From: Waddliaceae bacterium
Lineage (GTDB): Bacteria; Chlamydiota; Chlamydiia; Chlamydiales; SLFE01
NCBI GenBank assembly: GCA_963771045.1
Contig: CAVYRW010000003.1
Location: forward strand, 15 to 64,014
DNA length: 64,000 nt
Direction of reading: 5' to 3'
Each line of letters starts with the position of its first letter. Within the stretch, counting starts at the first letter, position 1. Under the pieces are notes generated by a model, which did not search any database, was not told the DNA's origin, and worked only from the letters and a program-made list of their open reading frames with translations. A program made the translations under genes and the position numbers. This document shows positions 1 to 64,000 of the stretch, piece after piece.

Positions 1-372
1 GCTTGTTCTCGTTTTCAACTTCCTAATGAATTTTCATCATCTATAAGATTAAATCATCCACAAAGTTCCAGACAAGGTGAGCTATTGAACCAACATTTAC
101 GACAACTTGAAGAATATGGGATGAATGGATGGAAAAAATTAGCATCTGGTAGACATAGATATTATGGGGAAATTACACCAAGTAGAGTTTCGGGTGAAAT
201 GATAGGTCGTCGACGTGTACGTGAGTGGGATCCTACAACTGGATTTAAACGAACATGGCATGAGACATTAGATAGGGATATGAATATTAGAATCGTTAGG
301 CCTCAATTAGACAATAACGTTAAAATCCATTATCAATTTGATTGTAATGGTTGTTACCAAGGGAGATGGTAA
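1..372 (+). CDS. 3' end of an upstream RHS-family toxin gene (variable C-terminal tip; 5'-partial at window edge)
   Basis: Frame 1 is open from nt 1. Nt 1-39 (ACSRFQLPNEFSS) are identical to the conserved/variable junction of the RHS copies at 3659 and 10134. The sequence then diverges into a unique tip of about 110 aa ending at TAA 370-372. Confidence 0.75.
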   Translation, partial: ACSRFQLPNEFSSSIRLNHPQSSRQGELLNQHLRQLEEYGMNGWKKLASGRHRYYGEITPSRVSGEMIGRRRVREWDPTTGFKRTWHETLDRDMNIRIVRPQLDNNVKIHYQFDCNGCYQGRW

Positions 373-374
373 TT

Positions 375-639
375 TTGGAAATAAATCTTGAAGAGATAAA
401 AAATGCAATTTCTGATTTGATAAAATGGGAAAATAACTAGAGAAGAAATCACTGATTGGGCAGTATCATTGGAAAGATTAAATGACGAAATGATGTTGGA
501 TTTTGAAAATAATAAGGATAAAAAAGTAATATTAAATGCAATTTTTTTTCTTACAGCGGCAGATTTAAAGGTTAGTCCTAAAAATTATTTTCATCCAATG
601 GAAGATTTTGTTGAATATTTAAAAACATTAACTGAGTAA
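375..639 (+). pseudogene. putative cognate immunity gene, disrupted
   Basis: AT-rich small ORF begins 3 nt after the toxin stop, the usual immunity position. The frame from 375 stops at TAG 438-440 and reading continues in another frame over 439-639. No family recognised. Confidence 0.3.
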
Positions 640-734
640 AAAGATTGGAAAAGGGGCCGTGCCCCAGGACGCCTGCAAAGTCATCTCACAGCCTAGCCAT
701 CAGGGCTAATGTGTGCTTAGGTCTGCTTAGCTCG

Positions 735-1240
735 CCTGTGCTCATTGTTCTGACTGCAACAAAGACATTTTCATTGCTTTTTCCTGTAAAGGCCGGGGTA
801 TCTGTCCTTCCTGCAATACACGAACAATGGTTGAAACAGCTGCCCATCTTGTTGAAAATGTCATTCCCTCCATTCCCATCAGACAATTTGTAATCAGTTT
901 CCCTATGCGGACTAGGCATTACCTTCAAACGTACAAAATCCTCCAGACCGTTTTAAAGATTGTCGTCGATGAAATTCGAAAGAGGCTTATCATCTGCAGT
1001 CCGGATATCTCAGATCCTCAAATCGGAATCATTAGTTTCATCCAGTATTTTGGAAAGACACTAAATTTCCATTTTCATTTCCATCTTATTGTGGCTGACG
1101 GTCTCTTTAGCAAAGATGGCAGCGACCTTCTCTTTCACGAGGCCTCTTTGACTCCCGATTATATTGCGGATACCCAAGATTGCATAAGGAAAAGAGTGCT
1201 CAGGTATTTTGGGAGGAAGGGCTGGTTTGATAAGCAATGG
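735..1240 (+). mobile_element. IS91-family (rolling-circle Y2) transposase internal fragment, fused in frame to RHS core
   Basis: 'ACAHCSDCNKDIFIAFSCKGRGICPSCNTRTMVETAAHL...HFHLIVADGLF' is nearly identical to the transposase fragment at 24216-24835(-). It shows the zinc-binding plus Y2 transposase motif pattern of IS91/ISCR elements. Confidence 0.75.
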
Positions 1241-4006
1241 CGTGATGGGAATTGGATTGCTTCTGTTAAAATTTATGACTTTTGCAATCAGATTATCGAA
1301 GAGTATCGAGAAGATTCATCAGGGCGCATTTGGGGCAGGGTTCAAACAGAATATGATGAAACGGGGAATAAAATTTCGGAGATTGTCCATACCGATGAGG
1401 GACTCTCGATCACGAAAACGGAATATAACGTCCTGAATCAACCGACTAAAATTATCGATCCCTTAGGGCATGCGACGTATATCGATTACAATTTTGAGTT
1501 CCGCAATGAATTTGGGCAGCGCGTTTTGCAAAAAACGACTGTGGATCCCAAAGGAATTCAGACGGTTGAAACCTATGATGTTTTCGATCGCGTTGTTCGT
1601 GTTGAAAAGAAGGATCCATTTGGTCAGATGCTATCGAAAGTCGATAAGAGATTTGATTTTGTCGGAAATCTTATCCAAGAGGAGCAAACTGTCATTGCTC
1701 CCGGAAAAGACGACCGTACAATCACCAATCTTATGGAATACAACAGCGCAGATCAGCTGACTTGCCTGATAGAATCCGCAGGGTCCAATGATCAGAGAGT
1801 TACGCGTTACGAATACAATGATTTTGGAGAGAAAGAAAAAATTCTCAAGCCAAACGGAATTGTGCTGAAATATACTTACAATGCATTGGGGCTTGTTGAA
1901 AAACTTGAATCGCTCAACGCTCCCGAAGAAAGTGCCATTTGCTATGAATATACTTACGACAATCTCAAAAATCTCATCTCTGTCGTCGACCGGATCAATA
2001 ACTTTGAGACTGAAAGGCGATATAACGACCATTCAGAAATGATTTTTGAAAAACTGGGCAATGATCTTGAAATTTTCTATGAGAAGGATTATCTGGGAAG
2101 GACCGTTAAAACAACTTTTCCCTGTCAAAAAGAGGTTGGATATCTGTATCAAGGCGACCATCTTCTGCAGGCTGTCTACAAAACATCTCAAGATGAGTAT
2201 TACGCAAACTACCGATACGGCTTGTCAGGGAAACTCAAAAGGATTCACCAAATTGGTCTTGCGGGCCGAATCGGCATTAGCTATGATTTGATGGGGCGCG
2301 AAACTTCCCGCGATTCAAAATATTGGTTGCAAAACAACATTATTTATGATGAGACAGGTAACCTGATTTCGCGAGATGTTACCGACCAATGGGGTCTTAA
2401 CCACTGTGAGTATTCTTATGACAAGCTTGACCAGCTTGTTTCTGAAGAGGGTATGGCAACTCATACCTACACACACGATTCCATCAATAACCGCATTGTC
2501 TATGACGGCGGTGAGATTGCCATGAATGACTTAAATCAGGTTTTAACCGCAAACGGCAAAACCTATGCTTATGATCTTGCAGGTAATCTCATTTTGGACA
2601 ACGACTGCTCCTATTTATACGACGCTCTTGACCGTCTTATCACAGTCGTCAAGAATGAAGAGAAGTACCGCTACATCTACGATTCGCAAAACAGGCGAAT
2701 CGCCAAGCAGAAATATTGCAAGACCTTCGATGATTGGAATCTTGAAGCGACAACCAAATTCCTTTATCAGGATAGCTGCGAAGTGGGCAGTCTTGAAGGC
2801 GATGCGTTTACTTCTTTCCGCGCCCTTGGGGCCGGTCTCGGCGCAGAAATCGGAGCGGCCTTCGCTCTGGAGATCGAGGGAGTCGTTTATGCCCCCACTC
2901 ACAACCAATCGGGAAGTGTCGTTGCTCTAGTCGATGCTCAAACAGGCGATCTCGTTCACGCCGCCAGATACAGCGCCTTCGGACAAGTAGAAAAATCGCA
3001 TGGACTCTCTCCTCCCTACCAGTTTTCCAGCAAACGGCTTGATCCCGAAACAGGATGGATTTATTTCGGGCGCCGCTATTACGATTCCTCACTTGGGCGC
3101 TGGACCACTTGCGATCCGACAGGTTACTCCGACGGGTTTAACCTCTACGCTTATGTTCATAATAATCCGCTCACTCATTTCGATGAGTATGGTCTCTTTG
3201 ACGGGTATTGGGACCCAACGCCGGAGGAAATAGGCATGTATGATCCTCGAGCGCAATTCCAGGGGATGAAAAATGCAGCAGTTTATCCCTTTACCTGTGC
3301 TCGCGATTTTAATTTTAAGTCCTTAATCAACAATTCCATAGATGTTTTGTCTAATCCTCGGGTACAGGGATCTCTGCAAGCCTTTATAGGTGCTGCCGAG
3401 GCAAGTGCCGGAGGTTCGGCAATTTTCTGTTCAGGAGGACTTGCAGCTCCTGTTGGATGGCCCGTGTTTGCTCATGGCCTTGATCAATTTGTTGCCGGCA
3501 TGAACACTGCGATCACAGGAAGAGAAACAGCAACAATAACTGAACATCTTCTGCAAACAGCAGGAATGTCACCGCAAAGTGCATCCATCACAAATGATTT
3601 GTTAAGTGTTGTAGGTACGGTGGGAGCATCGTCTATAATTCAAGGAAGTAGGTTTCAGGCTTGTTCTCGTTTTCAACTTCCTAATGAATTTTCATCATTT
3701 ACAAATTTCGGTAAACAAAATAAAGTATTAAGGAAAAGATTTAGTCCTGATGAATTTGCAGATGGGGGGCATAGTGTTTTCAGAAAAAATCCAATAACTG
3801 GTAAGACAGAAAAATATCAAACATATTGGCCCCAATCTAATCCAAGAAATCCAAATCCTTGGGAATTGGGAGTACGATATGATGGTCCTATGCATCCGCA
3901 TCATCATTACAATAAAATTACTGAAATCAGAGTAGAAACTCCTCATATACATGATCCTTTATGTCCTGGGGGTGTTAGAGAACCATATTATTGGGAGGTA
4001 CCATGA
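827..4006 (+). CDS. chimeric ORF: IS91 transposase fragment (aa 1-137) fused to an N-terminally truncated RHS/YD-repeat toxin
   Basis: YD repeats ('YDETGN', 'YEYNDFGE', 'YTYDNLKN') are followed by the RHS core end 'RLDPETGWIYFGRRYYDSSLGRWTTCDP...NLYAYVHNNPLTHFDEYGL'. A conserved Gly/Ala-rich linker of about 190 aa comes next, then a variable tip from about 3680. There is no RHS N-terminal or signal region. Confidence 0.85.
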   Translation: MVETAAHLVENVIPSIPIRQFVISFPMRTRHYLQTYKILQTVLKIVVDEIRKRLIICSPDISDPQIGIISFIQYFGKTLNFHFHFHLIVADGLFSKDGSDLLFHEASLTPDYIADTQDCIRKRVLRYFGRKGWFDKQWRDGNWIASVKIYDFCNQIIEEYREDSSGRIWGRVQTEYDETGNKISEIVHTDEGLSITKTEYNVLNQPTKIIDPLGHATYIDYNFEFRNEFGQRVLQKTTVDPKGIQTVETYDVFDRVVRVEKKDPFGQMLSKVDKRFDFVGNLIQEEQTVIAPGKDDRTITNLMEYNSADQLTCLIESAGSNDQRVTRYEYNDFGEKEKILKPNGIVLKYTYNALGLVEKLESLNAPEESAICYEYTYDNLKNLISVVDRINNFETERRYNDHSEMIFEKLGNDLEIFYEKDYLGRTVKTTFPCQKEVGYLYQGDHLLQAVYKTSQDEYYANYRYGLSGKLKRIHQIGLAGRIGISYDLMGRETSRDSKYWLQNNIIYDETGNLISRDVTDQWGLNHCEYSYDKLDQLVSEEGMATHTYTHDSINNRIVYDGGEIAMNDLNQVLTANGKTYAYDLAGNLILDNDCSYLYDALDRLITVVKNEEKYRYIYDSQNRRIAKQKYCKTFDDWNLEATTKFLYQDSCEVGSLEGDAFTSFRALGAGLGAEIGAAFALEIEGVVYAPTHNQSGSVVALVDAQTGDLVHAARYSAFGQVEKSHGLSPPYQFSSKRLDPETGWIYFGRRYYDSSLGRWTTCDPTGYSDGFNLYAYVHNNPLTHFDEYGLFDGYWDPTPEEIGMYDPRAQFQGMKNAAVYPFTCARDFNFKSLINNSIDVLSNPRVQGSLQAFIGAAEASAGGSAIFCSGGLAAPVGWPVFAHGLDQFVAGMNTAITGRETATITEHLLQTAGMSPQSASITNDLLSVVGTVGASSIIQGSRFQACSRFQLPNEFSSFTNFGKQNKVLRKRFSPDEFADGGHSVFRKNPITGKTEKYQTYWPQSNPRNPNPWELGVRYDGPMHPHHHYNKITEIRVETPHIHDPLCPGGVREPYYWEVP

Positions 4007-4305
4007 CGAAAGATAATTATGATGCCATTTTGTGGTTGCAAGAATGGTATTACAGTAACTGTGATGGAGATTGGGAACATGATCAAAATATTCTTATAAC
4101 TACAATTGATAATCCTGGCTGGGCAATTACCATAAAACTCGATGGAACTAATTTGGAAAATAAACACTTTCCAAAAAAAATAATCGAAAATTCCGAATTT
4201 GACTGGTATTGCTGTAGAATTGAAAACACACAATTTCTTGGAGATGGTGGACCTTATAACTTAATGGACATGATAAAAGTTTTTAAGGATTGGGTAGAAA
4301 TGTGA
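4003..4305 (+). CDS. immunity protein, Imm53-like
   Basis: The ATG overlaps the RHS stop (ATGA at 4003-4006). The motif 'WYYSNCDGDWEHDQNILITTIDNPGW' matches my recollection of the Imm53 family signature. A paralogue lies at 11314. Confidence 0.7.
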   Translation: MTKDNYDAILWLQEWYYSNCDGDWEHDQNILITTIDNPGWAITIKLDGTNLENKHFPKKIIENSEFDWYCCRIENTQFLGDGGPYNLMDMIKVFKDWVEM

Positions 4306-4477
4306 AGTGAGGAAGGGGTGTGTTGCCTAATTCTCTAGGGAAAGTTCTGAGCAACATGCCAAGATTAAAATTGAGACTTGATAGGAGAAAAAAACAGGGG
4401 TAAACTCTTTTTTTTGCACAAAAGGAGGATACCCCATGAGCCACAGAGAAGGGGCCGAGAAAAGGGGCCGTGCCGTG

Positions 4478-4516
4478 GTGTGACACGAACCTCATAAGCT
4501 TTAGCTCGTGAGGGAA
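4478..4516 (+). mobile_element. group II intron 5' stub (first 39 nt), truncated by an IS66-like remnant
   Basis: 'GTGTGACACGAACCTCATAAGCTTTAGCTCGTGAGGGA' is identical to the start of the 550-nt copies. It is preceded by the same GGGGCCGTGCCGTG junction motif. Confidence 0.6.
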
Positions 4517-4919
4517 CGGTGAGATTGCAAGGGACGAACTGATCGAGAAGATCGAAATAGGCCCAAAAGAAGATTTGAAAGTCCTCCTCAAAGCTGGTGC
4601 AATTCACAAAGAATGTTGCAATAAAACGAGATCGACTTGCGCTGATTTTTTTGGACGGTTCGAGATGTTATGGGTATTTGCCTATCATGAGAATATCGAA
4701 CCGACTAACAATACAGCCGAGCAACGTCTTAGAGGCGGAGTCATTTGGAGGAAGCTATGCTTTGGCTCACAATCAGAAGAAGGTGAGCGATTTGTCGAAC
4801 GGGTGTTAACAGTTGGTATGACATTGAAGTTACGTGCTCAAAATTCGTTCGATTATTTTACCGAATGTTTTAAAGCATACATTCATGGCGGACAAGCGCC
4901 GCCGATATTTTCAAAATAG
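4517..4919 (+). pseudogene. IS66-family-like transposase C-terminal remnant
   Basis: 'IEPTNNTAEQRLRGGVIWRKLCFGSQSEEGERFVERVLTV' follows the TNNxAExxLR...RK..FG..S..G pattern of IS66-type DDE transposases. The N-terminal two-thirds is missing. Confidence 0.55.
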
Positions 4920-5019
4920 AAAACGGTTTCCTACGACACAAATTCACGAGGTAGTTCTCGGTTAACAAAACGTGTTAGAAGTTTACGACTCCCCCTGGGG
5001 GGACCCCCGTGAACAGATG

Positions 5020-5417
5020 CAAACATTATACCTAAAACGCATAAATTTGAAGCAGCTGCTGCAAAGAGCTTGTCTCACAGCGTTCCTTTTAGAATTGATG
5101 AAGGCATGGTGCAGCTTAATAAAGCCGATGCGGTGATTCGGGAAACATTTATGTATAATGGAAATTTTACAAGTAAATATGTTTTATCAGCAGATGAGGC
5201 GTTAGAAGCAGGTATGAAATACCTCGGTTCTGGATATAAAGAACTTGGAATTAGTGGTTCGGGAGTATATAAAAGTGCGGATAACCTTAGACAATTTCGA
5301 ATTGACACAAGATCTTTAATGGGGCAGCACAGCCCTTATAGATGCCATGTACATTACGAAATGTTTAACCCTGAGTTTGCAAAATCAACAAATAATCATG
5401 TGCTTTTCTATGAATAA
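5020..5417 (+). CDS. orphan polymorphic-toxin C-terminal domain (no RHS core attached)
   Basis: The frame opens just after the IS66 remnant and has no plausible start upstream of the domain. The 'LRQFRIDTRSLMGQHSPYRCHVHYE...NNHVLFYE' tip is followed by an overlapping small ORF, the layout of a toxin/immunity pair. Confidence 0.45.
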
Positions 5418-5646
5418 TCAAGCAATTAAAATCAATACAATTGGCAAAATACTGAGTGGAGGGTATACAGGTTGGTATGTTTATGTAGAAGATGATTCAG
5501 AATATACTGGTGGTTATTTAATTCACACATGTATTGATCCAGATATATATGATACTAGAGAAGGTTATGATAGTTGGGCCGAAGATTTATCGTCTGTTGA
5601 AAATTACTTTAAGGAAAGTAACTGGACAATCGAATGGTTGGAGTAA
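5410..5646 (+). CDS. putative immunity protein for the orphan toxin
   Basis: ATG 5410 overlaps the toxin 3' end (stop at 5415-5417). Small acidic 78-aa protein. The next junction motif and intron fragment follow directly. Confidence 0.45.
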   Translation: MNNQAIKINTIGKILSGGYTGWYVYVEDDSEYTGGYLIHTCIDPDIYDTREGYDSWAEDLSSVENYFKESNWTIEWLE

Positions 5647-5680
5647 AAGGGGCGTGGCCCTGTGAAGGGGCCGTGCCGTG

Positions 5681-6230
5681 GTGTGACACGAACCTCATAA
5701 GCTTTAGCTCGTGAGGGAGCTGTATGGAAGATAGGGGAAGACCCCCTGATTCGGCTTTTAGGAGCAGAATCAAACCACCTTAAGCTGCGAAGGCAAATTG
5801 CCGCACGTGGTGAGCGTTAAGGAAAAGGAGTGGAAATGACCATTTCAGGTGCATGTTAAGGAGATGAACGAAAGTGAACCACTGTCTGAAAATGTCGTAA
5901 GGCCCTTAGAAGTCGTCAAAACTGGAAGCATCACGGCAGCATCCAGGACTAAAGCTCAAGGGAAACCTGAGTACTGCTTGAGCGGCGGCCGGCATAGAGG
6001 TGGCATGAACTTAACATAGGCTTTCATATGGAACGTGTGAACTCGTCGTCGCAATGATAAGAGAGAAGCTCAAAGTGGAAGACCCACAAGAGCGAGAGTA
6101 TCGATGTGCGGCACGGGGGCGGAACGACTCGTAGTAGTGATGAAGTTTCTGTAATGGAGATGGAGCGAAGGGGTCGTAAAGGGGGCCGGTCCCTGCATTG
6201 TGAATCACTCTTGAATAAAATTTTGCCGAG
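5681..6230 (+). mobile_element. group II intron 5' fragment (domains I-III plus start of IV), ORF-less, copy B
   Basis: Starts with GTGTG. The loop 'AUCACGGCA' at 5930-5938 is closed by CUGGA/UCCAG, and its CACGGC is complementary to the 6 nt (GCCGTG) immediately upstream of 5681. A domain III-like 'ACTCGTAGTAGT' lies at 6127-6138. No domain V/VI or RT ORF is present. Confidence 0.65.
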
Positions 6231-7927
6231 TGGTCGCAAAGCAACATCACTTATGGTGAAACAGGAAACCTGATTTCGCGAGATGTTACCGACCAATGGG
6301 GTCTTAATCACTGTGAGTATTCTTATGACAAGCTTGACCAGCTTGTTTCAGAAGAGGGTATGGCAACCCATTCCTACACACACGATTCCATGAATAATCG
6401 CATTGTCTATGATGGCGGTGAGATTGTCATCAATGACTTAAATCAGGTTTTAACCGCGAACGGCAAAACTTATGCTTATGATCTTGCGGGTAATCTTATT
6501 TTGGACAACGAAAGCTCCTATTTATATGACGCTCTTGACCGCCTTATCACAGTCGTCAAGAAGGAAGAAAAGTACCGCTACATCTACGATTCGCAAAACA
6601 GGCGAATCGCCAAGCAGAAATATTGCAAGACAACTTCGATGATTGGAACCTTGAATCGACAACCAAATTCCTTTATCAGGATAGCTGCGAAGTAGGCAGT
6701 CTTGAAGGCGATGCGTTTACTTCTTTCCGCGCCCTTTGGGCCGGTCTCGGCGCAGAAATCGGAGCGGCCTTCGCTCTGGAGATCGAGGGAGTCGTTTATG
6801 CCCCCACTCACGACCAATCGGGAAGTGTCATTGCTCTAGTCGATGCTCAAACAGGCGATCTTGTTCACGCCGCCAGATACAGCGCCTTTGGGCAAGTAGA
6901 AAAATCGCATGGACTCTCTCCTCCCTACCAGTTTTCCAGCAAACGGCTTGATCCCGAAACAGGGTGGATTTATTTCGGGCGCCGCTATTACGATTCCTCA
7001 CTTGGGCGCTGGACCACTTGCGATCCGACAGGCTACTCCGACGGGTTCAACCTCTACGCTTATGTTCATAATAATCCGCTCACTCATTTCGATGAGTATG
7101 GTCTCTTTGACGGGTATTGGGATCCAACGCCCGAGGAAATAGGCATGTACGATCCCCGAGCGCAATTCCAGGGGATGAAAAATGCAGCAGTTTATCCCTT
7201 TACCTGTGCTCGCGATTTTAATTTTAAGTCCTTAATCAACAATTCTATAGATGTTTTGTCTAATCCTCGGGTACAGGGATCTCTGCAAGCCTTTATAGGT
7301 GCTGCCGAGGCAAGTGCCGGAGGTTCGGCAATTTTCTGTTCAGGAGGACTTGCAGCTCCTGTTGGATGGCCCGTGTTTGCTCATGGCCTTGATCAATTTG
7401 TTGCCGGCATGAACACTGCGATCACAGGAAGAGAAACAGCAACAATAACTGAACATCTTCTGCAAACAGCAGGAATGTCACCGCAAAGTGCATCCATCAC
7501 AAATGATTTGTTAAGTGTTGTAGGTACGGTGGGAGCATCGTCTATAATTCAAGGAAGTAGGTTTCAGGCTTGTTCTCGTTTTCAACTTTCTTCAAGCGCC
7601 TCTTTCTCTGCTAACAACAAAGTTCAACCAGTTCACCAAAATTCAATTGGATTATGGCCTTCTGCTACAAATAGTAATCGAGTTATTAATGGGATAGAAT
7701 ATACTAAGCATTCTTTAGAAAGGATGTCGCCGCGTGGATTGATACATCTAGATACTGAACTCTATAGTAGAGGTATTCCGCCTTCAATTGTTGAAAATGC
7801 AATAAATATTGGGACTAAAATCCCAGGAAACTCTCCAAATGAGATTGTACATATATATGAAAATGTCAGGGTAGTAACGAATCCAGAGGGATCAAAAGTG
7901 ATAACTGTAATAACTACAGGAAGGTAA
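6231..7927 (+). pseudogene. orphan RHS core-end/toxin cassette 2 (frameshifted core, intact tip)
   Basis: Homologous to RHS1 from 'WSQSNI'. A +2 frameshift sits at about 6628-6634. ORF 6623-7927 is intact through a unique tip from about 7590 ('INGIEYTKHSLERMSPRGL...GIPPSIVENAI'), possibly DUF4258-like or RNase-type; that family call has low confidence. Confidence 0.75.
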
Positions 7928-7929
7928 AA

Positions 7930-8220
7930 ATGAAAATGACTGATCATCAAAAACGCCTTTGGCAAAGTATGATAGATTTAATACAACAATATATTTATGG
8001 TGATACAAAAGATTTTTTTAAATTGGTTGGTCAACTAGAAGGAGCATTGGATGCTTCTGAGATAAAAGATCAAGAACTCATTGAGAATTGGTATGATTTT
8101 TGGACGCCTCTTGAAATTCGGCGTGCTGTGGAAGGCAATGAAATTAATCAGGAAAAAGCTATAAAAGAACTAAAAAAGATGAGAGATTTTCTAATTAAAG
8201 AAAAGGAAAATCATCTGTAA
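7930..8220 (+). CDS. putative immunity protein for cassette 2
   Basis: 96-aa ORF starting 3 nt after the toxin stop. AT-rich and followed by the junction motif. Confidence 0.55.
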   Translation: MKMTDHQKRLWQSMIDLIQQYIYGDTKDFFKLVGQLEGALDASEIKDQELIENWYDFWTPLEIRRAVEGNEINQEKAIKELKKMRDFLIKEKENHL

Positions 8221-8247
8221 GGGAAGAGGAAAAGGGGCCGTGCCCTG

Positions 8248-8797
8248 GTGTGACAAGAACCTCATAAGCTTTAGCTCTTGAGGGTGGTGTATGGAAGATA
8301 GGGGAAGACCCCCTGATTCGGCTTTTAGGAGCAGAATCAAACCACCTTAAACTGCGAAGGCAAATTGCCGCACGTGGTGAGCGTTAAGGAAAAGGAGTGG
8401 AAATGACCATTTCAGGTGCATGTTAAGGAGATGAACGAAAGTGAACCACCGTCTGAAAATGTCGTAAGGCCCTTAGAAGTCGTCAAAACTGGAAGCATCA
8501 CGGCAGCATCCAGGACTAAAGCTCAAGGGAAACCTGAGTACTGCTTGAGCGGCGGCCGGCATAGAGGTGGCATGAACTTAACATAGGCTTTCATATGGAA
8601 CGTGTGAACTCGTCGTCGCAATGATAAGAGAGAAGCTCAAAGTGGAAGACCCACAAGAGCGAGAGTATCGATGTGCGGCACGGGGGCGGAACGACTCGTA
8701 GTAGTGATGAAGTTTCTGTAATGGAGATGGAGCGAAGGGGTCGTAAAGGGGGCCGGTCCCTGCATTGTGAATCACTCTTGAATAAAATTTTGCCGAG
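8248..8797 (+). mobile_element. group II intron 5' fragment, copy C
   Basis: 550 nt, near-identical to 5681-6230, with the same 3' junction 'TTTTGCCGAG|TGGTCGCAAAGCAAC'. Confidence 0.65.
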
Positions 8798-10475
8798 TGG
8801 TCGCAAAGCAACATTATTTATGATGAGACAGGAAGTCTGATTTCGCGAGATGTTACCGACCAATGGGGTCTTAACCACTGTGAGTATTCTTATGACAAGC
8901 TTGACCAGCTTGTTTCTGAAGAGGGTATGGCAACCCATTCCTATACACACGATTCCATGAATAATCGCATTGTCTATGACGGCGGTGAGATTGCCATCAA
9001 TGACTTAAATCAGGTTTTAACCGCGAACGGCAAAACTTATGCTTATGATCTTGCGGGTAATCTTATTTTGGACAACGAAAGCTCCTATTTATATGACGCT
9101 CTTGACCGCCTTATCACAGTCGTCAAGAAGGAAGAAAAGTACCGCTACATCTACGATTCGCAAAACAGGCGAATCGCCAAGCAGAAATATTGCAAGACAA
9201 CCTCAGGTTGGAGTCTTGAGACGACAACAAAATTCCTTTATCAGGGCAGTTGCGAAGTAGGCAGTCTTGAAGGCGATGCGTTTACTTCTTTCCGCGCCCT
9301 TGGGGCCGGCCTCGGCGCAGAAATCGGAGCGGCCTTCGCTCTGGAGATCGAGGGAGTCGTTTATGCCCCCACTCACGACCAATCGGGAAGTGTCGTTGCT
9401 CTAGTCGACGCTCAAACAGGCGATCTTGTTCATGCCGCCAGATACAGCGCCTTTGGGCAAGTAGAAAAATCGCATGGACTCTCTCCTCCCTACCAGTTTT
9501 CCAGCAAACGGCTCGATCCCGAAACAGGGTGGATTTATTTCGGGCGCCGCTATTACGATTCCTCACTTGGGCGCTGGACCACTTGCGATCCGACAGGTTA
9601 CTCCGACGGCTTCAACCTCTACGCTTATGTTCATAATAATCCGCTCACTCATTTCGATGAGTATGGCCTTTTTGACGGGTATTGGGATCCAACACCCGAG
9701 GAAATAGGCATGTACGACCCCCGAGCGCAATTCCAGGGGATGAAAAATGCAGCAGTTTATCCCTTTACCTGTGCTTGCGATTTTAATTTTAAGTCCTTAA
9801 TCAACAATTCCATAGATGTTTTGTCTAATCCTCGGGTACAGGGATCTCTGCAAGCCTTTATAGGTGCTGCCGAGGCAAGTGCCGGAGGTTCGGCAATTTT
9901 CTGTTCAGGAGGACTTGCAGCTCCTGTTGGATGGCCCGTGTTTGCTCATGGCCTTGATCAATTTGTTGCCGGCATGAACACTGCGATCACAGGAAGAGAA
10001 ACAGCAACAATAACTGAACATCTTCTGCAAACAGCAGGAATGTCACCGCAAAGTGCATCCATCACAAATGATTTGTTAAGTGTTGTAGGTACGGTGGGAG
10101 CATCGTCTATAATTCAAGGAAGTAGGTTTCAGGCTTGTTCTCGTTTTCAACTTCCTAATGAATTTTCATCATTTACAAATTTCGGTAAACAAAATAAAGT
10201 ATTAAGGAAAAGATTTAGTCCTGATGAATTTGCAGATGGGGGGCATAGTGTTTTCAGAAAAAATCCAATAACTGGTAAGACAGAAAAATATCAAACATAT
10301 TGGCCCCAATCTAATCCAAGAAATCCAAATCCTTGGGAATTAGGAGTACGTTTTGATGGCTCAAGTCATTATCACAAGCATTTTAATAAAGTTACTGATA
10401 AATGGATAGAAACTCCTCATGTACATGATCCTTTCTTTCCAGGAGGCGTCAGATATCCACAAAGATGGGAGGTTC
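8798..10475 (+). CDS. orphan RHS core-end/toxin cassette 3; last 2 codons displaced by an IS1 insertion
   Basis: The open frame runs from 8786 and the track ORF spans 8927-10513. The tip is homologous to the RHS1 tip ('GGHSVFRKNPITGKTEKYQTYWPQSNP...ETPHVHDP'). The read-through tail 'RWSITCNAQFLN' is encoded by the IS end. Confidence 0.8.
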
Positions 10476-11301
10476 GGTGGTCCATAACATGTAATGCTCA
10501 ATTTTTGAATTGACATTGATTTCCTTGTGCGTTTTCCTTTGTTTCTAAAACGAATGGAGGACCCAAATGACACCCACTTGTCCTAACTGTAAATCCACCA
10601 GTATCAAAAAGAACGGCCATATTCACAGTGGAAAGCAAAATCATAGGTGTTTGTCTTGTGGAAGGCAATTCGTCATCGATCCTCAGCAAAAAATAATATC
10701 AGATGAGACAAAATCAAGAGTAAGACAGGCATTGCTTGAACGCGTTTCTCTCGAAGGTATTTGTAGAATCTTTGACGTCAGCATGCCCTGGCTTTTGAAT
10801 TTTATGAACAGAATAATCGAAGATCTTCCAGAAGATTTGAATGCGGATGTCACTGGAGAAGAAGAGTTTGAGGTAGCTATACTTGAGCTTGATGAACAGT
10901 GGAGCTATGTAGGAAAGAAAAAAAATCCAATATGGCTTTGGCTCGCATTTCATTCAGGTACACGACAGGTATTAGCTATGCATGTAGGAAAAAGAAATAA
11001 GCAAGCAGCGGAATCCTTATTAGCGAAGCTCCCCGAGGACTTAAAAAAAAAGCCGTCTTTTATACGGATAAGTTCTCAATCTACTACGAAGTCCTTCCTT
11101 GGGAACAACATCGCCCAGTCGGAAAGGAGTCAGGTAAGACAAGCTACATTGAGAGATTTAATAACACGCTCAGGCAGCGATGCTCAAGGCTAGTGAGAAA
11201 AACCCTTTCATTTTCAAAGAAAATTGAGAACCATATTGGCATGATAAAATATTTTATATGTGACTATAACCAGAGAAAAGCATTACAAGTTTAGGACTAC
11301 C
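10476..11301 (+). mobile_element. IS1-family insertion sequence (826 bp)
   Basis: Imperfect terminal IRs match 19/23: GGTGGTCCATAACATGTAATGCT versus the reverse complement GGTAGTCCTAAACTTGTAATGCT. It is flanked by an 8-bp direct repeat GGAGGTTC at 10468-10475 and 11302-11309. Confidence 0.85.
10567..11294 (+). CDS. IS1-family transposase, two frames joined at an A9 run (-1 shift needed)
   Basis: The N-terminal Zn finger is 'CPNCKSTSIKKNG...CLSCGRQF' and 'ELDEQWSYVGKKKN' resembles InsB. After A9 (11043-11051) the other frame reads 'AVFYTDKFSIYYEVLP...GKESGKTSYIERFNNTLRQRCSRLVRKTLSFSKK', which is also InsB-like. Confidence 0.8.
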
Positions 11302-11313
11302 GGAGGTTCCGTG

Positions 11314-11619
11314 ATGATAAAAGATCAGAATTTAATTTTATCGTTACAAGAGTGGTATTTTAGTAATTGCGATGGAGATTGGGAACATGATCAGAATGTA
11401 TTAATTGAAACTATTGACAATCCAGGATGGACAATTACTATTAAATTAGAAGGTACAATTTTAGAAAACCATAATTTTTTTGAAAAAAAAATAGATAGAA
11501 CTGAAAGTGATTGGTATTATTGTTGCATAGAAAATAATCAATTTAAGGGTGCCTGTGGACCGCTCAATATGCTGGAATTGATTCAAGTATTTAAAGATTT
11601 GATCGAGAAGGAAAAGTAA
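11314..11619 (+). CDS. immunity protein, Imm53-like (paralogue of 4003-4305)
   Basis: 'WYFSNCDGDWEHDQNVLIETIDNPGW'. Removing the IS restores an overlap of the toxin stop with the GTG/ATG start at 11311/11314. Confidence 0.7.
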   Translation: MIKDQNLILSLQEWYFSNCDGDWEHDQNVLIETIDNPGWTITIKLEGTILENHNFFEKKIDRTESDWYYCCIENNQFKGACGPLNMLELIQVFKDLIEKEK

Positions 11620-11657
11620 AAGGACCGAGTTAAAGACCTGAAAACAGGTCCGTGATA

Positions 11658-11706
11658 GGGCTGTGCTGTGAAAAAGGGCCGTGCTGTGAAAAAGGGCCGT
11701 GCTGTG
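11658..11706 (+). repeat. tandem copies of the junction motif (GTGAAAAAGGGCCGTGCT x2 plus a partial copy)
   Basis: Direct reading: 'GGGCTGTGCT GTGAAAAAGGGCCGTGCT GTGAAAAAGGGCCGTGCT GTG', immediately 5' of the intron start. Confidence 0.8.
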
Positions 11707-12256
11707 GTGTGACACGAACCTCATAAGCTTTAGCTCGTGAGGGAGCTGTATGGAAGATAGGGGAAGACCCCCTGATTCGGCTTTCAGGAGCAGAATCAAA
11801 CCACCTTAAGCTGCGAAGGCAAATTGCCGCACGTGGTGAGCGTTAAGGAAAAGGAGTGGAAATGACCATTTCAGGTGCATGTTAAGGAGATGAACGAAAG
11901 TGAACCACTGTATGAAAATGTCGTAAGGCCCTTAGAAGTCGTCAAAACTGGAAGCATCACGGCAGCATCCAGGACTAAAGCTCAAGGGAAACCTGAGTAC
12001 TGCTTGAGCGGCGGCCGGCATAGAGGTGGCATGAACTTAACATAGGCTTTCATATGGAACGTGTGAACTCGTCGTCGCAATGATAAGAGAGAAGCTCAAA
12101 GTGGAAGACCCACAAGAGCGAGAGTATCGATGTGCGGCACGGGGGCGGAACGACTCGTAGTAGTGATGAAGTTTCTGTAATGGAGATGGAGCGAAGGGGT
12201 CGTAAAGGGGGCCGGTCCCTGCATTGTGAATCACTCTTGAATAAAATTTTGCCGAG
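11707..12256 (+). mobile_element. group II intron 5' fragment, copy D
   Basis: 550 nt, near-identical to copies B and C. The upstream 6 nt GCTGTG still pair with CACGGC through one G-U. Confidence 0.65.
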
Positions 12257-13841
12257 TGGTCGCAAAGCAACATCACTTATGGCGAAACAGGAAATCTGAT
12301 TTCGCGAGATGTTACCGACCAATGGGGTCTTAATCACTGTGAGTATTCTTATGACAAGCTTGACCAGCTTGCTTCAGAAGAGGGTATGGCAACCCATTCC
12401 TACACACACGATTCCATCAATAATCGCATTGTCTATGACGGCGGTGAGATTGCCATCAATGACTTAAATCAGGTTTTAATCGCAAACGGCAAAACTTATG
12501 CTTATGATCTTGCGGGTAATCTTATTTTGGATAACGACAAGCTCCTATTTATATGACGCTCTTGACCGCCTTATCACAGTCGTCAAGAATGAAGAAAAGT
12601 ACCGCTACATCTATGATTCGCAAAACAGGCGAATCGTCAAGCAGAAATATTGCAAGACCTTCGATGATTGGAATCTTGAAGCGACAACCAAATTCCTTTA
12701 TCAGGATAGCTGCGAAGTAGGCAGTCTTGAAGGCGATGCGTTTACTTCTTTCCGCGCCCTTGGGGCCGGTCTCGGCGCAGAAATCGGAGCGGCCTTCGCT
12801 CTGGAGATCGAGGGAGTCGTTTATGCCCCCGCTCACAACCAATCGGGAAGTGTCATTGCTTTAGTGGATGCTCAAACAGGCGATTTCGTTCACGCTGCCA
12901 GATACAGCGCCTTCGGACAAGTTGAAAAATCGCATGGACTCTCCCCTCCCTACCAGTTTTCCAGCAAACGGCTTGATCCCGAAACGGGATGGATTTATTT
13001 CGGGCGCCGCTATTACGATTCCTCACTTGGACGCTGGACCACTTGCGATCCGACAGGTTACTCCGACGGCTTCAACCTCTACGCTTATGTTCACAATAAT
13101 CCGCTCACTCATTTCGATGAGTATGGCCTCTTTGACGGGTATTGGGATCCAACGCCTGAAGAAAGCGCAATGTTTAATGCTGAAGCGCAGCTGCAAGGGA
13201 TGAAATTTGGTGCATTGCAAGCACGAGATTTCTTTTTTGGTTGTACATATGAACTTGGAAACAGCTTGCATAGTGAATTCTGGGGTGATCCTAATGATCC
13301 AAATAGAGTGATTCCTATATCTCAAAGAAGCTTTACGGAAATCGGTTTACTTGCCGGCGGCACAGCCATCGAACTTTCCGCTGGAAAGGTTATCGGAGTT
13401 TGTGGAAGAGGAGTCAAATTCTTAGGAAAAGGGGCTTTAAAAATACCATATGTGAGAAAGACTGCTCAAGTTGCCATGAGAACTTTTGACGCTTTATGGA
13501 AAACAAGAAAGGCGGCAAAAGCTGTTCAAAAAGCAAAATTACCCAAAACACTCAGATTGAATGGGTTAAATTCCTTACCAAATTTCAAATATGATTTCGA
13601 TAGTCTTTCAAAAGCTGGAAAAGTTCCAGACCGTAATGGATTAACAAGAGCTGGAAGAGCACTAGATAAACATGGTAGTCGCAAAGGTAGTGTTTTCCCT
13701 AAGGCGACCGGAAATTCACATGCAAAAAATGCTCAAGGACAATATCATCTGGATGATATACTTACCAATCCTAATACTACGTTTTTGCCAAATAAATTTG
13801 ATGGCTTTGATTTTTTTGCTCTAAATAGAAAAAATGCTTGA
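12257..13841 (+). pseudogene. orphan RHS core-end/toxin cassette 4 (frameshifted core, intact tip)
   Basis: A +1 frameshift sits at about 12530-12545. ORF 12498-13841 is intact. It diverges from the other copies right after 'DEYGLFDGYWDPTPEE' (about 13163) into a unique tip of about 225 aa ('LTRAGRALDKHGSRKGSVFPKATGN'). Confidence 0.75.
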
Positions 13842-13878
13842 TTAATGAACGATAATTTATTAGGAGGTTTCTGGAACC

Positions 13879-14127
13879 ATGAAAAATAATAAATTTCGAT
13901 GTGTTATCTCAGGAGATTTGGATTATGAAGATCTCGTTGCTGACATATATTACGAAAATGAGTTTGTTGCGATGCTTAAGCAAGAACAGGGTTTCCAAAA
14001 TCTAGAAATAGAGATTCATCCTCCAAAGAATAGAGAATATTGGAATTTTTACTGGTCTGAGTTTAGCGAAGTAATAGAAAAAGCCAAGCAAAGACTTTGG
14101 GATTTGCGAAAGATTGACAATAGTTGA
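13879..14127 (+). CDS. putative immunity protein for cassette 4
   Basis: 82-aa ORF 37 nt downstream of the toxin stop, with a 'GGAGG' RBS. Confidence 0.5.
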   Translation: MKNNKFRCVISGDLDYEDLVADIYYENEFVAMLKQEQGFQNLEIEIHPPKNREYWNFYWSEFSEVIEKAKQRLWDLRKIDNS

Positions 14128-14161
14128 GTTTATCAGTCGTGGATTTTTATACCTTGTCTTT

Positions 14162-14292
14162 TGATAGGGCCTGATAGGGCCGTGCCTTGCATTGTGCATA
14201 ACTTTTCTTATGCACTTAGAAAGATTATTGCTTTAATGCAGCAAATATTTATGCACAATGCGCGGCACGGCCCCTTTACTCGGCCCCTTTAC
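14162..14292. repeat. palindromic element with about 40-bp inverted arms carrying the junction motif (intron-less state)
   Basis: The left arm is TGATAGGGCCTGATAGGGCCGTGCCTTGCATTGTGCATAA. The right arm in reverse complement is GTAAAGGGGCCGAGTAAAGGGGCCGTGCCGCGCATTGTGCATAA. There is also an inner hairpin GTGCATAA/TTATGCAC. Confidence 0.8.
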
Positions 14293-14569
14293 TTTCGCAA
14301 ACTACCGCTATGATAGGACAGGGAAACTCAAAAGGATTCACCAAATTGGTCTTGCGGGCCGAATCGGCATTAGCTATGATTTGATGGGGCGCGAAACTTC
14401 CCGCGATTCAAAATATTGGTCGCAAAGCAACATTATTTATGATGAAACAGGAAACCTCGTATCCTGCGACATTACCGACCAATGGGGTCTTAACCACTGT
14501 GAGTATTCTTATGACAAGCTTGACCAGATTGCTTCTGAAGAGAGTATGGCAACCCATTTTGGATCTTGA
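14293..14569 (+). pseudogene. terminal RHS core fragment (homologous to about 2206-2470 of RHS1)
   Basis: 'ANYRYDRTGKLKRIHQIGLAGRIGISYDLMGRETSRDSKYWSQSNIIYDETGNL...MATH', after which homology ends. Confidence 0.8.
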
Positions 14570-14689
14570 CGCTTTTTTCGATGTAGTCTTCATAGAGAAT
14601 TACGCAACACACCCGCAGCAATCTGGGTCTAAGAAATACACTTTTGTATATAATAATTAAGAAATATCTCAGTTATAAAGGAGATTAAT

Positions 14690-15823
14690 TTGAAAATTGT
14701 TGTTGCAGGCGGCGGGGCTGCCGGGTTTTTTGCGGCCATTGCAGCAAAGGAGACCTATCCGCACGCTGCAGTTATTCTACTTGAACGCGCAGCTAAGCTT
14801 CTAAGCAAAGTCCGTGTTTCCGGTGGTGGAAGATGCAACGTCACCCATGCTTGTTTCGATCCAAAAGAACTTGTTAAAAATTATCCGAGAGGTTCTAAAG
14901 AACTCTTAGGGCCATTTCACCGTTTTCAACCCGCAGACACAGTACAATGGTTTTCAGACCGGGGCGTCGAGCTAAAGACTGAAGATGATGGGCGGATGTT
15001 TCCCGTCACCGATTCCTCAGAGACCATTATTGACTGCTTGCTAGCGGAAGCCAATCGACTTGGGGTTATCATCCGGCTGCAAACGAAATTCAGCCTAGAC
15101 GAAATGGAAGCTGACCGCGTGATCCTTGCCACAGGCAGCGCTAAAGACGGCTTTGACATCGCTGCAAAGCTCGGACACACAATTCAACCGCCGGTCCCGT
15201 CGCTTTTCACCTTTAATATTCCTAATTTTCAGCTAGAATCAATAGCAGGGGTTTCCGTCGACAGCGTCCGTTTGAGTCTAGAAGGAAATAAACTCTTCCA
15301 AGAAGGTTCCATGCTCATTACGCATTGGGGATTTAGCGGTCCTGCCTCCTTGAAACTGTCTGCTTTCGGGGCGCGCTGCCTTGCTGAAAAAAATTATGAG
15401 ATTGGACTTTGCGTAGACTGGCTTCCCAATTTTTCAGTTGATGAATTAATGGCGCTTTTGGCGCTTGAAAATTCAACAAAAAAGCTGGGAAATATCAAAT
15501 CAATACCGCTGCCGAAAAGACTGTGGAAGCTTCTGTGCGGAAGGGAAAATCAGCTTTTAAGCGGCATGAGCAAACCTGCAATGCGCAAACTATTCGAAAA
15601 GCTGAAGTCTGATCGGTACCAAGTAAAGGGGAAAACAACGAATAAAGAAGAGTTTGTCACTTGCGGCGGTGTGACATTATCCGAGATTAATTTTAAAACT
15701 ATGGAGAGTAAAATCTATCCAGGACTCTATTTCTGCGGAGAAATCCTTGATATCGATGGGATTACCGGCGGCTTTAACTTCCAAAACGCCTGGACTACAG
15801 GATGGATCGCCGGGACAGCTTAG
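14690..15823 (+). CDS. NAD(P)/FAD-dependent oxidoreductase, HI0933/YhiN (BaiN-like) family
   Basis: The N-terminal 'VVAGGGAAGFFAAIAA' dinucleotide fold, 'RVSGGGRCNVTH' and the C-terminal 'GEILDIDGITGGFNFQ' are typical of the family. Confidence 0.85.
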   Translation: MKIVVAGGGAAGFFAAIAAKETYPHAAVILLERAAKLLSKVRVSGGGRCNVTHACFDPKELVKNYPRGSKELLGPFHRFQPADTVQWFSDRGVELKTEDDGRMFPVTDSSETIIDCLLAEANRLGVIIRLQTKFSLDEMEADRVILATGSAKDGFDIAAKLGHTIQPPVPSLFTFNIPNFQLESIAGVSVDSVRLSLEGNKLFQEGSMLITHWGFSGPASLKLSAFGARCLAEKNYEIGLCVDWLPNFSVDELMALLALENSTKKLGNIKSIPLPKRLWKLLCGRENQLLSGMSKPAMRKLFEKLKSDRYQVKGKTTNKEEFVTCGGVTLSEINFKTMESKIYPGLYFCGEILDIDGITGGFNFQNAWTTGWIAGTA

Positions 15824-15826
15824 AGG

Positions 15827-16792
15827 CTAACTCTTAATCTTCCAGCAACGGTGAATATTTTTCTTATTAAAATCTTCAGGGATCGTTCTATCGGATATCT
15901 CTTCGACCCTGCACAAGGGAAAAGCCCCTTCGTCAAAGGCAAATCTTCTATAATTAGTGCTGAAATAGATGACGCCATCCTTTTCAAGCAGCCTCAGAGC
16001 CAAAGTGATCAAGTTAACGTAATCCTTTTGAACATCAAACATTTCATTCATACGCTTTGATCGAGAAATTGTCGGCGGGTCAATCACAATAATGTCATAT
16101 TTTTTAACTTCATGCTCAAGAAACCGCATGCAGTCATCCCTGATAATGGGATTAGTCTTAGCAAGGAGATGGTTCAATTCAAAATTATCACGCCCCCAGG
16201 AAGTATAAGTATTTGACATGTCGACACTTTTTGTATAAACAGCCCCGGAAGCTGCAGCATGAACACTAAAAGAGCAGGTATAGGCAAATAGATTAAGAAG
16301 TCTTTTTCCCTTAGCCGCTGAAGCGACTATCCTTCTAGTCGTACGATGGTCGAGAAATAAACCGGTATCTAAATAGTCTTTGAGGTTAATTTTAAACTTG
16401 ACGCCATGCTCATGAGCAGTAAAAAACTCTTTATCTTCACCTCTTTTTTCGTACTGCTGCAGTTTGCGTCGACGAATCCTTGAGCGTGAGCAGATTTGAC
16501 AATCACCAAAAAGAGAGGTAAGAACTTCATCCACTTCGGAGGTGTCTAATTCGTCATCGCCGCGGCCTGAGGAGAAGTGCTGCACGCAAAACCGTCCGGC
16601 GTAAATATCGATGGCCAAAGGATATTCTTTAATATCTCGGTCATAGATTCGAAAACAGTCTGTGTTCGTCCGTTTAGCCCACCTGCGAAGGTGTTTGTAG
16701 TTTTTCCGGATGCGATTTTTAAGCGGCGAGCTTTTATCCTCTCCATCGCTTATATGAGGTAAAATCATGAGGTACTTGAAATTTACAGCCAA
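15827..16792 (-). CDS. class I SAM-dependent rRNA methyltransferase, RlmK (RlmL C-terminal half)-like
   Basis: Collinear with my recollection of the E. coli RlmKL C-terminal domain: 'NRIRKNYKHLRRWAKR..CFRIYDRDI.EYP', 'DYLDTGLFLDHR', 'IIVIDPPT'. Confidence 0.75.
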   Translation of the reverse strand: MAVNFKYLMILPHISDGEDKSSPLKNRIRKNYKHLRRWAKRTNTDCFRIYDRDIKEYPLAIDIYAGRFCVQHFSSGRGDDELDTSEVDEVLTSLFGDCQICSRSRIRRRKLQQYEKRGEDKEFFTAHEHGVKFKINLKDYLDTGLFLDHRTTRRIVASAAKGKRLLNLFAYTCSFSVHAAASGAVYTKSVDMSNTYTSWGRDNFELNHLLAKTNPIIRDDCMRFLEHEVKKYDIIVIDPPTISRSKRMNEMFDVQKDYVNLITLALRLLEKDGVIYFSTNYRRFAFDEGAFPLCRVEEISDRTIPEDFNKKNIHRCWKIKS

Positions 16793-16804
16793 ACGAAGTT
16801 ATGG

Positions 16805-17791
16805 CTAATTATTTGCTGTTGTAACACCATTTATTTGCGTAGGTGTTGTTTGCAATGCTTTATATATGCTTAAAGCTTGAGCTGTCATAGAACCAACATC
16901 ACTGACATTTGCAGGAAGAATGACATTCGTTCCTTCTTTGGCAAGTCCTTTGAAAGCATCTACATATTGCTCGGCAATACGAAAAGCGGCGGCATTTTCT
17001 CCCCCTTGCTCCTGAATTGCTGCAGCAACTTTCTTTATAGCCGTCGATGTGGCTTCAGCAACCAGTTTAAGGGCTTTAGACTCTCCTTCAGCGCGGTTAA
17101 TGAGTTCTTGCTGGGCTCCTTCAGACTCAAGGACGAGTCTTTGCTTTTCACCTTCGGCGTTGTTAATCTCTGCCTGGCGCTCCCCTTCGGATTGATTTAT
17201 AGCTGCCTGGCGAAGTCCTTCGGACTCAAGTATCCTTGCGCGCTTTTGTCTTTCTGCTGTCATTTGAAGCTCCATTGCCTTCCTGATATCATCAGGCATG
17301 TCTATGTCTTTAATCTCGTAGCGCATGCACTGAATACCCCATGCGGTGGCAGCTTCATTAATTGTTTGGACAATGTTACCATTGAGATGCTCGCGTTCTT
17401 CAAAGGTCTTATCTAAAGCAATTTTACCTATTTCGGAACGCATCGTTGTCTGAGCAAGCTGAGTTAAAGCATAGCGGGCATCTGTTACACCGTAGGTTGC
17501 TGAAACCGGATCAACAATCTTCATATATAGGATCCCGTCTAAGCGAACGCTCACGTTATCTTTTGTGATGGCAGTTTGTTCATGCACATCGACAGCCTCT
17601 TCTTTTAAAGAGTGTTTTTGAACAACACTGTCAATTACCGGTATGACAAGGTGAAGCCCTGCTTCAATTTTTTTATGAAATTTTCCTAAACGCTGCACAA
17701 CCCATGCTTGCTGCTGAGGAACAATCCTTATTCCTCTTAGCAAAATAAATGCAGCGATTAAAGCTATAATTAAGTATGCGGTAATATCCAT
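16805..17791 (-). CDS. SPFH/band-7 (stomatin-like) membrane protein
   Basis: An N-terminal TM is followed by the PHB domain ('GLHLVIPVIDSV', 'TKDNVSVRLDGILYMKI') and a coiled-coil tail. It overlaps the upstream nfeD by 1 nt. Confidence 0.9.
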   Translation of the reverse strand: MDITAYLIIALIAAFILLRGIRIVPQQQAWVVQRLGKFHKKIEAGLHLVIPVIDSVVQKHSLKEEAVDVHEQTAITKDNVSVRLDGILYMKIVDPVSATYGVTDARYALTQLAQTTMRSEIGKIALDKTFEEREHLNGNIVQTINEAATAWGIQCMRYEIKDIDMPDDIRKAMELQMTAERQKRARILESEGLRQAAINQSEGERQAEINNAEGEKQRLVLESEGAQQELINRAEGESKALKLVAEATSTAIKKVAAAIQEQGGENAAAFRIAEQYVDAFKGLAKEGTNVILPANVSDVGSMTAQALSIYKALQTTPTQINGVTTANN

Positions 17792-18255
17792 TATATATCT
17801 CCTTTTTCTGGTATAACAAAGGCAACATTTCCCTTCACTTCGACGATCGTTACTGATTGTCCCTCAATAAGTTTATCCAATTGACAACTCTTATGACATT
17901 TTGCGGGTAAAAAAGTTCCTGACCAACTAATCTTTCCTGTTTTTGTTTTATGTAAATTGCCGCCTGAAATTGTAGCTTGGCTGCCAACGATATCATAAAA
18001 TTTTTCCTCGGACCTGCTCTGAAATGGAAAACCAAATATCAGCCAGCTTAAAAATATATAGCCAGTAAAAAGCAGGCAAAAAACAATGATTTGCACATTT
18101 AACGAATCACTTGCAATAACACCTCTTTCGATCAAAACACCGACAGTTAATGCGGCAAAGCCAGTCAAGAGAGCGGTAAAATTAAAAATTCCGGTAATTT
18201 CTAAAATAATTAAAAATAAAGCTGTAACAAACCAAACAGTCATTACTGAAAACAT
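17791..18255 (-). CDS. NfeD-family membrane protein (SPFH partner)
   Basis: TM helices are followed by a C-terminal OB-like 'GQSVTIVEVKGNVAFVIP', and the gene is translationally coupled to the SPFH gene. Confidence 0.75.
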   Translation of the reverse strand: MFSVMTVWFVTALFLIILEITGIFNFTALLTGFAALTVGVLIERGVIASDSLNVQIIVFCLLFTGYIFLSWLIFGFPFQSRSEEKFYDIVGSQATISGGNLHKTKTGKISWSGTFLPAKCHKSCQLDKLIEGQSVTIVEVKGNVAFVIPEKGDI

Positions 18256-18436
18256 AATTTTCCAAAAAAAAATCGGGGGTTATGAATATATTAAAGACAC
18301 ATTATTAAAAAGTCAAGGCCATGACTTTCATATCACACTTGGCAGCGAGCAAATGGAGCTGCCTTCCTTGCCTGAAGAAGAGATCATTGATATCGATACT
18401 TTTTGAAGCGAGTGCTGCGTAAGCCTTGATATAAGG

Positions 18437-18468
18437 GCCGAACCCGGCCATCGGGTTTGGCTTTTTTT
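18437..18468. terminator. GC hairpin plus T7 tract between the ppx-like and nfeD genes
   Basis: GCCGAACCCG-gccat-CGGGTTTGGC followed by TTTTTTT on the + strand. On the - strand, where the genes lie, the U-tract precedes the hairpin, so function is uncertain. Confidence 0.3.
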
Positions 18469-19485
18469 CACTCCCAGTAAGGAGTGTAAATCAGCATTCC
18501 CCTTGTCGATTTGGTATCGACAATTTCGATTTCATGAATATGAAGGGCTTTCATGAATGCCAGGACTAAAATAGCATTGGACACGTCTACGTTTGCATAA
18601 GGATTGTTCAGCTCTTCATCTGTCAAGTCGATGGATTCATTAATAAACGTTCTTAAATCTTTACGAACGATCACCCCTTCTTCGCCGATCGGACCGATAC
18701 TACTGGAAAATAAACGACCTATGCCAATTAATTTTGTCTCCGGCTGCTTGAGTTTATTTTTTATGATAGGATATGCCTTTCGGCCTAAAGAACGGGCATA
18801 ACGGTCAGCACCCTTGACATCCTCTTCAGCCATTGGGTTAGGAGTGGGAACTTCATTGGAATTCTTCCCTTGAACAAGATCGATAATATAATTTCTAAAT
18901 GGTATGGAGCCAACTCCCCCCATAAAAACCGAAAGCTCATTAGAGTCGTTCATTGTGGTCATTTGGAAACTCCCTGTTCCAATATCCCACACAATTAAAT
19001 TGTCTTTACCCTGATCACTGGCGGCAATTCCACTAAAAAATGCAAGAGTCCCCTCCTCTCTCTGAGAAATGACTTTAAAGGAATATTCGTTTTTTTCTGA
19101 ACATCTTGAGCAAAGCTGCCGCCATTGACGGCTTCTCGAAAAGCTGCGGTAGCGACGGCGGCTACTTTTTGAACTTGCAGATCTTCAGTGATTTCCTTGA
19201 TCTCCAAAATGTTTTCATTCCCAAATCGCAAATGCTTTCATCAAATGACCCGTCATAAGAAGATTGCAAAGAGGCTTGATAGGGAACCGGAAATGAGTCT
19301 TCAAAGACGATGGCAATAATTTTTTGATCGGTTGGATCAACATCGGCAATCGTGACTTTTGTTGAACCAGACCCGACATCGATTGCCGCTCTTCTTTCGA
19401 CAACCGGCGCATCAGCAAGCTCCTCAGCTGCGCAAAGACTTCCTAAAAACATAATAGCAGCTAATAATATAATTAACTTTTTCAT
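18468..19485 (-). pseudogene. secreted Ppx/GppA-family phosphatase, two frameshifts
   Basis: It has a signal peptide, 'AIDVGSGSTKVTIADV', and 'IVWDIGTGSFQ'. The reading is split over three overlapping frames (19485-19162, 19231-18995, 18992-18468). Confidence 0.65.
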
Positions 19486-19867
19486 TAATCACCATTTTAA
19501 TTTCTTATTAAAAGGTATTTTATCAAATTGTTTTATTAAATAAAAGTAATTTCCGAAAATGTAAATAAATAATTTTAAAATTATTTGCAAAACGAGATAT
19601 AGGTTACAATCACGGGTTAAATAGTCTGACTCTTAAATTTTTAATTTGTTAAAATTTGTTTTATTTCTTGATATTTTCCGTCCTTTAGTGGTAATATTTA
19701 TTATTAATGTTGTTCATTCGCACGGTTTAGAACAAATACTTCATTTTAAAAAGGCGCGTTTTCGATCAGTGCCTATACTCTTTTCAGTATACCCCGACAC
19801 TAAGTAACATGTGCCTGGATCGATCATAAGTGAAAACTTTTGCAGGGGCAGTTTTGGAGAATTTTGT

Positions 19868-21124
19868 ATGTCATTTGATACTCTCGGCTTATCGGCCGAA
19901 CTCATTCTAGCTGTTACCGAACAGGGCTATAGCAATCCCACCCCGATCCAACTTCAGGCTATTCCGGTCATACTTAAGGGCTTAGACATTTTGGGCGGTG
20001 CTGAAACCGGCACGGGAAAAACTGCCGGGTTTACCCTGCCGCTACTACATTGTTTACATAAAAAAGCAGCGAGCAAAGGTCGCTCTTCGCCGCGCGCACT
20101 GATTTTAACACCAACGCGAGAACTTGCTGCCCAGGTGCATGAGAGCGTCAGGATTTATGGCAAGTATTTACCCTTGAAATCCACTGTCATTTTTGGTGGG
20201 GTTAATATTAATTCCCAGATTGCAAAACTTAAAAAAGGTGTTGACGTCCTTGTAGCTACACCTGGACGTTTGCTTGATCATGTCAGCCAAAAAACCGTAG
20301 ACCTTTCAAAAGTCGAAATCCTAGTGTTGGATGAAGCCGATCGAATGTTGGATATGGGTTTTATTCACGATGTGCGAAAAATCATCAGACTGCTCCCTAG
20401 AAAAAGGCAGAATCTGCTTTTTTCGGCAACATTCTCAATGGAAATAAAAAAACTTGCAGACGACCTTCTGAATTCTCCGGTAATGATCGAAGTAGCTCGA
20501 AAAAACATGGCATCAGAACATGTAAAGCAGCTGATACATCCTGTTGACCGCAAGCTAAAACCTGAGCTGTTATCTCATCTGATTCGTACCGGAAACTGGA
20601 AACAAGCGCTAGTCTTCACCCGTACAAAACACGGTGCAAATCGTTTAACAAAGCAACTTGAAAAAGACGGAATCAGCGCTGTCGCCATCCATGGCAACAA
20701 AAGCCAAGCGGCCCGCACTAATGCGCTATCGAGCTTCAAAAATGGCCTTGTGCGTATACTTGTTGCAACTGACATTGCAGCGCGCGGCTTAGATATCGAT
20801 CAATTGCCGCATGTTGTCAACTTCGAGCTGCCGAATGTTCCTGAAGATTATGTGCATCGCATAGGCCGTACCGGCCGTGCCGGCAATAGCGGTGAAGCCA
20901 TATCATTGGTATGTATCGATGAACACAAACTTCTAAGAGATATAGAACACTTAACCAAACTCAAATTGCCAAAGGTTGTGATTTCCGGGTTTGAACCTGA
21001 CCTAACGATTAAAGCTGAACCTATTCAAAAAATGCGCAAAGGCCGTTCTACTAAAAATCGCAGCTTCTTCGGCAAAGCAAAAGGAAAGCATCCATACAAG
21101 TCAATGAGATTGAAAAAAATCTAA
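19868..21124 (+). CDS. rhlE: DEAD-box ATP-dependent RNA helicase
   Basis: Q-motif 'GYSNPTPIQ', 'AETGTGKT', 'VLDEADRM', 'SAT', '[10 protein letters not shown]'. ATG 19868 is preferred over the track start at 19811. Confidence 0.9.
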
Positions 21125-21261
21125 TTCCGCAGTCTCAATAAATAATCTCTAATCTCTTTTTTTTTTCTTTTCCTCTCCCGTGCATAGCGTCAATTTCAGA
21201 AACTTGTTCCCTATCTTCTTGAGATAGATTCTTATGTTTAATAAGACTCATACGAAATGAC

Positions 21262-21339
21262 TGGTTTTCTTTAAGGCAAAAGGCTTTCAATCTTTAAAGT
21301 ATCTGGAATAATTTATCCAGATGGATTCAATTGACTCTT
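21262..21339 (+). mobile_element. IS66-type terminal fragment
   Basis: Matches the reverse complement of 24037-24115 ('...TCTGGAATAATTT.TCCAGATGG.TT.AA.TGAC.CTTAC'), ending in the GTAAG-type IS66 terminus. Confidence 0.5.
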
Positions 21340-21576
21340 ACTATGAATTTTTCTAAAACAATTAAATAAAATATTAATGTTGTTAAAATATTGGTCATTT
21401 CTGTCTCTGTACTGGACAAAAAATGATTTGATAAAAAAATGTCGCTGATGAGATTGTAACTCGTTGAAAACCAAATCTAGCGAGGTACATTTATGAATCA
21501 CATCAGCGAACGGCTTTGTTGCGTAATTAACCACAGAGCTCACAAGAGCGCACAGAGAGAATATGAGAGATTTGAT

Positions 21577-22521
21577 TTAAGCTGCTATTAATTCACTTTC
21601 AGGCATTCCCAGCTTTGTCATTATATTTAGTGCTTCACATTTTGCCCTTGATTCAGCCCTTTGGGTTTCCAGAGTTCTACTTCTTAAATCATTTCCAAAG
21701 AATCGTTTAAATCTAAACATGGCTGTTTCTGCAAGTGATCGGCGATGATAACCTTTCAACTTTTTCCATAATTTTCTTGCATCATCATCACCTCCTAAAC
21801 CTGAAATTTCCAGCAAACTGATATTCCGCATCTTCCAAGAAGGAGATATGTTTTCTCGAAAAACAGCATTCCTATTGGGTGGAATAATAGGAATTGAGCC
21901 GTGAACTACATTTGCAGCATAGCATCGCTTAGTATCATAAGCCCCATCTCCATATGTGCGCTTAACTGATTTCGGCATTACCTCGAGAAGTTTTGGATAC
22001 ACTTCACAATCTGCAACGTTATTTTCAGTAAGAATTTCGAAAATAATTTCGTGAGAGTCAGGGCAGACTGCCAGATGGAGCTTTCTCCATGTTCGTCTTT
22101 TACTGATTCCATGCTGCCTAACTTTCCATTCACCCTCTCCGTACACTTTCAAACCGGTTGAATCGATTACAATATTGGTGACTTTTTTTTTCGAAAGTTT
22201 CTTCAACTCTTGCCCCAACAACTTAGCTCTCCGACAAATTTGAGTATAAGAAGGAATCGATAAACCAACAGATAAAATCATAACAAGAGATGTCAAAAAT
22301 CCTTCGAGTGCTCTCAATGGAAGATGAAAAACCGATCGAATAATGAGCGCGGTGAGAATAGCGTCATCAGAATAGAGTTTTGGACGCCCCTTTTTTCCTA
22401 TTTCTTTTGGAGCCATCCACTTATTGATAGCATCTTCAGAAAACCAAACAGTTATGCTTCCCCTTTGAATAAGAGATTTGTTATAGTCGTTCCAGTTGCG
22501 AATGCGATATTTTGCCTTCAT
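21577..22521 (-). CDS. IS5-family/IS903-group DDE transposase
   Basis: Collinear with IS903 Tnp as I recall it: 'YRIRNWNDYNKSLIQRGSITVWF', 'IDSTGLKVYGEGEWKVRQHG', 'WRKLHLAV', 'GDGAYDT', 'SLAETAMFRFKRFFG'. Confidence 0.85.
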   Translation of the reverse strand: MKAKYRIRNWNDYNKSLIQRGSITVWFSEDAINKWMAPKEIGKKGRPKLYSDDAILTALIIRSVFHLPLRALEGFLTSLVMILSVGLSIPSYTQICRRAKLLGQELKKLSKKKVTNIVIDSTGLKVYGEGEWKVRQHGISKRRTWRKLHLAVCPDSHEIIFEILTENNVADCEVYPKLLEVMPKSVKRTYGDGAYDTKRCYAANVVHGSIPIIPPNRNAVFRENISPSWKMRNISLLEISGLGGDDDARKLWKKLKGYHRRSLAETAMFRFKRFFGNDLRSRTLETQRAESRAKCEALNIMTKLGMPESELIAA

Positions 22522-22605
22522 CTTGATCCTCCAATTTGTTGCAACTAAAAATTAGAGTATTAGGTATTTGTCGGCAAGCTCGCATTCGCCCTTTTTGGAG
22601 AAAAG

Positions 22606-23013
22606 ATGACTAGTACCCACACAACTGAAGAAGCCAACCAAAAAAGAAATGACCTTTTAACAGGGGAAATCATAGGTGCTGCGATTGAAGTTCATCGAAG
22701 ATTAGGTCCAGGCTTGCTTGAATCGACATACGAAACTTGTCTTTGCTACGAGTTGAACCTTGCGGGTTTGAAAGTTAACCGGCAGATACCAGTACCTATT
22801 ATTTATCGTGATAAAAAGCTAGACTCAGGCTACCGGATCGATATGATAGTGGAAGATAAGGTTATTTTGGAGATAAAATCTGTGGCCAATTTCTTGCCTG
22901 TTCATGAGGCCCAACTTCTATCCTATCTTAAGCATAATGGTGGTGGCAGAGGTTTGCTCATCAATTTCAATGTAAAACTTCTAAAAAATGGGATTAGGCG
23001 TCTAATCATTTAA
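22606..23013 (+). CDS. GxxExxY-family protein (PD-(D/E)xK nuclease-like)
   Basis: 'GPGLLESTYETCLCYEL' carries the GxxExxY signature, followed by 'RIDMIVEDKVILEIK...HEAQLLSYL'. Confidence 0.75.
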   Translation: MTSTHTTEEANQKRNDLLTGEIIGAAIEVHRRLGPGLLESTYETCLCYELNLAGLKVNRQIPVPIIYRDKKLDSGYRIDMIVEDKVILEIKSVANFLPVHEAQLLSYLKHNGGGRGLLINFNVKLLKNGIRRLII

Positions 23014-23117
23014 TTCCTCTCTCATAATCTCTCAGTGAGCTCGGTGGTCTCAGTGGTGATTTATGCAACAACGCCACAATACTTCCAGAAGAAGCTAATT
23101 TTAACCATATCGAAAAC

Positions 23118-23597
23118 TTGAAATATGGAGGAATTCTTCCAAATAAAAGTATTCGTAAACCACATCCAAGCGGTAGCGGATATTATCAAGAAATACCTAA
23201 TACTAAGGAAGCATTAACTCATTTAATAACGGAATATTTAAATGAAAATCCTTTCAATTATTGTATAGCAGAGGATGTGATTAGGAAAACTAAAGATGAG
23301 GGGATAAATGAATCCAACGCTATGATTTTAACATATAATGATGAAGTTTACTATTTATTAGATCAGGGATCCCGTGAAAGTGAGATTGAAGATGCAATTT
23401 GGTCCGCAAATGCTATCTATCATATGCTGGTAGTTTTAGCAAAAGGGAATCATGATTTCCGAACTCATTTGCAGTTAGAAGATTTTGACTTAATTTGTGA
23501 AAGTATTTGTTATATCATTGGCAGCGCTTATGATAGCGAATCATATGTTATTTGGAAGAAGGATGAACTGAAGAATAGGAAATTCAAGCATGTCTAG
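23118..23597 (+). CDS. orphan immunity-like protein, paralogue of 42116-42688 and 42688-43365; 3' end replaced by an IS91 terminus
   Basis: Shares the C-terminal motif 'IIGSAYDSESYVIWKKD' (compare 'ILAGAYDGEGYIIWQKD' and 'FIFPAYNGEACIFWTKK'). The last codons '...KFKHV*' are encoded by the IS91 end sequence. Confidence 0.45.
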   Translation: MKYGGILPNKSIRKPHPSGSGYYQEIPNTKEALTHLITEYLNENPFNYCIAEDVIRKTKDEGINESNAMILTYNDEVYYLLDQGSRESEIEDAIWSANAIYHMLVVLAKGNHDFRTHLQLEDFDLICESICYIIGSAYDSESYVIWKKDELKNRKFKHV

Positions 23598-23660
23598 GGA
23601 TTTATCCTCCGATCGGACAGTGAGGTGTGTGGGATTAAATTCTTTATTTTTGAACGATAA
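23575..23660 (-). mobile_element. IS91-like terminal fragment (first ~85 nt of the hairpin-side end)
   Basis: Diverged copy of 'ATAGGAAAATCAAGCATGTCTAAGG...ATTCCTTTATTTTTGAGCGATAA', also seen at 32656, 35206 and 44336. Confidence 0.6.
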
Positions 23661-23755
23661 GCAGAAGCGATTATTGGTGCAGTCGTGGGCGCTATAGCAG
23701 CTTTTGCCGTTTATGAAGGAACTCATTACGTTGAAGATTGCGTGAATAAAAATCT
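23661..23755 (+). pseudogene. fragment of the RHS2 C-terminal region
   Basis: About 95 nt near-identical to 41734-41828 ('AEAIIGAVVGAIAAFVVYEGTHYVEDCVNEN'). Confidence 0.8.
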
Positions 23756-23768
23756 AGCCTTGTTCACT

Positions 23769-24036
23769 TTTTCGGTCGACTGCGAGGCCCTATCTGACGA
23801 TCGATTGCTTCTCGGCAATAGTTAAAGCTATTCCCTCGTCGCAATCGTCACTTCCCGTGAAATAGCGTAGGAAAATTCTCTTTAAAGGCTTTTCTTTAAA
23901 AAATGTCGGCTTTCTGTTACTTTTTTTCCTTCAGTGGGAGGATTGTCGCATGGAGGATGAGTTACAAAGAGTTTATCGGCAGCTCTATGATGTTGTCATC
24001 CCCGATATCGATTATTATTTGCGACAAATTGGTAAG
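23769..24036 (+). repeat. duplicated upstream region plus first 27 codons of the GltD-like gene (copy beta), cut by IS66
   Basis: '...AAAAAATGTC.G.TTTCTGTTACTTTTTT.CCTTCAGTGGG.GGATTGTCGCATGGAGGATGAG...' encodes MEDELQRVYRQLYDVVIPDIDYYLRQI, as at 49703. Homology ends at the IS66 terminus GTAAGCGTC (24037). Confidence 0.8.
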
Positions 24037-24215
24037 CGTCATTTAAACCCATCTGGAAAAATTATTCCAGATTCTTTAGAGATCGAGAGCCCCTTTGCCT
24101 TAGCCCAGCGATCGGAGAGAAGTTCGTACAGCTTGTTTGCGGGGTGATCCATTAAACTGCGCATGACATCTTCAAGATATTCGTGGGGATTAATGCCAAG
24201 TTCACGGCATGTTTG
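24037..24215 (-). pseudogene. IS66-family transposase C-terminal remnant with terminus
   Basis: The reverse strand reads 'CRELGINPHEYLEDVMRSLMDHPANKLYELLSDRW', the IS66 C-terminal element pattern, and ends with GTAAGCG. Confidence 0.6.
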
Positions 24216-24835
24216 AATAAGGGAGTCAATGAGGTCTCGTGAAAGAGAAGGTCGCTGCCATCTTTACTAAAGAGACCATCAGCCACAATAAGATGGAAAT
24301 GAGGGTGGAAATTTAGTGTCTTTCCGAAATACTGGATGAAGCTGATGATGCCGATTTGCAGATCTGGGATATTTGGACCACATATAATGAGTCTTTTTCG
24401 AATTTCATCAACGACGATCTTTAAAATGGATTGAAGAATTTTGTACGTTTGAAGGTAACACCTAATCCGCAAAGGAAAACTGATCACAAATTGCCTGATG
24501 GGAATGGACGGAACGACATTTTCAACAAGGTGGGCTGCTGTTTCAACCATTGTTCGTGTGTTGCAGGATGGGCAGATACCTCGGCCTTTACAGGAAAAAG
24601 CAATGAAAATGTCTTTGTTGCAGTCAGCACAATGAGCACAGGCGAATCCATTAGCTAATATGCCGAATTCCAAATACTTATGGAATTCCCTGTCTATGTA
24701 TTTGGGAATGGGGTTTTCAGAGTTTTTGTACCATGTCTTGTAGTGCCTTTTTATGACGTCAAAAAGAACCGTTTTCTCAGGTTTACGAGGCCGATAGATC
24801 ACTTCTGATTTTTTAGGACAGCAGATAGAAGACAT
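24216..24835 (-). pseudogene. IS91-family transposase, N-terminal ~205 aa only
   Basis: Track ORF 24152-24835. 'CAHCADCNKDIFIAFSCKGRGICPSCNTRTMVETAAHLVENV...HPHFHLIVADGLF' is truncated after 'SLTP' by the IS66 remnant. Confidence 0.8.
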
Positions 24836-24897
24836 TTCGATTCATAAAAAAGATTATTCAAATATCTGAAAGCTAGATAATTGAAATTTTTATTTCA

Positions 24898-25236
24898 ATG
24901 GCAAGTACAAAGTGCCTTGAAATGACAGGTGTTCCTCTAGCGGGGAGAAAGCCCTTTCGGACGTTCCTCAAAGAAGTCGCCATGTCCTATTTTGTGATCT
25001 CGCCCGAAGAAAACGGGGTCGACTGCCACCGCACCTGGGAGGCGCTCTACCTGAGAGCGATCCCCATTGTCACAAGAAGCATCAATTCCGAATTTTATGC
25101 CGGCCTGCCGATCATTATTCTCGACAGCTGGGACGATTTTCAGGATTTGGAATTATCCGAAGAGCTCTATTACGAGCTTTGGGGAGATTTCGATCCAGAC
25201 ACCCTGACCGTCGATTTTTTCATTCATCAAAGGTAA
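24898..25236 (+). pseudogene. C-terminal fragment of a glycosyltransferase-like protein (exostosin-type C-terminus)
   Basis: 'FVISPEENGVDCHRTWEALYLRAIPIV...LPIIILDSWDDF'. The 5' end abuts the IS91 fragment. Assignment is weak. Confidence 0.3.
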
Positions 25237-25262
25237 TTCTTGTTTTTTCTATGCTTAAGACC

Positions 25263-26803
25263 TCATTCACAGACCCTTTGTTCTGCGATATTCACCCATC
25301 CGCCCCCCATGGCTTGATAGGTATTGACAACGGAAGAGAACAGCCCCACCCTTGTTTGAATCCAAGAGAGCTGGGCGGGGAAATACTGCTCTTGGGCCTG
25401 GAGAACAACGAAATAGGGCGAGTAGCCCCCCTTGTACTGGAGCTTTGCAAGGTGGACGTACTCTCCAGAGGCGGCGACTAGCCTTTTTTGCGCGTCAAAT
25501 TGATTTTGGAGGTACTCGTAGGCGGCAAGAGCGTTTTCCACATCGCTAAAGGCGCTTATGATCGTATTTTTGTAGTCAAAGAGGGAGGCGAGGTAGGAGG
25601 CTTCGGCCTGCTTGACCTGGCCATAGATATTTCCGAAGGTGAAAAGCGGGCCGATGATAGAACCTGCATAGGACCACGTTCTCGATGGGCCGTTGAATAG
25701 GCTTCCGAGCTCTCTACTTGCATACCCGTAAAAGCCTGTCAAGCTAATATCGGGAAAATAAAGGGCTTTTGCGGCGCCGACCAGAGCATTTGAAGCGACG
25801 AGGTTATACTCGGCCTCTAAAACATCGGGTCTGTTGCAAAGGATTTCAGAGGGAATTCCCTCTGGAATTGTTGGCAAAGTGAGGTCGTAGATCGTTTTTC
25901 CTCTCGGAATGGCCCCCGGATTGCTCCCCAGGAGGATAGAGAGGGCATTTTCTGTTTGGGCGATCTGCAATTCCAATTCGGGGATAGTCGCCGCGGCTAG
26001 TTCGTACTGCGTTCTGGGCTTGGGCGACGAGCATTTGGGAGGCTTGCCCATAGTTGAACTGATTGGTAAAGTAGGTAACCTCCTCACTATAGGCCTCTAG
26101 AGTCTCATTGGCGACCTTGAGCTGGGCGTCGAGGCCGATTAGCTGCAGATATGTATTCGCCGTAAGGGCGACAACCGAGAGAATCACAGCTTTTCTTGCC
26201 TGATCGGCGGCGAAAAGCTCGGCGCTAGCCGCTTGGGTCAGCCTGCGGATTCTCCCCCAGAGATCGATCTCCCAGGACCCTTTGGGCGAGGAGCTCGTAT
26301 TCTGAAAATGGGTTGCTGAAAAAGAGGGCGGGAAGACCCCCTGTTGTTGTTGTCCCCTCTTTAATGCGGGCGGCATTGACCGAATAGCCCGTTTGGGGAA
26401 ATAATTGCGACCTTGTTTGGATTAAAACTCCAAGAGCTTGCTCGACATTTGCCGCGGCAATTTTAATGTCATAGTTGTTTGCGAGGGCCTGCTCTATCAA
26501 TGCTAATAGAATCGGGTCTTCGAACTGCTCCCACCAGGCAGTATTAAGCGTGCCTTCGACGTGTTGGGGTTCGTACCGGTACTCCTGAGGGATATCGAGG
26601 CAGGGGCGGCGGTAATTGGGGCCGATCATGCACCCGGCGAGGAGTAGAAAGACAAGCAGAGGGAGTTGCGAAACTAAGGCAAAACCGATTTTTTGAGCTA
26701 TTTTGCCGAGATTTGCTATTTGTGCCAAATAGCAAAGGTCAGTGAAAAAGCCAAAAAGCGGCCTGCCAGAGTTTTGCAATTTCCTCGGTAGTCTGGCTTT
26801 CAT
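25263..26803 (-). pseudogene. outer-membrane efflux factor (NodT/OprM family lipoprotein), two frameshifts
   Basis: Lipobox 'LLLAGC', 'SWEIDLWGRIRR', and a C-terminal 'YQAMGGGW'. The reading is split over 26803-26225, 26376-25846 and 26087-25263. Confidence 0.8.
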
Positions 26804-29800
26804 CTTTTTCGTCCTCCTAATTTTTCAAATATAAGGTAAAAAAGAGGCACGTAGAGAAGAGCGAGGGTAGAAGCGCCGATCATCCCTCCTAAAATTCCGG
26901 TTCCAATGGAGTGGCGGGCGTTTGCCCCCGCTCCCATAGCGATGACGAGAGGAAAAATACCAAAAATAAAGGCGAGGGAGGTCATGATGATGGGGCGCAA
27001 ACGGAGTTTTCCAGCCTCCACGGCAGATTCTAAGAGGGTTTTCCCTTGCTCTTTGAGTTCGACGGCAAATTCGACTATCAAAATCGCGTTTTTCGCCGCA
27101 AGCCCAACGAGGACGAGGAGGCCGATTTGAAAATAGATATCGTTATCGAGACCGCGCAAATAGGTGGCGATGAGTGCGCCGATGATGCCAAAAGGAACAG
27201 CAGTCATTACCGCTCCCGGCAGCGACCACGATTCAAATTGAGCGGCAAGGATCAAAAAGACGATCAAGACTCCAAAGGCGAAGGCGGCTGCAGAGCTTCC
27301 GCCCGATGCTTTTTCTTGGTAGGCCATCCCCGACCAGGCAAACCCATACCCTTGGGGAAGTATCTCTTTGGCGACCTCCTCCATCGCTGCCATTGCCTGC
27401 CCCGAGCTATATCCGGCAGCAGCTCCTCCTGTGATTTGGGCGGCGGGGAATCCGTTGAAATGGGGGAGAAGGTCGGGTCCCATCGTCGCTTCCATGGTGA
27501 TCAGCCCTGTAATGGGGACCATCTTTCCATTAGTGGATTTTGTATAGAGGCGGTTGATATCCTCCGGGGATTGCCTATATTCCGCATCCGACTGGATCAT
27601 CACATCCCATGTGCGGCTATACTTTTGGTATTGGCTCACTTGGATCGATCCGAGCTGCGCTTGCAGCGTGTCGTAGACATCTTGTACCGGCACCCCGAGC
27701 AGAAGGGCTAAGGGACGGTTGAGATTTGCCTTCAGCTGCTGAGAGGTAGCCTTATAGGTAGTCCGAAGATTTGAGAGTTCTTCTCTCTCGGCCGCTTTTT
27801 TCATAAACGTTTTCAAAATGTTGGCCAGATCGAGCGGATTCCCATTCCCTTGGTCCTGGATCCAAAATTGAAAACCCCCTGTAGAGCCGATTCCAGGGAT
27901 AGCGGGAGGGGCGACGGGGATGGTGATCCCGGTTAAAATGTCTTGCGACTCTTTATAGATATCGAGCAGGACGGCCTTAGCGTTCTCCTTTTTGGCGGTG
28001 GCGATATTTTTGTACCGCTCCTCAAAACCTTTGAATGCGATGAACATCGACGACATATTCGGGAGGTATTGGCTGTCGATTAAACTGTATCCATTGATGA
28101 CGGTCCGAGAGGCCACCGCGGGATTGCTTGCGTAGAGGGCATCAACTTTCGCTGTTGTTTCCTGGGTTCTCACCATGCTCGCCCCATCGGGCATGACTAC
28201 TTGGGTGAAGACATACCCTTGGTCCTCATTGGGGATAAAGCTCGACGGAAGGATGGAAAAGAGGTGGAAAATCCCATACAGCATCCCCCCAAGAAGGGCC
28301 AAAAAAACCCATTTTCTTCTGATTACGAATTCAATTGAGGAACCATACCACCCTGTCATCCGATCAAAAGCCCTGTTGAAGAAGCCGAAAAATCCTTTTT
28401 TTCCTTTCTCCTCATCACGCAGAAGAACTCCGCACATTGCAGGGGTGAGAGTGAGCGCCGTAAATCCCGAAAGGGTCACAGAGACCACAATAGTAATGGC
28501 AAACTGTTTATAGAGCTGTCCTGTCGTCCCGGGGATAAAGGCTGCGGGGATAAAAACGGCGCTTAAGACCAGTACGACGGCGACCACGGGAGCGGCTACC
28601 TCCCCCATCGCTTTGACGGCCGCTTCTTTGGGAGAGATATTTTTTAGGTTTCTCTCGACATTCTCCACCACGACAATCGCGTCATCGACTACCATTCCGA
28701 TAGCCAGCACCATAGCAAACAAAGTCAGGAGATTGATTGAAAATCCGAGGGCGAGCATTCCGATAAAGGTTCCGATCAGCGAGACGAGGATCGCCGCAAT
28801 GCAGATGAGAGTTGCCTTGAACGTTTGGAGGAACATATAGACGACAAAAGTCACTAAAAGAGCCGCAATGAACAGGGTTTTGATCACCTCTTTGATCGAA
28901 ATTTTGACAAACTCGGTCGTGTCGAGGGCAATTGCGTATTCGATCCCGTCGGGAAGGGACGATTTGAGATTTTCCAGGGTTTTCCGCACCCCGTTTGAGA
29001 CATCGAGGCCGTTGGCGCCGGGCTGTTGGTAGACCACAATCGCAGCTGCTTGGGTTCCATTGTAGAAGTTGTTGCCGATGTACTGCTTTCTTCCCACCTC
29101 GGCACGCGCGACATCGCCCAGCCTCACGATCGCCGTTCCATCTTGGTTGGTCCGCAAGATGATGTTTTCGTATTCATGGGGTTCTGTAAAGGGGAGCTGG
29201 GTGATCACAGGGATGGTCAGCTGTTGGTCGGGGATAGAGGGTTGCGCGCCGATTTGCCCTGCCCCAATGAGGGCATTTTGTCCTGAGACAGCGTTTTTGA
29301 TCTCGGTCGTCGTGATCTTAAGCGATGCCATCCGGTCGGGGTTGAGCCAAATCCGCATCGCCTGATCGGGGATCCCGAAGATTTGAGCTTGCCCCGCCCC
29401 ATCGACTCTCTTGATAGCATCGAGGATGTAGACATTGGCATAGGTGTTGACATACTCATCGCTGTAGCGGCCGTCTTTGTTGTAAACGGCGACGAGCATC
29501 AACGTACTGGAGGATTGCTTCTTCACTGAGACCCCGAACTGTTTGACCGCTTGGGGGAGCTGAGGCATTGCGAGATTGACCCTGTTTTGGACGAGAACTT
29601 GGGCGATATCGGGGTCGGTATCAAGGCTGAAGTAGACGGATATTGTCATCTGCCCTGTATTGGAGCTTGTAGAGGTCATATAGAGCATATTCTCTACCCC
29701 GTTGATCTCTGCTTCGATCGGTGCAGCGACCGATTCCCCCACAGTTTTGGAGTCGGCGCCGGGGTAGGTTGTCGTGACTTGGATTTGGACGGGGGTAATC

Positions 29801-29910
29801 GTCGGGTATTGCGAGACGGAGAGATTCAACATGGAAAGAAGTCCGGCGATCACAATGATCAAGGCGACGACCGTTGCAAATATGGGCCTATAGATGAAGA
29901 ACTTCGACAT
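26800..29910 (-). CDS. RND efflux permease (AcrB/MexB, HAE1 family)
   Basis: 1036 aa. 'MSKFFIYRPIFATVVALIIVIAG', 12-TM architecture, 'VVDDAIVVVENVERN'. Confidence 0.9.
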   Translation of the reverse strand: MSKFFIYRPIFATVVALIIVIAGLLSMLNLSVSQYPTITPVQIQVTTTYPGADSKTVGESVAAPIEAEINGVENMLYMTSTSSNTGQMTISVYFSLDTDPDIAQVLVQNRVNLAMPQLPQAVKQFGVSVKKQSSSTLMLVAVYNKDGRYSDEYVNTYANVYILDAIKRVDGAGQAQIFGIPDQAMRIWLNPDRMASLKITTTEIKNAVSGQNALIGAGQIGAQPSIPDQQLTIPVITQLPFTEPHEYENIILRTNQDGTAIVRLGDVARAEVGRKQYIGNNFYNGTQAAAIVVYQQPGANGLDVSNGVRKTLENLKSSLPDGIEYAIALDTTEFVKISIKEVIKTLFIAALLVTFVVYMFLQTFKATLICIAAILVSLIGTFIGMLALGFSINLLTLFAMVLAIGMVVDDAIVVVENVERNLKNISPKEAAVKAMGEVAAPVVAVVLVLSAVFIPAAFIPGTTGQLYKQFAITIVVSVTLSGFTALTLTPAMCGVLLRDEEKGKKGFFGFFNRAFDRMTGWYGSSIEFVIRRKWVFLALLGGMLYGIFHLFSILPSSFIPNEDQGYVFTQVVMPDGASMVRTQETTAKVDALYASNPAVASRTVINGYSLIDSQYLPNMSSMFIAFKGFEERYKNIATAKKENAKAVLLDIYKESQDILTGITIPVAPPAIPGIGSTGGFQFWIQDQGNGNPLDLANILKTFMKKAAEREELSNLRTTYKATSQQLKANLNRPLALLLGVPVQDVYDTLQAQLGSIQVSQYQKYSRTWDVMIQSDAEYRQSPEDINRLYTKSTNGKMVPITGLITMEATMGPDLLPHFNGFPAAQITGGAAAGYSSGQAMAAMEEVAKEILPQGYGFAWSGMAYQEKASGGSSAAAFAFGVLIVFLILAAQFESWSLPGAVMTAVPFGIIGALIATYLRGLDNDIYFQIGLLVLVGLAAKNAILIVEFAVELKEQGKTLLESAVEAGKLRLRPIIMTSLAFIFGIFPLVIAMGAGANARHSIGTGILGGMIGASTLALLYVPLFYLIFEKLGGRKR

Positions 29911-30998
29911 CTACCTTCTCTCCCCCGCTGAGGTTTTGCCCTCCATCTACAACCACCCGATCCCCCGGAAAAAGCCCTTGGTTGATGAACCAGTCCTCCC
30001 CAAACCACATCCCCACCTCAACAGGGCGGAATTCCACCGTATTCTCCTTCGAAACGGTCCACACATAGTGCCCTTTTGCCGATTGAGCCACCGCTTTTTG
30101 GGGGACCAAGATCGCATCGGGGCGGATTAACCCCTTGACCCGCGCCGTCACAAACTGGTTTGGACGGAGGATGCCCTCTGGATTTATGACGCTTGCCCGG
30201 ATGAGGAAGGTTCCCGTTTGGGGATTAAAGTAAGGTTCGGTAAATGTGATCATTCCCGTATGGGGAAAAGGCTTCCCATCGATCAAGATCACTTGGACGG
30301 CATATTCATCGTTTTTGGGCCGAATCAAGGTCCCTTTTTTGAATTCATTGCGAAAAGCCTGCATCTGCATTTCCGAAATGCTGAAATTCACCCAGATAGG
30401 GTCGAGTTGGGATACGGTTGTGAGCAGATTGTTGGTCACATTGAGATATGATCCATCCTGCTCCTTTGCCGAGCTGGTAATCCCATGGAGAGGGGATGTG
30501 ATTGTACAATACGACAGGTTGAGCTTTGCTGTGATCAGATTGGCCTGAGCCTCATGGACTCCGGCGGTAGCCGAGTCGTACTCGCCGATCGCATCGTCGA
30601 GATCTTTCTGCGAGAGGGCATTTAGCTTTGTCAGAGGTTTTGTACGGTCCAAATTGAGTTTTGCCGTCTTTTGGACCGCCTTTTTTGCCTCTAATGCTGC
30701 TTGAGCGGCGGCGACTTGCGCTTTAAAGGGTTTTTTATCCATCAAAAAGAGGATCTGCCCTTCATTGACGATCTCCCCCTCGGTGTAGACCCGTTTTTCG
30801 AGAAAACCGCTGACCCTCGCTTGGATATCGACCTCGCGGGAGCTTTGCGTGCTCGCGACAAAGTCGTAGCTCACTGGCACATCCTGTTTTTCAACAGTAA
30901 CCACCGTGACTTTTCGGGTCTTGTGCTCTTCCGTTCCTTTTTTTTTGTGAACATGAAGACATGAGTACAAATACTAGGACAAAAAATAGTCTCCCCAT
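29888..30998 (-). pseudogene. RND periplasmic adaptor (MFP) lipoprotein; signal peptide separated from the mature part by a frameshift in a T9/A9 run
   Basis: The track ORF 29888-30970 encodes the mature adaptor. ATG 30998 encodes 'MGRLFFVLVFVLMSSC' (lipobox) in another frame. The frames meet at the homopolymer 30938-30946. Confidence 0.75.
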
Positions 30999-31089
30999 AG
31001 CATGGGACTAAACCATAAAAAAGGGGCTTTCGTCAAGAGGAATTCTGCCGATCATTATTCTCGATAGCCGGGACGATTTTCAGGATATT

Positions 31090-31350
31090 TCATTCCCGGC
31101 TGAAGGCGCGGTCCCAAATTTCGGTGATTTCGACCGCCAGGAAGCTGCCGGCCGTCAAGACGGAAAAACCTAAGAATCCGATATATAAATCCCGGGCTGC
31201 CTCATCGGCATCTCCGCCCATAATATCGTAAATGATGCATCCCCAGCTAATGGATGCGGTAAAACAACCAACTGCAAGCAAACCGTTCCTAACGATCGAT
31301 CCGACCTCTGTCGAAAAATGGGGTCTTTGGCTTTCTAAATCAATATTCAT
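31090..31350 (-). CDS. hypothetical small membrane protein
   Basis: 86-aa ORF with two hydrophobic segments. No family recognised. Confidence 0.3.
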   Translation of the reverse strand: MNIDLESQRPHFSTEVGSIVRNGLLAVGCFTASISWGCIIYDIMGGDADEAARDLYIGFLGFSVLTAGSFLAVEITEIWDRAFSRE

Positions 31351-31406
31351 AATGAAAAATATTAATTGACAATTAACAATTAATTATAATATAATTTTCT
31401 TTTATT

Positions 31407-32609
31407 ATGAATAAAAAACTGCTTCCAATACTATTAATTCTGTCTCTTATCGGTTGCTGCATCGAGGTCGATATCTCGGTTCCAGGATTTCCCGATATGG
31501 CCCGGTATTTCGGCACGTCAGAGGATATGATTCAATGGACGCTCAGCCTCAACTTCTTAGGATTTTGCCTCTCCAGCCTCATTTGGGGCCCCCTCTCCGA
31601 GAGTTTCGGAAGGAGGAGGATGCTCATCCTCGGAAACATCCTTTTCACACTGGGAGGTCTAGGATGCGCCCTTGGGCAGTCCATAGACTGGATTATCGCC
31701 TGCCGCTTTTTTCAGGGGTTCGGAGCCAGCGCCACCTCGATTATCGCCATCGCCATGGTCGCCGATACCTACCAGGGGGAAAAGGCGGCCCGGTTCAACG
31801 GCATTTTAAACTCGATCATCACAGCCTCAATGGCCATAGCCCCTGTCGCCGGCGGTTTCATCAACCACTATCTCGGCTGGAGAGCCAATTACTCTTCCGT
31901 AGCGCTAATCAGCTTGACCACCCTCATTTTGATCTCCCTCTTCATCCCTGAAACCAAACCCGATTTCGATCCCTGGAGGCCTAAAAAAACGGCGGGCCAA
32001 TACCTCACCCTATTCACCAGCAGGAAATTTATGACCTACTCCTTCATTCCGAGCATCATTGTTTCCGGCTACCTCGCTTTTTTAGGGTGCGGCTCCTTCC
32101 TCTACATCGACCAGATCGGGACCTCGGTCATCCAATACTCGCTTTATCAAGGCTTCGTTGTCGCTTCCTTCTCCCTCGTCAGCTTCTTTTCTGGAAGAAT
32201 CCTCAAGATCATCGGCAGCAAAACCTCCGTCATCGCCGGCGCCCTGCTGACGACGCTATCGGCAGCCGCCCTTGTCCTGCAATCTTTCGCCTATCCCGGC
32301 TCCGCGGCGCTGATTACCCTTTTCATGTCCGTATACAGCGTCGGTTCCGCGCTCATTTACACCTCGGTCTTTACCGATTCCATGGAAATTTTCCCCGAAA
32401 TGAAAGGACTCTCGTCATCGGCTCTGATGTTCATGAGGATGTTTATGTGCTCGGCGACCATGTGGCTGATCAGCGTCATCTACAACGGATCGCTTTTTCC
32501 GATCGCATGCGCCATCCTGTCGCTTGCCCTCATCGGCTCTTTCCTGATATCGGGAATGTATCGGTTGGAGGCGAAAGAACCAGCCGAGAATGTCATCTGC
32601 GGCGGGTAA
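31407..32609 (+). CDS. MFS drug/H+ antiporter (Bcr/CflA-like, DHA1)
   Basis: 12-TM pattern, 'WGPLSESFGRRRMLILG' (MFS motif A), 'FQGFGASA'. Confidence 0.8.
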   Translation: MNKKLLPILLILSLIGCCIEVDISVPGFPDMARYFGTSEDMIQWTLSLNFLGFCLSSLIWGPLSESFGRRRMLILGNILFTLGGLGCALGQSIDWIIACRFFQGFGASATSIIAIAMVADTYQGEKAARFNGILNSIITASMAIAPVAGGFINHYLGWRANYSSVALISLTTLILISLFIPETKPDFDPWRPKKTAGQYLTLFTSRKFMTYSFIPSIIVSGYLAFLGCGSFLYIDQIGTSVIQYSLYQGFVVASFSLVSFFSGRILKIIGSKTSVIAGALLTTLSAAALVLQSFAYPGSAALITLFMSVYSVGSALIYTSVFTDSMEIFPEMKGLSSSALMFMRMFMCSATMWLISVIYNGSLFPIACAILSLALIGSFLISGMYRLEAKEPAENVICGG

Positions 32610-32655
32610 AGGCCGCCCGAAGGGGCCTGTCATGCTTGAGGATGATCCCGCCGAA

Positions 32656-33047
32656 GTATAGGAAAATCAAGCATGTCTAAGGCCTTATCCCTATCTGTAT
32701 AGCGAGACAGGTGGGCTTAAATTCCTTTATTTTTGAGCGATAATTAGCCTCAAATTGTCAATTTGAGGTTTTCTTCCAGATTTTTGGCAGAGATATGTCT
32801 GATTTGGGTGCGAATGAGAGCAAAAGGTATCGAGTCCCTTCTGGAGCGATTATCGTATTTGGTTCAATCTTCCCAAAAAGGCGGGTCGATGTTGTCTGTC
32901 CAATGGGGCGGATCTATGGTGGAGGATCCGGGCCCCATTCTCCTAAGAGTTCGATCTTCTACTGGGGAAAACCCATCCTCTGTCCAGGGCAGAAGTTGGC
33001 AGATGTTCATTTCAGGGGGAGGGTAGGGCGGATCGAACTTCTGGATC
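32656..33047 (-). mobile_element. IS91-like 3' tail fragment (end of tnp plus terminal hairpin)
   Basis: Homologous to 35206-35600. Perfect hairpin CCTCAAATTG-T-CAATTTGAGG at 32748-32768. Confidence 0.7.
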
Positions 33048-33240
33048 TCGCTCGTAACGCTTTTTAGAAGCTGCGAAACCTAAATACCTTCGTTCTAGAA
33101 AAACCTTCCGTTTATCGATTCTATTTTTCTGACAATATGAAACTGGAAAGCTGTCTATAGCAAAACCCTGATCTTTATTTATTTGCTTAAAAAATAGAGC
33201 TAAAAAACGGAAAGTGGCGTTCCAACAAATCCAAGGAATT

Positions 33241-33471
33241 TTATGAATTCGGCAATTTAGCCCGGCTATTGCTTAAAATAGCTCTGAATAATCGTAATCT
33301 TTTACATAAATATCTGGACATTTTATAGTTACAAGAAAAATATTTTGCTGATAAAAAAGCAAAAGTTATCACTTCTGCGTTGGACATTTGAGATTGAGGA
33401 TCGTCTTTAATCCCCAAAATTTGAAGGATTTCTTCGCTGATGACATAAACTGTTGTTGCGTAAGTTTCCAT
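33241..33471 (-). pseudogene. transposase N-terminal fragment (IS982-like?)
   Basis: 'DDPQSQMSNAEVITFAFLSAKYFSCNYKMSRYL...ILSNSR' resembles N-termini of IS982/IS4-type transposases. Truncated, and the family is uncertain. Confidence 0.3.
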
Positions 33472-33517
33472 GATGCCCCCTTTTTTTGGCTAAGGAAGTA
33501 TCATAGAGACTGTTGTC

Positions 33518-33624
33518 GTTAAAATCTTTCATTGAATTCATCTTCTAAGCCTCGATTATCGGCAAGGGATTACCCTTGCCTTCAAATCGAGTCTACGCAT
33601 CTGAATCCAACGAAAGACTTTAAC
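33518..33624. repeat. 107-nt imperfect palindrome upstream of the transposase fragment
   Basis: The arms GTTAAAATCTTTCATTGAATTCA...GGCAAGGG and CCCTTGCC...TGAATCCAACGAAAGACTTTAAC are roughly three-quarters complementary. Confidence 0.6.
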
Positions 33625-33735
33625 AACAAGTTTAGGTAGCAATCAGGGTTATAGTAGATTTTCTTGTGCTAAAAACATACAGGATTTATTATTCCGTCAT
33701 AAATGACATGAAAATTCAAAAATATAGGAAAAATC

Positions 33736-34635
33736 ATGAACCTGAGCGGCATCGATACCACACAATATAAGATTTTTGAAGGTGATCACATCCTAAGCGA
33801 AAATAGTGATGATAACAAAAATATCATCGTAAAGGGGATGGCCCTGGCGGGAAAATTAGGAAAGGTTATTGTACGAGATAGTATTCTGAATCATGTTAAA
33901 GGTATGCTTGAAGTGCATCTAACCTCAACTGCGGCAAGTGTTGTCGATTCTTACGGGGCAGTGATGTGGTCAGGATGGCATGAGAATTGCTCATATTCAC
34001 TTAAGCCGCTCATATACGCGAATGAGAGTATATCTTTAACCAACATCAAAGCAAAATATGTTAAATGTTTCAAAGGAAAAGTTCAAATAATAAATGGAAG
34101 CGCTGACTTAGTTGTCGCTGGTACGAATATTACATTAAAAAATACTAAAGCCATTGACTGTGAAGCGAGTAAGGGTTACTTGGAAGCACAAAATTCCACA
34201 TTGAAGAATGTCAAAGCTAGATTTGGCGCTACTTTAGTCGATTCAATCGCAGAGGAAGTTTTGGTGGAACATGGGGCTCTGCATGTTACTTGGAACAAAT
34301 CTGAATCGTATCAATTTCTCTCTTTAGAAGCCGAAGCGGGTGTGGAGTTAGATGGCGTTACTGCAAGGTTTGTTAGCGTGGCTAATCATAGTGCGAAACT
34401 TAAAAACTCAAAAATTACCGGAGAAGTTGCCTGTAAACAAGAATTTTCCTCTCAAAATAGTCGTATTGAAAAGCTGTTTCTACAGGTGGATTCAAAAATG
34501 CCTGGAAAGATAACCCTACACGAAAGTTCAATTAAATCATTGATAATTGTAAAAATTAAACCGAGAAAAAACACCGCTTCTTTCTTCTCTTTTTCCATCA
34601 GTGAGCCGTGCCGTCAATCTAGGCTCAGTGGTTAA
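33736..34635 (+). CDS. hypothetical protein with degenerate ~20-aa repeats (beta-helix-like?)
   Basis: Recurrent 'N.K/T...V.A..G' periodicity. No family recognised. Confidence 0.4.
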   Translation: MNLSGIDTTQYKIFEGDHILSENSDDNKNIIVKGMALAGKLGKVIVRDSILNHVKGMLEVHLTSTAASVVDSYGAVMWSGWHENCSYSLKPLIYANESISLTNIKAKYVKCFKGKVQIINGSADLVVAGTNITLKNTKAIDCEASKGYLEAQNSTLKNVKARFGATLVDSIAEEVLVEHGALHVTWNKSESYQFLSLEAEAGVELDGVTARFVSVANHSAKLKNSKITGEVACKQEFSSQNSRIEKLFLQVDSKMPGKITLHESSIKSLIIVKIKPRKNTASFFSFSISEPCRQSRLSG

Positions 34636-35122
34636 GCGTGATGAGATTAATATAGAAGGTGCTAAAATCGATGGCGATAAGCCTCTGCCGGATGAATATG
34701 CAAAATTAGCAGATCTCTTAGGTGGGAAAAAGGAGATTTCAATAAATGGGCATGTATTTTTAAAAGATATTCAAAGTGGTCAATATCTGCCTTTTAAAGC
34801 CGGAAGGCAACTAAAGGAGATGACCTTAGATGAACTTGAAAATGAAATTTATGGCATAGTCGGGTCAGTAGATGGAACTATAAACTATAATGGTGGGAAA
34901 TTTCGTATCTCGCATGGAAAGTTTGAATGTCTTCAACCCCCTTCTGGTGTTAAACTAGTCTCTTCAAAATCAAAAGCAACAAGCAAAACTGAAGTTACCC
35001 TTGAAATTGAGGGAAGATCCATAGAAAATATTGTTTTTGATAATAATTGTATAGGTAAGATTAAACTGCTAGGAAATGCTACAATACTTGGGAAAATCAC
35101 AGATGGTGAAATCATATCATAA
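34601..35122 (+). CDS. hypothetical protein, either a separate gene or the frameshifted continuation of 33736-34635
   Basis: Overlaps the upstream ORF by 35 nt in another frame. GTG start. Confidence 0.35.
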   Translation: MSRAVNLGSVVKRDEINIEGAKIDGDKPLPDEYAKLADLLGGKKEISINGHVFLKDIQSGQYLPFKAGRQLKEMTLDELENEIYGIVGSVDGTINYNGGKFRISHGKFECLQPPSGVKLVSSKSKATSKTEVTLEIEGRSIENIVFDNNCIGKIKLLGNATILGKITDGEIIS

Positions 35123-35205
35123 AGTTAACGGCTAAGCCTTTTTTTAAAATCTATAACAATCTAACATCAACTTTGCCAACAGTTAACTTTTCACCCCGTG
35201 ATTAA

Positions 35206-36165
35206 GTATAGGAAAATCAAGCATGTCTAAGGCCTTATCCCTATCTGTATAGACGAGACAGGTGGGCTTAAATTCCTTTATTTTTGAGCAATAATTAACC
35301 TCAAATTGTCAATTTGAGGTTTTCTTCCAGATTTTTGGCAGAGATATGTCTGATTTGGGGGCGAATTAGAGCAAGAGGTATCGAGCCTCATCTGAAGCGA
35401 TTATCGTATTTGGTTCAATCTTCCCAAAAAGGGGGGTCGATATTGTCTGTCCAGAAGGTGGATCTATGAGTGGAGGATCCGGGCCCCATTCTTCCAGAGT
35501 TCGATTTCCTACTGGGGAAAACCCATCCTCAGTCCATGGCAGAAGTTGGCAGATGTTCATTTCAGGGTTAGGGTAGGGCGGATCGAACTTCTGGATATCG
35601 GCCCAGCAGCCTATTCGTTTTAATATGCGTCTGATTTCAGCTGTATGGATGACAAATGAGGTAATTTTAATTTTATTGCCACATTCACAAAGCAACGGAT
35701 CGGTTTTGTAAATACGTGCTATGAGCTTTGCCCAGTCGAATGAGACCTTTATAACCTTCTTTGAAGACTCTTGTAAATTTTTCTGGATGTTGAATTCAGG
35801 GCGTTTTTGAGTGCTGGCAGCCACCTTTTTTCTTAACGGGGAATTAGGAGCAAAAACTTCATGATAATGGCGGAGATGTCGGCGGGGATAGGAGGAATGA
35901 ATCGGGAAATCCTCTCGATAAATTCCAGGGGTTCTATCTGCACAAAGGTTTTTCCGGTGTGGGTGGGTTTAGGAAGGCGATAATGAATCCAAGGGCCATT
36001 CCATCGCAAATTCTCTCTCGCAAAGCAAGGACGAGCACAGTATCTTATCAGGCGCTCTAAACCTTTGCGGTCCCAAGAGGGCACTCTTACTTTAGCATCG
36101 AGTGAAAAGCCGCTGTTTTCATTAGAGAGCATCCGTTTTATCGTCTGCTTGCCGATCACGAAAAC
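35206..36165 (-). mobile_element. IS91-like element, 3' half (transposase C-terminal half, frameshifted, plus terminal hairpin)
   Basis: 'GFSLDAKVRV..DRKGLERLIRYCARPCFARENL' and 'WAKLIARIYKTDPLLCECGNKIKITSFV' are in two frames, with the break at about 35870. Hairpin at 35299-35319. Confidence 0.75.
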
Positions 36166-36169
36166 GATC

Positions 36170-36931
36170 CTTGACCGCAAATCAAAAGGGGCTATTAGCT
36201 GGTGCCGTACTCACTTTCCCAATCCGGCAGCAGCTCAAAATGCTTCCATGGGGACAGCTGAATTTGAAGAATTTGTCTTTAGAGCCGGTTTTTTGCACCA
36301 TGATAATCCCATTGGGAGTTGGAAGGCTTTGGGAAAAGCGCATCAAAGGGCTATTGATTATCTTTCAGAAAAAGAAAGTTTGCATTTCAAAAATGGCAAC
36401 GGTACGGATTTAAGAGTCAATATATCCGGAATGAAGTGGGTTAACCTATGCGGCACCATTAATTTTCCCGATGGCGAGATTTACACCGGTCCGAATTTAG
36501 ATGCCTCGGATGGAGTGGTCAAATACGATTTTCCAACAGTTTATCGTGGCGTGGAAGTGGACGGAATCGAATTGACCTTTGAAAAGGGATCGGTGGTCAA
36601 TGCCAAAGCGGCTCGCGGTGAAAAATTTTTGCTTCAAATGATCGAACAAGATCAGGGGGCTAAGTATGTCGGTGAAATCGCCTTAGGAACAAACTTTTGT
36701 GTCAGTACCGGTGTTAAGGATATCCTTTTTGATGAGAAAATCGGCGGGACTTTTCATACAGCCTTAGGCATGGGCTACCCTGAAACAGGAAACAAAAATC
36801 AGTCGGCCTTGCATTGGGATCTTGTATGCAACCTTAGAAACGACGGCGTTATTTATGCCGACGAAGAAAAAATCTTCGAAAATGGAAAATTTCTTTTAAA
36901 CGGGTGGCCAAATAAATATGATTTTTTTTGA
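36170..36931 (+). pseudogene. M29-family aminopeptidase (AmpS/PepS-like), 5'-truncated by the IS91 fragment
   Basis: 'FPDGEIYTGP', 'GEIALGTN', 'FDEKIGGTFHTALG', 'HWDLV'. The N-terminal third is missing. Confidence 0.7.
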
Positions 36932-36943
36932 TTAGATTCAAAA

Positions 36944-37126
36944 TTGCCTGCCTGCATTGAAAGCGCTGCGTTTTTCAAAGAAAAGATGCCCGAACTTCAT
37001 GTTATAGCAGCTGGTTCTTTTCTAGAATTTGTACTCGAAGATGACAAAGAAATTTCTTTAAGCAAGTTTTTTCGATTCCTTTTTACCTCATCAGCCAGAT
37101 TGAAAGAATTTTAGGAGAGGTTAAAT
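36944..37126 (+). pseudogene. internally deleted remnant of the AAA+ ATPase gene (compare 48051-49385)
   Basis: 36944-37060 matches 48327-48445 and 37061-37126 matches 49321-49385, joined directly. Confidence 0.8.
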
Positions 37127-37183
37127 AGAAGTTAATACTCAGCGGAAACACCTGACATTTTTTTGTTAAGGTGTTGATCAATA

Positions 37184-40100
37184 ATGCGAATCCAAGTACA
37201 CTCCCCTTTTTTTAAAAGGACTCATGTATTGCGATTGTTTTTTCTTATCTGCTGTTTGAGTTGGATCTCCCTTTTCGCTGGAGATGACTCCGAGGATTTG
37301 ACACCATCATCTCCATTCGAAATTTCCGATTTGTCTTGCGGCAGAGAGTTTCTTGTCGGGGGATTCATCAACCCTTTAAGCGGGCAGATCTGCATCCATA
37401 AAACCGATCTTATTGCCAAAGGCGCTCAAGATATTGTCGTTAACAGAACGTATATACCTCCCTTTCTTCCAGCAAGATGCGACAAAAATCCCGATCGAGA
37501 TAAAGCGATGAGATATAAGCATCTTTGGGGAAATTACAGAGGGTTTGCGACGCTTCCCCATCTTTCATTGAAGACGAAATCGAACGGCAGAATACAGGTC
37601 GTCTCTCAAAACGGCTCTCTTTTAGATTTCAAAAAGACAAACAGCGGAGACTATGTTTTAGATAATCCGTCCTATGGAATAAGCAATTATGCTGCCGGCA
37701 AGCCCGGAGGGCAGTTTGATGTCAGAAATATCAGGGTCAATCGCTCGGATAATATGGTTACCATTCATTTTCCCGATGGCAGCCGGCGAATTTATACCAA
37801 ACTGATCTGTCATTCCTATTGTCTTGACAAAGAAATTCTGCCTAGTGGAAAGGTGATCAAATATCATTATCAAAATGGCGATATCAGACTGATTGAGAGC
37901 ACGGACCCCATGGAAAAGCACGTCTATGCCTCAGTTGAGATCAAAGGATCCAAGGAGCTGGGAAAGCAGGAATTTTTAGCTTCTAGCGGCGCTTTTGCAA
38001 AATATTCTTACGAAACAAGAATGCTCCAAGCGGAATGGAAGGAAAATGGGGGCCGTTTTAAACAAGAACTGCTTTCCAAACCCTATTTAACGGTTGCCGA
38101 AGGCACATTTTTTGACAAAGAATCTTTTTCGTATACCCATGATTTGTTTCTGTCAGAATGCAAAAGTTTAAGCCACCCCTTTAAAAGTTTGATCGGGATC
38201 ACCAAAACCCGCGATAACAAGTATCACTACCGCGTGAAAAATCTCATTTTTGACACTTCAGATGACGCATCATTTAAGGGGGTGGAAAACATTGAGTACA
38301 CTCCCCCCCTTCCCGGAAGGAGAAATGGAGAAACCATCGTCCAATATCAGGACGGAGCAAAAATCGTTTACAGTTATACCGATCAACTGCTTCCCGAGTC
38401 GGTAAAATCATTTCAACCCGACGGCTCTCTTAAGAAAACAAAAATCTATGTCTGGGATGAAAACAATCGATTATCATGTGTTCAGTTATTCGAAGGTGCC
38501 GACGAGCTACTCTACAAAAAATGCTATGAATACGATGATTTTGGAAATCCAACCCTCGAAACCATCACCGGAAAGACAGAATCTTACTGCATAAGAAGGG
38601 AATTTTCTCAGGATGGGATGAATTTGCTTCTTAAAGAGCAAGAAGAAAGCGGAAAAGAAGTCGTTTATACTTATCTTGCAGGAACCAACCTTCCCACTTC
38701 AAAGCTAACTTTTGAAAATGACACTAATTTCCAAAGGGAGTATTGGGAGTATGACGATTGCCATAATTTGATCCGCAAAATCATCGATGACGGAAGTTCT
38801 CCCGGCACTGAACGACGTATGACCACTTATACTCTTCGCAAAGAAGCTCCGTATCTCCATATGCCCGAATGGATCGAGGAAAAATATCTTCAGGGAGAAG
38901 ATGAAAAAACTCTGAGAAAAATCCATTTGGCCTATGACTCTTATGGCAACGTATCTCAAGAAGATATCTATGATTCGGACGGAAATTTCCGCTATTCAAT
39001 CTTCAAGGAATACGACAAACAAGGAAATTTACTTTCCGAAACCAACGCTTTAGGTCAATCCGCTTATTATGGGTATGATAAAACTGGAAACCTGCTTTCA
39101 GAAACATCATTTTCGGGAAAGTTCAAAAAGGGATATACGTATGACTTCAGGGGCCGCCGCTTAACTGAAACACACAACGGATCCAAAGGCGAACTGAAAA
39201 CCTTTTCATACGAATATGACAATTATGATCAACTCATACAGAAGACGGAAAACGAGACAAATATCACGCGATATGCCTTTGACTCCGTTGTATTAAAACC
39301 AACAACCATCCAGTATCCTTCAATTTCCGGATCAGACGTAAAAATTTCCAGAACATACGATGCTTTAGGACGCGAAATAGCCATAACCGACCCTGAAGGC
39401 TATACCACGCTTACCATACGAAACCTCTACGGCTTGCCTCTGCAAATCATACACCCTGACGGAACTCAAGAGAAATTCTGCTATTCAAAAGGTGGATATC
39501 TCATAGAATACCTCGACCAGGAAGGCAAGAAAACCGTTTACGATCGAGACATCCTTGGCAGAGTCTTGAAAAAGACATTATTTACTCCTTCGAATGAAGA
39601 AATCGGCTCCGAAACTTTTGTCTATAATACGTTTCATCTCCTGCAAGAAACCGACTTAGAGGGGTATACCACTTCCTATTTCTACGATGGAGCCGGCCGC
39701 AAAATCAAAGAGGAAAGAGAAGGGAGGATCACAGAATATTCCTATGACTCTCTCGGAAGGCTTGCAGCTATAAAAAAGAACACCCTTTTACACCACACCG
39801 AATATGATCTTCTCGATAGGGTCATTCAAGAGGCCAAAACCGATTTGAAAGGATCAGTTCTTTACCGGGTCGACTATGAATATGATGAGGATGGGAATCG
39901 CAGTGCAGTCACCAAGAACAATCAATCAGAGTATTTTTCCTACGATGCTTTCGGTCGAATTATCAACCATAGGGACTATGAAGGCAACAGCACCGCATTT
40001 AGCTTTGACGATTGGCATTTAAACGCATTGGGTAATCATGTTTTAAGAAAAACGGCCGTTGATCCCCTGGGCAAAACGACAGTATCGGTTTACGATCCCT

Positions 40101-42106
40101 TCGAAAGGATGACATCAGTACAGCAGTTTGATCAGAATGGGACGATGCTTCACTTTAAAGAATTCGAATATGACCCTCGAGGCAATCCGATCACAATCAG
40201 CGATGATATTTACCAAAATGGGCGCTATCAACGAACGCAAACTATTTCTCATGCCTATGACTCAATGAATCGTCTCCACTCGGAAACCCATGGCTTCGAA
40301 AGAACAACCCGCTACTGCTATCATCCATCCGGCTGTTTAGCGACAAAAACTTTGCCAAGCGGTGGAGTTCTGAAATATAGTTATAACAGCCTGGGTTTTT
40401 TGGAGTCTGTTAATTCCTCGGATGGCTCGATCAACCTTATATACCGCACGAATAAATTAGGCGACATCATCGAAGCATCCGACCTCAATCAAGCTTACTC
40501 CCTATCACGAGAATATGACCCTTTTGGAAATATTTTACGAGAACAGACATCCGACGGCCTCCTCCTAAACAAAAAATACGACGGTTTCAGCCGTCCTCTT
40601 GTGATTGATTTTTCAGAGGGATCTCTAGAATACGAATATGATCCCCTCAACCTTCGAAGTGTTTCAAGATTAAACAACCAAAAAAATCAAATTTATAAAC
40701 ACACCTACAACCGCTATGACAAATCGGGCCGCCTTCTTGAAGAATCGCTCATCGGCAAACTTGGCACGCAGAATTTTCGGTATGGCAAAAATGGGAGGAA
40801 AACAGCCTCATCCTCACCTTATTTAACCCAAACTTGTTTTTACGATGAACTCGGAAACCTCATTGAGTCACAAAAAGATAAGACCACCGACCATTATTCT
40901 TATGATCCCCTTTCTCAGCTCGTTTCCGAAAATGACGCCACATACGCTTATGATTCCCTTTTTAATCGGACTCGAAAAAATGATGAGGTATTAGAATATA
41001 ATCATCTCAATGAGCTCCAGTCCAGAGGAGAACAAAAGTACGAATACGACGAATGCGGCAATCTCATTCATGACGGCAAAAGGACCTACACGTATGATCT
41101 ACTTAATCGTCTGATCGAGGCAAAAGATAATCGGCACAAATTCACATACACCTACGATCCTTTTGATCGAAGAATATCCAAAAAAACGACACTATACAGC
41201 GCAAGCGAAGAGCGCATCCTTAACGAAGAGATCTACTTTTACGACGGACAAAACGAGCTTGGAGCCTACACTCCTGACTATCAGCTCAAACAGTTAAAAG
41301 TACCGGGTATAAGAACCTATAAAGACTCATACCAGCCAATTGCGATCGAGCTGCAAGATAGAATTTTTGTCCCGATTCTTGATTGCCACGGAAACATACA
41401 AAAGCTTGTCGATATTGAATCAAAACAAATTACCCATGAATATAACTATACAGCATTTGGAGAAACCCTCTTTGCAACTGAATCCTTCCACAACCCTTGG
41501 AGACATGCCGGAAAACGTCTTGATCCCGAAACAGGTTTGATTTACTACGGCAAGCGATACTACAACCCCTCAATTGGCCGTTGGTTGACAACAGATCCCG
41601 CAGGAACTCACGATTCCACCAATCTCTACCAATACCTGTTCAACAATCCTTTTCAATACTGCGATCCCGACGGACAGTTTGTCTTTTTGATTGCAATACC
41701 CTTAGGGGAAATTATTTTAGGAACGGCTACAGCAGAAGCGATCATTGGTGCAGTAGTGGGCGCTATAGCAGCTTTTGTCGTTTATGAAGGAACTCATTAC
41801 GTTGAAGATTGTGTGAATGAAAATCTCATTACAGATTATGATCATATACTTTTTTCCAAAAATGATGGGGATTTTCATCCTTTCCCAGGAACGAAACCAC
41901 CAGCTAATTCAAATGAATGTCCTGGTGAAGGCTTTGAAAAACGTGGCGGGTCAAAGGGAAATTGGTATAATCCTAACACCCAAGAAAGTTTGCATCCTGA
42001 TTTAGATCATGATCCATCGATTGATCCTCATTGGGATTACCATGATAGAAATGATCCCGATAATAATGGACGTTGGTTTTTAGATGGCACATTCGAAACA
42101 AAATAG
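37184..42106 (+). CDS. full-length RHS/YD-repeat polymorphic toxin (RHS2), 1640 aa
   Basis: Signal/TM N-terminus, dozens of YD repeats, and core end 'RLDPETGLIYYGKRYYNPSIGRWLTTDP...NLYQYLFNNPFQYCDPDGQ'. A hydrophobic segment follows, then a unique tip of about 110 aa ('NWYNPNTQESLHPDLDHDPSIDPHWDY'). Confidence 0.9.
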   Translation: MRIQVHSPFFKRTHVLRLFFLICCLSWISLFAGDDSEDLTPSSPFEISDLSCGREFLVGGFINPLSGQICIHKTDLIAKGAQDIVVNRTYIPPFLPARCDKNPDRDKAMRYKHLWGNYRGFATLPHLSLKTKSNGRIQVVSQNGSLLDFKKTNSGDYVLDNPSYGISNYAAGKPGGQFDVRNIRVNRSDNMVTIHFPDGSRRIYTKLICHSYCLDKEILPSGKVIKYHYQNGDIRLIESTDPMEKHVYASVEIKGSKELGKQEFLASSGAFAKYSYETRMLQAEWKENGGRFKQELLSKPYLTVAEGTFFDKESFSYTHDLFLSECKSLSHPFKSLIGITKTRDNKYHYRVKNLIFDTSDDASFKGVENIEYTPPLPGRRNGETIVQYQDGAKIVYSYTDQLLPESVKSFQPDGSLKKTKIYVWDENNRLSCVQLFEGADELLYKKCYEYDDFGNPTLETITGKTESYCIRREFSQDGMNLLLKEQEESGKEVVYTYLAGTNLPTSKLTFENDTNFQREYWEYDDCHNLIRKIIDDGSSPGTERRMTTYTLRKEAPYLHMPEWIEEKYLQGEDEKTLRKIHLAYDSYGNVSQEDIYDSDGNFRYSIFKEYDKQGNLLSETNALGQSAYYGYDKTGNLLSETSFSGKFKKGYTYDFRGRRLTETHNGSKGELKTFSYEYDNYDQLIQKTENETNITRYAFDSVVLKPTTIQYPSISGSDVKISRTYDALGREIAITDPEGYTTLTIRNLYGLPLQIIHPDGTQEKFCYSKGGYLIEYLDQEGKKTVYDRDILGRVLKKTLFTPSNEEIGSETFVYNTFHLLQETDLEGYTTSYFYDGAGRKIKEEREGRITEYSYDSLGRLAAIKKNTLLHHTEYDLLDRVIQEAKTDLKGSVLYRVDYEYDEDGNRSAVTKNNQSEYFSYDAFGRIINHRDYEGNSTAFSFDDWHLNALGNHVLRKTAVDPLGKTTVSVYDPFERMTSVQQFDQNGTMLHFKEFEYDPRGNPITISDDIYQNGRYQRTQTISHAYDSMNRLHSETHGFERTTRYCYHPSGCLATKTLPSGGVLKYSYNSLGFLESVNSSDGSINLIYRTNKLGDIIEASDLNQAYSLSREYDPFGNILREQTSDGLLLNKKYDGFSRPLVIDFSEGSLEYEYDPLNLRSVSRLNNQKNQIYKHTYNRYDKSGRLLEESLIGKLGTQNFRYGKNGRKTASSSPYLTQTCFYDELGNLIESQKDKTTDHYSYDPLSQLVSENDATYAYDSLFNRTRKNDEVLEYNHLNELQSRGEQKYEYDECGNLIHDGKRTYTYDLLNRLIEAKDNRHKFTYTYDPFDRRISKKTTLYSASEERILNEEIYFYDGQNELGAYTPDYQLKQLKVPGIRTYKDSYQPIAIELQDRIFVPILDCHGNIQKLVDIESKQITHEYNYTAFGETLFATESFHNPWRHAGKRLDPETGLIYYGKRYYNPSIGRWLTTDPAGTHDSTNLYQYLFNNPFQYCDPDGQFVFLIAIPLGEIILGTATAEAIIGAVVGAIAAFVVYEGTHYVEDCVNENLITDYDHILFSKNDGDFHPFPGTKPPANSNECPGEGFEKRGGSKGNWYNPNTQESLHPDLDHDPSIDPHWDYHDRNDPDNNGRWFLDGTFETK

Positions 42107-42115
42107 AGAATAATT

Positions 42116-42688
42116 ATGAGAAAATTACATAGATATATTCTAGATTTTGAAAGAGCATTTAAATACCTTCAAGTTGAAATAAATGAATCCTTATCTAAAC
42201 ATTCAGGATTTCTCAAAAGCAACTTTTGGAATGAGGGGGTTTTCTACACGGAATTGCCGAAAAATGCTTATATTGATAGAATTTACGACTTTGATTTGAG
42301 TGGAATCCTTCCAGCGGAAGATCTCATTGAAGAAAAACAAATTCTTCCAGATGGTGAAATTTACATACCAAAGTGCATTTTTACAACAAAACAAGAGCTA
42401 AAAAAATTTATTCATGAATTTTTAAAAGAAAGCGAACAGCATCGCTGCTTTTTTTGGCGTGATAATAAAAAGAAAATGCTTACCAATGCGTCTACATTAC
42501 AAGATATTTCAAAAAATTTATTTATTATAGAGCCTAGGCAACCGTTTGTTCTCCTTAAAAGTGATCAGACTAAGGATGAAAGCCATGATGATGATTTCTA
42601 TAATTTTGAATACTTTATATTTCCTGCATATAATGGTGAAGCTTGTATTTTTTGGACGAAAAAATCCAATGTTATAGGTAATTGTTAA
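42116..42688 (+). CDS. immunity-like protein 1 (RHS2 locus)
   Basis: Starts 10 nt after the RHS2 stop. Paralogous to the next gene (N-terminal 'R.ILDFE', C-terminal 'AYNGEACIFW'). Confidence 0.55.
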   Translation: MRKLHRYILDFERAFKYLQVEINESLSKHSGFLKSNFWNEGVFYTELPKNAYIDRIYDFDLSGILPAEDLIEEKQILPDGEIYIPKCIFTTKQELKKFIHEFLKESEQHRCFFWRDNKKKMLTNASTLQDISKNLFIIEPRQPFVLLKSDQTKDESHDDDFYNFEYFIFPAYNGEACIFWTKKSNVIGNC

Positions 42689-43365
42689 TGAAAAGAACAA
42701 TTCGACACATACTCGATTTTGAAAAAGTTAAACCATATTTTATTGATCATATATCTAGCGATACATCACTATCTAAACTATTTAAAAAAGAATTGAATTT
42801 TAATAATGGTCAATTTTTCATCGATCTCCCCGAATTTTGTCATTTATCCAGATTATATAATTTTAAATCGGGGGGAATGACACCTAAGGTTGATGTAGGA
42901 GCAGAAAAAGCCGCAAATGTTAAAAGTAAAACTTATACTCCACGATTTTTCCAATCTACTGATTTTGAAACTTCTCAATTTATCCTAAAATATTTAAAAA
43001 TGAATAAAAATAATTTTGTTGTTTTAAACAACATAAATCTTTTACCGAGTGATAAAAATATAAATATTGATAATGTGAAAATGGCATTTGAGAGGCAAGA
43101 GGTATATTATATTCTAAAGGGATCCAATACATTTGAAGAAATATATAAAACCTTTAGAAGTAGTTGTTATTCTTGGCATTCATTTGTTGTGTTTTCTAGT
43201 GGGGAATTGATAGATTCAAATCATTTTATACTGGATAATCAAGATGTGATATCAAATAATATTCATTATATCCTTGCAGGAGCATATGATGGTGAAGGAT
43301 ATATCATTTGGCAGAAGGACATACAAGCTATTCCCTTGTCGCAATCGTCACTTCCCGTGAAATAG
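42688..43365 (+). CDS. immunity-like protein 2 (paralogue); 3' end overlaps a repeat copy
   Basis: TAATG overlap with the upstream gene. 'AGAYDGEGYIIWQKD'. The last ~13 codons lie in the duplicated segment 43327-43392. Confidence 0.5.
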   Translation: MKRTIRHILDFEKVKPYFIDHISSDTSLSKLFKKELNFNNGQFFIDLPEFCHLSRLYNFKSGGMTPKVDVGAEKAANVKSKTYTPRFFQSTDFETSQFILKYLKMNKNNFVVLNNINLLPSDKNINIDNVKMAFERQEVYYILKGSNTFEEIYKTFRSSCYSWHSFVVFSSGELIDSNHFILDNQDVISNNIHYILAGAYDGEGYIIWQKDIQAIPLSQSSLPVK

Positions 43366-43413
43366 TGTGGGAAAATTCTCCTCAAAGGCTTTTCTTTATA
43401 ACATGGTAAATAA

Positions 43414-43454
43414 TTATGCACAATGCACAGCACGGCCCCATATCGGCCCCATAT
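43414..43454. repeat. solo arm of the 14162-14292 palindromic element
   Basis: 'TTATGCACAATGCACAGCACGGCCCCATATCGGCCCCATAT' compared with 14249-14292. Confidence 0.7.
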
Positions 43455-43523
43455 TTGATTGGAATTGGTCAAAAGAAAAACCACGTCAACCTGGTCGACC
43501 ACTTGAACCGGGAGAATAATCAA

Positions 43524-43985
43524 ATGGTTGAGTATGGATATATCAGTTCTCAAAGTCTAAGAGATTCATTAACACCAATTTTAAATTCATTCAGTGAACC
43601 AGTTATGGTTTTGAGATGTATTGACAGTTCATCCTCAGTTAAGGATATTGTAAATATTCTTGAATTTCATAAATTTCCTTTTGAGATTATTAATGGGAAT
43701 ATTTGTCTATTCGAAAAGCAAGTAAAAGAAATAAATTTAGACAAATTATTTTCAGGTTTCGATGAGATTTGGTTATTTCATAAATCCGCTCCTGCATATG
43801 ATCTTAAATCAGTTCCAACAGCTACCAGTGATACTGTTATATTTGATAAGGAATTAAATCAAGATATTTTGAAGATCTTTCAAGAGACTGGATGTACTTT
43901 ATTGTTGGGAGATGGTGCAGGTTTAAATTATCTCTCCACAGACAAAAAAATCACTAAAATTTTAAAAGAATTAAAAAATTCATAA
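43524..43985 (+). CDS. hypothetical protein (third immunity candidate, unrelated family)
   Basis: ATG 43524 with a GGAGA RBS 8 nt upstream. The track ORF start at 43416 lies inside the repeat arm. Confidence 0.4.
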   Translation: MVEYGYISSQSLRDSLTPILNSFSEPVMVLRCIDSSSSVKDIVNILEFHKFPFEIINGNICLFEKQVKEINLDKLFSGFDEIWLFHKSAPAYDLKSVPTATSDTVIFDKELNQDILKIFQETGCTLLLGDGAGLNYLSTDKKITKILKELKNS

Positions 43986-44005
43986 AATTCTTGATAGGGT
44001 ATAAG

Positions 44006-44335
44006 TTTTCGGTCGACTGCGAGGCCCCATCTGACGATCGATTGCTTCTCGGCAATAGCTAAAGCTATTCCCTTGTCGCAATCGTCACTTCCCGTGAAAT
44101 AGTGTGGGAGAATTCTCCTCAAAGGATTTTCTTTAATTCGACTTTATAATTTTTATCGACTCGCTGGCTTCAGAGAGAACACTGATCTTTAAATAATTTA
44201 AAGCTGAGCGCCCTCTCTATTGCCATCAAATCGATAAAAATCATAAAGTCGAGTTTAAAAAATGTCTGGTTTCTGTTACTTTTTTCCTTCAGTGGGGGAA
44301 TTGTCGCATGGAGGATGAGTTACAACGAGTTTAAA
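44006..44335 (+). repeat. duplicated upstream region plus first 8 codons of the GltD-like gene (copy gamma), containing a MITE and cut by the IS91 end
   Basis: Collinear with 23769-24036 and, from about 49596, with the resident gene. Ends 'ATGGAGGATGAGTTACAACGAGTTTA|AGTATAGG'. Confidence 0.8.
44137..44253. mobile_element. 117-bp MITE
   Basis: The TIRs TTCGACTTTATAATTTTTATCGA and the reverse complement CTCGACTTTATGATTTTTATCGA flank the element. A TTTAA duplication lies at 44132-44136 and 44254-44258. The empty site 'CTTTAAAAAATG' is present in the copies at 23890 and 49650. Confidence 0.85.
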
Positions 44336-44765
44336 GTATAGGAAAATCAAGCATGTCTAAGGCCTTATCCCTATCTGTATAGAGAGACAGGTGGGCTTAA
44401 ATTCCTTTATTTTTGAGCGATAATTAGCCTCAAATTGTCAATTTGAGGTTTTCTGAGGTTTTCTTCCAGATTTTTGGCAGAGATATGTCTGATTTGGGTG
44501 CGAATGAGAGCAAAAGGTATCGAGTCCCTTCTGGAGCGATTATCGTATTTGGTTCAAAAAGGCGGGTCGATGTTGTCTGTCCAATTGGGTGGATCTATGA
44601 GTGGAGGATCCGGGCCCCATTCTCTTAAGAGTTCGATTTCCTACTGGGGAAAACCCATCCTCAGTCCATGGCAGAAGTTGGCAGATGTTCATTTCAGGGG
44701 TAGGGTAGGGCGGATCGAACTTCTGGATATCGGCCCTGCAGCCTATTCGTTTTAATATGCGTTTG
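44336..44765 (-). mobile_element. IS91-like 3' tail fragment
   Basis: Homologous to 35206-35640. Hairpin at 44428-44448. A small tandem duplication GAGGTTTTCT lies next to the hairpin. Confidence 0.7.
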
Positions 44766-45743
44766 ATTCTCAATGCCCCAATGACCTCGAGTTGATTTGG
44801 ATATTTTCTCAGCTGTAGCTGAATGTGAGGATATATAATATCTAATTTCTTCGGTCGTCCTCCCATCAAGTGTCCGATAGCTTATCAACATCGAAAGACT
44901 TCTTAAACCCAACCATTCTTCCTTCATCGGCAGCCAATCAACATCACCTGTTACATATATTTCCCGTCGTTCTTGTCTGCCGTGTTTATTATCTTCTGAA
45001 ACAGAAAAATCATGAGGAACGCCTTCAAATTCAATGTCTCTTGCCTGCTTAAAATAATTTTCGAGTTCTTCATATAATTTGTGTTGATTATCCTTTACCA
45101 TCAGAACATAGTCCGCACCTTGATCTATGATTTTTTTTGCAATTTCCTTTTGGCAACCCATAGCATCAATTGAGACTGTCGCACCTTTTAGATCAATGCT
45201 TTCAAGAAGTTTCGGAATTGCTGTTATCTCATTTGAATTTACGTCCGTTTTTATTTGTCCTAGAATAAGGCCTCTATGTGAAGACCAAGCAGAAACCATA
45301 TGCAAAAGAGATTTAGGTGTCTTTTTTTTATTAGAGGCACCTCTTACACGCTTGCCGTCAATCGTAATAAAGTCATCAATTTCATTTTTTGAAATAGAGG
45401 ATGTCCATTTTCGGAAAAGCATTTCAGTTTTTTTTGGATCGAGACGAACAAGAAGCCACCAGAATGTATTATAGGAAGGCACTTCGTCAAAATCAAGCCA
45501 CGTCATCAACCACTTTTTTTTGGAAACAGCATATTGATGGATTGCACTGATACTATTAGCATCTGCTATGACGGCACAAAAAATGATGGCGAGTAGAGTA
45601 AAAAGATTATATTTTAAATTGTCTTTACATCTTGGATCTTGGGTAGAACTGGCAACGCTCTTTAGTCGATCCCTAAATTATTCAATGTCAAGTGATTTAG
45701 ATTCTTCTTCATAAGGTTCATTTTTGATTCCTCTTGCACACAT
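44766..45743 (-). pseudogene. ISAs1-family (H-repeat) transposase remnant
   Basis: 'IDGKRVRGAS', 'SNEITAIPKLLESIDLKGATVSIDAMGCQKEIAKKI', 'RYYISS', 'HWGIEN'. The C-terminus is cut at 'IEN', there is an in-frame TAA near the N-terminus, and there is a frameshift at the T9 run 45513-45521. Confidence 0.8.
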
Positions 45744-45792
45744 ATCTTTCTCCAAAGTTGAGTTAAGATATGAATGACAAATGAAAATTTAA

Positions 45793-46218
45793 TTACTATC
45801 AAGAAATTTTAATCAAAAAGCCCTGGGTACAACACCCCTCCACTTAGCACTAAAAGCTAAATTTAAAGAAGCGGTTTTAGTTCTGACTGAGCTTAATGAC
45901 ATCAATGCTCAAGATTCTGACGAAATAACTCCTTTGCATATTGCTGTGCAAAATGAAGATTACTGGTCGATTACAAAACTTGTTAGAAAGAAAGTTGAAA
46001 TCGATCTGCAAAATAATGAGGGTCGCAGCCCAGCATGGATTGCCTGTTTTGAGACAAAAGATATCAAGACCGCCGCCTTCCTGTTCAAATCAGGAGCGAA
46101 TCCCTATATAAAAGACAAAACCGGCAAGACGCTTGTCGATCTATTGAAACGATCAAACAACTCAAAACACAAGAAATTACTCAAATACATGAAAAAACAC
46201 AGCCTGCTGAAAAGCTGA
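45793..46218 (+). pseudogene. ankyrin-repeat protein, 5'-truncated
   Basis: 'TTPLHLALKAK..AV..L', 'ITPLHIAVQNED', 'GRSPAWIACF..KD...FLFKSGANP'. The frame opens right after the ISAs1 remnant and no start codon precedes the first repeat. Confidence 0.65.
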
Positions 46219-46287
46219 AGAAGATATTGAAAGCTGCCAGATTTTCTGCTATCATACATCTATTTTAATTATGATTAGGGGGTTTTT

Positions 46288-47796
46288 ATGGAGAAATTAG
46301 ATAAGAAGGAAAGCATGCTGCATCCCTTTTCTTCTGTCTACCGGGTCTCCGAAGAGGAATATGAACAAATTTCCTCCTCGAGCAAAGAGGAGCTTGCACA
46401 ACTGGTCGGATTCTTAAGAGGAGAGGTTTCAAAGCTCAAGAGCGGCAAAATAATCGATGATTCAGCTGAGCTTTTGAATGCGATGCTTATTTTGGGGCAC
46501 AAGAGGGAAGAGGCCGCTTTTCCATGGCTTCTAAGTTTAGTCGATGTCTCTTTGGAAGTCCTGGATGACCAGTTAGGTGAATATTTCATTTTTGAGGATT
46601 GGCCCCGCCTATTATCCAGCACAGCTTATGGTAGATGGGATGAAATCAAAGAGTGCATCTGCCGAACAGAATCTGAGGATCATGTCAACGCCCTGTTTGC
46701 GGCGGCAGAACAACTTGTACTCGATGGTCAAATCGAGCGCGATCGGATTATTGAATTTATCAAAAATTACCTTAACGACATTCTCGATTGCCGTAGTGAA
46801 CCTCTCGACAATCTAGATAATTGGGTTTGTACCGCTTCTACTTTATGGCCGGGCGAGTGTTTGGAGGAGATCAGAGAATTATACGGAATGCGATTAATCA
46901 AGGATAATTTAATTGATATAGATTCTGTCCTGGAAGACTATCAAAAAGGCTTTGAGGAATGTTTCATAAAGAAACAGAAAAATTATAAACATGCGCCATT
47001 TGTGGCTGTGTACGATGAGGCATGCCTAAAGGAAGAGGAGGAGCGGCTGTCTCAGTCGATAATTGATATGCGTAAAAAACTGGGCTCCATAGAAAATAGT
47101 GAGGCGCTGTCGTTATCCGATCAAGCCCCGCCTCGCTCAGTAGGAAGGAATGAGCCGTGTCCTTGCGGCAGCGGGAAAAAATTTAAGCGGTGCTGCTCAG
47201 GTTCGATAAAAATGCAACTAGAAGAAAAATATACGATAACCTGGGAGCCTTTTAACGCAGAGCATCGGGATGAACAAGATCAAAAATTTCTTGAAAATAT
47301 TTTGAAAAAGCTGCAGGAAGATCCCGAAGGGTGCCTAAAACCTCTTCTTAAGATGAAAGAAAAATATCCGGAAGACCCTTCTCTTTATAACTATCTCTAT
47401 ATTTGCTATAGGTACATGGGCAAAGTTTGGGAAGCCCGCGAACTGCTTTTAAAAACCGTCAAGCTCTTCCCCGACTATTTGTTCGGTCTTGGGGAATATG
47501 CTGCCTATTTACTCCGCCGGGGAGATTATGAAAAGATTCCCGAGGTATTTAAAGGATGCGCGACTTTGGGGCAGCTCTATCCGGACAGGGATGTTTTCCA
47601 TATAAGCGAATTCAGATGCTTCCACTATGCTATGGGTCTTTATTTCGCAAAAGTTGGAGATATTGATCAGGCAAAGTTCTATCTATCGGCTCTTGAAAAT
47701 GTAGAAAAAAACTGTTTTGAGGCCAAAGATCTCAAGGACGAGATAACTTCTTGTATCAGGCAGCAGACAATCAAAGAACTGATCGAGCTAAATTAG
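46288..47796 (+). CDS. SEC-C motif protein (DUF1186-like N-terminal region, TPR-like C-terminal region)
   Basis: 'RNEPCPCGSGKKFKRCC' is a SEC-C metal-binding motif. Confidence 0.6.
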   Translation: MEKLDKKESMLHPFSSVYRVSEEEYEQISSSSKEELAQLVGFLRGEVSKLKSGKIIDDSAELLNAMLILGHKREEAAFPWLLSLVDVSLEVLDDQLGEYFIFEDWPRLLSSTAYGRWDEIKECICRTESEDHVNALFAAAEQLVLDGQIERDRIIEFIKNYLNDILDCRSEPLDNLDNWVCTASTLWPGECLEEIRELYGMRLIKDNLIDIDSVLEDYQKGFEECFIKKQKNYKHAPFVAVYDEACLKEEEERLSQSIIDMRKKLGSIENSEALSLSDQAPPRSVGRNEPCPCGSGKKFKRCCSGSIKMQLEEKYTITWEPFNAEHRDEQDQKFLENILKKLQEDPEGCLKPLLKMKEKYPEDPSLYNYLYICYRYMGKVWEARELLLKTVKLFPDYLFGLGEYAAYLLRRGDYEKIPEVFKGCATLGQLYPDRDVFHISEFRCFHYAMGLYFAKVGDIDQAKFYLSALENVEKNCFEAKDLKDEITSCIRQQTIKELIELN

Positions 47797-48050
47797 GACG
47801 TGCCGTCAATTAGCTAAAATTTCTTGCAATCTGTTGAGAACATATTGACGTCGATTGAGGAATGGGATTTTTTTAACAATTGAATCGGCTTTCTTTTTAG
47901 AAAATGATGCCGGGATCTCAATCTCGGGTAAATGGCCGAAAAGCTTTTTTCACGATTTTCAAGTGGCATGACATGTTTTTGTTTAATTTGACCCCCCCCC
48001 TTTCTAATACATATTTGACGTAAATTAGGGGGGTATTTTATACTAGAGAT

Positions 48051-49385
48051 ATGAAAAGAACACTTGAAGAAGAGCTTAAGAACTGGAAAGATCGTGAGAA
48101 AAAAATCCCCCTCATCGTGCGCGGGGCACGCCAGATCGGGAAGAGCTATCTTGTCGAAGAATTTGGGAACAAAAATTTTTCAAATGTGGTCGTTGCAAAT
48201 TTTGAAGAAAAATCATATTTATCAGCCTGCTTCGAGACACTCGAAGTCGATACAATTGTTCAACGTATCTCTCAGCTCACAAATGAAAAAATTATTCCAG
48301 GTGAAACGTTAATTTTCTTTGATGAGATTCAAAATTGTCTGCCTGCATTGAAAGCGCTGCGCTATTTCAAAGAAAAGATGCCCGAACTTCATGTTATAGC
48401 AGCTGGTTCTTTTCTAGAATTTGTACTCGAAGATGAAAAGGAAATTTCTTTCCCCGTTGGGCGTGTTCAGTTTCTAAACATGAGACCAATGTCATTTATG
48501 GAATACTTGCAAGCAGTCGGGCAAAAAGGTTTGTGTAAAATGATCACAACCGTTTCTCTAACAAAACCTTTCCCTAATGAGATCCACCAACGTCTTCTTA
48601 ATTTCGTGCGTGATTATTTCATGGTTGGAGGAATGCCTTCAGCTGTTGATTTGTTCGCTATAGAACGCAAATTTACTGAAGTGAGAAAAGCCCATGCATC
48701 GATCCTCGAATCATATCGTTTAGACTTAGGAAAATATGGAAAGAAAAGTCAATACAGAAATCTTGATTTGCTTTTCCGTCGTGCCCCAGCCCTTGCAGGG
48801 ATCCATTTCAAATACAAGAATATTGATCCGGAATCTCCAAATCCCGCAAGGGATTATAAGTATTCCCTTCGCAAACTGGATCTGGCTCGTGTGATTCATC
48901 TAGTGCACAGAACGAAAGCCAAAGGCATCCCCCTGCAGGCCCAAGCCGACGAAAAGAGGTTTAAATTATTTTTCCTAGACATTGGACTTCTTCAACATGC
49001 CTTGGGTATCGATCCTGTAGAGGCGGCAACATCCCCTCTTCTGGAACTTAAAAGCGGCGTTTTAGCCGAGCAGTTTGTCGCACAAGAGTTATTGGCCTAT
49101 CTGGATCCCTACATCGATAAGCACCTCTACTATTGGGATCGCAAAAAGATAGGGGGCGAAGCAGAAATAGACTTTGTTATAAATCTTTCAGGGAAAATTA
49201 TCCCCATAGAGGTTAAAGCTGGAAAAACAGGCACTCTGAAATCTCTAAGGCATTTTTTAGATACACACCCTGTATGCACCGGAGTTAAAATCTCAGAGAG
49301 CAATCTCAGTCACGATAAGCAAGTTTTGTCGATTCCTTTTTACCTCATCAGCCAGATTGAAAGAATTTTAGGAGAGGTTAAATAG
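48051..49385 (+). CDS. AAA+ ATPase (AAA_14/DUF4143 family)
   Basis: Walker A 'GARQIGKS', Walker B 'LIFFDEIQ', and a C-terminal 'GGEAEIDFV...IPIEVKAG' nuclease-like fold. Confidence 0.8.
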   Translation: MKRTLEEELKNWKDREKKIPLIVRGARQIGKSYLVEEFGNKNFSNVVVANFEEKSYLSACFETLEVDTIVQRISQLTNEKIIPGETLIFFDEIQNCLPALKALRYFKEKMPELHVIAAGSFLEFVLEDEKEISFPVGRVQFLNMRPMSFMEYLQAVGQKGLCKMITTVSLTKPFPNEIHQRLLNFVRDYFMVGGMPSAVDLFAIERKFTEVRKAHASILESYRLDLGKYGKKSQYRNLDLLFRRAPALAGIHFKYKNIDPESPNPARDYKYSLRKLDLARVIHLVHRTKAKGIPLQAQADEKRFKLFFLDIGLLQHALGIDPVEAATSPLLELKSGVLAEQFVAQELLAYLDPYIDKHLYYWDRKKIGGEAEIDFVINLSGKIIPIEVKAGKTGTLKSLRHFLDTHPVCTGVKISESNLSHDKQVLSIPFYLISQIERILGEVK

Positions 49386-49702
49386 TAGTCCCTGATTAAA
49401 GTAAGGGTCATAGAGCAATATCGTAGGTGGGAGATTATGCGACAACAATGGAAAAAATCCGAGGATTTTCATTGATGAAGGGACCGGCCTTTTCCAACTT
49501 GTAAGGTGCTGGCCATATTCCTAACATCAGAATCGCACAGTAACATTTATCATGTTATCGTTTCATGTTTAAGTGATTTGAAGATGTCGTTGGTGTTAAA
49601 CCGGCTTCCCGCGGGAAAGTGCGCGAGACTTCTCCTCAAAGGCTTTTCTTTAAAAAATGTCTGGTTTCTGTTACTTTTTTGCTTCAGTGGGGGAATTGTT
49701 GC

Positions 49703-51533
49703 ATGGAGGATGAGTTACAGCGAGTTTACCGGCAGCTCTATGATGTTGTGGTTCCTGATCTCGACTATTATTTGCGCCAAATTGACTGCAGGGACGGCTG
49801 CCCGGTGAATACGGACGGCAGGGGCTATATGCTGGCAATTCACGCGGGTAATTTCTTAGAGGGATACAAGATTGCCAGAGGGCCGAACCCCTTCGCTTCT
49901 ATTTGCGGCATGATCTGCGGGGCGCCGTGCGAGATGACATGCCGGAGGGACAGGGTCGATAAGACGCTGACGATCAGGGCGCAGAAGCGGTATTTGGACG
50001 AGTGGTTCGGTTTGGACAAAGAGGCGCATGTCAAGTCGCTGGAAATGAGCTATTCGAGAGGGTCGACAAATCCGAAGCCCAACGGGCTGAAGGTGGCGTG
50101 CATCGGGGCGGGGGTAGCGTCGCTGACGGTGGCCCATGATTTGCTCCGCCTAGGGTATGCAGTCGATGTGTATGAGATGATGCGGATGCCGGGAGGGATG
50201 CTGACTTACGGCGTGCCGACTTATCGCTTGAAAAACGATGTGGCGTTGAATGAGTGCTTTGCGATCGAGCATCTGGGGGCCAAAATCATTTGCAACTGCA
50301 AGGTGGGGCGCGATATCACGATGACTGAGCTTCAGGAAAAGTACGACGCTGTATTCATCGGAGTGGGGCTTTGGAAGTCAAGGGATCTGCCGATACTGGG
50401 TGCGGACGGGCCGGATGTGATTCGAGGAATCGAGTATCTGCGGGTCAAATGCGCCGAAGAAGAGTGGAAGATCGGCGACAATCTGGTTGTTGTCGGCGGC
50501 GGAAATGTGGCGTTCGATGTGGCGAGGACATCGGTGAGAAACGGAGCGAAAGTGACGATGGTGTGCCTTGAGGCGCGGGATGAGCAGACAGCTGATGAGT
50601 TTGAGATCGAAGATGGGTTTGAAGAAGGGATCACGATCATCAACAGGGTGGGCCCGAAAGAGATATTGCGTGATGAAAACGGCAGGATTGAGGCGGTCAG
50701 GGTGCAGCGGGTTTCGAAGCTTTTCAATTACAAGGGGGGATTTGCTCCGGAGTTTGTCGAGGGTGGATGTGTTCGATATTCCCTGCAACGCGGTAGCTCT
50801 TTCTATCGGCCAGGCGATGGACGAGAGCTTTTTGAATGGCTGGGATAGAAGAGACGAGTTGGCAGTCGAAAGAGGCGTTGTAAAGGTGGAGCGCGGGACG
50901 GGCCGGACTTCTGTTGAAGGCGTGTATGCTGCTGGCGACGCGGCTTATGGAGCGGCGCTCTTCATTACAGCGATTCGGCAGGGACAGGAAACGGCAAGAG
51001 CCATCGACGCAGATCTTCGCGGGACGCGGCCATATATGGAAGTTCTTGGAGAATTTACGGAAATTTCTCCAATGAGAGACAAAGAGTATCTGAGGACCGA
51101 TTATGCTTTGCCGACGTCGCAGCCTCCGCATGTGCGCAAGGATAATTACAATATGGTGGAAAATAACTATACGGCCGAAGAGGTGCATCAGCAGGCCAAC
51201 CGCTGTCTGCAGTGCCATGTCAATCCGGTTTTCGACGGGGCGCTTTGCATCAAGTGCAACGGGTGTGTCGATGTTTGTCCGTGCAATTGTTTGAAGCAGG
51301 TTCCGCTGAGTCAATTGAATATGGATCTTGGCGAGGGGAATATAAGAACGGCTGTCGATCATTATTATGGAATAGATTCTGCAAATACGGATGAGGAAGA
51401 GCTTGAATTGATAGGGACGGCAATGTTAAAAGATGAAGATTTGTGCATTCGATGCGGACTGTGTGCAGAAAAGTGTCCGACGCAGGCGGTGACGATGGAT
51501 GTGATGAATTATTCTTTCCGGTGGATCGGATAA
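49703..51533 (+). pseudogene. GltD-like NAD(P)H flavoprotein fused to a 2x[4Fe-4S] ferredoxin domain; one frameshift at about 50765
   Basis: 'ICGMICGAPCEMTC', 'VACIGAGVASLTVAHDLLRLGYAVDVYE..PGGML.YGVP.YRL', 'VVVGGGNVAFD'. After the frame change: 'AIGQAMD', 'GVYAAGDA', 'CIKCNGCVDVCPCNC', 'CIRCGLCAEKCP'. Confidence 0.75.
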
Positions 51534-51670
51534 TGCTTGAGACTTTGGTCTTTACATTGGCCGCGGGATGTTCCGGATTGTTGGTCTGCCTGTACTTTTG
51601 GAAAAGAGGGCAGTTTGAAGATTGTGAAGATGTGAAATATCAAATGTTTCGAGATGAAGAGTGTGATTGA
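51533..51670 (+). CDS. CcoS/FixS-like micro-protein (45 aa)
   Basis: TAATG overlap with the upstream gene. A single TM is followed by '[23 protein letters not shown]', the CcoS-type W..k.GQf.D motif. Confidence 0.5.
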
Positions 51671-52185
51671 TTATGCCGAAACATCGAAATTCATTGAATG
51701 TCGACAAAGATGATGAAGACCCAAGGATCTCCAGGCGATCGTTTCTTGCGCTTTTGGGGGTGGGAGCGGGAATCATCGGCGCGGGGCAAATGTTCGGGGT
51801 GTCGATGCTGGGATTTTTATATCCCAACGCGATGAAAACGCCGCCGAGCACGTTTTCTATCGGCCGCCCGAATGAAGTCTTGTCGAAAGATGGAAAAGTT
51901 TTTTATCCGAAGCAGAAAGTGTTTATTGAAACGCTTGGGGGAAAGGTGCGCGTTCAGACGGCCGTCTGCACTCATTTGGGCTGTACGGTGAATATGGTTG
52001 AGACGGGCTACGCCTGCCCCTGCCACGGATCGACCTATGACCAGCACGGACGAAATACAGGAGGGCCGGCTCCTCTTCCGTTAGTTTATTTCAATGTTTA
52101 TCAGGGCGCTTCAGGAGATATTATGGTGGACAAGTCAAAGACAACACTGGACTACCGGGCGGCGTGGTTTTCGCCGACGGCGTGA
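51667..52185 (+). CDS. Rieske [2Fe-2S] protein with Tat signal
   Basis: '[14 protein letters not shown]', 'CTHLGCTV', 'CPCHGSTYD'. Confidence 0.9.
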
Positions 52186-52200
52186 ACTAGAAGGAACGGT

Positions 52201-53530
52201 ATGGCAGTATTTACAGGAAAACCTCGGGAGACGTGGGCGGAGCATATCGCAAGACTTCCGGCAAATTTTGTGCGGTCGATTTTTCGGCATAACTATCCGA
52301 ACAACGACGTGGATCGTTCGGAGATTGTTTTTAAGAATTTTTTTCTTCATTTTCATCCGGTCAAGTGCCACAAGCACTCGCTCGACCCTTTTTATACTTT
52401 GGGACTGGGGACGATCACGACGAGCCTGTTTATCCTTTTGACGATTACAGGCGTGATTTTGATGTTCTATTACATACCTGCCGAGGACCGGGCGTTTAAC
52501 ATCATGAAGGACTGGCAGGACACGACGCCGTTTGCCATGATGTACCGCAACATGCACCGGTGGAGCGCTCATATGATGGTGCTTTTTGTGTTTTTGCACA
52601 TGTCGCGGGTGTTTTATACGGCCGGTTACAAAAGCACGCGGAAATTCAACTGGGTTATGGGAGTGATTTTAATGGTGCTGACGCTTGCTGCTTTCGTTTA
52701 CAGGGTATCTGCTTCCCTGGGATCAGCTGGCGTTTTGGGCGGTGACGGTGGGATCGGAGATTGCCGGCTACGCGCCGAATATTCCCGGTTTTGAGTACAA
52801 TATCAACAAAGTGATGCTTCTGGCGTCGACGACTGTCGGCCAGGATGCTTTGATTCGGTTTTACGTGCTGCATGTCGCGCTTCTTCCTCTGGTGACAGGG
52901 ACGATGATCGGGGTCCATTTTTGGCGCATCCGAAAAGATGGCGGGCTCTCCCGCCCTCCCGATAAAATCCGTCCCGATCCCTACCGCGTGGTTCAAAGGT
53001 CGGATACAAAAGAGTCTTTTGCTCCCGGGGTGAAGCGGACATATGGTTTGATGGAGCTTGTGAGGGGAACATGTCCGACAGTGGACAAGGGGCCTTATAA
53101 ATTTGTGTTTACATGGCCGCATCTTCTTAGGGCGGAGCTTTTGGTTTTTTTCCTGACGACGGTGCTTGTTTTGGCGCTTAGTCTTTATCAACGCTCCACT
53201 TGAAGAGCCGGCCAACCCGAGCAAGCCGCCGAACCCTTCGAAAGCTCCCTGGTATTTTCTGGGGCTTGCAGGAGATGGTTTCCTACAGCGCTTTTTGGGG
53301 CGGCGTTGGAATTCCGGCGTTGATTGTCGTTGGATTGATGCTTATCCCCTATCTCGACCGCAATCCCAATGGCGAGGGATATTGGTTCCACAGAAGCCGC
53401 TACCTGGCTGTCTTTCTTGTATACGGCGTTTATGACGATGCAGGGGATATTGATTGTTATTGGGTCGATATTTAGAGGCGCGAATTGGGGATGGATATGG
53501 CCTTGGACAGAAACATTTGCGAGACACTAG
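52201..53530 (+). pseudogene. cytochrome b (b6 plus subunit IV fused type), four successive frame changes
   Basis: Frame 1 carries 'RWSAHMMVLFVFLHMSRVF'. Next comes '[15 protein letters not shown]...LHVALLP', then '[14 protein letters not shown]', then 'IPYLDRNP', then 'FRGANWGWIWPW*'. Breaks are near 52690, 53185, 53268 and 53440. Confidence 0.8.
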
Positions 53531-53531
53531 A

Positions 53532-53828
53532 ATGAAACTTAGATCGGAAGATTATTATCAAATAGCGCTCATCGCATCGGCGGTGGTGGTCACGGTTTTG
53601 TTCGGCGTTTTTTTATATCGCGAAATTTATCCTCAGTACAAGATTTTTCAAAAGGATTACGTTGCTCTTGAGGAGTTTCGGTCGACTTATACGGCAGCGC
53701 CTCCTCCCCCGTTTAAATTCGGGGTGAAGCAGATCGTAATTCCCGATCCGGAAAAGGGCCCTCCAACGATCGACAGGTGCATCTCCTGTCATGTGGCCCT
53801 TAAATTTGAACATTTTTCCCCGAAGTGA
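53532..53828 (+). CDS. membrane-anchored monohaem cytochrome c (98 aa)
   Basis: N-terminal TM and 'CISCH'. The stop overlaps the GTG of the next ORF (GTGA). Confidence 0.55.
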   Translation: MKLRSEDYYQIALIASAVVVTVLFGVFLYREIYPQYKIFQKDYVALEEFRSTYTAAPPPPFKFGVKQIVIPDPEKGPPTIDRCISCHVALKFEHFSPK

Positions 53829-56800
53829 TTGCCCGCGATGTGAACGGCTCGATCATTTACGACAAAAACGGCATTCCGAAGAAAGCGCCAAATCCGAATT
53901 ATATCTGGAAAAAGCTCGATGAAAAAATCGCCGACCTGAAACAAAAAGGCGATGATGCCGAAGCTGAAAGACTGGAGTCTTTGAAAACAGTTCATGTCGA
54001 CGGACATGACTACCGGGTCGACAAAGCGCTGATCATGCATCCTTTGATCGGAAGGGAGACGCGTCCCTTCGAGTATCATCCGGTTGATGAGTACGGATGT
54101 ACGGTATGTCATGGGGGCAATGGAAGAAGCCTTGTCACATCCCGCGCCCACGGCCCTGTTTATGAAGGGCAGTATGAGGAAACTTACATGGGACCGAAGC
54201 CGGAGTTTCTCGAAGAGGATATTGAAAATAATCCGGAGTTTGCCAAAGCTTACGGCGGCAAGCCGGGCCACGAGCTCCTTTTCCAAACGACGCCGCTTCT
54301 TGTGGGGAATTTGATTCAGGCCAAGTGCGTTCTTTGCCATAAACCGACAAGCCGGAAATTATCCGGCCTGGCGTCCAATGTCAAGAAGGTTGCCGAGACG
54401 AAATCGGAGCAGATCGATGTGATCAGAAAAGGGTTTGAGCAGGAATACAATGCTCTGGTCGCTCTTCTTTCCTTAAGAAAGTTTTTGAATGAACAAGGGA
54501 TTCAACAGACGTTCGAGACTCTGCAGAAACAATCGGAAAACTACACCCTTCCTCCGGAGGAGCTGAAAAAGATTCGGGGCAACATCAACTATTTGCGCGA
54601 GTCGATTGTTCAGGCGGAGCAAGACCCTTACCGGGAGCAGAAGGTGCTCAAAAAAATCGACGCGGATCTGCTGAAGCTTTTAGGATCGAAAAAAGTTGTG
54701 GAGGCGGTGCAGAAGGCTTTTGATGAGAATGAGGACATGACTTTGGGTCAGATGTGGGAGCTTTTGAAGAAAGAGAGAGTGGAAGGAAAGCTGGGATCGC
54801 TTCATATCAAAGGCGATATTCTTGAGAAGCAAAAAAGTCTCAAAACCAGTGTGGAAAGCATGACCTATTCGGTAAGCCGCGCGGCGGGCTCGAAGGAATT
54901 GGTTTCGGGACTTGAGAGCGATATCGATCGATTGACAAAAGACGTTCAGCGGGGAGAAGGGCTTTTCTTTTCTCAAGCCTGCTATGCCTGCCACAGAATT
55001 ACCGGACTCTCGCGGGGAGGCGTCGGACCCGAGCTGACGGACGAAGGGCTTCGGGAGCCGTGGTTTGTCAAAGAATCGATTGTATGGCCGCAGGCGGATC
55101 TGAAAACCTCGACGATGCCAAACTACAGAATGGATCACGAAGAGATTGAAGATCTTGTGACATTTTTGCTCGCGCAGCGTCCCGAGAACCAGTCAAGGCA
55201 GGGAATGGAGGGTAAGAGCCGCCTGAAAGCTTGGGAAGAGGGAAACAAGAACGAGTGGGAAGAGGCGATATCACCTAGTGAAATACGGGATGTGCAAAAA
55301 TCAATGGAGATTTTCGCGACCGAAGGGTGCGCTGCCTGCCATCGGCTGAAAGGATTTGATGCGAATGTCGGGTTTGCCATTGAAAAAGAGAGCCCCACTT
55401 TCGATGAGCTGTATGAAGAGAAGCAATGGTTCCAAAAGCTGTTCCCCGAGCATGAGCTTGGATCGAATATTGTGCAGACGATCGAAAGTCATATGGAGGA
55501 AATCGACAAAAGAATTGTCGATGACGTGCAAAAAGATGCTATTTTAGATGAGATTGAAAAGAAATACCCTAAGCTCATCGAATCGTATTATGCCGACTTT
55601 AAATTCGCCTCGCGGGCCAAAAACCATGAGTATGAAACGCTGATAGAAAACGCATCGAGCCTGGATGAGAAAAGGGCTTTGAAAGAAGAGCTTAGCGCCT
55701 GGAAAGAGCGGGTTCATCGGATTTTGCTTATGTTTGTCCAGGAATATGGGCTGGGAAGGCAGATCGGTCCCCGTTTGAATTGGTCGGGCATTTACCGATC
55801 GGACAAATGGCTGATGGAGCATTTTTGGAACCCTTCATCACTAGCGGCCCGTTCGATCATGCCTGTCTTCCCTTTTGACAACACCAAATTTTTGGCTCTG
55901 ACTTATATGCTGGGTTCGCTGGGCCAAAAAAATCGCGGCGAGCTAAGAGAAATTTGGAACAAAAGGGGCTTCAATCCCGAAATGGCTTTCGACATGCTTT
56001 GCGCCCAGTGTCATGGAAACCATTTAAAAGGGAACGGACCCGTTTCGGAATGGATCTATCCCGTTCCGAAAAATTTGAGCAATCCGGTCTTCATGCGCAA
56101 TCTGACAAAAGAGCGGGCGATCGAGTCGATCACTCATGGGATCCACGGCACCCCCATGCCTCCTTGGGGAGAAGCGGCCAAAGACAAAGACTTTGTCAAT
56201 GTTGCCCCTGTGCTGGGAAAAGAGGATATTGCCCAGCTGGTGAACTGGATATACCGCAATCTTCCGGGAGAGAGATTTATCCGGGAGGAAGAGAAAGAGG
56301 TGCAGAAGTGGGAATACCGTCCGGAAGATGTGATCAAGGATCTAAAGAAAGCAGGAGATGTTTTAGAGTCTAAGCCGCAGTCAAGCCTGGGGCTGCCCAC
56401 AGGCGGAGAGTATATCGCCTCGCTGACCCCTGTGATCGCTGCGGCGCCCCAGCAAAATCTGGCAGTCGAGGATGTCTTCGATGTTATGCTCAATCCTTAT
56501 GGCGGCCTGGAAAAAAACAATTACTATATCAAAAAGAAGTACTACACCAAAGTAAATCTGGCTGAAGGGAAGGCATTTTTTGAGCTTAACTGTGCCATAT
56601 GCCATGGCAAGGAGGCCGATGGGGCCGGCCTTCGCGCCGGCGTTATGGAAGAGGCCAAGCCAAGAATGCTCATCAACCTTCCGTGGATTGAAAGCCGCGA
56701 CGACTTAAGGCTGATCCGTTCAATTTATTATGGCGTTCCCGGCACTTCCATGATTGCCTGGGGGGATCAGACAACGTCGAAACAACGTCTTCAGCTTGTG

Positions 56801-57568
56801 ATGTACATACGGAGCCTGACGGAAAGCAAGCGGGATTACGAGCAGTTTAAAAATGTCCTCTTTCAGGTTTTTCAAAGTCCTGTCTGGGCCATTGAGGACG
56901 CCCGCTCGTCCGTCTCGAAAAAAATCGGGGAGCTGGAAAAACAATCTTACGAAACGAGAGAGTCGCGCCAGAAGATGGAAGATCTGGTCAAATCAGGAGA
57001 AGTCAAACCAGAGAAGATCGCCGCTGTCTACAGTAAGGAACTCAAATCCCTTAGGGAGCTTGAAAAATATCGCGAGATAGACAAAATTCTTTCTGATTTG
57101 ATTAATCAAGTCAAAAAAGAACAGGATCTTTATCAATCCCTTGGCGACTCGATTTTCAAACTGTATGGCGAATCAGAGGTTTTTACCGATTTTTTGCATG
57201 CTGTTTCTGCAAATCAAAATCATTTTTCCTATAAAGATGAAAAGCTGCGTGAGCGGCATGCCGATGGAAAAAAGCTTGCGGAGTTCAAAGACGATATTTT
57301 GAAGATCATCGGTGAAAATATTCAGGAGCTTGATTACTGGGAAAGTGTGGAAAAAGGGAAAATTTCAACATCTGGAAAAAGGGAAAAACTCAGCGAGATC
57401 AAGAAAAGCCTGCAGCAGCAAAAGCAGCTTGAAAAAGAGACACTATCGACCTTTTCACAGCTTGACCGTCTGCGCGAAAAGCAGAAGAAAACTTATGAAG
57501 ATTATATAAAAAAACTAAAAATTTTGGATCAAAGCGATGACAGAAGCAGCGAAAGCAAAATATCATGA
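53825..57568 (+). CDS. giant multihaem cytochrome c (6 CxxCH) with a coiled-coil C-terminal region
   Basis: The CxxCH motifs are CTVCH, CVLCH, CYACH, CAACH, CAQCH and CAICH. The last two modules resemble CcoP-type dihaem domains. The C-terminal ~330 aa are K/E-rich and heptad-like. Confidence 0.75.
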   Translation: MIARDVNGSIIYDKNGIPKKAPNPNYIWKKLDEKIADLKQKGDDAEAERLESLKTVHVDGHDYRVDKALIMHPLIGRETRPFEYHPVDEYGCTVCHGGNGRSLVTSRAHGPVYEGQYEETYMGPKPEFLEEDIENNPEFAKAYGGKPGHELLFQTTPLLVGNLIQAKCVLCHKPTSRKLSGLASNVKKVAETKSEQIDVIRKGFEQEYNALVALLSLRKFLNEQGIQQTFETLQKQSENYTLPPEELKKIRGNINYLRESIVQAEQDPYREQKVLKKIDADLLKLLGSKKVVEAVQKAFDENEDMTLGQMWELLKKERVEGKLGSLHIKGDILEKQKSLKTSVESMTYSVSRAAGSKELVSGLESDIDRLTKDVQRGEGLFFSQACYACHRITGLSRGGVGPELTDEGLREPWFVKESIVWPQADLKTSTMPNYRMDHEEIEDLVTFLLAQRPENQSRQGMEGKSRLKAWEEGNKNEWEEAISPSEIRDVQKSMEIFATEGCAACHRLKGFDANVGFAIEKESPTFDELYEEKQWFQKLFPEHELGSNIVQTIESHMEEIDKRIVDDVQKDAILDEIEKKYPKLIESYYADFKFASRAKNHEYETLIENASSLDEKRALKEELSAWKERVHRILLMFVQEYGLGRQIGPRLNWSGIYRSDKWLMEHFWNPSSLAARSIMPVFPFDNTKFLALTYMLGSLGQKNRGELREIWNKRGFNPEMAFDMLCAQCHGNHLKGNGPVSEWIYPVPKNLSNPVFMRNLTKERAIESITHGIHGTPMPPWGEAAKDKDFVNVAPVLGKEDIAQLVNWIYRNLPGERFIREEEKEVQKWEYRPEDVIKDLKKAGDVLESKPQSSLGLPTGGEYIASLTPVIAAAPQQNLAVEDVFDVMLNPYGGLEKNNYYIKKKYYTKVNLAEGKAFFELNCAICHGKEADGAGLRAGVMEEAKPRMLINLPWIESRDDLRLIRSIYYGVPGTSMIAWGDQTTSKQRLQLVMYIRSLTESKRDYEQFKNVLFQVFQSPVWAIEDARSSVSKKIGELEKQSYETRESRQKMEDLVKSGEVKPEKIAAVYSKELKSLRELEKYREIDKILSDLINQVKKEQDLYQSLGDSIFKLYGESEVFTDFLHAVSANQNHFSYKDEKLRERHADGKKLAEFKDDILKIIGENIQELDYWESVEKGKISTSGKREKLSEIKKSLQQQKQLEKETLSTFSQLDRLREKQKKTYEDYIKKLKILDQSDDRSSESKIS

Positions 57569-58982
57569 CGGCCCGACAAAGTGGCTGATCTATCCGGCAC
57601 TCTGTTTTATGATTGTAGGGATGACCATCGGGGTTTTTATCTCCTATAACACATTTATCTTCCCTGACTATTTTTCCGGTGAGTATATTCATTTTGGGAA
57701 GCTAAGACCCGTCCATGTGATGGGCGTTTTGCTCCTTTGGCTGCTGTCGGCAAACCTGGGTCTTTGCTATTTTTTGGTGCAGAGGCTTTGCGGGGTGAGG
57801 ATTTGGAGCGTCAAGCTCGCTTATGTGTCGATCGCCCTTTGGTGGTTTGGATTGATCTTCAGCCAGTTTTCCTATCCCTTCGGAACCAACTATGGCTGGG
57901 AGTACGATGAAACTCCTATGTTCGTCTGGTGGCTGCCTGTTAAGCCGATGATTATTCTGGCCTGGGTTTTAACGCTCATTAATTTTTACGCCACCACCTA
58001 TTACAGGAAAAATGAAAAGCTTTATGTTTCGATGTGGTATGTTCTTGCCGCGATGCTTTGGGCGACGGTGGTCTTTTGGGTGGGAGGCTTCAGCCTGGAA
58101 TTTTTGCCGATGGGGATCTCGCGGGTTAACGCGGAGTTTTTTTATGTCCACAACCTGGTTGGATTGATTTTCACTCCCCTTGGGCTGGCGATCGCTTATT
58201 ATTTTCTGCCGAAGCTTGCCAATACCCCGATTTACAGCCATAAATTGTCGATGATCGGTTTTTGGTCTCTTGCCTTTGTTTATGGATGGGTCGGAGCCCA
58301 TCATATCATCCATGGACCGATCACCCAATGGATCCAGACGGTTTCGATCATTTTTTCGGTCTGGCTTTTCGTTCCTGTATTTACCGTGGTCCTCAATATT
58401 TTCGCCACGCTGCAGCCGAATTGGAAGCAGTATACCGAAAGCGCCGCTGTCCGCTTCATTGTGATGGGAAACATATTCTATCTGATCACATCGGTTCAGG
58501 GGACGTTTATGGCTCTTCGCAATATCAACGAAATCACATCCAAAACCGATTGGGTGATTGGGCACTCTCATATTTCCCTCTACGGAACATTTACGTTTTT
58601 TGCCATTGCGGGCATCTTTTATGTTGTTCCTGTGATGACTAAAAAACCCCTTTGGTCGACGAAGCTTGCCAATTGGGCGTTTGCCTTGAATGTCCTTGGA
58701 AGCGTTCCTTTTATTTTGGCGCTTTGGATAGGCGGCTACCTTCAGGGTCTTATGTGGGCGAGTTGGGCGATAGGTGTCAGCTATGCCGAGTTCCAGGCTA
58801 ATTTGAGCAATCTTCCCTTTTTACAAACGCTGGCAAACACCTACCCCTGGTGGCTTCTCCGCAGCATTGGCGGGACGATTATTCTTTTTGCCAACATTTT
58901 ATTTGTCATCAATATTTTCAATACGATTGTGTTAAAACCGAGAGAAGACGTAGCGAAAGTTAACGTTGAGGCGGCATCATGA
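57537..58982 (+). CDS. ccoN: cbb3-type (C-family) haem-copper oxidase subunit I
   Basis: Collinear His ligands: 'LRPVHVMG', 'FYVHNLVG', 'GAHHIIHG', 'WVIGHSHISLYG'. Confidence 0.85.
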   Translation: MTEAAKAKYHDGPTKWLIYPALCFMIVGMTIGVFISYNTFIFPDYFSGEYIHFGKLRPVHVMGVLLLWLLSANLGLCYFLVQRLCGVRIWSVKLAYVSIALWWFGLIFSQFSYPFGTNYGWEYDETPMFVWWLPVKPMIILAWVLTLINFYATTYYRKNEKLYVSMWYVLAAMLWATVVFWVGGFSLEFLPMGISRVNAEFFYVHNLVGLIFTPLGLAIAYYFLPKLANTPIYSHKLSMIGFWSLAFVYGWVGAHHIIHGPITQWIQTVSIIFSVWLFVPVFTVVLNIFATLQPNWKQYTESAAVRFIVMGNIFYLITSVQGTFMALRNINEITSKTDWVIGHSHISLYGTFTFFAIAGIFYVVPVMTKKPLWSTKLANWAFALNVLGSVPFILALWIGGYLQGLMWASWAIGVSYAEFQANLSNLPFLQTLANTYPWWLLRSIGGTIILFANILFVINIFNTIVLKPREDVAKVNVEAAS

Positions 58983-60253
58983 GCGAAAACAATAACAAGA
59001 AATTCATGGATACCGTTCATCGGTCTTTTTTGCTCACATTTTTGGGCATTGCCCTTCTGTTTTCCACGGCGATCACTGTGACCCTCATTGCTCCAAGACA
59101 TGTCGATCCCACATGGAGGCAGCCGTCGAGCTATTATCAGGTGCAGATGTTCGAGGTGGCCGATCCCAATTTTTTTATCAGCAGCGAAGCCAGCGGAATC
59201 AAAAGACTCGAGTATCTCAAACGGCTTGTGAAGGATTTCAGTCTTCTCGCATTCGAGGAAAACGAGGCATCAAGAATTATCGCTCCCCCCGAACTTGAAA
59301 AATTTGTCACGAAATACGGAGAAAAAAAGCTCAAACTCACCTCTCGGCTCCTTTTGCTGCGCAATCCGGTCTCATCTGAGCAATTCGATGCCGAAAAAAT
59401 TGCGAAAGATTTGAAGGAAAAGCTTCAGCAGGAGGCCAAGAAACAGAGCAAATTTTTGATCGACTACAGAGTTTTAGAACTCTACGATCCCGGCCTTAAA
59501 GAAGCGTTTACCATGTCCAGCTCCGAGGGGATTATTGAGGATTTTGTCGACGATAATTACGAGATTTTGGATGGTGAGCTAAAACAGCTGTGGCACCGCG
59601 ATCCCGGGGTGATTTTTACAAAAAACCCCGAAGAGTACCGCATCCGGCCGATCGGCACCGGCAGGCAGAGGGGCTGGAGGTACGATCCGGAAGGAAAGAG
59701 TATTGAGAGCGTCGCCGAGCTGGAAAGTCCTGAGCTTGGATTCCGATCAAGGAAAGAGCTGATTGAATTGGGGCAGACGATATATGCGCACGAGGGATGC
59801 TGGTACTGCCATACGCAGCAGACAAGAACCCTTGTGCAGGATGTTGTGCTCAACGGCTCTGAATCCTACCCCGCTCCCCCGTCGGCGCCCAATGAATACA
59901 TCTATCAGAAGGTGAGCTTTCCAGGTACAAGGCGCATCGGTCCCGATTTGTCCCGGGTGGGGGTGAAGAGGCCTAGCAGGGACTGGCACAAGGCTCATTT
60001 TTGGTCGCCGAGAACAGCCAGCGCGGGAAGCATCATGCCATCGTTCCGCCATTTCTTCGACTTTGATCCCAGGGGATCGAGGAAGACCGAAGCGGGCATT
60101 CCCAATTACCGTTTTGAGGCTGTCTACCAGTATTTGATGACGATGGGAACGCGTATCACTCCGCCTACAGAAGCGTGGTGGCTGGGCAAGGACCCTGTGC
60201 AAACTTTAGAAATTATAGAAGGGAGGAAAGCCATTGATCATCGCGGACCTTGA
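58979..60253 (+). CDS. ccoO: CcoO-like monohaem subunit with a long insertion (424 aa)
   Basis: ATGA overlap with ccoN. 'GQTIYAHEGCWYCHTQQTR', 'GTRRIGPDLSRVG', 'WHKAHFWSPR....GSIMPSF'. About 200 extra aa lie between the TM anchor and the haem domain. Confidence 0.75.
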   Translation: MSENNNKKFMDTVHRSFLLTFLGIALLFSTAITVTLIAPRHVDPTWRQPSSYYQVQMFEVADPNFFISSEASGIKRLEYLKRLVKDFSLLAFEENEASRIIAPPELEKFVTKYGEKKLKLTSRLLLLRNPVSSEQFDAEKIAKDLKEKLQQEAKKQSKFLIDYRVLELYDPGLKEAFTMSSSEGIIEDFVDDNYEILDGELKQLWHRDPGVIFTKNPEEYRIRPIGTGRQRGWRYDPEGKSIESVAELESPELGFRSRKELIELGQTIYAHEGCWYCHTQQTRTLVQDVVLNGSESYPAPPSAPNEYIYQKVSFPGTRRIGPDLSRVGVKRPSRDWHKAHFWSPRTASAGSIMPSFRHFFDFDPRGSRKTEAGIPNYRFEAVYQYLMTMGTRITPPTEAWWLGKDPVQTLEIIEGRKAIDHRGP

Positions 60254-60263
60254 CGGATTCGGC

Positions 60264-60407
60264 GTGACCGGATCCTATCTGCACTTTACCCTCTCCGCGG
60301 CTTTAGTGGGAAGCTCCCTTCTGGTCCTGATTGTGCTGTGGCGAAAAGGGCGCCTCGACTTTGACGAGAGCCCGAAAATCACTATGATGGAAAGTGACGA
60401 AGGATAG
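60264..60407 (+). CDS. CcoS/FixS-like micro-protein (~47 aa, not in the ORF track)
   Basis: TM 'LSAALVGSSLLVLIVLW' followed by 'RKGRLDFDESPKITMMESDEG'. A GTG start at 60264 is assumed. Confidence 0.45.
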   Translation: MTGSYLHFTLSAALVGSSLLVLIVLWRKGRLDFDESPKITMMESDEG

Positions 60408-60410
60408 CTT

Positions 60411-60674
60411 ATGAGCGAGAAAGAGTATCTGTTTTACGAGGATGACGACTCCGTCCCACCCTATAAAAAAGAGGACCCCGGCGTGCCCCTTTGGCTGAAG
60501 CTTGTGATTCTGACCGTCCCATTTTGGGGATTTGCCACATTTTACATCTACTGGAACGGCAATTTCGGGGACTGGCTCGACAGGGGCTACTGGGGCGAGC
60601 TTCAGCAAGCGGCCAACACCACGTTTCCTTCCGAAACCAAGATTCCCGTCTCGGCTAAGAAGATTGAGAAGTAA
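60411..60674 (+). CDS. small membrane protein resembling the CcoP N-terminal anchor (FixP_N-like), no haem domain
   Basis: 'EDPGVPLWLKLVILTVPFWGFATFYIYW' resembles the 'N.lP.WW...F' anchor of CcoP. There is no CxxCH. Confidence 0.4.
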   Translation: MSEKEYLFYEDDDSVPPYKKEDPGVPLWLKLVILTVPFWGFATFYIYWNGNFGDWLDRGYWGELQQAANTTFPSETKIPVSAKKIEK

Positions 60675-60791
60675 CTCTCCAAGAGAGCGAGATGTTCTTA
60701 TCAAAAGATTATTACAAAACTAACCCGAGACTGCCTCAGTTCTTCCTCAAATCCTCTTATTTTGAGATATAAAAAATCCTTTAATAATATA

Positions 60792-60820
60792 TTGAATTAA
60801 TTAGTTTATTGTGATATTAT
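60792..60820 (+). promoter_or_regulatory. sigma70-like promoter of F-box gene 1
   Basis: TTGAAT, 17 nt, TATTAT. An AAGGAG RBS lies 8 nt before ATG 60854. Confidence 0.5.
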
Positions 60821-60853
60821 GTTTTATATATTAAAATTATAAGGAGTAATAAT

Positions 60854-61711
60854 ATGCAAGTAGATAAAACTAATCCAAATAACAATGTAGCAGTACAAAA
60901 TTCAACCGCTCGTGACCCTGCGGCCGTTCTCCCTCCTGAAATGGTTTTAGAGATATTTTCCAACTTAGACCTTGGTGATCTTGCGGCATGCCAGCAGGTC
61001 TGCAGAGAATGGCGACCATTGGCGGCAGACCCCAAACTCCCTGGTTTAAACGCCATAGCTCAAGTACGCGAGCTGAAAAAGGAATTCCCCCATTTTCCCA
61101 TCTTCGGTCCCGAAGAGTGGGTGAAATACTATGGCCGTATAGATAAAAACGATATCAAGCCTCTTTCACCTGAAATGATCAAGATTATTAAAGGCGTCTT
61201 GCCCAAATGCCAAGGGAAGAAAGGGCATGAGGTCCTTAAGCTGACTTATTTTCCTAAAACCGTCAATGGAAAACCGCTGACTCCGAATAACTTTGAAGAG
61301 CTGATCCAGAACCCCAAAGAGGGTCATGCGGCTAAATATGATTACTTTTGGCCTGCAGCTAGACAAGAACATGGCGACACACCGATCGAAAGAGCCCATT
61401 GGACTTTATCGACAAAAGATGTAATCGAAGGAAGCAAAGGCAAAACAGAGGATGAGCTATTGGCCCTTGCCAAAAGTATTGGCCCCGGCTGGGGAGTGCC
61501 CACAGCATTGGGAGCGGTAGTCTCTACTGTTTCAGAGTATACCGCTACAGGAGTTCGTCGACTTGGCATTGATTCTTTTACATTTACGCTCTGCCAAGAG
61601 CAGACGTCTGGAATGAATTTGGCGGTTGGCGGCTTTGCTCCTTCGGGTCTCGACGTCAGCAACCACTTCATCAACGACTCTCTCGGTGTTGTGTCGCAGC
61701 GGAAGTTCTAA
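60854..61711 (+). CDS. F-box domain protein (eukaryote-like effector candidate)
   Basis: 'LPPEMVLEIFSNLDLGDLAACQQVCREWRPLA' fits the F-box consensus. The C-terminal ~200 aa are unassigned. Confidence 0.8.
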   Translation: MQVDKTNPNNNVAVQNSTARDPAAVLPPEMVLEIFSNLDLGDLAACQQVCREWRPLAADPKLPGLNAIAQVRELKKEFPHFPIFGPEEWVKYYGRIDKNDIKPLSPEMIKIIKGVLPKCQGKKGHEVLKLTYFPKTVNGKPLTPNNFEELIQNPKEGHAAKYDYFWPAARQEHGDTPIERAHWTLSTKDVIEGSKGKTEDELLALAKSIGPGWGVPTALGAVVSTVSEYTATGVRRLGIDSFTFTLCQEQTSGMNLAVGGFAPSGLDVSNHFINDSLGVVSQRKF

Positions 61712-61795
61712 AGAGCTTGGCCCTTGGACACTTGGCCCTTGGATTGGCAATTGATCCTTGGTAACGGGTGATTCTTTGGCGTTTTGCTTGGGGAT

Positions 61796-61834
61796 TTCCG
61801 GCCGGCTTTTTGCCGGCCTGGAATTTAAAATTTT
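61796..61834 (+). terminator. rho-independent terminator after F-box gene 1
   Basis: TTCCGGCCGGC-TTTTT-GCCGGCCTGGAA followed by TTTAAAATTTT. Confidence 0.55.
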
Positions 61835-61854
61835 GCGTCTTTCACCCTTATTGT

Positions 61855-61990
61855 TTACATCTACTGGAACGGCAATTTCGGGGACTGGCTCGGCAGGGGC
61901 TACTGGGGAGAGCTTCAGCAAGCGGCCAACATCACCTTTCCTCCCGAGACCAAAATCCCCGCTTCAGCAAAGAAGATTGAAGAGAAGTAG
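61855..61990 (+). pseudogene. duplicated 3' fragment of the 60411-60674 gene
   Basis: 'TTTACATCTACTGGAACGGCAATTTCGGGGACTGGCTCG.CAGGGGCTACTGGGG' matches 60541-60674. No start codon. Confidence 0.8.
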
Positions 61991-62076
61991 CTCTTTGGAA
62001 AAGCTAAAAATACCTGATTATAGCTTTCCAAGAGAGCTAAAAATATCCAAATTTAGTTTTCTTAGAGAGCTAAATC

Positions 62077-63129
62077 TTACTGGACAGGAGAACTTTTTCT
62101 AAGCTGCCCTTTGATTTCATCTAAGACCTCGTCGACGGTGATCTCCTTCATGCAGCGAAAGTCTATGGGGCAGACTCTTTTGTAGCAGGGAGAGCAGGAA
62201 GGCCGTTTGTGGATGACCACCCCGCCGTTGTAGGGGCCGGTTTTGATGTCGCTTGTCGAGCCGAAGAGGGCGACAAGCTTTGTGCCAAGGGCAGAGGCGA
62301 TGTGCATCGGCCCGCTGTCATTGGTGAGGAAGACGTCGCAAAGCTGGATCAGGGCCATGAGCTCGCGGAGGTTGGTTTTTCCCGCAAGGTCAATGACTCT
62401 TTCGGGAAGGTCTTTGCAAATACGGTCGACTAAAGGCCTTGTTTTACTGTCCCCGAAAAAAATGACATAGGTATCGGGATCTTCGATGAGTCTGCCTGCC
62501 GTCTCGCAGAACCTCTCGGGAATCCAGCATTTGGCGCTGCCGTAGGCGGCTCCCGGATTGATTCCGACAATCGTTTTTCTTTCCGGTATTTTGCATCGCC
62601 TGAGAAGTTCTTTTGCGTTTTGGATCTCATCGTAGCTGACAAAGAGTTTGGGGAGCGTCTTCGACAGCTGTATGCCCAAAGGGGGAAGCAGGTGTTTATA
62701 GACATTGACGAGATGGATGTTTTCCTTATCTTCCGGAAAGGGTTCGGCTTTATTGAGCAAGAAATCTCGTAAATTCCCTTTGAAGCCGACGCGGTTTTTG
62801 ACATGGCCGCGCCAAAACCGGCATGCCGAGGAAAAAGAGTTGGTCAGTAGAATGCCAAGATCGTAGTCGCCATGCCTTAAAGGGTTTAGGATGTGCCGCG
62901 CGGCATCCCTGTGGAGCCAGCCGCTCGGCCGGTTGAAAGTAAAGATTTCATCGATGTTGGGATCGTTTAACAGAAGCTGCCCCGCCGGCTCCTGGCACAT
63001 AGCGGTCAATTTGGCATCGGGCCACTGGCTTCTGATATCATGCAAAACAGGGGTAGCCATCACGAGATCCCCGAGCCAGTTGGGCATTCTGACGATGATG
63101 TTTTTTGGGGTATTTACCTTAAATCCCAT
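62077..63129 (-). CDS. waaF: GT9 ADP-heptose:LPS heptosyltransferase II-like
   Basis: 'MPNWLGDLVMATPVL', 'GINPGAAYGSAKCWIPERF', 'FLTNDSGPMHIASALGTKLVALFG'. Confidence 0.75.
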   Translation of the reverse strand: MGFKVNTPKNIIVRMPNWLGDLVMATPVLHDIRSQWPDAKLTAMCQEPAGQLLLNDPNIDEIFTFNRPSGWLHRDAARHILNPLRHGDYDLGILLTNSFSSACRFWRGHVKNRVGFKGNLRDFLLNKAEPFPEDKENIHLVNVYKHLLPPLGIQLSKTLPKLFVSYDEIQNAKELLRRCKIPERKTIVGINPGAAYGSAKCWIPERFCETAGRLIEDPDTYVIFFGDSKTRPLVDRICKDLPERVIDLAGKTNLRELMALIQLCDVFLTNDSGPMHIASALGTKLVALFGSTSDIKTGPYNGGVVIHKRPSCSPCYKRVCPIDFRCMKEITVDEVLDEIKGQLRKSSPVQ

Positions 63130-63313
63130 AGATTAAAAATGATGCTAAAGTGAGAATAATTTAGCAAGAGGGATTTCGCCCAGCTTTACGAGTAAGTGTG
63201 AGAAGAACTGTCACGGGAAAGAGGTTTTCTTATCAAATAATATTTATAAAACTACCCTCAGTTCTTTCCCAAATCCTCTTTTTTTGAGCTATAAGAAATC
63301 CAGTAATAATATA

Positions 63314-63342
63314 TTGAATTAAATAGTTTATTGTGATATAAT
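63314..63342 (+). promoter_or_regulatory. sigma70-like promoter of F-box gene 2
   Basis: TTGAAT, 17 nt, TATAAT. Duplicated upstream region and the same AAGGAG RBS. Confidence 0.5.
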
Positions 63343-63375
63343 TTTTTATATATTAAAAATATAAGGAGTAATAAT

Positions 63376-64000
63376 ATGCAAGTAGATAAAACTAATCCAA
63401 ATAACAATGTAGCAGTACAAAATTCAACCGCTCTTGACCCTGCGGCCGTTCTCCCTCCTGAAATGGTTTTAGAGATATTTTCCAACTTAGGCCCCGTTGA
63501 TCTTGCGGCATGCCAGCTGGTCAGCAAAACATGGAAACCATTGGCGGCAGACCCCAAACTCCCTGGTTTAAACGCCATAGCTCAAGTACGCGATCTGAAA
63601 AAGGAATTCCCCCACCTTCCCATCTTCGGTCCCGAAGAGTGGGTGAAATACTATGGCCGTATAGATACAAACGATATCAAGCCTCTTGACCCGGAAATGA
63701 TCAAGATTATCAAAAACGTCTTGCCCAAATGCCAAGGGAAGAAAGGTCATGAGGTCCTTAAGCTGACTTATTTTCCTAAAACCGTCAATGGAAAGCCGCT
63801 GACCCCGAACAATTATGAAGATCTGATCAAGAACCCCAAAGAGGGCCATGCGGCTAAAGATGATTACTTTTGGCCTGAAGCTAGAAAAGAACATGGCGAT
63901 ACGCCGATCGAAAGTTCCCATTGGACTTTATCGACAAAAGATGTAATCGAAGGAAGCAAAGGCAAAACAAAGGATGAGCTATTGGAGCTTGCCAAAAGTA
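63376..64000 (+). CDS. F-box domain protein paralogue (3'-partial at window edge)
   Basis: 'MQVDKTNPNNNVAVQNSTALDPAAVLPPEMVLEIFSNLGPVDLAACQLVSKTWKPLA', collinear with 60854-61711. The frame is still open at nt 64000. Confidence 0.8.
   Translation, partial: MQVDKTNPNNNVAVQNSTALDPAAVLPPEMVLEIFSNLGPVDLAACQLVSKTWKPLAADPKLPGLNAIAQVRDLKKEFPHLPIFGPEEWVKYYGRIDTNDIKPLDPEMIKIIKNVLPKCQGKKGHEVLKLTYFPKTVNGKPLTPNNYEDLIKNPKEGHAAKDDYFWPEARKEHGDTPIESSHWTLSTKDVIEGSKGKTKDELLELAKS

Follow-up and report, generated by a model that had tools for sequence, protein, structure and literature searches.

How did the same truncated piece of a group II intron come to stand in front of several different toxin/immunity cassettes? 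The question is raised by a 64,000-nt stretch of DNA from a chlamydia-related Waddliaceae bacterium (the window, meaning the whole stretch that was analysed), which holds a row of toxin/immunity cassettes of the rhs (YD-repeat polymorphic toxin) type. Our best reading is that the locus is an rhs orphan-cassette array of the ordinary kind whose boundary palindrome drew in the intron and IS elements. To this explanation as a whole, a palindrome-bounded orphan array in which a decayed intron spread with the cassettes by homologous recombination, we assign a probability of roughly 0.7. The intron fragment, copied with three of the cassettes, would then mark how the array was built and reshuffled. 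Full-text literature searches found no paper on an RHS array with intron fragments, in keeping with the preliminary description of this DNA, whose author knew of none.

Organization of the cassette array

The three full units (5646-8220, 8217-11619 and 11654-14127; Table 1) all have the same order, in which a 5' piece of a group II intron is followed by RHS core, toxin and immunity genes. The 25-mer TTTTGCCGAG/TGGTCGCAAAGCAAC (here and below a slash within a single sequence marks the junction) is common to all three, and the 25-mer TTTTGCCGAGTGGTCGCAAAGCAAC occurs exactly three times in the window, at 6221, 8788 and 12247. The stretch shared between units measures 1479-1924 nt at 95.5-97.7% identity, which agrees with the earlier figure of about 1.8 kb of near-identical DNA. 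The RHS part of each unit begins at the equivalent of position 2324 in the long rhs ORF 827-4006, and identity between the core fragments is 93-97%. No copy in the window is longer than that ORF, yet IS91 has cut off its 5' end; the main rhs gene of the metagenome-assembled genome (MAG) MFD02923.bin.2.37, an independent assembly of Waddliaceae, reaches 373 nt further upstream. ORF 827-4006 counts as a long 5'-truncated orphan and does not represent the main rhs gene, which in its longer form is found only in the MAG; there is no full-length one within the window. Pfam RHS_repeat and TEN_YD-shell are matched on 827-4006, 6623-7927, 8927-10513 and 12498-13841.

The toxin tips diverge past the motif PLTHFDEYGL or past a shared pre-toxin segment, with a small immunity ORF after each; Pfam identifies Imm53 twice in the window. 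At all window boundaries a motif, previously termed the junction motif, directly follows the immunity gene, and what comes next is IS91, IS66, the intron or the rest of a palindromic element. RHS core is absent from the toxin B cassette at 4516-5646. The units 5646-8220 (+2 nt near 6632) and 11654-14127 are frameshifted, and the array runs on past the window start.

Table 1. Features of the array and of related sequence in the window
Feature	Position	Strand	Remarks
End of upstream cassette	1-639	+	toxin tip ORF 85-372; small putative immunity ORF 469-639; bases 1-50 similar to 3659-3707
Boundary motif AGGGGCCGTGCC	652-663	+	followed by IS91/Y2-transposase fragment 732-1156, of which an inverted copy lies at 24645-24221
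Chimeric ORF: IS91 transposase fragment, RHS core (from ~1227), toxin A	827-4006	+	Pfam RHS_repeat, Y2_Tnp
Imm53 immunity gene for toxin A	4003-4305	+	Pfam Imm53, E = 9e-33; identical protein in MAG
Fourth, further truncated intron copy	4446-4515	+	tandem motif (5' exon) 4446-4477; first 38 intron nt 4478-4515, cut by IS66 fragment; in MAG intron continues at same place
IS66 transposase C-terminal fragment ORF 4575-4919, toxin B tip 5070-5417, putative immunity B 5410-5646	4516-5646	+	
Tandem GGGGCCG motif, intron 5' exon	5646-5680	+	IBS2 5665-5672, IBS1 5674-5680
Same GGGGCCG feature, other units	8217-8247; 11654-11706 (triple repeat)	+	
Group II intron domains I-III, copy 1	5681-6177	+	RF01999; alignment to full-length relatives; EBS2 5901-5907, EBS1 5932-5938
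Palindromic-element arm copy 1 plus 18 nt, fused to RHS	6178-6230	+	predicted unoccupied degenerate homing site 6178-6195/6196
RHS core 3' part (matches 2324-3679), toxin C	6231-7927	+	in-frame TAA 12 nt upstream of 6231
Putative immunity C	7930-8220	+	inverted recurrence in MAG locus L001
Intron domains I-III, copy 2	8248-8744	+	
Element-arm copy 2	8745-8797	+	
RHS core 3' part, toxin A'	8798-10513	+	intact ORF from internal ATG, 8927-10513
IS1 transposase fragment, between toxin A' and its immunity gene	10567-11193	+	Pfam DDE_Tnp_IS1; absent from L015
Imm53' immunity gene	11314-11619	+	Pfam Imm53, E = 7e-33
Intron domains I-III, copy 3	11707-12203	+	
Element-arm copy 3	12204-12256	+	
RHS core 3' part, toxin D	12257-13841	+	+1-nt frameshift near 12539
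Putative immunity D	13879-14127	+	
Intact palindromic element	14164-14293	.	predicted near-cognate unoccupied homing sites on both arms
Terminal RHS fragment (matches 2200-2464)	14293-14557	+	abuts housekeeping DNA
Solo arm of palindromic element	43408-43450	-	just downstream of second, unrelated rhs locus
Second, unrelated rhs locus	37184-42106 plus two small ORFs		

The intron fragment and its predicted homing site

The Rfam model RF01999 (group II intron D1-D4) matches 5733-5850, 8300-8417 and 11759-11876 with 90-94 bits, where the gathering score is 36. The intron 5' ends at 5681, 8248 and 11707 read GTGTGAC, a GUGYG-type start, and homology to full-length introns stops at 6177, 8744 and 12203, 53 nt short of RHS sequence, leaving 497 nt that comprise domains I-III. 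Full-length relatives, 84-86% identical, encode an ORF with RT and maturase (RVT_1 and GIIM) and carry DV/DVI; all of them align only as far as window position 6177. There is no DV/DVI in the window (no RF00029 match even at E<=1) and no RT gene anywhere in it, and searches for a full-length copy of the window's exact intron found none. Lacking DV/DVI, the fragment cannot splice, and translation from it into the orphan is blocked by an in-frame stop 12 nt ahead of the RHS start.

The junction motif pairs with the intron over 7 bp of IBS1/EBS1 and 7 bp of IBS2/EBS2. Relatives show paired changes on both sides of these interactions (GACCC/GGGTC and GAAGCU/GGCUUU in L007, AACCC/GGGTT in L011 and CAGGCC/GGCCTG in L006), and a related intron in L005 is located behind the same motif family. 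Judged by base pairing, the junction motif is the homing site of the intron.

A palindromic element at cassette boundaries

The 53 nt that touch the RHS sequence (6178-6230) are not intron but one arm of a palindromic repeat of ~105-130 nt; the alignment of bases 6166-6212 to arms of this element has a score reached by 0 of 500 shuffles. The preliminary description had the intron joined to RHS at the same nucleotide in each full unit; the junction is indeed identical in all three, but what is joined there is the element arm. The element marks cassette boundaries even without an intron, as in the last unit of the window, in a paralogous MAG array (L014) and on the contig L015. The available sequence holds four full copies and a single solo arm, and every copy is at an rhs cassette boundary.

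The last unit carries the motif within an intact, intron-free palindrome of ~130 nt (14164-14293; DNA fold z = -7.2), as first described, and the junction position lies 120-124 nt downstream of the point where its RHS piece begins, which corrects a previous value of 117 nt. The unit had been taken for the state before intron insertion and deletion. However, it differs from every other copy at 14-17 of 142 sites (10-12% diverged), and the element interior differs from 6196-6230, while the TGGTCGCAAAGCAAC variant is shared. We regard it as a paralogue that illustrates the intron-free type of boundary, not as a demonstrable ancestor.

The composite boundary in a second genome

The same composite boundary is present on three contigs of the MAG. 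An identical junction and an identical intron 3' end are found in three window copies and two MAG copies; the truncated composite arose once and spread with different toxin/immunity tips, as originally proposed. The two genomes have different cassettes in a different order. The MAG cassettes beside the composite comprise toxin A/Imm53 at 98% and RNase/barstar, the immunity ORFs include barstar and a CPCC ORF, and further truncated derivatives are also present. These differences fit recombination and agree with the suggestion that the repeated DNA is a homology scaffold for cassette swapping.

Intron-free boundaries of element and RHS are the rule in L014, at the equivalents of 2466 and 2316. 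The RHS junction is independent of the intron, as L015 has the identical junction (...CATTGTGAATCAC...GCCGAG/TGGTCGC) without one. Because the left neighbour in L015 is a 62-nt IS66 end fragment, this contig could reflect secondary intron loss and not an ancestral empty site. Elsewhere the fragment is cut in other ways, by IS66, by an imm53 fusion and by an inversion.

Proposed history and alternative explanations

We infer the following order of events. In its native form the boundary between an immunity gene and the 5'-truncated RHS fragment that follows would have been a ~105-130-nt palindromic repeat, and a lineage of group II introns would home to the outer part of the repeat arm (AAGGGGCCG-TGCCGTG), which pairs with EBS2 and EBS1. 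An intron inserted at the arm would later have lost all sequence past domain III, probably by short-homology recombination between intron GCGAAGGGGTCGT and the similar outer motif of the adjacent element arm, the product being a 5' exon, intron DI-DIII and an element arm plus 35 nt fused to RHS at position 2324. The dead composite would then have been carried along as cassettes were duplicated, exchanged and deleted, with 1.5-1.9 kb of shared intron, arm and RHS core as the recombination substrate. By analogy with other Rhs systems, the orphans would be used when a core fragment recombines with an expressed rhs gene; recombinational use of Rhs orphans has precedent (PMC3967940, PMC2935791, PMC3150448).

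The preliminary description instead held that a single deletion fused intron domain IV to RHS 2324, an event that also removed the 3' half of the intron, the remainder of the palindrome and some 120 nt of RHS; the last unit would be the state before insertion and deletion. An identical junction in all copies is in line with this, as are the more upstream RHS start and the shared variant in the last unit and the GTCGT-CATTGT spacing (18 nt), which is the same as in the relatives' DIV; in principle 6178-6230 (AAAGGGGGCCGGTCCCTGCATTGTGAATCAC...GCCGAG) could be a lineage-specific DIV with an element insertion. Yet the relatives share nothing with the window past 6177, the significant alignment of 6166-6212 makes the RHS partner element sequence, the same junction stands in L015 without an intron, and the last unit is diverged from all copies and has an unlike interior, so that we consider a single deletion improbable. 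The junction also bears on a proposed RT template switch, in which cDNA begun on an rhs mRNA jumps into reverse-spliced intron RNA and integrates at the homing site. This would formally yield the order of 5' exon, intron 5' part, RHS 3' part, toxin and immunity, but RHS is joined to element sequence by a junction that also exists without the intron, every immunity gene is followed by a complete 5'-exon-type motif and not by an mRNA end plus the 3' exon CATTGTG, and the other truncations of the fragment are ordinary DNA rearrangements; we find the scenario scarcely credible. A collapsed, expanded or chimeric repeat in the assembly is very improbable: in each of the two assemblies the array does reach or approach the end of a contig, and the 1-2-nt frameshifts in two units resemble sequencing errors, but the three units differ in toxins, immunity genes and many unit-specific substitutions, and the composite boundary recurs in an independent assembly with other cassettes in another order.

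It is possible, though unlikely, that the palindromic element actively builds the array, as a mobile MITE inserting in rhs cores and afterwards supplying portable homology or as a site for a dedicated recombinase like integron attC, the intron being one of several elements drawn to the palindrome. The element abuts the 5' ends of orphan RHS at at least four core positions in two paralogous arrays, with breakpoints clustered at 2316-2324 and 2464-2466; there is a solo arm at the end of the second rhs locus, and nested or tandem arms occur in L014. Against such activity, the window ORFs scanned hold only housekeeping genes and IS transposases, with no integrase or recombinase, the element flanks inspected show no clear target-site duplications (one arrangement in L014 is nested), and the RHS junction cuts short some right arms, a pattern closer to illegitimate recombination than to transposition. 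It is quite unlikely that the element is a device for building and reshuffling arrays, a mobile or recombinogenic boundary that would capture 3' rhs pieces, attC-like in function, with an intron lineage specialised on the palindrome as IIC-attC introns are on attC. The intron fragment itself might be functional: the intron and arm copies are 3-10x less diverged than the adjacent coding RHS core (0.4-1.5% vs 3.7-5.9%; Fisher p 4e-3 to 2e-5), which a pure passenger model fits only via gene conversion or RHS mosaicism. It could act as promoter, leader or RNA structure from which orphan toxin/immunity pairs are expressed internally, in the manner of toxin-antitoxin-like Rhs expression, or as the 5' half of a trans-splicing intron; the break is at domain IV, which is also the split point of trans-spliced organelle introns, and the unit 8217-11619 has an intact 528-aa ORF with an internal ATG preceded by GAAGAGGG. 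Salmonella Rhs orphans are expressed from internal promoters (PMC7043789). However, promoter-like sites are no commoner than in shuffled sequence, with none in 6100-6360, the other two units are frameshifted, the 5' exon is non-coding, the window and the MAG loci scanned (L001 and L003) contain no DV/DVI partner, and derivatives truncated at other points persist. Function is distinctly improbable in our estimation. In the palindrome-bounded array that we prefer, the fragment would be a passenger and would lengthen the homology available for recombination between orphans by about 0.55 kb.

Comparison with known systems

Like the rhs-CT/rhsI arrays of Rhs orphans (Jackson 2009 PMC2935791; Poole 2011 PMC3150448; Koskiniemi 2014 PMC3967940), the locus has variable tips with a small immunity gene each, a homologous 3' core piece in each orphan that allows recombination, and interspersed IS fragments; Waddlia Rhs loci are already on record (PMC3150448). 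What sets the present locus apart is a dedicated palindromic repeat at the boundaries, with a truncated group II intron at three of them, a core-end motif of PLTHFDEYGL instead of PxxxxDPxGL, a host that is an obligate intracellular chlamydia, and the lack of a full-length main gene in the window. In contrast to integron-like cassette systems, there is no adjacent site-specific recombinase among the ORFs scanned.

Truncated group II intron fragments are common in bacterial genomes (Dai and Zimmerly surveys). The fragment resembles them in being a non-autonomous 5' piece with no DV/DVI and no RT gene, and differs in being present in at least four copies per array inside a larger host repeat unit and in being kept in two genomes. 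Its lineage appears to target a repeated intergenic palindrome, like the introns that home into palindromic or structured DNA (IIC introns at terminators and integron attC, and the REP-associated copies of P. putida), and the relatives' IEP likewise has RT and maturase and no endonuclease domain. The closest solved homologs of this IEP are IIC RTs, a similarity that leaves the intron class unsettled. Class IIC introns have no EBS2 and insert after a stem-loop, whereas recognition here appears to use EBS1 and EBS2 (7+7 bp), with EBS2/IBS2 pairing that co-varies with the exon in relatives, and the intron sits within the left (5') arm of the palindrome and not just after a stem-loop. In the window it is present only as dead fragments. 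REP-associated group II intron copies in P. putida and REP/MITE-type palindromic repeats as insertion-sequence hot spots are both on record (PMC1525189). The palindrome at this locus resembles such repeats as a short element in several copies with long inverted arms, and similarly attracts several mobile elements (the intron, IS91 and IS66 fragments), but unlike REP/MITE-type repeats it is confined, in the available sequence, to rhs cassette boundaries.

Array units and gene content

The units downstream of the long rhs ORF are genuine repeats, as the preliminary description had it. The 25-mer TTTTGCCGAGTGGTCGCAAAGCAAC occurs exactly three times in the window (6221, 8788 and 12247), Rfam model RF01999 (group II intron D1-D4) matches at 5733-5850, 8300-8417 and 11759-11876 with scores of 90-94 bits (gathering score 36), and the three units share 1479-1924 nt at 95.5-97.7% identity. 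The RHS part of all three starts at the equivalent of position 2324 of the rhs ORF (827-4006), and each has an in-frame TAA 12 nt upstream of the RHS start (6231 in unit 2). The core is frameshifted by +2 nt in unit 2 and +1 nt in unit 4; an intact ORF is found in unit 3 only (8927-10513, from an internal ATG), and the intron fragment is not translated into the orphans. Pfam searches identified RHS/YD repeats in the long ORFs of the window. Promoter and terminator signals in 3900-14700 did not exceed those of shuffled sequence. Exact-match look-ups of the proteins encoded at 5410-5646, 7930-8220, 8927-10513, 13879-14127 and 48051-49385, and of proteins P0001, P0006 and P0124, retrieved no database record.

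All boundaries in the window begin with the outer motif of a palindromic-element arm straight after an immunity gene. At unit 4 the 5' exon motif (11654-11706) consists of three tandem copies of 17-18 nt each, GATAGGGCTGTGCTGTG followed by AAAAAGGGCCGTGCTGTG twice, as against two motif copies at the other boundaries. The rhs ORF 827-4006 itself starts within an IS91/Y2 transposase fragment (732-1226), so the apparent main gene is a transposase::RHS chimera; an inverted partial copy of this fragment, 89% identical, lies at 24645-24221 (region 24152-24835). The IS1 transposase fragment sits between toxin A' and Imm53' and is absent from the homologous cassette on L015, a 3-kb intron-free contig from the sample of the Waddliaceae MAG.

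Features of the array, its boundaries and the related array on MAG contig_16801 (window coordinates unless a contig or locus is named)
Feature	Position	Detail
Imm53 immunity genes (n = 2)	4003-4305 and 11314-11619	Pfam
IS91/Y2 fragment	732-1156	Pfam
IS66 C-terminus fragment	4575-4919	Pfam
IS1 fragment	10567-11193	Pfam
Unit 2, tandem GGGGCCG-type motif	5646-5680	
Unit 2, group II intron domains I-III	5681-6177	starts GTGTGAC
Unit 2, segment fused to RHS	6178-6230	AAAGGGGGCCGGTCCCTGCATTGTGAATCACTCTTGAATAAAATTTTGCCGAG
Unit 2, RHS core, pre-toxin segment, toxin, then immunity gene	from 6231	
Palindromic element copy	14164-14293	window
Palindromic element solo arm	43408-43450	adjoins second, unrelated rhs locus
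Palindromic element copies (n = 3)	L014	paralogous array
Following the outer motif	from 652	IS91 fragment
Following the outer motif	from 4478	38 nt of intron, then IS66
Following the outer motif	three boundaries	intron DI-DIII and second arm
Following the outer motif	from 14164	rest of intact element
MAG array, first	contig_16801	main rhs gene with immunity gene
MAG array, second	contig_16801	motif / intron / arm :: RHS, junction identical, with 300-nt deletion; then toxin A and Imm53
MAG array, third	contig_16801	intron copy truncated at 6104-equivalent, fused to 3' part of imm53'
MAG array, fourth	contig_16801	second full composite, then RNase toxin and barstar
MAG array, fifth	contig_16801	further intron start at contig end

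The intron fragment and its homing site

IBS1 TGCCGTG (5674-5680) pairs perfectly with EBS1 CACGGCA (5932-5938), and IBS2 AGGGGCC or AAGGGCC pairs with EBS2 GGCCCTT (5901-5907); the junction motif is the predicted homing site of the intron. Neither an RT gene nor a domain V/VI (even at E <= 1) was detected anywhere in the window, and the fragment cannot splice. Trans-splicing with a separate 3' half was considered and dropped because the search of the window for DV/DVI was empty.

Full-length relatives from metagenomes, 84-86% identical over DI-DIII, have DV/DVI and encode an RT and maturase ORF of ~420 aa that has no endonuclease domain. Changes in their EBS loops are mirrored in the 5' exons of the same introns at L007 (GACCC/GGGTC and GAAGCU/GGCUUU), L011 (AACCC/GGGTT) and L006 (CAGGCC/GGCCTG), and the relative at L005 lies behind the same motif family, with CACAAGGGGCCGGGCTC repeated twice. 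A full-length copy of this exact intron was not found in genome or metagenome scans, where the best matches were relatives at 84-90% identity; L002/L010 contain a domain III scrap only.

Several of these metagenome loci have arrangements of their own. At L005 1409-1793 (contig ERZ1066138 NODE-6191) a pair of distinct group II introns with 74% identity is arranged head to head; the 52-nt tandem motif serves both as 5' exon, one on each strand, and the second intron's EBS1 (AAGGGG) pairs with CCCCTT. L009 (84-694, minus strand) carries an apparently ORF-less group II intron of ~0.7 kb in which domains I-III (RF01999) and DV/DVI (RF00029) are only ~400 nt apart. At L008 (2122-4697) and L012 (584-3161) a tmRNA gene precedes a full-length relative by ~330 nt; the same intron occurs at L007, where the proximal 5' exon is identical but the upstream context differs.

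A probable palindromic-element arm at the RHS junction

The preliminary description had attributed the junction to a single deletion joining intron to RHS. The alignment of all relatives to the window ends at 6177 (GGAGCGAAGGGGTCGT), beyond which they have a domain IV that leads into the RT ORF and bears no relation to window 6178-6230. Window 6166-6212, on the other side of the argument, aligns to palindromic-element arms with a score that 0 of 500 shuffles reach, taking in the element's typical tandem outer motif and its inner CATTGTG(C/A)AT, and an 18-nt motif copy is present between the intron end and CATTGTG. The segment fused to RHS runs AAAGGGGGCCGG...GCCGAG; the element forms a family, an example being GGGGCCGNNCCNTGCATTGTGCATAA. 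By these alignments the RHS partner would be an element arm and not intron. Moreover, L015 reads ...TGAAGGGGCCGTTCCGTA CATTGTGAATCACTCTTGAATAAAATTTTGCCGAG joined to TGGTCGCAAAGCAAC..., an element::RHS junction identical to that in the window with no intron, and the proposed intron::RHS deletion has to be given up. Because a 62-nt IS66 end fragment is the left neighbour of the L015 junction, this contig could represent either the ancestral empty site or a secondary loss of the intron.

In the last unit, an RHS fragment corresponding to 2200-2464 begins immediately after a strong palindrome (14164-14293; DNA fold z = -7.2). The same arrangement is seen in L014, a paralogous array from the metagenome of the Waddliaceae MAG, 78-85% identical and free of any intron, where a palindromic element immediately borders every orphan RHS fragment, at the 2466- and 2316-equivalents. 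Across the paralogous arrays (window; L014 5036 and 6901) the RHS breakpoints cluster at 2316-2324 and 2464-2466, such that independent-looking boundaries lie 2-8 nt apart at two core positions, which hints at ancient shared events or hot spots. The window junction and the one at L014 6901 may or may not go back to a single ancient event, their left sides being weakly similar. Two further proposals, that the last unit preserves the ancestral state and that an RT template switch created the units, do not hold.

The conserved GCGAAGGGGTCGT at the intron DIII/DIV border (6162-6177) closely resembles the element outer motif GCGAAGGAGTCGC (L014 6815-6828) and may in addition be able to pair with EBS2 of the same intron. 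Elsewhere in the window (37184-43985) there is a second full-length rhs gene of 1640 aa with no DNA-level relation to the array and a weak Ntox37 match below the Pfam cut-off; two paralogous small ORFs and the solo arm come next, and no RHS fragment was found after that arm. The scan of neighbouring ORFs revealed no integrase.

Cassette exchange and divergence

The same composite is present in the Waddliaceae MAG MFD02923.bin.2.37, on contig_16801 (L003/L004), and on contig_16815 (L001) a composite cut at the 6210-equivalent is joined to an inverted immunity C gene. Toxin A/Imm53 of the MAG is 98% identical to window 2690-4515 and follows an intron composite there and the long IS91-fused core in the window, directly showing that toxin/immunity cassettes have been swapped between boundary contexts. 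The two genomes have the boundary in common and differ in cassette number, content and order. The identical junction in window units and MAG composites upholds the single origin previously proposed for the units, and their long shared stretches, with cassettes that differ between the genomes, agree with the proposed homology scaffold. Since both the truncation and the element::RHS junction arose only once, all cassettes that have them were copied or recombined from one ancestor, and the dead intron serves as a natural barcode of cassette copying. The same 300 nt of RHS core (window 6297-6596) are missing from both intron-linked MAG orphans (L004 8689/8688 and 11729/11728), where the joint shows CAA microhomology; the copying that relates the two orphans thus came after the deletion.

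Divergence among copies is 0.4-1.5% in intron plus arm versus 3.7-5.9% in the 900 nt of RHS core that follow (Fisher p from 4e-3 to 2e-5). Gene conversion could account for this gap, as could core diversity imported from a wider rhs pool, which the mosaic blocks in the units fit; selection on the intron and arm fragment is a further conceivable cause of its low divergence.

A proposed history of the array

The native boundary would consist of an immunity gene, a palindromic element and a 5'-truncated RHS fragment, the element acting as an insertion hot spot much as REPs do for IS elements (PMC1525189). One boundary may then have gained the intron by ordinary homing, with later truncation after domain III; the closeness of GCGAAGGGGTCGT to GCGAAGGAGTCGC suggests short-homology recombination with the adjacent arm. 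The composite would subsequently have spread with cassettes by recombination on the common intron/arm/core homology. This account in four steps (native element boundary, hot spot, homing with truncation, spread) is the simplest. The orphans would be used by the known Rhs route of recombination between a core fragment and an expressed rhs gene (PMC2935791, PMC3967940), and internal expression of unit 3 as a toxin-antitoxin-like module, as described for Rhs (PMC7043789), is possible.

In this chlamydial lineage, the data suggest, it is really the palindromic repeat that organises the boundaries of rhs orphans, and one group II intron family uses this repeat as its specific homing site. It seems improbable to us that the arrays are built by the palindrome itself; if the repeat did drive cassette capture, this would be a new way for an obligate intracellular bacterium to diversify its polymorphic toxins.

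Comparison with known systems

Full-text searches of the literature turned up no account of intron fragments within Rhs arrays, nor any of group II introns in Waddlia. The locus belongs to the Rhs orphan-array kind, to which the dead group II intron fragment and the palindromic boundary repeat are unusual additions. Among solved structures, class IIC RTs are the nearest homologs of the RT that the relatives encode; however, this intron has an EBS2 pairing and inserts inside a palindrome arm rather than after a stem-loop, and for these reasons it does not fit the IIC definition. In its choice of target, the lineage resembles introns directed at structured or palindromic DNA.

What the first reader, a model, noticed from the sequence alone, without database searches (positions are those of the whole stretch)
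5681..6230. A 550-nt ORF-less group II intron 5' fragment occurs three times (plus a 39-nt stub) inside the RHS toxin array
Copies at 5681-6230, 8248-8797 and 11707-12256, and a stub at 4478-4516, are near-identical and each is exactly 550 nt. Each starts with GTGTG, fitting the group II 5' consensus GUGYG. A stem CUGGA/UCCAG (5922-5946) presents the 9-nt loop AUCACGGCA about 250 nt into the element. Its CACGGC is the perfect complement of the six nucleotides (GCCGTG) immediately upstream of the GTGTG, the geometry expected for EBS1/IBS1. In copy D the upstream hexamer GCTGTG still pairs through a G-U. GGCCCT at 5901-5906 can pair with GGGGCC (5667-5672) as a tentative EBS2/IBS2. 'GGAACGACTCGTAGTAGTGATGAAG' (6121-6145) resembles the domain III segment of Ll.LtrB as I remember it. 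The fragment stops early in domain IV. I found no RT/maturase ORF and no domain V/VI-like helix anywhere in the window. The antisense ORFs in the track over these regions are therefore artefacts.
Basis: partly seen in the sequence, partly recalled or inferred. Interest (0 to 1): 0.8.

Follow-up and report, generated by a model that had tools for sequence, protein, structure and literature searches.

The report
Dead group II intron stubs in toxin array
The repeated block is a dead front half of a self-splicing group II intron, lacking both its catalytic core and its protein gene, that landed in a short palindromic spacer between toxin cassettes and was then copied passively along with those cassettes; it is a known kind of genomic fossil in an unusual place.

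Summary
There are three near-identical copies (5681-6230, 8248-8797, 11707-12256) and a 38-nt stub (4478-4515). Each full copy matches Rfam group-II-D1D4-2 at 90-94 bits.

A family alignment of 71 relatives gives a well-covarying D1-D3 fold, and the window copy forms 112 of its 117 pairs.

No domain V/VI and no RT gene occurs anywhere in the 64 kb window, nor in the related loci.

One correction. The intron part ends at the 3' strand of domain III (position 497), not in domain IV. The last 53 nt are a second copy of the intron's own target repeat plus spacer. That stretch also occurs without any intron in front of an rhs core in a related contig (L127).

The target is the left arm of a palindromic repeat found between rhs cassettes.

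Best reading: an RmInt1-like intron homed into this repeat, lost D4-D6 by short-homology recombination, and was multiplied by recombination within the rhs orphan array of an environmental chlamydia. Later truncations and pair-breaking substitutions show decay.

This is a known kind, a 3'-truncated intron remnant, in a new setting. Interest is modest.

The parts
5647..5680 (+). 5' exon of copy B. It is two tandem units of the target repeat R. IBS2 is AGGGGCC at 5666-5672 and IBS1 is GCCGTG at 5675-5680.
   Evidence: Sequence. Alignment with the other flanks and with unoccupied sites. Family-level EBS/IBS covariation.
5681..6177 (+). Copy B, intron positions 1-497. D1 = 5686-6038, D2 = 6039-6120, D3 = 6124-6177. 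EBS2 is at 5901-5907 and EBS1 at 5932-5937.
   Evidence: RF01999 scores 92.4 bits at 5733-5850. The RNAalifold consensus of 71 relatives, projected on this copy, gives 112 of 117 pairs formed. Homology to relatives ends at positions 491-497.
6178..6230 (+). Not intron. This is a complete diverged copy of the target repeat (AAAGGGGGCCGGTCCCTG | CATTGTGAATCACTC) followed by 19 nt of spacer (TTGAATAAAATTTTGCCGAG). It abuts the rhs core at 6231.
   Evidence: It aligns with the intron-less repeats at 14163(+), 14296(-) and 43465(-). The same 48 nt precede an rhs core with no intron in L127.
8222..8247 (+). 5' exon of copy C. IBS2 is GGGGCC at 8234-8239. IBS1 is GCCCTG at 8242-8247, with one mismatch to EBS1.
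8248..8744 (+). Copy C, intron D1-D3. It carries C9A and C40G, which break family-conserved pairs, and G104A, which changes a G-U that is invariant in the family.
   Evidence: RF01999 scores 90.2 bits at 8300-8417. Substitutions mapped to pairs.
8745..8797 (+). Target-repeat copy plus spacer of copy C. The rhs core starts at 8798.
   Evidence: 53/53 identical to copy B. Pattern match.
11647..11706 (+). 5' exon of copy D, with three tandem R units. IBS2 is AAGGGCC at 11692-11698. IBS1 is GCTGTG at 11701-11706 and pairs through one G-U.
   Evidence: The MAG copy with the same upstream flank (L004a) has only one unit.
11707..12203 (+). Copy D, intron D1-D3.
   Evidence: RF01999 scores 93.8 bits at 11759-11876.
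12204..12256 (+). Target-repeat copy plus spacer of copy D. The rhs core starts at 12257.
4446..4515 (+). Stub A: two R units (4446-4477) followed by intron positions 1-38 (4478-4515). It is cut off by an IS66-family transposase fragment (ORF 4575-4919).
   Evidence: At the position with the same upstream flank, the MAG keeps intron positions 1 to about 424 (L004b).
14160..14296 (.). Unoccupied target: a palindromic inter-cassette element P. Both of its arms are intron-less R sites (GGGCCGTGCCTTG|CATTGTGCATAA, and GGGGCCGTGCCGCG|CATTGTGCATAA on the minus strand).
   Evidence: Pattern search finds 6 matches against 0.04 expected. It folds at -61.6 kcal/mol, z = -8.3.
43410..43465 (-). A solo unoccupied R site, ATATGGGGCCGATATGGGGCCGTGCTGTG|CATTGTGCATAA. 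Its IBS2 and IBS1 are identical to those of copy D. It lies about 1.3 kb downstream of a second RHS gene (37184-42106).
6231..7927 (+). The rhs orphan module that follows copy B (core, then toxin tip). Its immunity gene is 7930-8220. The modules after copies C and D begin at 8798 and 12257.
   Evidence: Pfam RHS_repeat and TEN_YD-shell matches. Self-similarity map.

Best explanation
These blocks are inactive remnants of one RmInt1-like (bacterial class D type) group II intron. They are not working ribozymes. The proposed history has four steps.

1. **Homing (inferred).** The intron retrohomed into its cognate site. That site is a short repeat R with the form [GGGGCCGAG][nAAAGGGGCCGTGCYGYG | CATTGTGCATAA]. 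R forms the left arm of a palindromic element lying between rhs toxin/immunity cassettes.
2. **Truncation (inferred from the junction sequence).** Domains IV-VI and the RT gene were lost. This happened by recombination or copy choice across a short homology between the 3' strand of domain III (GAAGGGGTCGT) and the first unit of a tandem R site. The result is 5' exon | intron 1-497 | a whole R site.
3. **Multiplication (shown by comparison of copies).** This dead block lay in front of an rhs core fragment that starts at one fixed codon. It was multiplied and shuffled together with the orphan modules by homologous recombination inside the array.
4. **Decay (shown).** The copies are decaying through further 3' deletions, an inversion and pair-breaking substitutions.

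The only likely present-day effect is passive: about 550 bp of near-identical direct repeat at each cassette boundary.
For: **Identity as an intron fragment.**
- RF01999 scores 90-94 bits.
- 112 of 117 covarying family pairs are formed.
- Identity is 65-66% over D1-D3 to the 1.9-kb S. meliloti 1021 pSymA intron. That intron has a roughly 420-aa YADD RT ORF (called as 427 aa from an upstream TTG), RF01999 at 113.7 bits, and a domain V match.

**Inactivity.**
- No domain V/VI match in the 64 kb window or in L003, L004, L126 or L127.
- No RT gene in the window, L003 or L004.

**Target site.**
- EBS1 and EBS2 are complementary to the flank, and these pairings covary across 70 relatives.
- Unoccupied R sites with matching IBS motifs lie at 14163(+), 14296(-) and 43465(-).
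- L127 has the same R + 34 nt + rhs-core junction without any intron.

**Single origin followed by DNA-level spread.**
- All five full copies (three in the window, two in MAG CAWAPJ01) share the same diverged post-D3 R variant (GGGGGCCGGTCCC), the same 19-nt spacer and the same rhs base.
- Both MAG copies share a 300-nt core deletion that is absent from all window copies.
- Cassette order differs between the two genomes.

**Decay.**
- There are three further independent 3' breakpoints, at positions 38, about 424 and about 530 (the last is an inversion).
- Of 11 substituted sites in positions 1-497, 6 lie in paired positions against 5.1 expected, and 3 of them break pairs.
- Between genomes the intron block is 99.1% identical and the neighbouring tip/immunity DNA 98.2%, so the intron shows no special constraint.

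**Precedent.** Bacterial group II introns typically die by losing the 3' end. FRE652 is a D1-D3 plus part-of-D4 remnant, and such remnants usually have no full-length counterpart in the genome (PMC4181065, PMC4496777).
Against: - Within the window, the intron block diverges 4-10 times less (0.4-1.6%) than the rhs core right after it (3.4-9%). The change is abrupt at 6230/6231. I attribute this to mosaic conversion of the cores by intron-less rhs genes, whose homology stops at that base. Purifying selection or preferential homogenisation of the intron block is not excluded.
- Copies B and D still have an essentially intact D1-D3 fold and intact EBS sites.
- The rest of the source genome could not be searched. 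A domain V donor or a full-length parent elsewhere is therefore not excluded.
- The order of events (R-core junction first, or intron first and L127 a secondary loss) is not resolved.
Confidence: 0.8

Rival explanations
1. The remnant is retained because it is useful. Candidate roles: a recombination handle that promotes toxin-cassette shuffling; a structured leader for the orphan ORFs; or a 5'-splice-site-like RNA processing site cleaved when a domain V is supplied in trans by another intron.
For: - The block diverges far less than the adjacent rhs core.
- The D1-D3 fold and the EBS sites are intact in copies B and D.
- Its cognate IBS motif recurs at cassette boundaries.
- Cassette order differs between genomes.
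- The MAG orphans have ATG-initiated ORFs of 434 and 442 aa that start 52 nt after the junction.
Against: - No domain V anywhere in the sequence searched.
- Promoter-like and terminator-like sites are not enriched.
- Copy C and L003a carry pair-breaking changes.
- Copies are freely truncated at positions 38, about 424 and about 530.
- Arrays in L126 and L127 manage without the intron.
- Conservation between genomes is no better than that of neighbouring DNA.
Confidence: 0.1
2. Each copy is an independent retrohoming event into the R site of a different spacer. The same domain III / R microhomology then produced the same truncation repeatedly.
For: - R sites occur at several cassette boundaries, and unoccupied ones exist.
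- The microhomology would bias deletions to the same point.
- The 5' flanks differ in the number and type of R units.
Against: - All full copies share the same idiosyncratic post-D3 R variant (an extra G, and GGTCCC in place of GTGCC). The empty sites, including L127, do not have it.
- No full-length or otherwise different intermediate was found in the window or in the MAG. A 25-mer scan of 185,579 species-representative genomes hit only two contigs of one MAG, and all four copies there are truncated.
Confidence: 0.05
3. It is the 5' half of a split, trans-splicing group II intron that joins rhs exons at the RNA level.
For: - The D1-D3 half is intact and has a cognate 5' exon.
- Split group II introns that break in domain IV are known from organelles (from my own knowledge).
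Against: - The polarity is wrong. The 5' half follows the stop codon of an immunity gene and is fused directly to the rhs core it would have to be spliced to.
- There is no 3' half in 64 kb.
- The break is at the end of domain III and is filled by a copy of the target site.
Confidence: 0.02

Closest known systems
FRE652 and other 3'-truncated RmInt1-type remnants in Sinorhizobium (Toro et al. 2014, PMC4181065; Molina-Sanchez & Toro 2015, PMC4496777)
   Same: - A fragment spanning domains I-III, with the RT gene and domains V-VI lost.
- Exon-binding sites still recognisable.
- No full-length counterpart found alongside.
- Sits in intergenic DNA and takes part in rearrangements.
   Different: - The break here is at the end of domain III, and a whole copy of the target repeat is joined on.
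- The remnant has been multiplied at least five times by DNA recombination as part of a toxin-cassette unit.
- The host is an environmental chlamydia (Waddliaceae-like MAG), not a rhizobium.
RmInt1, a mobile group II intron without an endonuclease domain. Its class D / IIB3 assignment is from my own knowledge.
   Same: - The same Rfam D1 sub-model (RF01999) hits both.
- 65-66% identity over D1-D3 to the S. meliloti 1021 pSymA copy.
- Relatives of the window fragment encode 420-440 aa RT proteins with YADD and a C-terminal L..A..P.LF.HW-like ending.
- RmInt1 also homes into repeated mobile DNA, namely ISRm2011-2 (PMC4496777).
   Different: - The window element has no domain IV-VI and no RT gene.
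- Its target is a short palindromic repeat, not an IS630-family element.
- Class membership of the parent cannot be tested without its protein.
ORF-less group II introns of the same family (for example Methylomonas plasmid CP157007, about 650 nt; 24 metagenomic members)
   Same: The Methylomonas intron is the closest sequence relative found (about 75% identity over positions 48-493). These introns likewise have no ORF in domain IV.
   Different: They keep domain V/VI 111-142 nt after the domain III motif, and the Methylomonas copy has an RF00029 match. The window copies have none.
Orphan rhs-CT/rhsI modules downstream of rhs genes (Poole et al. 2011, PMC3150448)
   Same: Serial 5'-truncated rhs core + toxin tip + immunity gene modules. 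[quoted passage not shown] A Waddlia Rhs protein is cited in that paper.
   Different: Here every module of one type is preceded by a group II intron remnant and/or a palindromic repeat. I found no paper linking group II introns with Rhs orphan arrays.
Group IIC-attC introns at integron cassette boundaries (from my own knowledge, not checked here)
   Same: An intron whose target is an imperfect palindrome at the boundary between gene cassettes.
   Different: A different intron class. No integrase or attC is involved. The element here is dead and was spread by homologous recombination.

Membership tests
Group II intron (complete, self-splicing) | 5' end GUGYG followed by a domain I-III fold with family covariation | tested here: met
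   - GTGTG at 5681.
- RF01999 scores 90-94 bits.
- 112 of 117 family pairs are formed, and 87 of those pairs show at least 3 pair types.
Group II intron (complete, self-splicing) | EBS1/IBS1 and EBS2/IBS2 pairing with the 5' exon | tested here: met
   - 7-bp runs for both pairings in copy B.
- The loops lie at positions homologous to those of the relatives.
- Cognate against non-cognate: 69% against 8% reach 6 or more pairs for EBS1; 64% against 21% reach 5 or more for EBS2.
Group II intron (complete, self-splicing) | Catalytic domain V and branch-point domain VI | tested here: not met
   No RF00029 match anywhere in the window: the whole window at gathering score, 1-20000 at E<=5, and 20001-64000 at E<=1. 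None in L003 or L004. Relatives such as L001 and L125 do match.
Group II intron (complete, self-splicing) | Intron-encoded RT/maturase in domain IV (for mobile copies) | tested here: not met
   tblastn with five proteins from relatives gives no real hit in the window, L003 or L004. Positions 498-550 are target repeat, not domain IV.
3'-truncated group II intron remnant (FRE652-like) | Keeps the 5' end and domains I-III, and has lost the 3' end including the RT gene | tested here: met
   The definition is taken from PMC4181065.
3'-truncated group II intron remnant (FRE652-like) | No full-length counterpart of the same intron in the genome | tested here: inconclusive
   - None in the 64 kb window.
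- The EBS1 25-mer hit only four truncated copies in one MAG among 185,579 species-representative genomes.
- A lineage-specific 40-mer had no metagenome hit.
- The rest of the source genome was not available.
RmInt1-like / bacterial class D introns | RNA structure of the class | tested here: inconclusive
   It shares RF01999 and 65-66% D1-D3 identity with the S. meliloti 1021 intron. No class-specific structural markers were scored.
RmInt1-like / bacterial class D introns | RT protein without an endonuclease domain and with the class-specific C-terminal motif | not testable with these tools
   The fragment has no protein. Only relatives at about 72% RNA identity could be inspected.
Split (trans-splicing) group II intron | A separate 3' half (D4-D6) placed upstream of the exon to be joined, with the 5' half following a coding 5' exon | tested here: not met
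   There is no 3' half. The 5' half follows a stop codon and is fused to the rhs core.

The most novel reading that the evidence does not exclude
The remnant has been co-opted. It keeps an intact exon-binding domain I, and its cognate binding motif is repeated at each cassette boundary. On this reading it serves either as a sequence-specific RNA or DNA pairing module, or as a homology block that drives shuffling, duplication and loss of rhs toxin/immunity cassettes. Alternatively, it marks an RNA processing site that is cleaved when a domain V is supplied in trans. This would explain why the block is 4-10 times less diverged than the rhs core beside it.
Probability: 0.07. Interest if true: 0.6.

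Novelty: new member of a known kind. Interest (0 to 1): 0.3.

Why it matters
For intron biology this is one more 3'-truncated remnant. Three details make it instructive.
- The breakpoint can be read at base resolution. The 3' strand of domain III is joined to a tandem copy of the intron's own target.
- Filled and empty versions of the same spacer both exist.
- The remnant rose to at least five copies by DNA recombination, without retromobility.

For Rhs biology the more useful by-product is the palindromic repeat that precedes the orphan modules examined in related chlamydial contigs. It provides a fixed module boundary. The intron block serves as a neutral marker for tracing how toxin cassettes are duplicated, reordered and converted.

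For annotation, the antisense ORFs over these blocks should not be called genes.

Tried and rejected
- **Close relatives in public collections.** There was no match above about 76% in plasmids and only one weak phage hit. The viral contig scan found nothing. A lineage-specific 40-mer had no metagenome hit.
- **Exact-protein look-ups.** Six window proteins were queried, one of them again as P0001. Only the Band_7 protein was found, on a 3.7-kb contig, so no further array context was gained.
- **L003a as a longer domain IV.** I first read L003a as a copy continuing into a real domain IV. Its continuation is actually the reverse complement of window 7882-8188, so it is an inversion with about 8 nt of overlap.
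- **Filled/empty allele pair.** I tested whether the MAG site upstream of L004c and window 14163 are an allelic filled/empty pair. The flanks are not orthologous. L127 supplied the intron-less comparison instead.
- **Promoter and terminator scan.** Over 3900-14700, counts equal those of the shuffles, so there is no support for a regulatory role.
- **Local 5' hairpin.** I considered a hairpin pairing positions 7-11 with 29-33, because copy C changes C9A and G31T together. The family consensus pairs position 9 with 355, with strong covariation, so I treat the pair of changes as unexplained rather than as evidence of constraint.
- **Weak Rfam hits.** The snoZ247 and MIR7504 hits are noise and are unrelated to the palindromic repeat.
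- **The full-length RHS gene at 37184-42106.** It shares no DNA similarity with the orphan cores, so it is not their recombination partner.

Full report
**1. What is in the sequence**

The three blocks at 5681-6230, 8248-8797 and 11707-12256 are real and nearly identical.
- Over the first 497 nt they differ at 2-8 positions.
- Over the last 53 nt they do not differ at all.
- All three are joined to rhs coding sequence at the same base, which corresponds to 2324 of ORF 827-4006.
- A fourth, 38-nt piece (4478-4515) has the same upstream flank and is cut off by an IS66-family transposase fragment.

The surroundings are an array of 5'-truncated rhs modules. Each module has a core, a toxin tip and an immunity gene such as Imm53. 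IS91-, IS66- and IS1-type debris lies between some of them.

**2. It is a group II intron front half**

- Rfam model RF01999 (group-II-D1D4-2) matches each full copy at 90-94 bits, against a gathering score of 36.
- The block matches 465 plasmid records at 65-75% identity. These include the 1.9-kb intron of S. meliloti 1021 pSymA. That intron has a roughly 420-aa YADD reverse-transcriptase ORF (called as 427 aa from an upstream TTG), a 113.7-bit RF01999 match and a domain V match.
- A 27-nt domain III motif recovered 120 metagenomic relatives. Some are full-length, with a 420-440 aa RT gene and domain V about 1345 nt after the motif. Others are ORF-less, with domain V only 111-142 nt after it.
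- An alignment of 71 relatives gives a consensus fold of 117 pairs. Of these, 87 show three or more pair types, and the window copy forms 112.
- On that fold, D1 is positions 6-358, D2 is 359-440 and D3 is 444-497.

**3. The exon-binding sites**

The loop AUCACGGCA (EBS1 = 5932-5937) and the segment GGCCCUU (5901-5907) lie at the positions where relatives carry their EBS1 and EBS2.

Across 70 relatives:
- The run of pairs between the EBS1 loop and the intron's own 5' exon, anchored at position -1, averages 6.0. For mismatched intron/exon combinations it averages 3.3.
- 69% of cognate combinations reach 6 or more pairs, against 8% of mismatched ones.
- For EBS2, 64% against 21% reach 5 or more.
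- The window copy scores 7 for both.

Copy D keeps IBS1 through a G-U. Copy C has one mismatch.

**4. What is missing**

- No domain V/VI match occurs in the window. This holds for the whole window at gathering score, for 1-20000 at E<=5, and for 20001-64000 at E<=1.
- tblastn with five intron-encoded proteins from relatives finds no RT gene.
- The antisense ORFs over the blocks have no significant family match.

**5. Where the intron really ends**

Homology to all relatives stops at positions 491-497.

The next 34 nt (AAAGGGGGCCGGTCCCTG CATTGTGAATCACTC) align with a short repeat, R, that also occurs without any intron:
- at 14163(+) and 14296(-), where two copies form the arms of a 137-nt hairpin (-61.6 kcal/mol, z = -8.3);
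- at 43465(-), as a solo copy.

The pattern search found 6 matches against 0.04 expected by chance.

R reads [GGGGCCGAG][nAAAGGGGCCGTGCYGYG | CATTGTGCATAA]. The part before the bar is the same motif as the intron's 5' exon, carrying IBS2 and IBS1. R is therefore the unoccupied homing site.

Each block thus has the layout: 5' exon | intron 1-497 | a whole R site | 19 nt | rhs core.

Contig L127 (ENA ERZ25039500) carries GAAGGGGCCGTTCCGTA CATTGTGAATCACTCTTGAATAAAATTTTGCCGAG followed by TGGTCGCAAAGC. This is the same spacer and the same rhs start base, about 94% identical, but with no intron.

The 550-nt unit is therefore 497 nt of intron plus 53 nt of pre-existing spacer. The truncation lies at the end of domain III, not in domain IV.

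The 3' strand of domain III (GAAGGGGTCGT) resembles the first R unit (GGGGCCGAGT). Recombination or copy choice across this short homology, between a filled site and a tandem empty site, would give exactly the observed structure. This step is inferred.

**6. How the block reached several copies**

The only public species-representative genome with the EBS1 25-mer is a Waddliaceae MAG, CAWAPJ01. It has four copies on two contigs.
- Two have the identical post-D3 repeat variant, spacer and rhs junction.
- One stops at about position 424 and is fused to the inside of an Imm53 gene.
- One stops at about position 530, at an inversion.

Several features point to one truncation event followed by spread through homologous recombination within the array, rather than repeated homing:
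- All five full copies share the idiosyncratic repeat variant GGGGGCCGGTCCC, which the empty sites lack.
- Both MAG copies share a 300-nt core deletion that is absent from all window copies.
- The cassette order differs between the two genomes.

The host assignment rests on that MAG and on the names of the nearest Rhs homologues: Parachlamydiaceae, Waddliaceae and Chlamydiae MAGs. The window protein P0001 lies on a 64,843-bp NCBI/ENA contig.

**7. Is it under constraint?**

Within the window the intron block diverges by 0.4-1.6%, while the rhs core immediately after it diverges by 3.4-9%. The step is abrupt at 6230/6231.

The cores are mosaic. For example, the first core sites of copy C are those of module 1. 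Conversion by rhs genes that lack the block can extend only up to that base, which explains the step without invoking selection.

Three further points argue for neutral decay:
- Between genomes the block is 99.1% identical and the neighbouring tip/immunity DNA 98.2%.
- Of 11 substituted sites in positions 1-497, 6 are in paired positions against 5.1 expected. Three of them break pairs (C9A and C40G in copy C, G127A in L003a), and one alters a G-U that is invariant in 71 relatives.
- Promoter-like and terminator-like sites are not enriched.

A retained role cannot be fully excluded.

**8. Comparison with what is known**

- The literature describes the loss of the 3' end as the usual route to inactivation of bacterial group II introns.
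- FRE652 in Sinorhizobium is a remnant made of domains I-III plus part of domain IV. Such remnants generally have no full-length counterpart in the genome (PMC4181065, PMC4496777).
- Rhs loci with orphan rhs-CT/immunity modules are well known, and a Waddlia chondrophila Rhs protein with a putative downstream immunity gene is cited in the same paper (PMC3150448).
- I found no paper linking group II introns with Rhs orphan arrays.
- A group II intron in an Rhs-associated H-repeat of E. coli is something I recall from the 1990s literature, but I could not verify it here.

The element is a new member of a known kind. The parts that are new are its setting, its amplification by DNA recombination, and the legible breakpoint.

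**9. Verdict**

- The mechanism is a passive, decaying remnant (confidence 0.8).
- Interest is about 0.3.

The palindromic repeat that precedes orphan rhs modules in related chlamydial contigs (L126) may deserve its own look.

Noticed in passing
window 14160-14296; L126 4920-5030, 6795-6908 and 10815-10935: A palindromic element of about 110-137 nt, whose left arm is the intron target repeat R. In L126 (an array about 78% identical) it sits directly in front of two orphan rhs cores, one of which starts at the same codon as the window orphans. It also sits at the end of the array in both the window and L126. The window copy folds at -61.6 kcal/mol (z = -8.3). It may define the module boundary of these rhs arrays.
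   Followed up: partly
window 11647-11706, 5647-5680 and 4446-4477; L004 (minus strand) upstream of copies a and c: The 5' flank of each intron copy carries a variable number of 12-18 nt tandem units of the type nnnnGGGCCGTG. Examples are three units before copy D against one in the MAG copy that has the same upstream gene, and four or five GATAGGGCCGTG units before L004c. The cause of this copy-number variation is unknown.
   Followed up: partly
L004 ORFs 3453-4781(-) and 437-1741(-): Both MAG orphans share a 300-nt deletion in the rhs core. The deletion places an ATG 52 nt after the junction in frame with the rest of the module, giving intact ORFs of 442 and 434 aa. The window orphans lack this. 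Copy B has a +2 frameshift in its core, and copy C is open from ATG 8927.
   Followed up: partly
window 5689 and 5711 equivalents in copy C (8256 and 8278): Copy C changes C9A and G31T together. This would preserve a local hairpin (positions 7-11 with 29-33) while breaking the family-conserved pair 9-355. Copy C also has four of its six differences from copy B within the first 40 nt, plus a changed IBS1. Its 5' end may therefore come from a different copy.
   Followed up: partly
window 645-1156 and 24152-24835(-): An IS91-type (Y2 transposase) fragment is fused in frame to the front of the 1059-aa rhs ORF 827-4006. A second, 89% identical copy lies at 24221-24645 on the other strand. The R motif GAAAAGGGGCCGTGCC sits at 646-661, just before this fragment.
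   Followed up: no
window 4517-4919 and 10567-11193: An IS66-family transposase C-terminal fragment and an IS1-type fragment lie inside the array. The IS1-type fragment separates toxin tip C from its Imm53 gene (11260-11619).
   Followed up: no
window 37184-43465: A second, complete RHS gene (1640 aa, with a weak Ntox37 match) shares no DNA similarity with the orphan cores. It is followed by three small ORFs and a solo R site in reverse orientation at 43410-43465.
   Followed up: no
window 14293-14557: A 265-nt rhs core fragment at the end of the array corresponds to 2200-2464 of the first module. It therefore spans the 2324 junction point without any intron or spacer, and lies directly after the palindromic element.
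   Followed up: no

Follow-up and report, generated by a model that had tools for sequence, protein, structure and literature searches.

The window analysed here, a 64,000-nt stretch of contig CAVYRW010000003.1 from a Waddliaceae bacterium (Chlamydiota), contains at positions 49703-60674 a set of tightly packed respiratory genes, in which the gene for a NAD(P)H flavoprotein precedes genes for a Rieske protein, a cytochrome b, a multihaem cytochrome c and a cbb3-type oxidase. The association raises the question of whether the encoded proteins work as one unit, and in which direction electrons would move through the flavoprotein. The cluster comprises nine genes, all on the + strand, and the same gene order is found in about 60-70 other genomes, so that clustering goes far beyond chance. 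The host is a Waddliaceae-like environmental chlamydia, and the cluster is a real, conserved respiratory operon which, as read from its genes, appears to join the flavoprotein, a Rieske/cytochrome b complex and a cbb3 oxidase via one giant seven-haem cytochrome c.

Gene content of the cluster

A sequence-only reading of this DNA had described ten ORFs on one strand and quoted their junctions. Every junction is present in the sequence, and Pfam domain calls agree with the labels given to the ORFs. The number of genes is nine, since the ORFs labelled monohaem c (53532-53828) and hexahaem c (53825-57568) make up one gene, coding in relatives for a single protein and interrupted here by an indel; the GTGA at 53825, taken as a gene junction, corresponds to a 1-nt deletion inside it. 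Several junctions are tight, with overlapping stop and start codons, and gene order suggests that the genes are co-transcribed and that their products are physically associated.

The flavoprotein gene (49703..51533, starting at ATG 49703) encodes 609 aa after correction of a frame break. Pfam identifies an N-terminal Fer4_20 domain (2 FeS), a FAD/NAD(P) Rossmann pair and a C-terminal 2x[4Fe-4S] ferredoxin domain, and the best PDB matches (9bov, 9n5u, 8oh5, 4ylf, 5jca, 2vdc) all belong to the NfnB/GltD family. Both searches agree with the earlier description of a GltD-like NAD(P)H flavoprotein carrying an extra 2x[4Fe-4S] domain. No hydrophobic segment that might form a TM helix is found, and the protein is predicted to be NfnB/GltD-like and cytoplasmic, with four FeS clusters. 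The likeness to the NfnB/GltD/SudA family involves the N-terminal two-cluster FeS domain and the FAD and NAD(P) domains (residues 27-514, E to 8e-77). The flavoprotein differs from this family in having an added C-terminal ferredoxin domain, membrane respiratory genes as neighbours, no NfnA or GltB partner gene in the cluster, and a changed nucleotide-site motif. In alignment the latter reads CLE(A/S)R in place of the CLYRR of GltD, which leaves uncertain whether NADH or NADPH is the nucleotide used.

The flavoprotein gene is joined at TAATG (51531-51535) to an ORF encoding a 45-aa, single-TM peptide (51533..51670, TGA stop at 51668-51670). The peptide is FixS/CcoS-like, with a Pfam FixS match (E=4.8e-4) short of the curated cut-off. 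A similar peptide is kept between flavoprotein and Rieske genes in 70 loci. The Rieske [2Fe-2S] protein (51667..52185, Pfam Rieske) is 170-172 aa long, as its gene may start either at TTG 51667, overlapping the peptide gene by 4 nt, or at ATG 51673, after a 2-nt gap. It features a twin-arginine signal/anchor, for which the TAT_signal model reaches its cut-off. Of about 70 loci, 68-69 keep its two motifs, CTHLGC and CPCHGSTY, the second of which bears the Ser and Tyr that raise the Rieske potential. Its best solved match in PDB is 9rk3, the Kuenenia Kustd1480 protein.

After a 15-nt gap, ATG 52201 opens the gene for a cytochrome b of 441 aa after correction (52201..53530), in which b6 and a subunit IV-like part are fused according to Pfam. 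Best PDB matches are cytochromes b6, and the pairing of a Tat-Rieske protein with a cytochrome b, anticipated by the sequence-only reading, is borne out. The Qo motif APWY is found in 74/74 loci, and complexes of the APWY clade go with mid-to-high-potential Rieske proteins. In the alignment the haem cn position (TLGLG) lacks the Cys. All flavoprotein-linked cytochromes b have in common an N-terminal FLH motif with a conserved first His, which spinach b6 lacks.

The cytochrome c gene (53532..57568) starts with ATG at 53532, one nucleotide after the cytochrome b stop at 53530. The protein, membrane-anchored and 1345 aa long after correction, has one N-terminal TM helix, seven CxxCH motifs in one chain rather than the one plus six first counted, and charged helical (coiled-coil-like) insertions and tail. 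Homologues measure 1345 aa in the closely related genome L005, 1321 aa in L003 and 1291 aa in Waddlia, and all seven haem motifs are invariant in an alignment of 10 chlamydial homologues (A1). In BLASTP comparisons residues about 17-800 align with a pentahaem cytochrome c having a FixO-like end, and residues about 820-1100 with a CcoP-like dihaem cytochrome c. The matches are colinear to two proteins each in L089 (c368 and c264) and L086 (c366 and c163). In the Acidobacteriota L089, c368 (5 CxxCH) and c264 (2 CxxCH) are separate genes; in the Anaeromyxobacter-like L090, a single, already fused 559-aa cytochrome c occupies the same position. By homology, the heptahaem protein is a fusion of the pentahaem cytochrome of the bc complex with the CcoP-like dihaem cytochrome of the oxidase. 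The suggestion that a giant cytochrome c replaces CcoP fits the homology of its C-terminal dihaem part to the separate CcoP-like cytochrome of L089. A direct PDB sequence search with the giant protein gave no CcoP match, and PF13442, a generic class-I cytochrome c domain, was counted against its identity as CcoP.

The ccoN gene (57537..58982) overlaps the cytochrome c gene by 32 nt (57537-57568). CcoN (481 aa; Pfam COX1, E=4e-75) is subunit I, the catalytic one, of a haem-copper oxidase of the C family (cbb3). The histidines that bind haem and CuB align with those of its best PDB match, 3mk7_A, as does the Tyr of helix 7, and the NCBIfam ccoN score is 265 bits, under the equivalog cut-off of 583. 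At ATGA 58979 begins the gene for a CcoO-like monohaem subunit II of 424 aa (58979..60253, Pfam FixO), with a TM helix at the N-terminus, followed by some 200 aa of inserted sequence and a FixO domain with CWYCH. PDB CcoO chains match residues 250-360, and the haem motif is kept in 63 loci. CcoN has all its metal ligands, and CcoO is unusually long, as recognized from the sequence. The next ORF overlaps ccoO by 20 nt and encodes a 57-aa, single-TM peptide (60234..60407), in the place of ccoQ in ccoNOQP operons. No match was found for it in Pfam or NCBIfam, but it is paralogous to the FixS-like peptide encoded from 51533: a tblastn query of the 57-aa family (s60 of L003) also matches 51545-51661, and the two peptides share a motif in 46-69 family members. 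The two CcoS-like peptides of the earlier reading are thus both present.

The last gene (60411..60674), 3 nt downstream, encodes an 87-aa protein that has no haem domains. As a single sequence it matches nothing in Pfam or NCBIfam. The top five PDB matches of a 31-homologue profile are all CcoP chains, in their N-terminal anchor region, at EYDNPLPRWW and the TM, with weak E values (0.002-0.5). The protein resembles the CcoP membrane anchor (FixP_N-like), in line with its first description as a CcoP-anchor-only protein.

Frame breaks in three genes

Comparison with L005, a relative 91% identical in which frames are intact, reveals six single-base frame-breaking indels, overlooked earlier, in the flavoprotein, cytochrome b and giant cytochrome c genes. 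A 1-nt insertion (T) at 50764 splits the flavoprotein frame, previously taken as a single ORF, into ORFs 49619-50848 and 50568-51533; 1-nt insertions at 52687, 53183, 53265 and 53413 cause four +1 shifts in cytochrome b; a 1-nt deletion after 53823 interrupts the giant cytochrome. A seventh indel (52190) is intergenic, and all seven are found in a 3.06-kb patch (50764-53824). No frame-breaking indels relative to L005 were found in 49703-50763 or 53825-60665.

The six breaks are probably assembly consensus errors, and not biology, because L005 is intact and dN/dS values relative to it are low (0.02-0.09 overall). The confinement of the indels to a 3-kb patch, and multi-frame matches elsewhere, support the same reading; such matches occur in eight sources, the window included, and six of the other seven loci are from MFD-named MAGs (L035, L044, L050, L061, L066, L079). 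Were the frameshifts real, flavoprotein, cytochrome b and giant cytochrome c would be pseudogenes, in a lineage losing this respiratory branch. Six indels in three genes, annotated as fragments in the deposited record (381+238 aa, 197 aa, 98+1247 aa), are what decay would leave, inserted bases are mostly outside long homopolymers, and respiratory modules have been lost in some chlamydiae, as in Neochlamydia S13 and at seven loci without ccoNO. We regard decay as improbable all the same. Once indels are removed, the dN/dS values of the flavoprotein (0.023) and cytochrome b (0.040) are the same as in the intact CcoN (0.025). No in-frame stops remain in the corrected genes, and only 8 of 441 cytochrome b residues differ from L005, whereas four independent indels in 1.3 kb by neutral drift should bring many more substitutions. 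The 6.8 kb of downstream operon carries none of the seven indels, and comparable multi-frame matches are found in the six MFD-named MAG loci. Bacterial pseudogenes usually show a deletion bias; here, on the contrary, 5/6 indels are insertions. The window also holds transposase fragments and a broken OEP gene, which would suit decay; as a second broken gene, the latter was counted toward assembly error.

Distribution in chlamydiae and other phyla

In a survey of about 80 chlamydial species genomes, the flavoprotein gene lies upstream of Rieske/cytochrome b genes in 59/60 loci, and ccoN is next after the giant cytochrome gene in 64/71. The operon is conserved across environmental chlamydiae, and linkage to cbb3 is the standard arrangement there. 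The joining to a terminal oxidase noted earlier is therefore real, but is not special to this genome, being common in the lineage and found also outside chlamydiae. No ccoNO genes follow the giant cytochrome in the remaining 7/71 loci, unrelated genes being present in both of those examined (L034, L074), and hence bc and oxidase modules are separable.

Linkage of the flavoprotein to Rieske/cytochrome b, thought at first to be an anammox hallmark, occurs also in Nitrospirota, Leptospirillum, Acidobacteriota, an Anaeromyxobacter-like MAG and two other MAGs; Dibrova et al. 2017 had hinted at linkage beyond anammox. Clusters of L089 (Acidobacteriota MAG), L090 (Anaeromyxobacter-like MAG), L086 and L087 feature the same families in the same order (flavoprotein-FixS-Rieske-cyt b-cytochromes c-CcoN-CcoO), and the arrangement is therefore neither anammox- nor chlamydia-specific. 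The peptide following the flavoprotein matches FixS in L086, L087 and L089, and weakly in L090. Identities to the window are 40-43% for flavoproteins, about 50% for cytochrome b and 35-41% for CcoN, and in L090 cytochrome b and cytochrome c are both already fused. In chlamydiae, charged helical insertions and a tail make the cytochrome c 2.4 times longer; the window differs also for the CcoO insertion, the second FixS-like peptide and the lack of adjoining ccoG/ccoI-type assembly genes. In the literature, no paper was found describing the whole arrangement as one unit.

The genes could be merely co-located, perhaps co-regulated, and encode separate enzymes: an ordinary menaquinol:cytochrome c reductase, a cbb3 oxidase with a multihaem carrier tethered in the manner of cytochrome cy, and a soluble NAD(P)H:ferredoxin-type oxidoreductase, NfnB/SudA-like, that acts on its own and makes no contact with cytochrome b. 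The seven loci without adjoining ccoNO fit this idea, as do homologous flavoproteins that stand alone without Rieske/cytochrome b genes (L085, L091) and the solubility of the NfnB/GltD relatives of a flavoprotein devoid of TM helices. We hold it unlikely. Adjacency of flavoprotein and Rieske genes is nearly invariant in chlamydiae and recurs across phyla with translationally coupled junctions, and the FLH motif marks flavoprotein-linked cytochromes b. The bc cytochrome carries the CcoP-like dihaem domain in its own polypeptide chain, and the oxidase genes keep only a haem-less anchor. Moreover, papers citing de Almeida 2016 report that the Kuenenia homologues co-migrate as one complex.

Possible electron flow and known complexes

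The best explanation of the whole, to which we give an even chance, is a conserved operon for one menaquinol:O2 oxidoreductase supercomplex with the flavoprotein on cytochrome b. Electrons would pass from the Qo site to the Rieske protein, the seven c haems, CcoO and CcoN, with no diffusible carrier. The flavoprotein would dock to cytochrome b from the cytoplasmic side, in the way modelled for Kuenenia complexes, and exchange electrons with the low-potential b-haem chain. The most likely direction, though it falls somewhat short of even odds, is bifurcation at the Qo site, where one menaquinol electron going downhill to O2 would drive the other via b haems, FeS clusters and FAD to NAD(P)+. Chlamydiae use menaquinone. 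Together with a high-potential Rieske protein, this would make the b haems low enough for NAD(P)+, following the argument of PMC12954380. It is not obvious why an intracellular heterotroph would need quinol as a source of NAD(P)H, which speaks against NAD(P)+ reduction.

In the same architecture the flavoprotein may rather be an input, passing electrons from NAD(P)H to the b-haem/Qi side in a self-contained NAD(P)H:O2 chain, similar to the input from FNR-ferredoxin to b6f that is proposed for cyclic electron flow. Menaquinone (about -70 mV) lies downhill of NAD(P)H (-320 mV), hosts are heterotrophs rich in NADH, the Glu conserved in CLE(A/S)R suggests that NADH is the nucleotide, and Protochlamydia respiratory genes are up-regulated late, with glucose catabolism on. 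This direction however does not require the high-potential Rieske signature and the APWY motif; the haem cn cysteine is lost and integrity of the Qi site is uncertain; and chlamydiae already have Na+-NQR, and often complex I, for NADH oxidation. We deem input doubtful, though less so than separate enzymes.

The proposed supercomplex with a flavoprotein on cytochrome b has its nearest counterparts in the Kuste4569-4574 and Kustd1480-1485 clusters of Kuenenia stuttgartiensis, and the link to anammox complexes first drawn from the sequence is real, as indicated by the best solved match of the Rieske protein and by common flavoprotein templates. As in the window, a Rieske protein, a b6-type cytochrome b and a multihaem c replacing cyt f/c1 are encoded together with a FAD/NAD(P) subunit with four FeS clusters. 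The flavoproteins are alike via templates, as that of the window matches 9bov/9bp5 and 5t5i, used for Kuste4570 (PMC12954380). Kuste4569 carries the same Ser and Tyr of the high-potential signature, and its measured potential is +303 mV. In published cytochrome b trees Waddlia and Parachlamydia group with Kuenenia 1/2. The window departs from Kuenenia in a cytochrome b that has subunit IV fused to it and no cysteine for haem cn, in a heptahaem cytochrome c with a CcoP-like part, and in an additional FixS-like peptide. The high-potential partner is a cbb3 O2 reductase in place of a HAO-like octahaem protein, and in place of a chemolithotroph living by anammox the host is a heterotroph, intracellular and aerobic or microaerobic.

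In the obligate bcc-aa3 supercomplex of actinobacteria (QcrCAB-CtaCDEF), as proposed for the window, a multihaem c of complex III feeds the oxidase directly, with no soluble cytochrome c. There the oxidase is an A-type aa3 and not a C-type cbb3, haems are two and not seven, no flavoprotein is present, and Qo motif and cytochrome b lineage are others. The bc1-cbb3 (CIII2CIV) of Rhodobacter capsulatus and Pseudomonas aeruginosa similarly couples Rieske/cytochrome b to cbb3 through membrane-attached c haems. The window differs in having a b6-type cytochrome with APWY (PEWY in bc1), five c haems for the single c1 haem, and a CcoP in two pieces, the haem-less 87-aa anchor and a dihaem domain that belongs to the bc cytochrome by fusion; a single operon holds all of these, plus a cytoplasmic flavoprotein. 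In Rhodobacter capsulatus an engineered cyt c1-CcoP fusion, of which the giant cytochrome c is a natural analogue, yielded a functional bc1-cbb3 supercomplex (PMC7876108).

Gene content and frame breaks of the cluster

The tight co-directional packing described in the sequence-only reading was confirmed: the region 49703-60674 features coding sequence on the + strand only, and the quoted junctions are present in the sequence. Three genes are not continuous ORFs, being split across frames, and the ten ORFs initially counted are therefore reduced to nine genes. These encode, in order, a flavoprotein, a 45-aa FixS-like (CcoS-like) peptide, a Rieske protein, cytochrome b, a membrane-anchored heptahaem cytochrome c (hereafter giant cytochrome c), CcoN, CcoO, a 57-aa peptide and an 87-aa protein. 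The supposed monohaem and hexahaem cytochromes c are two frames of a single gene; a separate monohaem gene was ruled out, the corresponding sequence being the N-terminus of giant cytochrome c in every relative, and the GTGA at 53825 is a frameshift, not a gene junction. Pfam searches assigned the cluster ORFs, as initially read, to a flavoprotein with Fer4_20, Pyr_redox_2 and two Fer4 domains (about four FeS clusters), Rieske, cytochrome b, COX1 (CcoN) and FixO (CcoO). A weak FixS-like peptide and a very large c-type cytochrome were further recognized, and the upstream neighbour of the flavoprotein gene was identified as an AAA_14/DUF4143 gene. Scanning the cluster for promoters and terminators gave consensus matches only; intergenic gaps are almost absent.

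The frame of the flavoprotein changes near 50764, and that of cytochrome b changes four times. Relative to L005, a 91%-identical locus, 1-nt insertions are found at 50764 (T), 52190 (G, intergenic), 52687 (G), 53183 (C), 53265 (C) and 53413 (T), and a 1-nt deletion after 53823; no other frame-breaking indel was detected within 49703-60665. Once the indels are removed, flavoprotein (609 aa), cytochrome b (441 aa) and giant cytochrome c (1345 aa) have exactly the L005 lengths, and none of the corrected genes has in-frame stops. Judged against L005, the corrected genes are under strong purifying selection, dN/dS being 0.023 for the flavoprotein, 0.026 for Rieske, 0.040 for cytochrome b (8 amino acid differences), 0.087 for giant cytochrome c, 0.025 for ccoN and 0.057 for ccoO. 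In the deposited record of the contig the broken genes are annotated as fragments.

Programmed frameshifting was ruled out, as the six sites share no common motif and the frames are uninterrupted in L005, in the Waddliaceae MAG locus L003 and in Waddlia. Real breaks, by which the split genes would be true pseudogenes, are quite unlikely: seven indels fall within 3.06 kb without excess substitutions, which looks like insufficient polishing of this stretch of the assembly and not like decay. Assembly error is most probably the cause, and the breaks call for caution on the quality of the source assembly. Matches to cluster genes spread over multiple frames were found in eight sources including the window, and six of the seven loci concerned belong to MFD-named MAGs. 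The same contig has a further group of frame breaks in an OEP/TolC-like outer-membrane efflux gene (25263-26803, - strand), which is split over three frames. The adjoining genes for AcrB (26800-29910) and a membrane-fusion protein (29888-30970) are intact, and GC is raised there. In L003 (MAG CSSed162cmB_602, 9328-10602) CcoO is called as two ORFs of 134 and 280 aa, possibly reflecting another frame break or an assembly error in this relative.

An F-box-domain gene (60854-61711) lies between the two copies of a 127-nt direct repeat (91% identical; 60541-60667 and 61854-61980), by which the 87-aa gene has its 3' end duplicated. The F-box-domain gene does not follow the cluster in L003 and L005, and the region looks like a site where a eukaryote-like effector gene was inserted and the target duplicated. 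Several RHS/YD-repeat polymorphic toxin genes are found in the window (827-4006, 3991-4305, 6623-7927, 8927-10513, 12498-13841 and the region 37184-42106); one is followed by an Imm53 immunity gene, and one ends with an Ntox37 domain. Transposase fragments, IS66-like (4575-4919) and DDE_Tnp_1 (44694-45509), are located near these genes.

Distribution of the gene order

Homologues of giant cytochrome c number in the hundreds, and those that bear a name all belong to environmental chlamydiae (Waddlia chondrophila, Estrella lausannensis, Protochlamydia, Parachlamydiaceae, Chlamydiales STE3). A look-up of the window's own giant cytochrome c found no entry. The nearest loci are in Waddliaceae MAGs, L005 with 91% nucleotide identity over 11 kb and L003 with about 74-81%. 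One genome per species was scanned with an alignment of giant cytochrome c homologues, and 80 chlamydial loci were retrieved; the surveyed genome collection does not include the genome hosting the window. The order read in the window is common to the relatives: wherever the contig allows, the loci share the nine genes in this order (tblastn with nine Waddlia proteins), ending with CcoN, CcoO, a peptide of about 57 aa and a protein of about 84 aa. The flavoprotein is found upstream in 59 of the 60 chlamydial loci with enough sequence, and giant cytochrome c is followed by ccoN in 64/71. In the remaining seven (L022, L034, L035, L061, L068, L073 and L074) ccoNO was not found within 4-8 kb downstream of giant cytochrome c. 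These loci keep flavoprotein, Rieske, cytochrome b and giant cytochrome c, or at least the latter where upstream sequence is missing; in the two examined, the genes that follow are unrelated (pirin-like in L034, M48 peptidase in L074). Because of these seven loci, the bc and oxidase modules must be regarded as separable.

Cofactor motifs are conserved throughout the chlamydial loci. The Rieske motifs CTHLGC and CPCHGST were found in 69/69 and 68/70 loci, respectively, and the Rieske twin-arginine motif in 67; the cytochrome b Qo motif APWY is present in all 74 loci compared, the CcoO haem motif in 63, and the seven CxxCH motifs of giant cytochrome c are invariant in 10 homologues. The cluster had been considered as a possible foreign island for its GC content (0.48-0.51 vs about 0.42) and GC skew. 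This is unsupported, since order and content are kept across chlamydiae, although the flanks differ.

To identify relatives outside chlamydiae, the corrected flavoprotein served as query in an exhaustive search made without profiles. The chlamydial proteins fall into one 50% cluster, and about 100 further clusters include proteins of about 600-650 aa, 35-46% identical over the full length. The full series, defined as flavoprotein, FixS, Rieske, cytochrome b, cytochromes c, COX1, FixO and small protein, was found in L089 (an Acidobacteriota MAG), in L086 and L087 (both MAGs) and in the Anaeromyxobacter-like L090, where cytochrome b is fused and one 559-aa cytochrome c is encoded. FixG and a CcoI-like ATPase often follow the full series. 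The Nitrospirota locus L084 features flavoprotein, Rieske, b6, subunit IV and multihaem c, and lacks the oxidase; context and absence of oxidase are the same in L088 (Leptospirillum). L085 and L091 have the flavoprotein alone.

Features of the encoded proteins

The solved structures nearest to the flavoprotein are NfnB-type modules (9bov/9bp5, 9n5u, 8oh5, 4ylf, 5jca), followed by GltD, and the C-terminal ferredoxin domain matches FwdF (5t5i). The templates for Kuste4570, the NAD(P) reductase of Kuenenia, are the same two, 9bov/9bp5 and 5t5i (PMC12954380). The protein has no TM helix, and no GltB or NfnA partner gene lies beside it, the neighbours being the FixS-like peptide, Rieske and cytochrome b genes and the AAA_14/DUF4143 gene. 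Where the NAD(P)-binding beta2 strand ends (about 50600-50640, residues ~300-312), the family-wide motif is CLE(A/S)R, as against CLYRR in GltD; the motif hints at specificity for NADH rather than NADPH.

The nearest solved match of the Rieske protein is 9rk3, Kustd1480 of Kuenenia, and Kuste4569 (9rk4) ranks third; Rieske proteins of b6f type are also among the best PDB matches. The Ser and Tyr of Rieske box II are associated with high potential, and both are carried by the box II of the window, CPCHGSTY. Cytochrome b is nearest to b6 (E=2e-37, vs about 1e-23 for bc1 cytochromes b, in a PDB search). Its 441 aa match Pfam Cytochrome_B and Cytochrom_B_N_2, b6 being fused with a subunit IV-like half. 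The haem cn cysteine is missing, as the position reads TLGLG. The CxGG cysteine is absent from the oxidase-linked subgroup, whereas the relatives from Nitrospirota and Leptospirillum have kept C(M/L)GG. The Qo motif assigns the protein to the 'APWY clade' of Kao and Hunte (2014), which is uncharacterised; Waddlia and Parachlamydia cytochromes b have been grouped with Kuenenia 1/2 (Baymann 2012). Flavoprotein-linked cytochromes b have in common an N-terminal F(L/M)(L/Y)H.H motif (52201-52400, residues ~45-60), absent from spinach b6. The first His is conserved in 7/7 sequences compared (the window, and L084 and L086-L089 among the loci). An additional haem b is predicted in AlphaFold3 models of the Kuenenia complexes, for which this His is a candidate ligand.

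Giant cytochrome c is colinear, by BLASTP, with the pentahaem c366/c368 of L086 and L089 at residues ~17-800, and with the CcoP-like c264 (dihaem) or c163 at residues ~820-1100; the seven chlamydial haems are thus accounted for by a pentahaem and a dihaem part. A direct PDB search with giant cytochrome c matched only a Kuenenia cytochrome domain (6h5l_B) and not CcoP. No gene in the cluster encodes a dihaem CcoP with FixP_N anchor as one polypeptide. The replacement of CcoP by the giant cytochrome, initially suspected, fits these data: the dihaem domain is part of giant cytochrome c, and the 87-aa protein is anchor-like and without haem motif. When a family profile of the latter, built from 31 homologues, was compared with the PDB, the five best matches were all CcoP chains; E values are weak (0.002-0.5), and the aligned region is EYDNPLPRWW plus the TM anchor. 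Single-sequence Pfam and NCBIfam searches gave no matches for the 57-aa and 87-aa proteins.

Aligned to Pseudomonas stutzeri CcoN (3mk7_A), the window CcoN has RPVH, YVHN, VYGW..AHH and GHSH at ligand positions; the histidine ligands of haem b, haem b3 and CuB are all in place, as is the cross-link tyrosine of helix 7. CcoO matches Pfam FixO (E=5e-23) and PDB CcoO chains, and carries CWYCH. It is 424 aa long vs the usual ~200-240, because of a ~200-aa insertion after the TM anchor and before a normal haem domain. NCBIfam scores for both, 264.8 bits for ccoN (cut-off 583) and 71.6 for ccoO (cut-off 200.7), are below the equivalog cut-off, and by sequence the two are divergent members of their families. 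The 45-aa (51533-51670) and 57-aa (60234-60407) peptides are paralogous FixS/CcoS-like single-TM peptides sharing the motif [YF]xW[RK]KG[RQ][LF]D..E.PKYQM. One is located at the flavoprotein/Rieske junction, the other at the usual ccoQ place; non-chlamydial clusters have the first only.

Proposed electron flow and comparison with known systems

Parts list, conserved order, cofactor motifs and fusion history have been demonstrated at the sequence level. We infer that the products would form a single menaquinol:O2 supercomplex, the genetic basis being their apparent grouping in one operon and the fusion of a CcoP-like domain to the bc cytochrome. Separate enzymes, merely co-located, and encoded by modules that are separable in seven loci, are an unlikely reading. 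In the supercomplex the heptahaem protein would replace both cytochrome c1/f and CcoP. By analogy with the models of the Kuenenia complexes, the flavoprotein would bind cytochrome b on its cytoplasmic side.

Chlamydiae use menaquinone. The argument for NAD(P)+ reduction in anammox bacteria is that a high-potential Rieske and menaquinone lead to very low b-haem potentials (PMC12954380). Because the high-potential Rieske signature and menaquinone would force such potentials here too, with O2 as the drive, quinol-driven NAD(P)+ reduction is tentatively preferred, hard-wiring to O2 reduction supplying the driving force. NAD(P)H input through the same flavoprotein is the somewhat less likely direction. 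The complete reading, a natural hard-wired menaquinol:O2 supercomplex extending over Chlamydiota, Acidobacteriota and Myxococcota, in which Qo bifurcation reduces NAD(P)+ and is paid for by cbb3 O2 reduction, is conceivable and speculative. If true, it would give the anammox mechanism, itself still unproven, an aerobic counterpart, testable in cultivable hosts since it would be widespread.

Anammox bacteria, difficult to cultivate, are so far the only organisms for which it has been discussed that a Rieske/cytochrome b complex may pass its low-potential electron to NAD(P)+ and not return it to quinone. Amoebae support the growth of Waddlia, Parachlamydia and Protochlamydia. The flavoprotein-Rieske/cytochrome b module is genetically joined to cbb3 in chlamydiae and in Anaeromyxobacter-like and Acidobacteriota genomes, and its presence in growable hosts therefore provides accessible experimental systems and a simple high-potential acceptor, O2. 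The window adds no gene content beyond that of the Waddlia genome, available since 2010. PetBD and CcoNO have been described among chlamydial respiratory complexes (Dharamshi et al. 2023), such cytochromes b have been assigned to unusual clades (Baymann 2012; Kao and Hunte 2014; Dibrova 2017), and oxidoreductase genes adjoining cytochrome b genes have been reported (Dibrova 2017). Public records name the products 'FAD-dependent oxidoreductase', 'cytochrome b6' and 'c-type cytochrome'. In literature outside subscription journals, partial mentions only, and no published description, were found of the unit of flavoprotein, Rieske/cytochrome b, fused c/CcoP and cbb3. The picture of chlamydial respiration is revised, since 'PetBD' and 'CcoNO' are at present treated as distinct modules of the chain.

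Compared with GltD and NfnAB, the flavoprotein is of one fold family, yet it is neither a glutamate synthase nor an Nfn component. Compared with cbb3 oxidases of CcoNOQP type, CcoN ligands and a monohaem CcoO are kept, whereas a single-polypeptide CcoP is absent. An engineered c1-CcoP fusion is functional in Rhodobacter capsulatus (PMC7876108), and giant cytochrome c is a natural analogue of it. As in the anammox complex, Rieske and a b6-like cytochrome b with subunit IV are encoded together, the cluster includes a gene for a cytoplasmic FAD/NAD(P) subunit (NfnB-like plus ferredoxin-like, about four FeS clusters), and a multihaem cytochrome c replaces cytochrome f/c1. In contrast, the anammox complex features a split four-helix b6, a separate subunit IV and the CxGG cysteine, where the chlamydial cluster encodes a single 441-aa cytochrome b.
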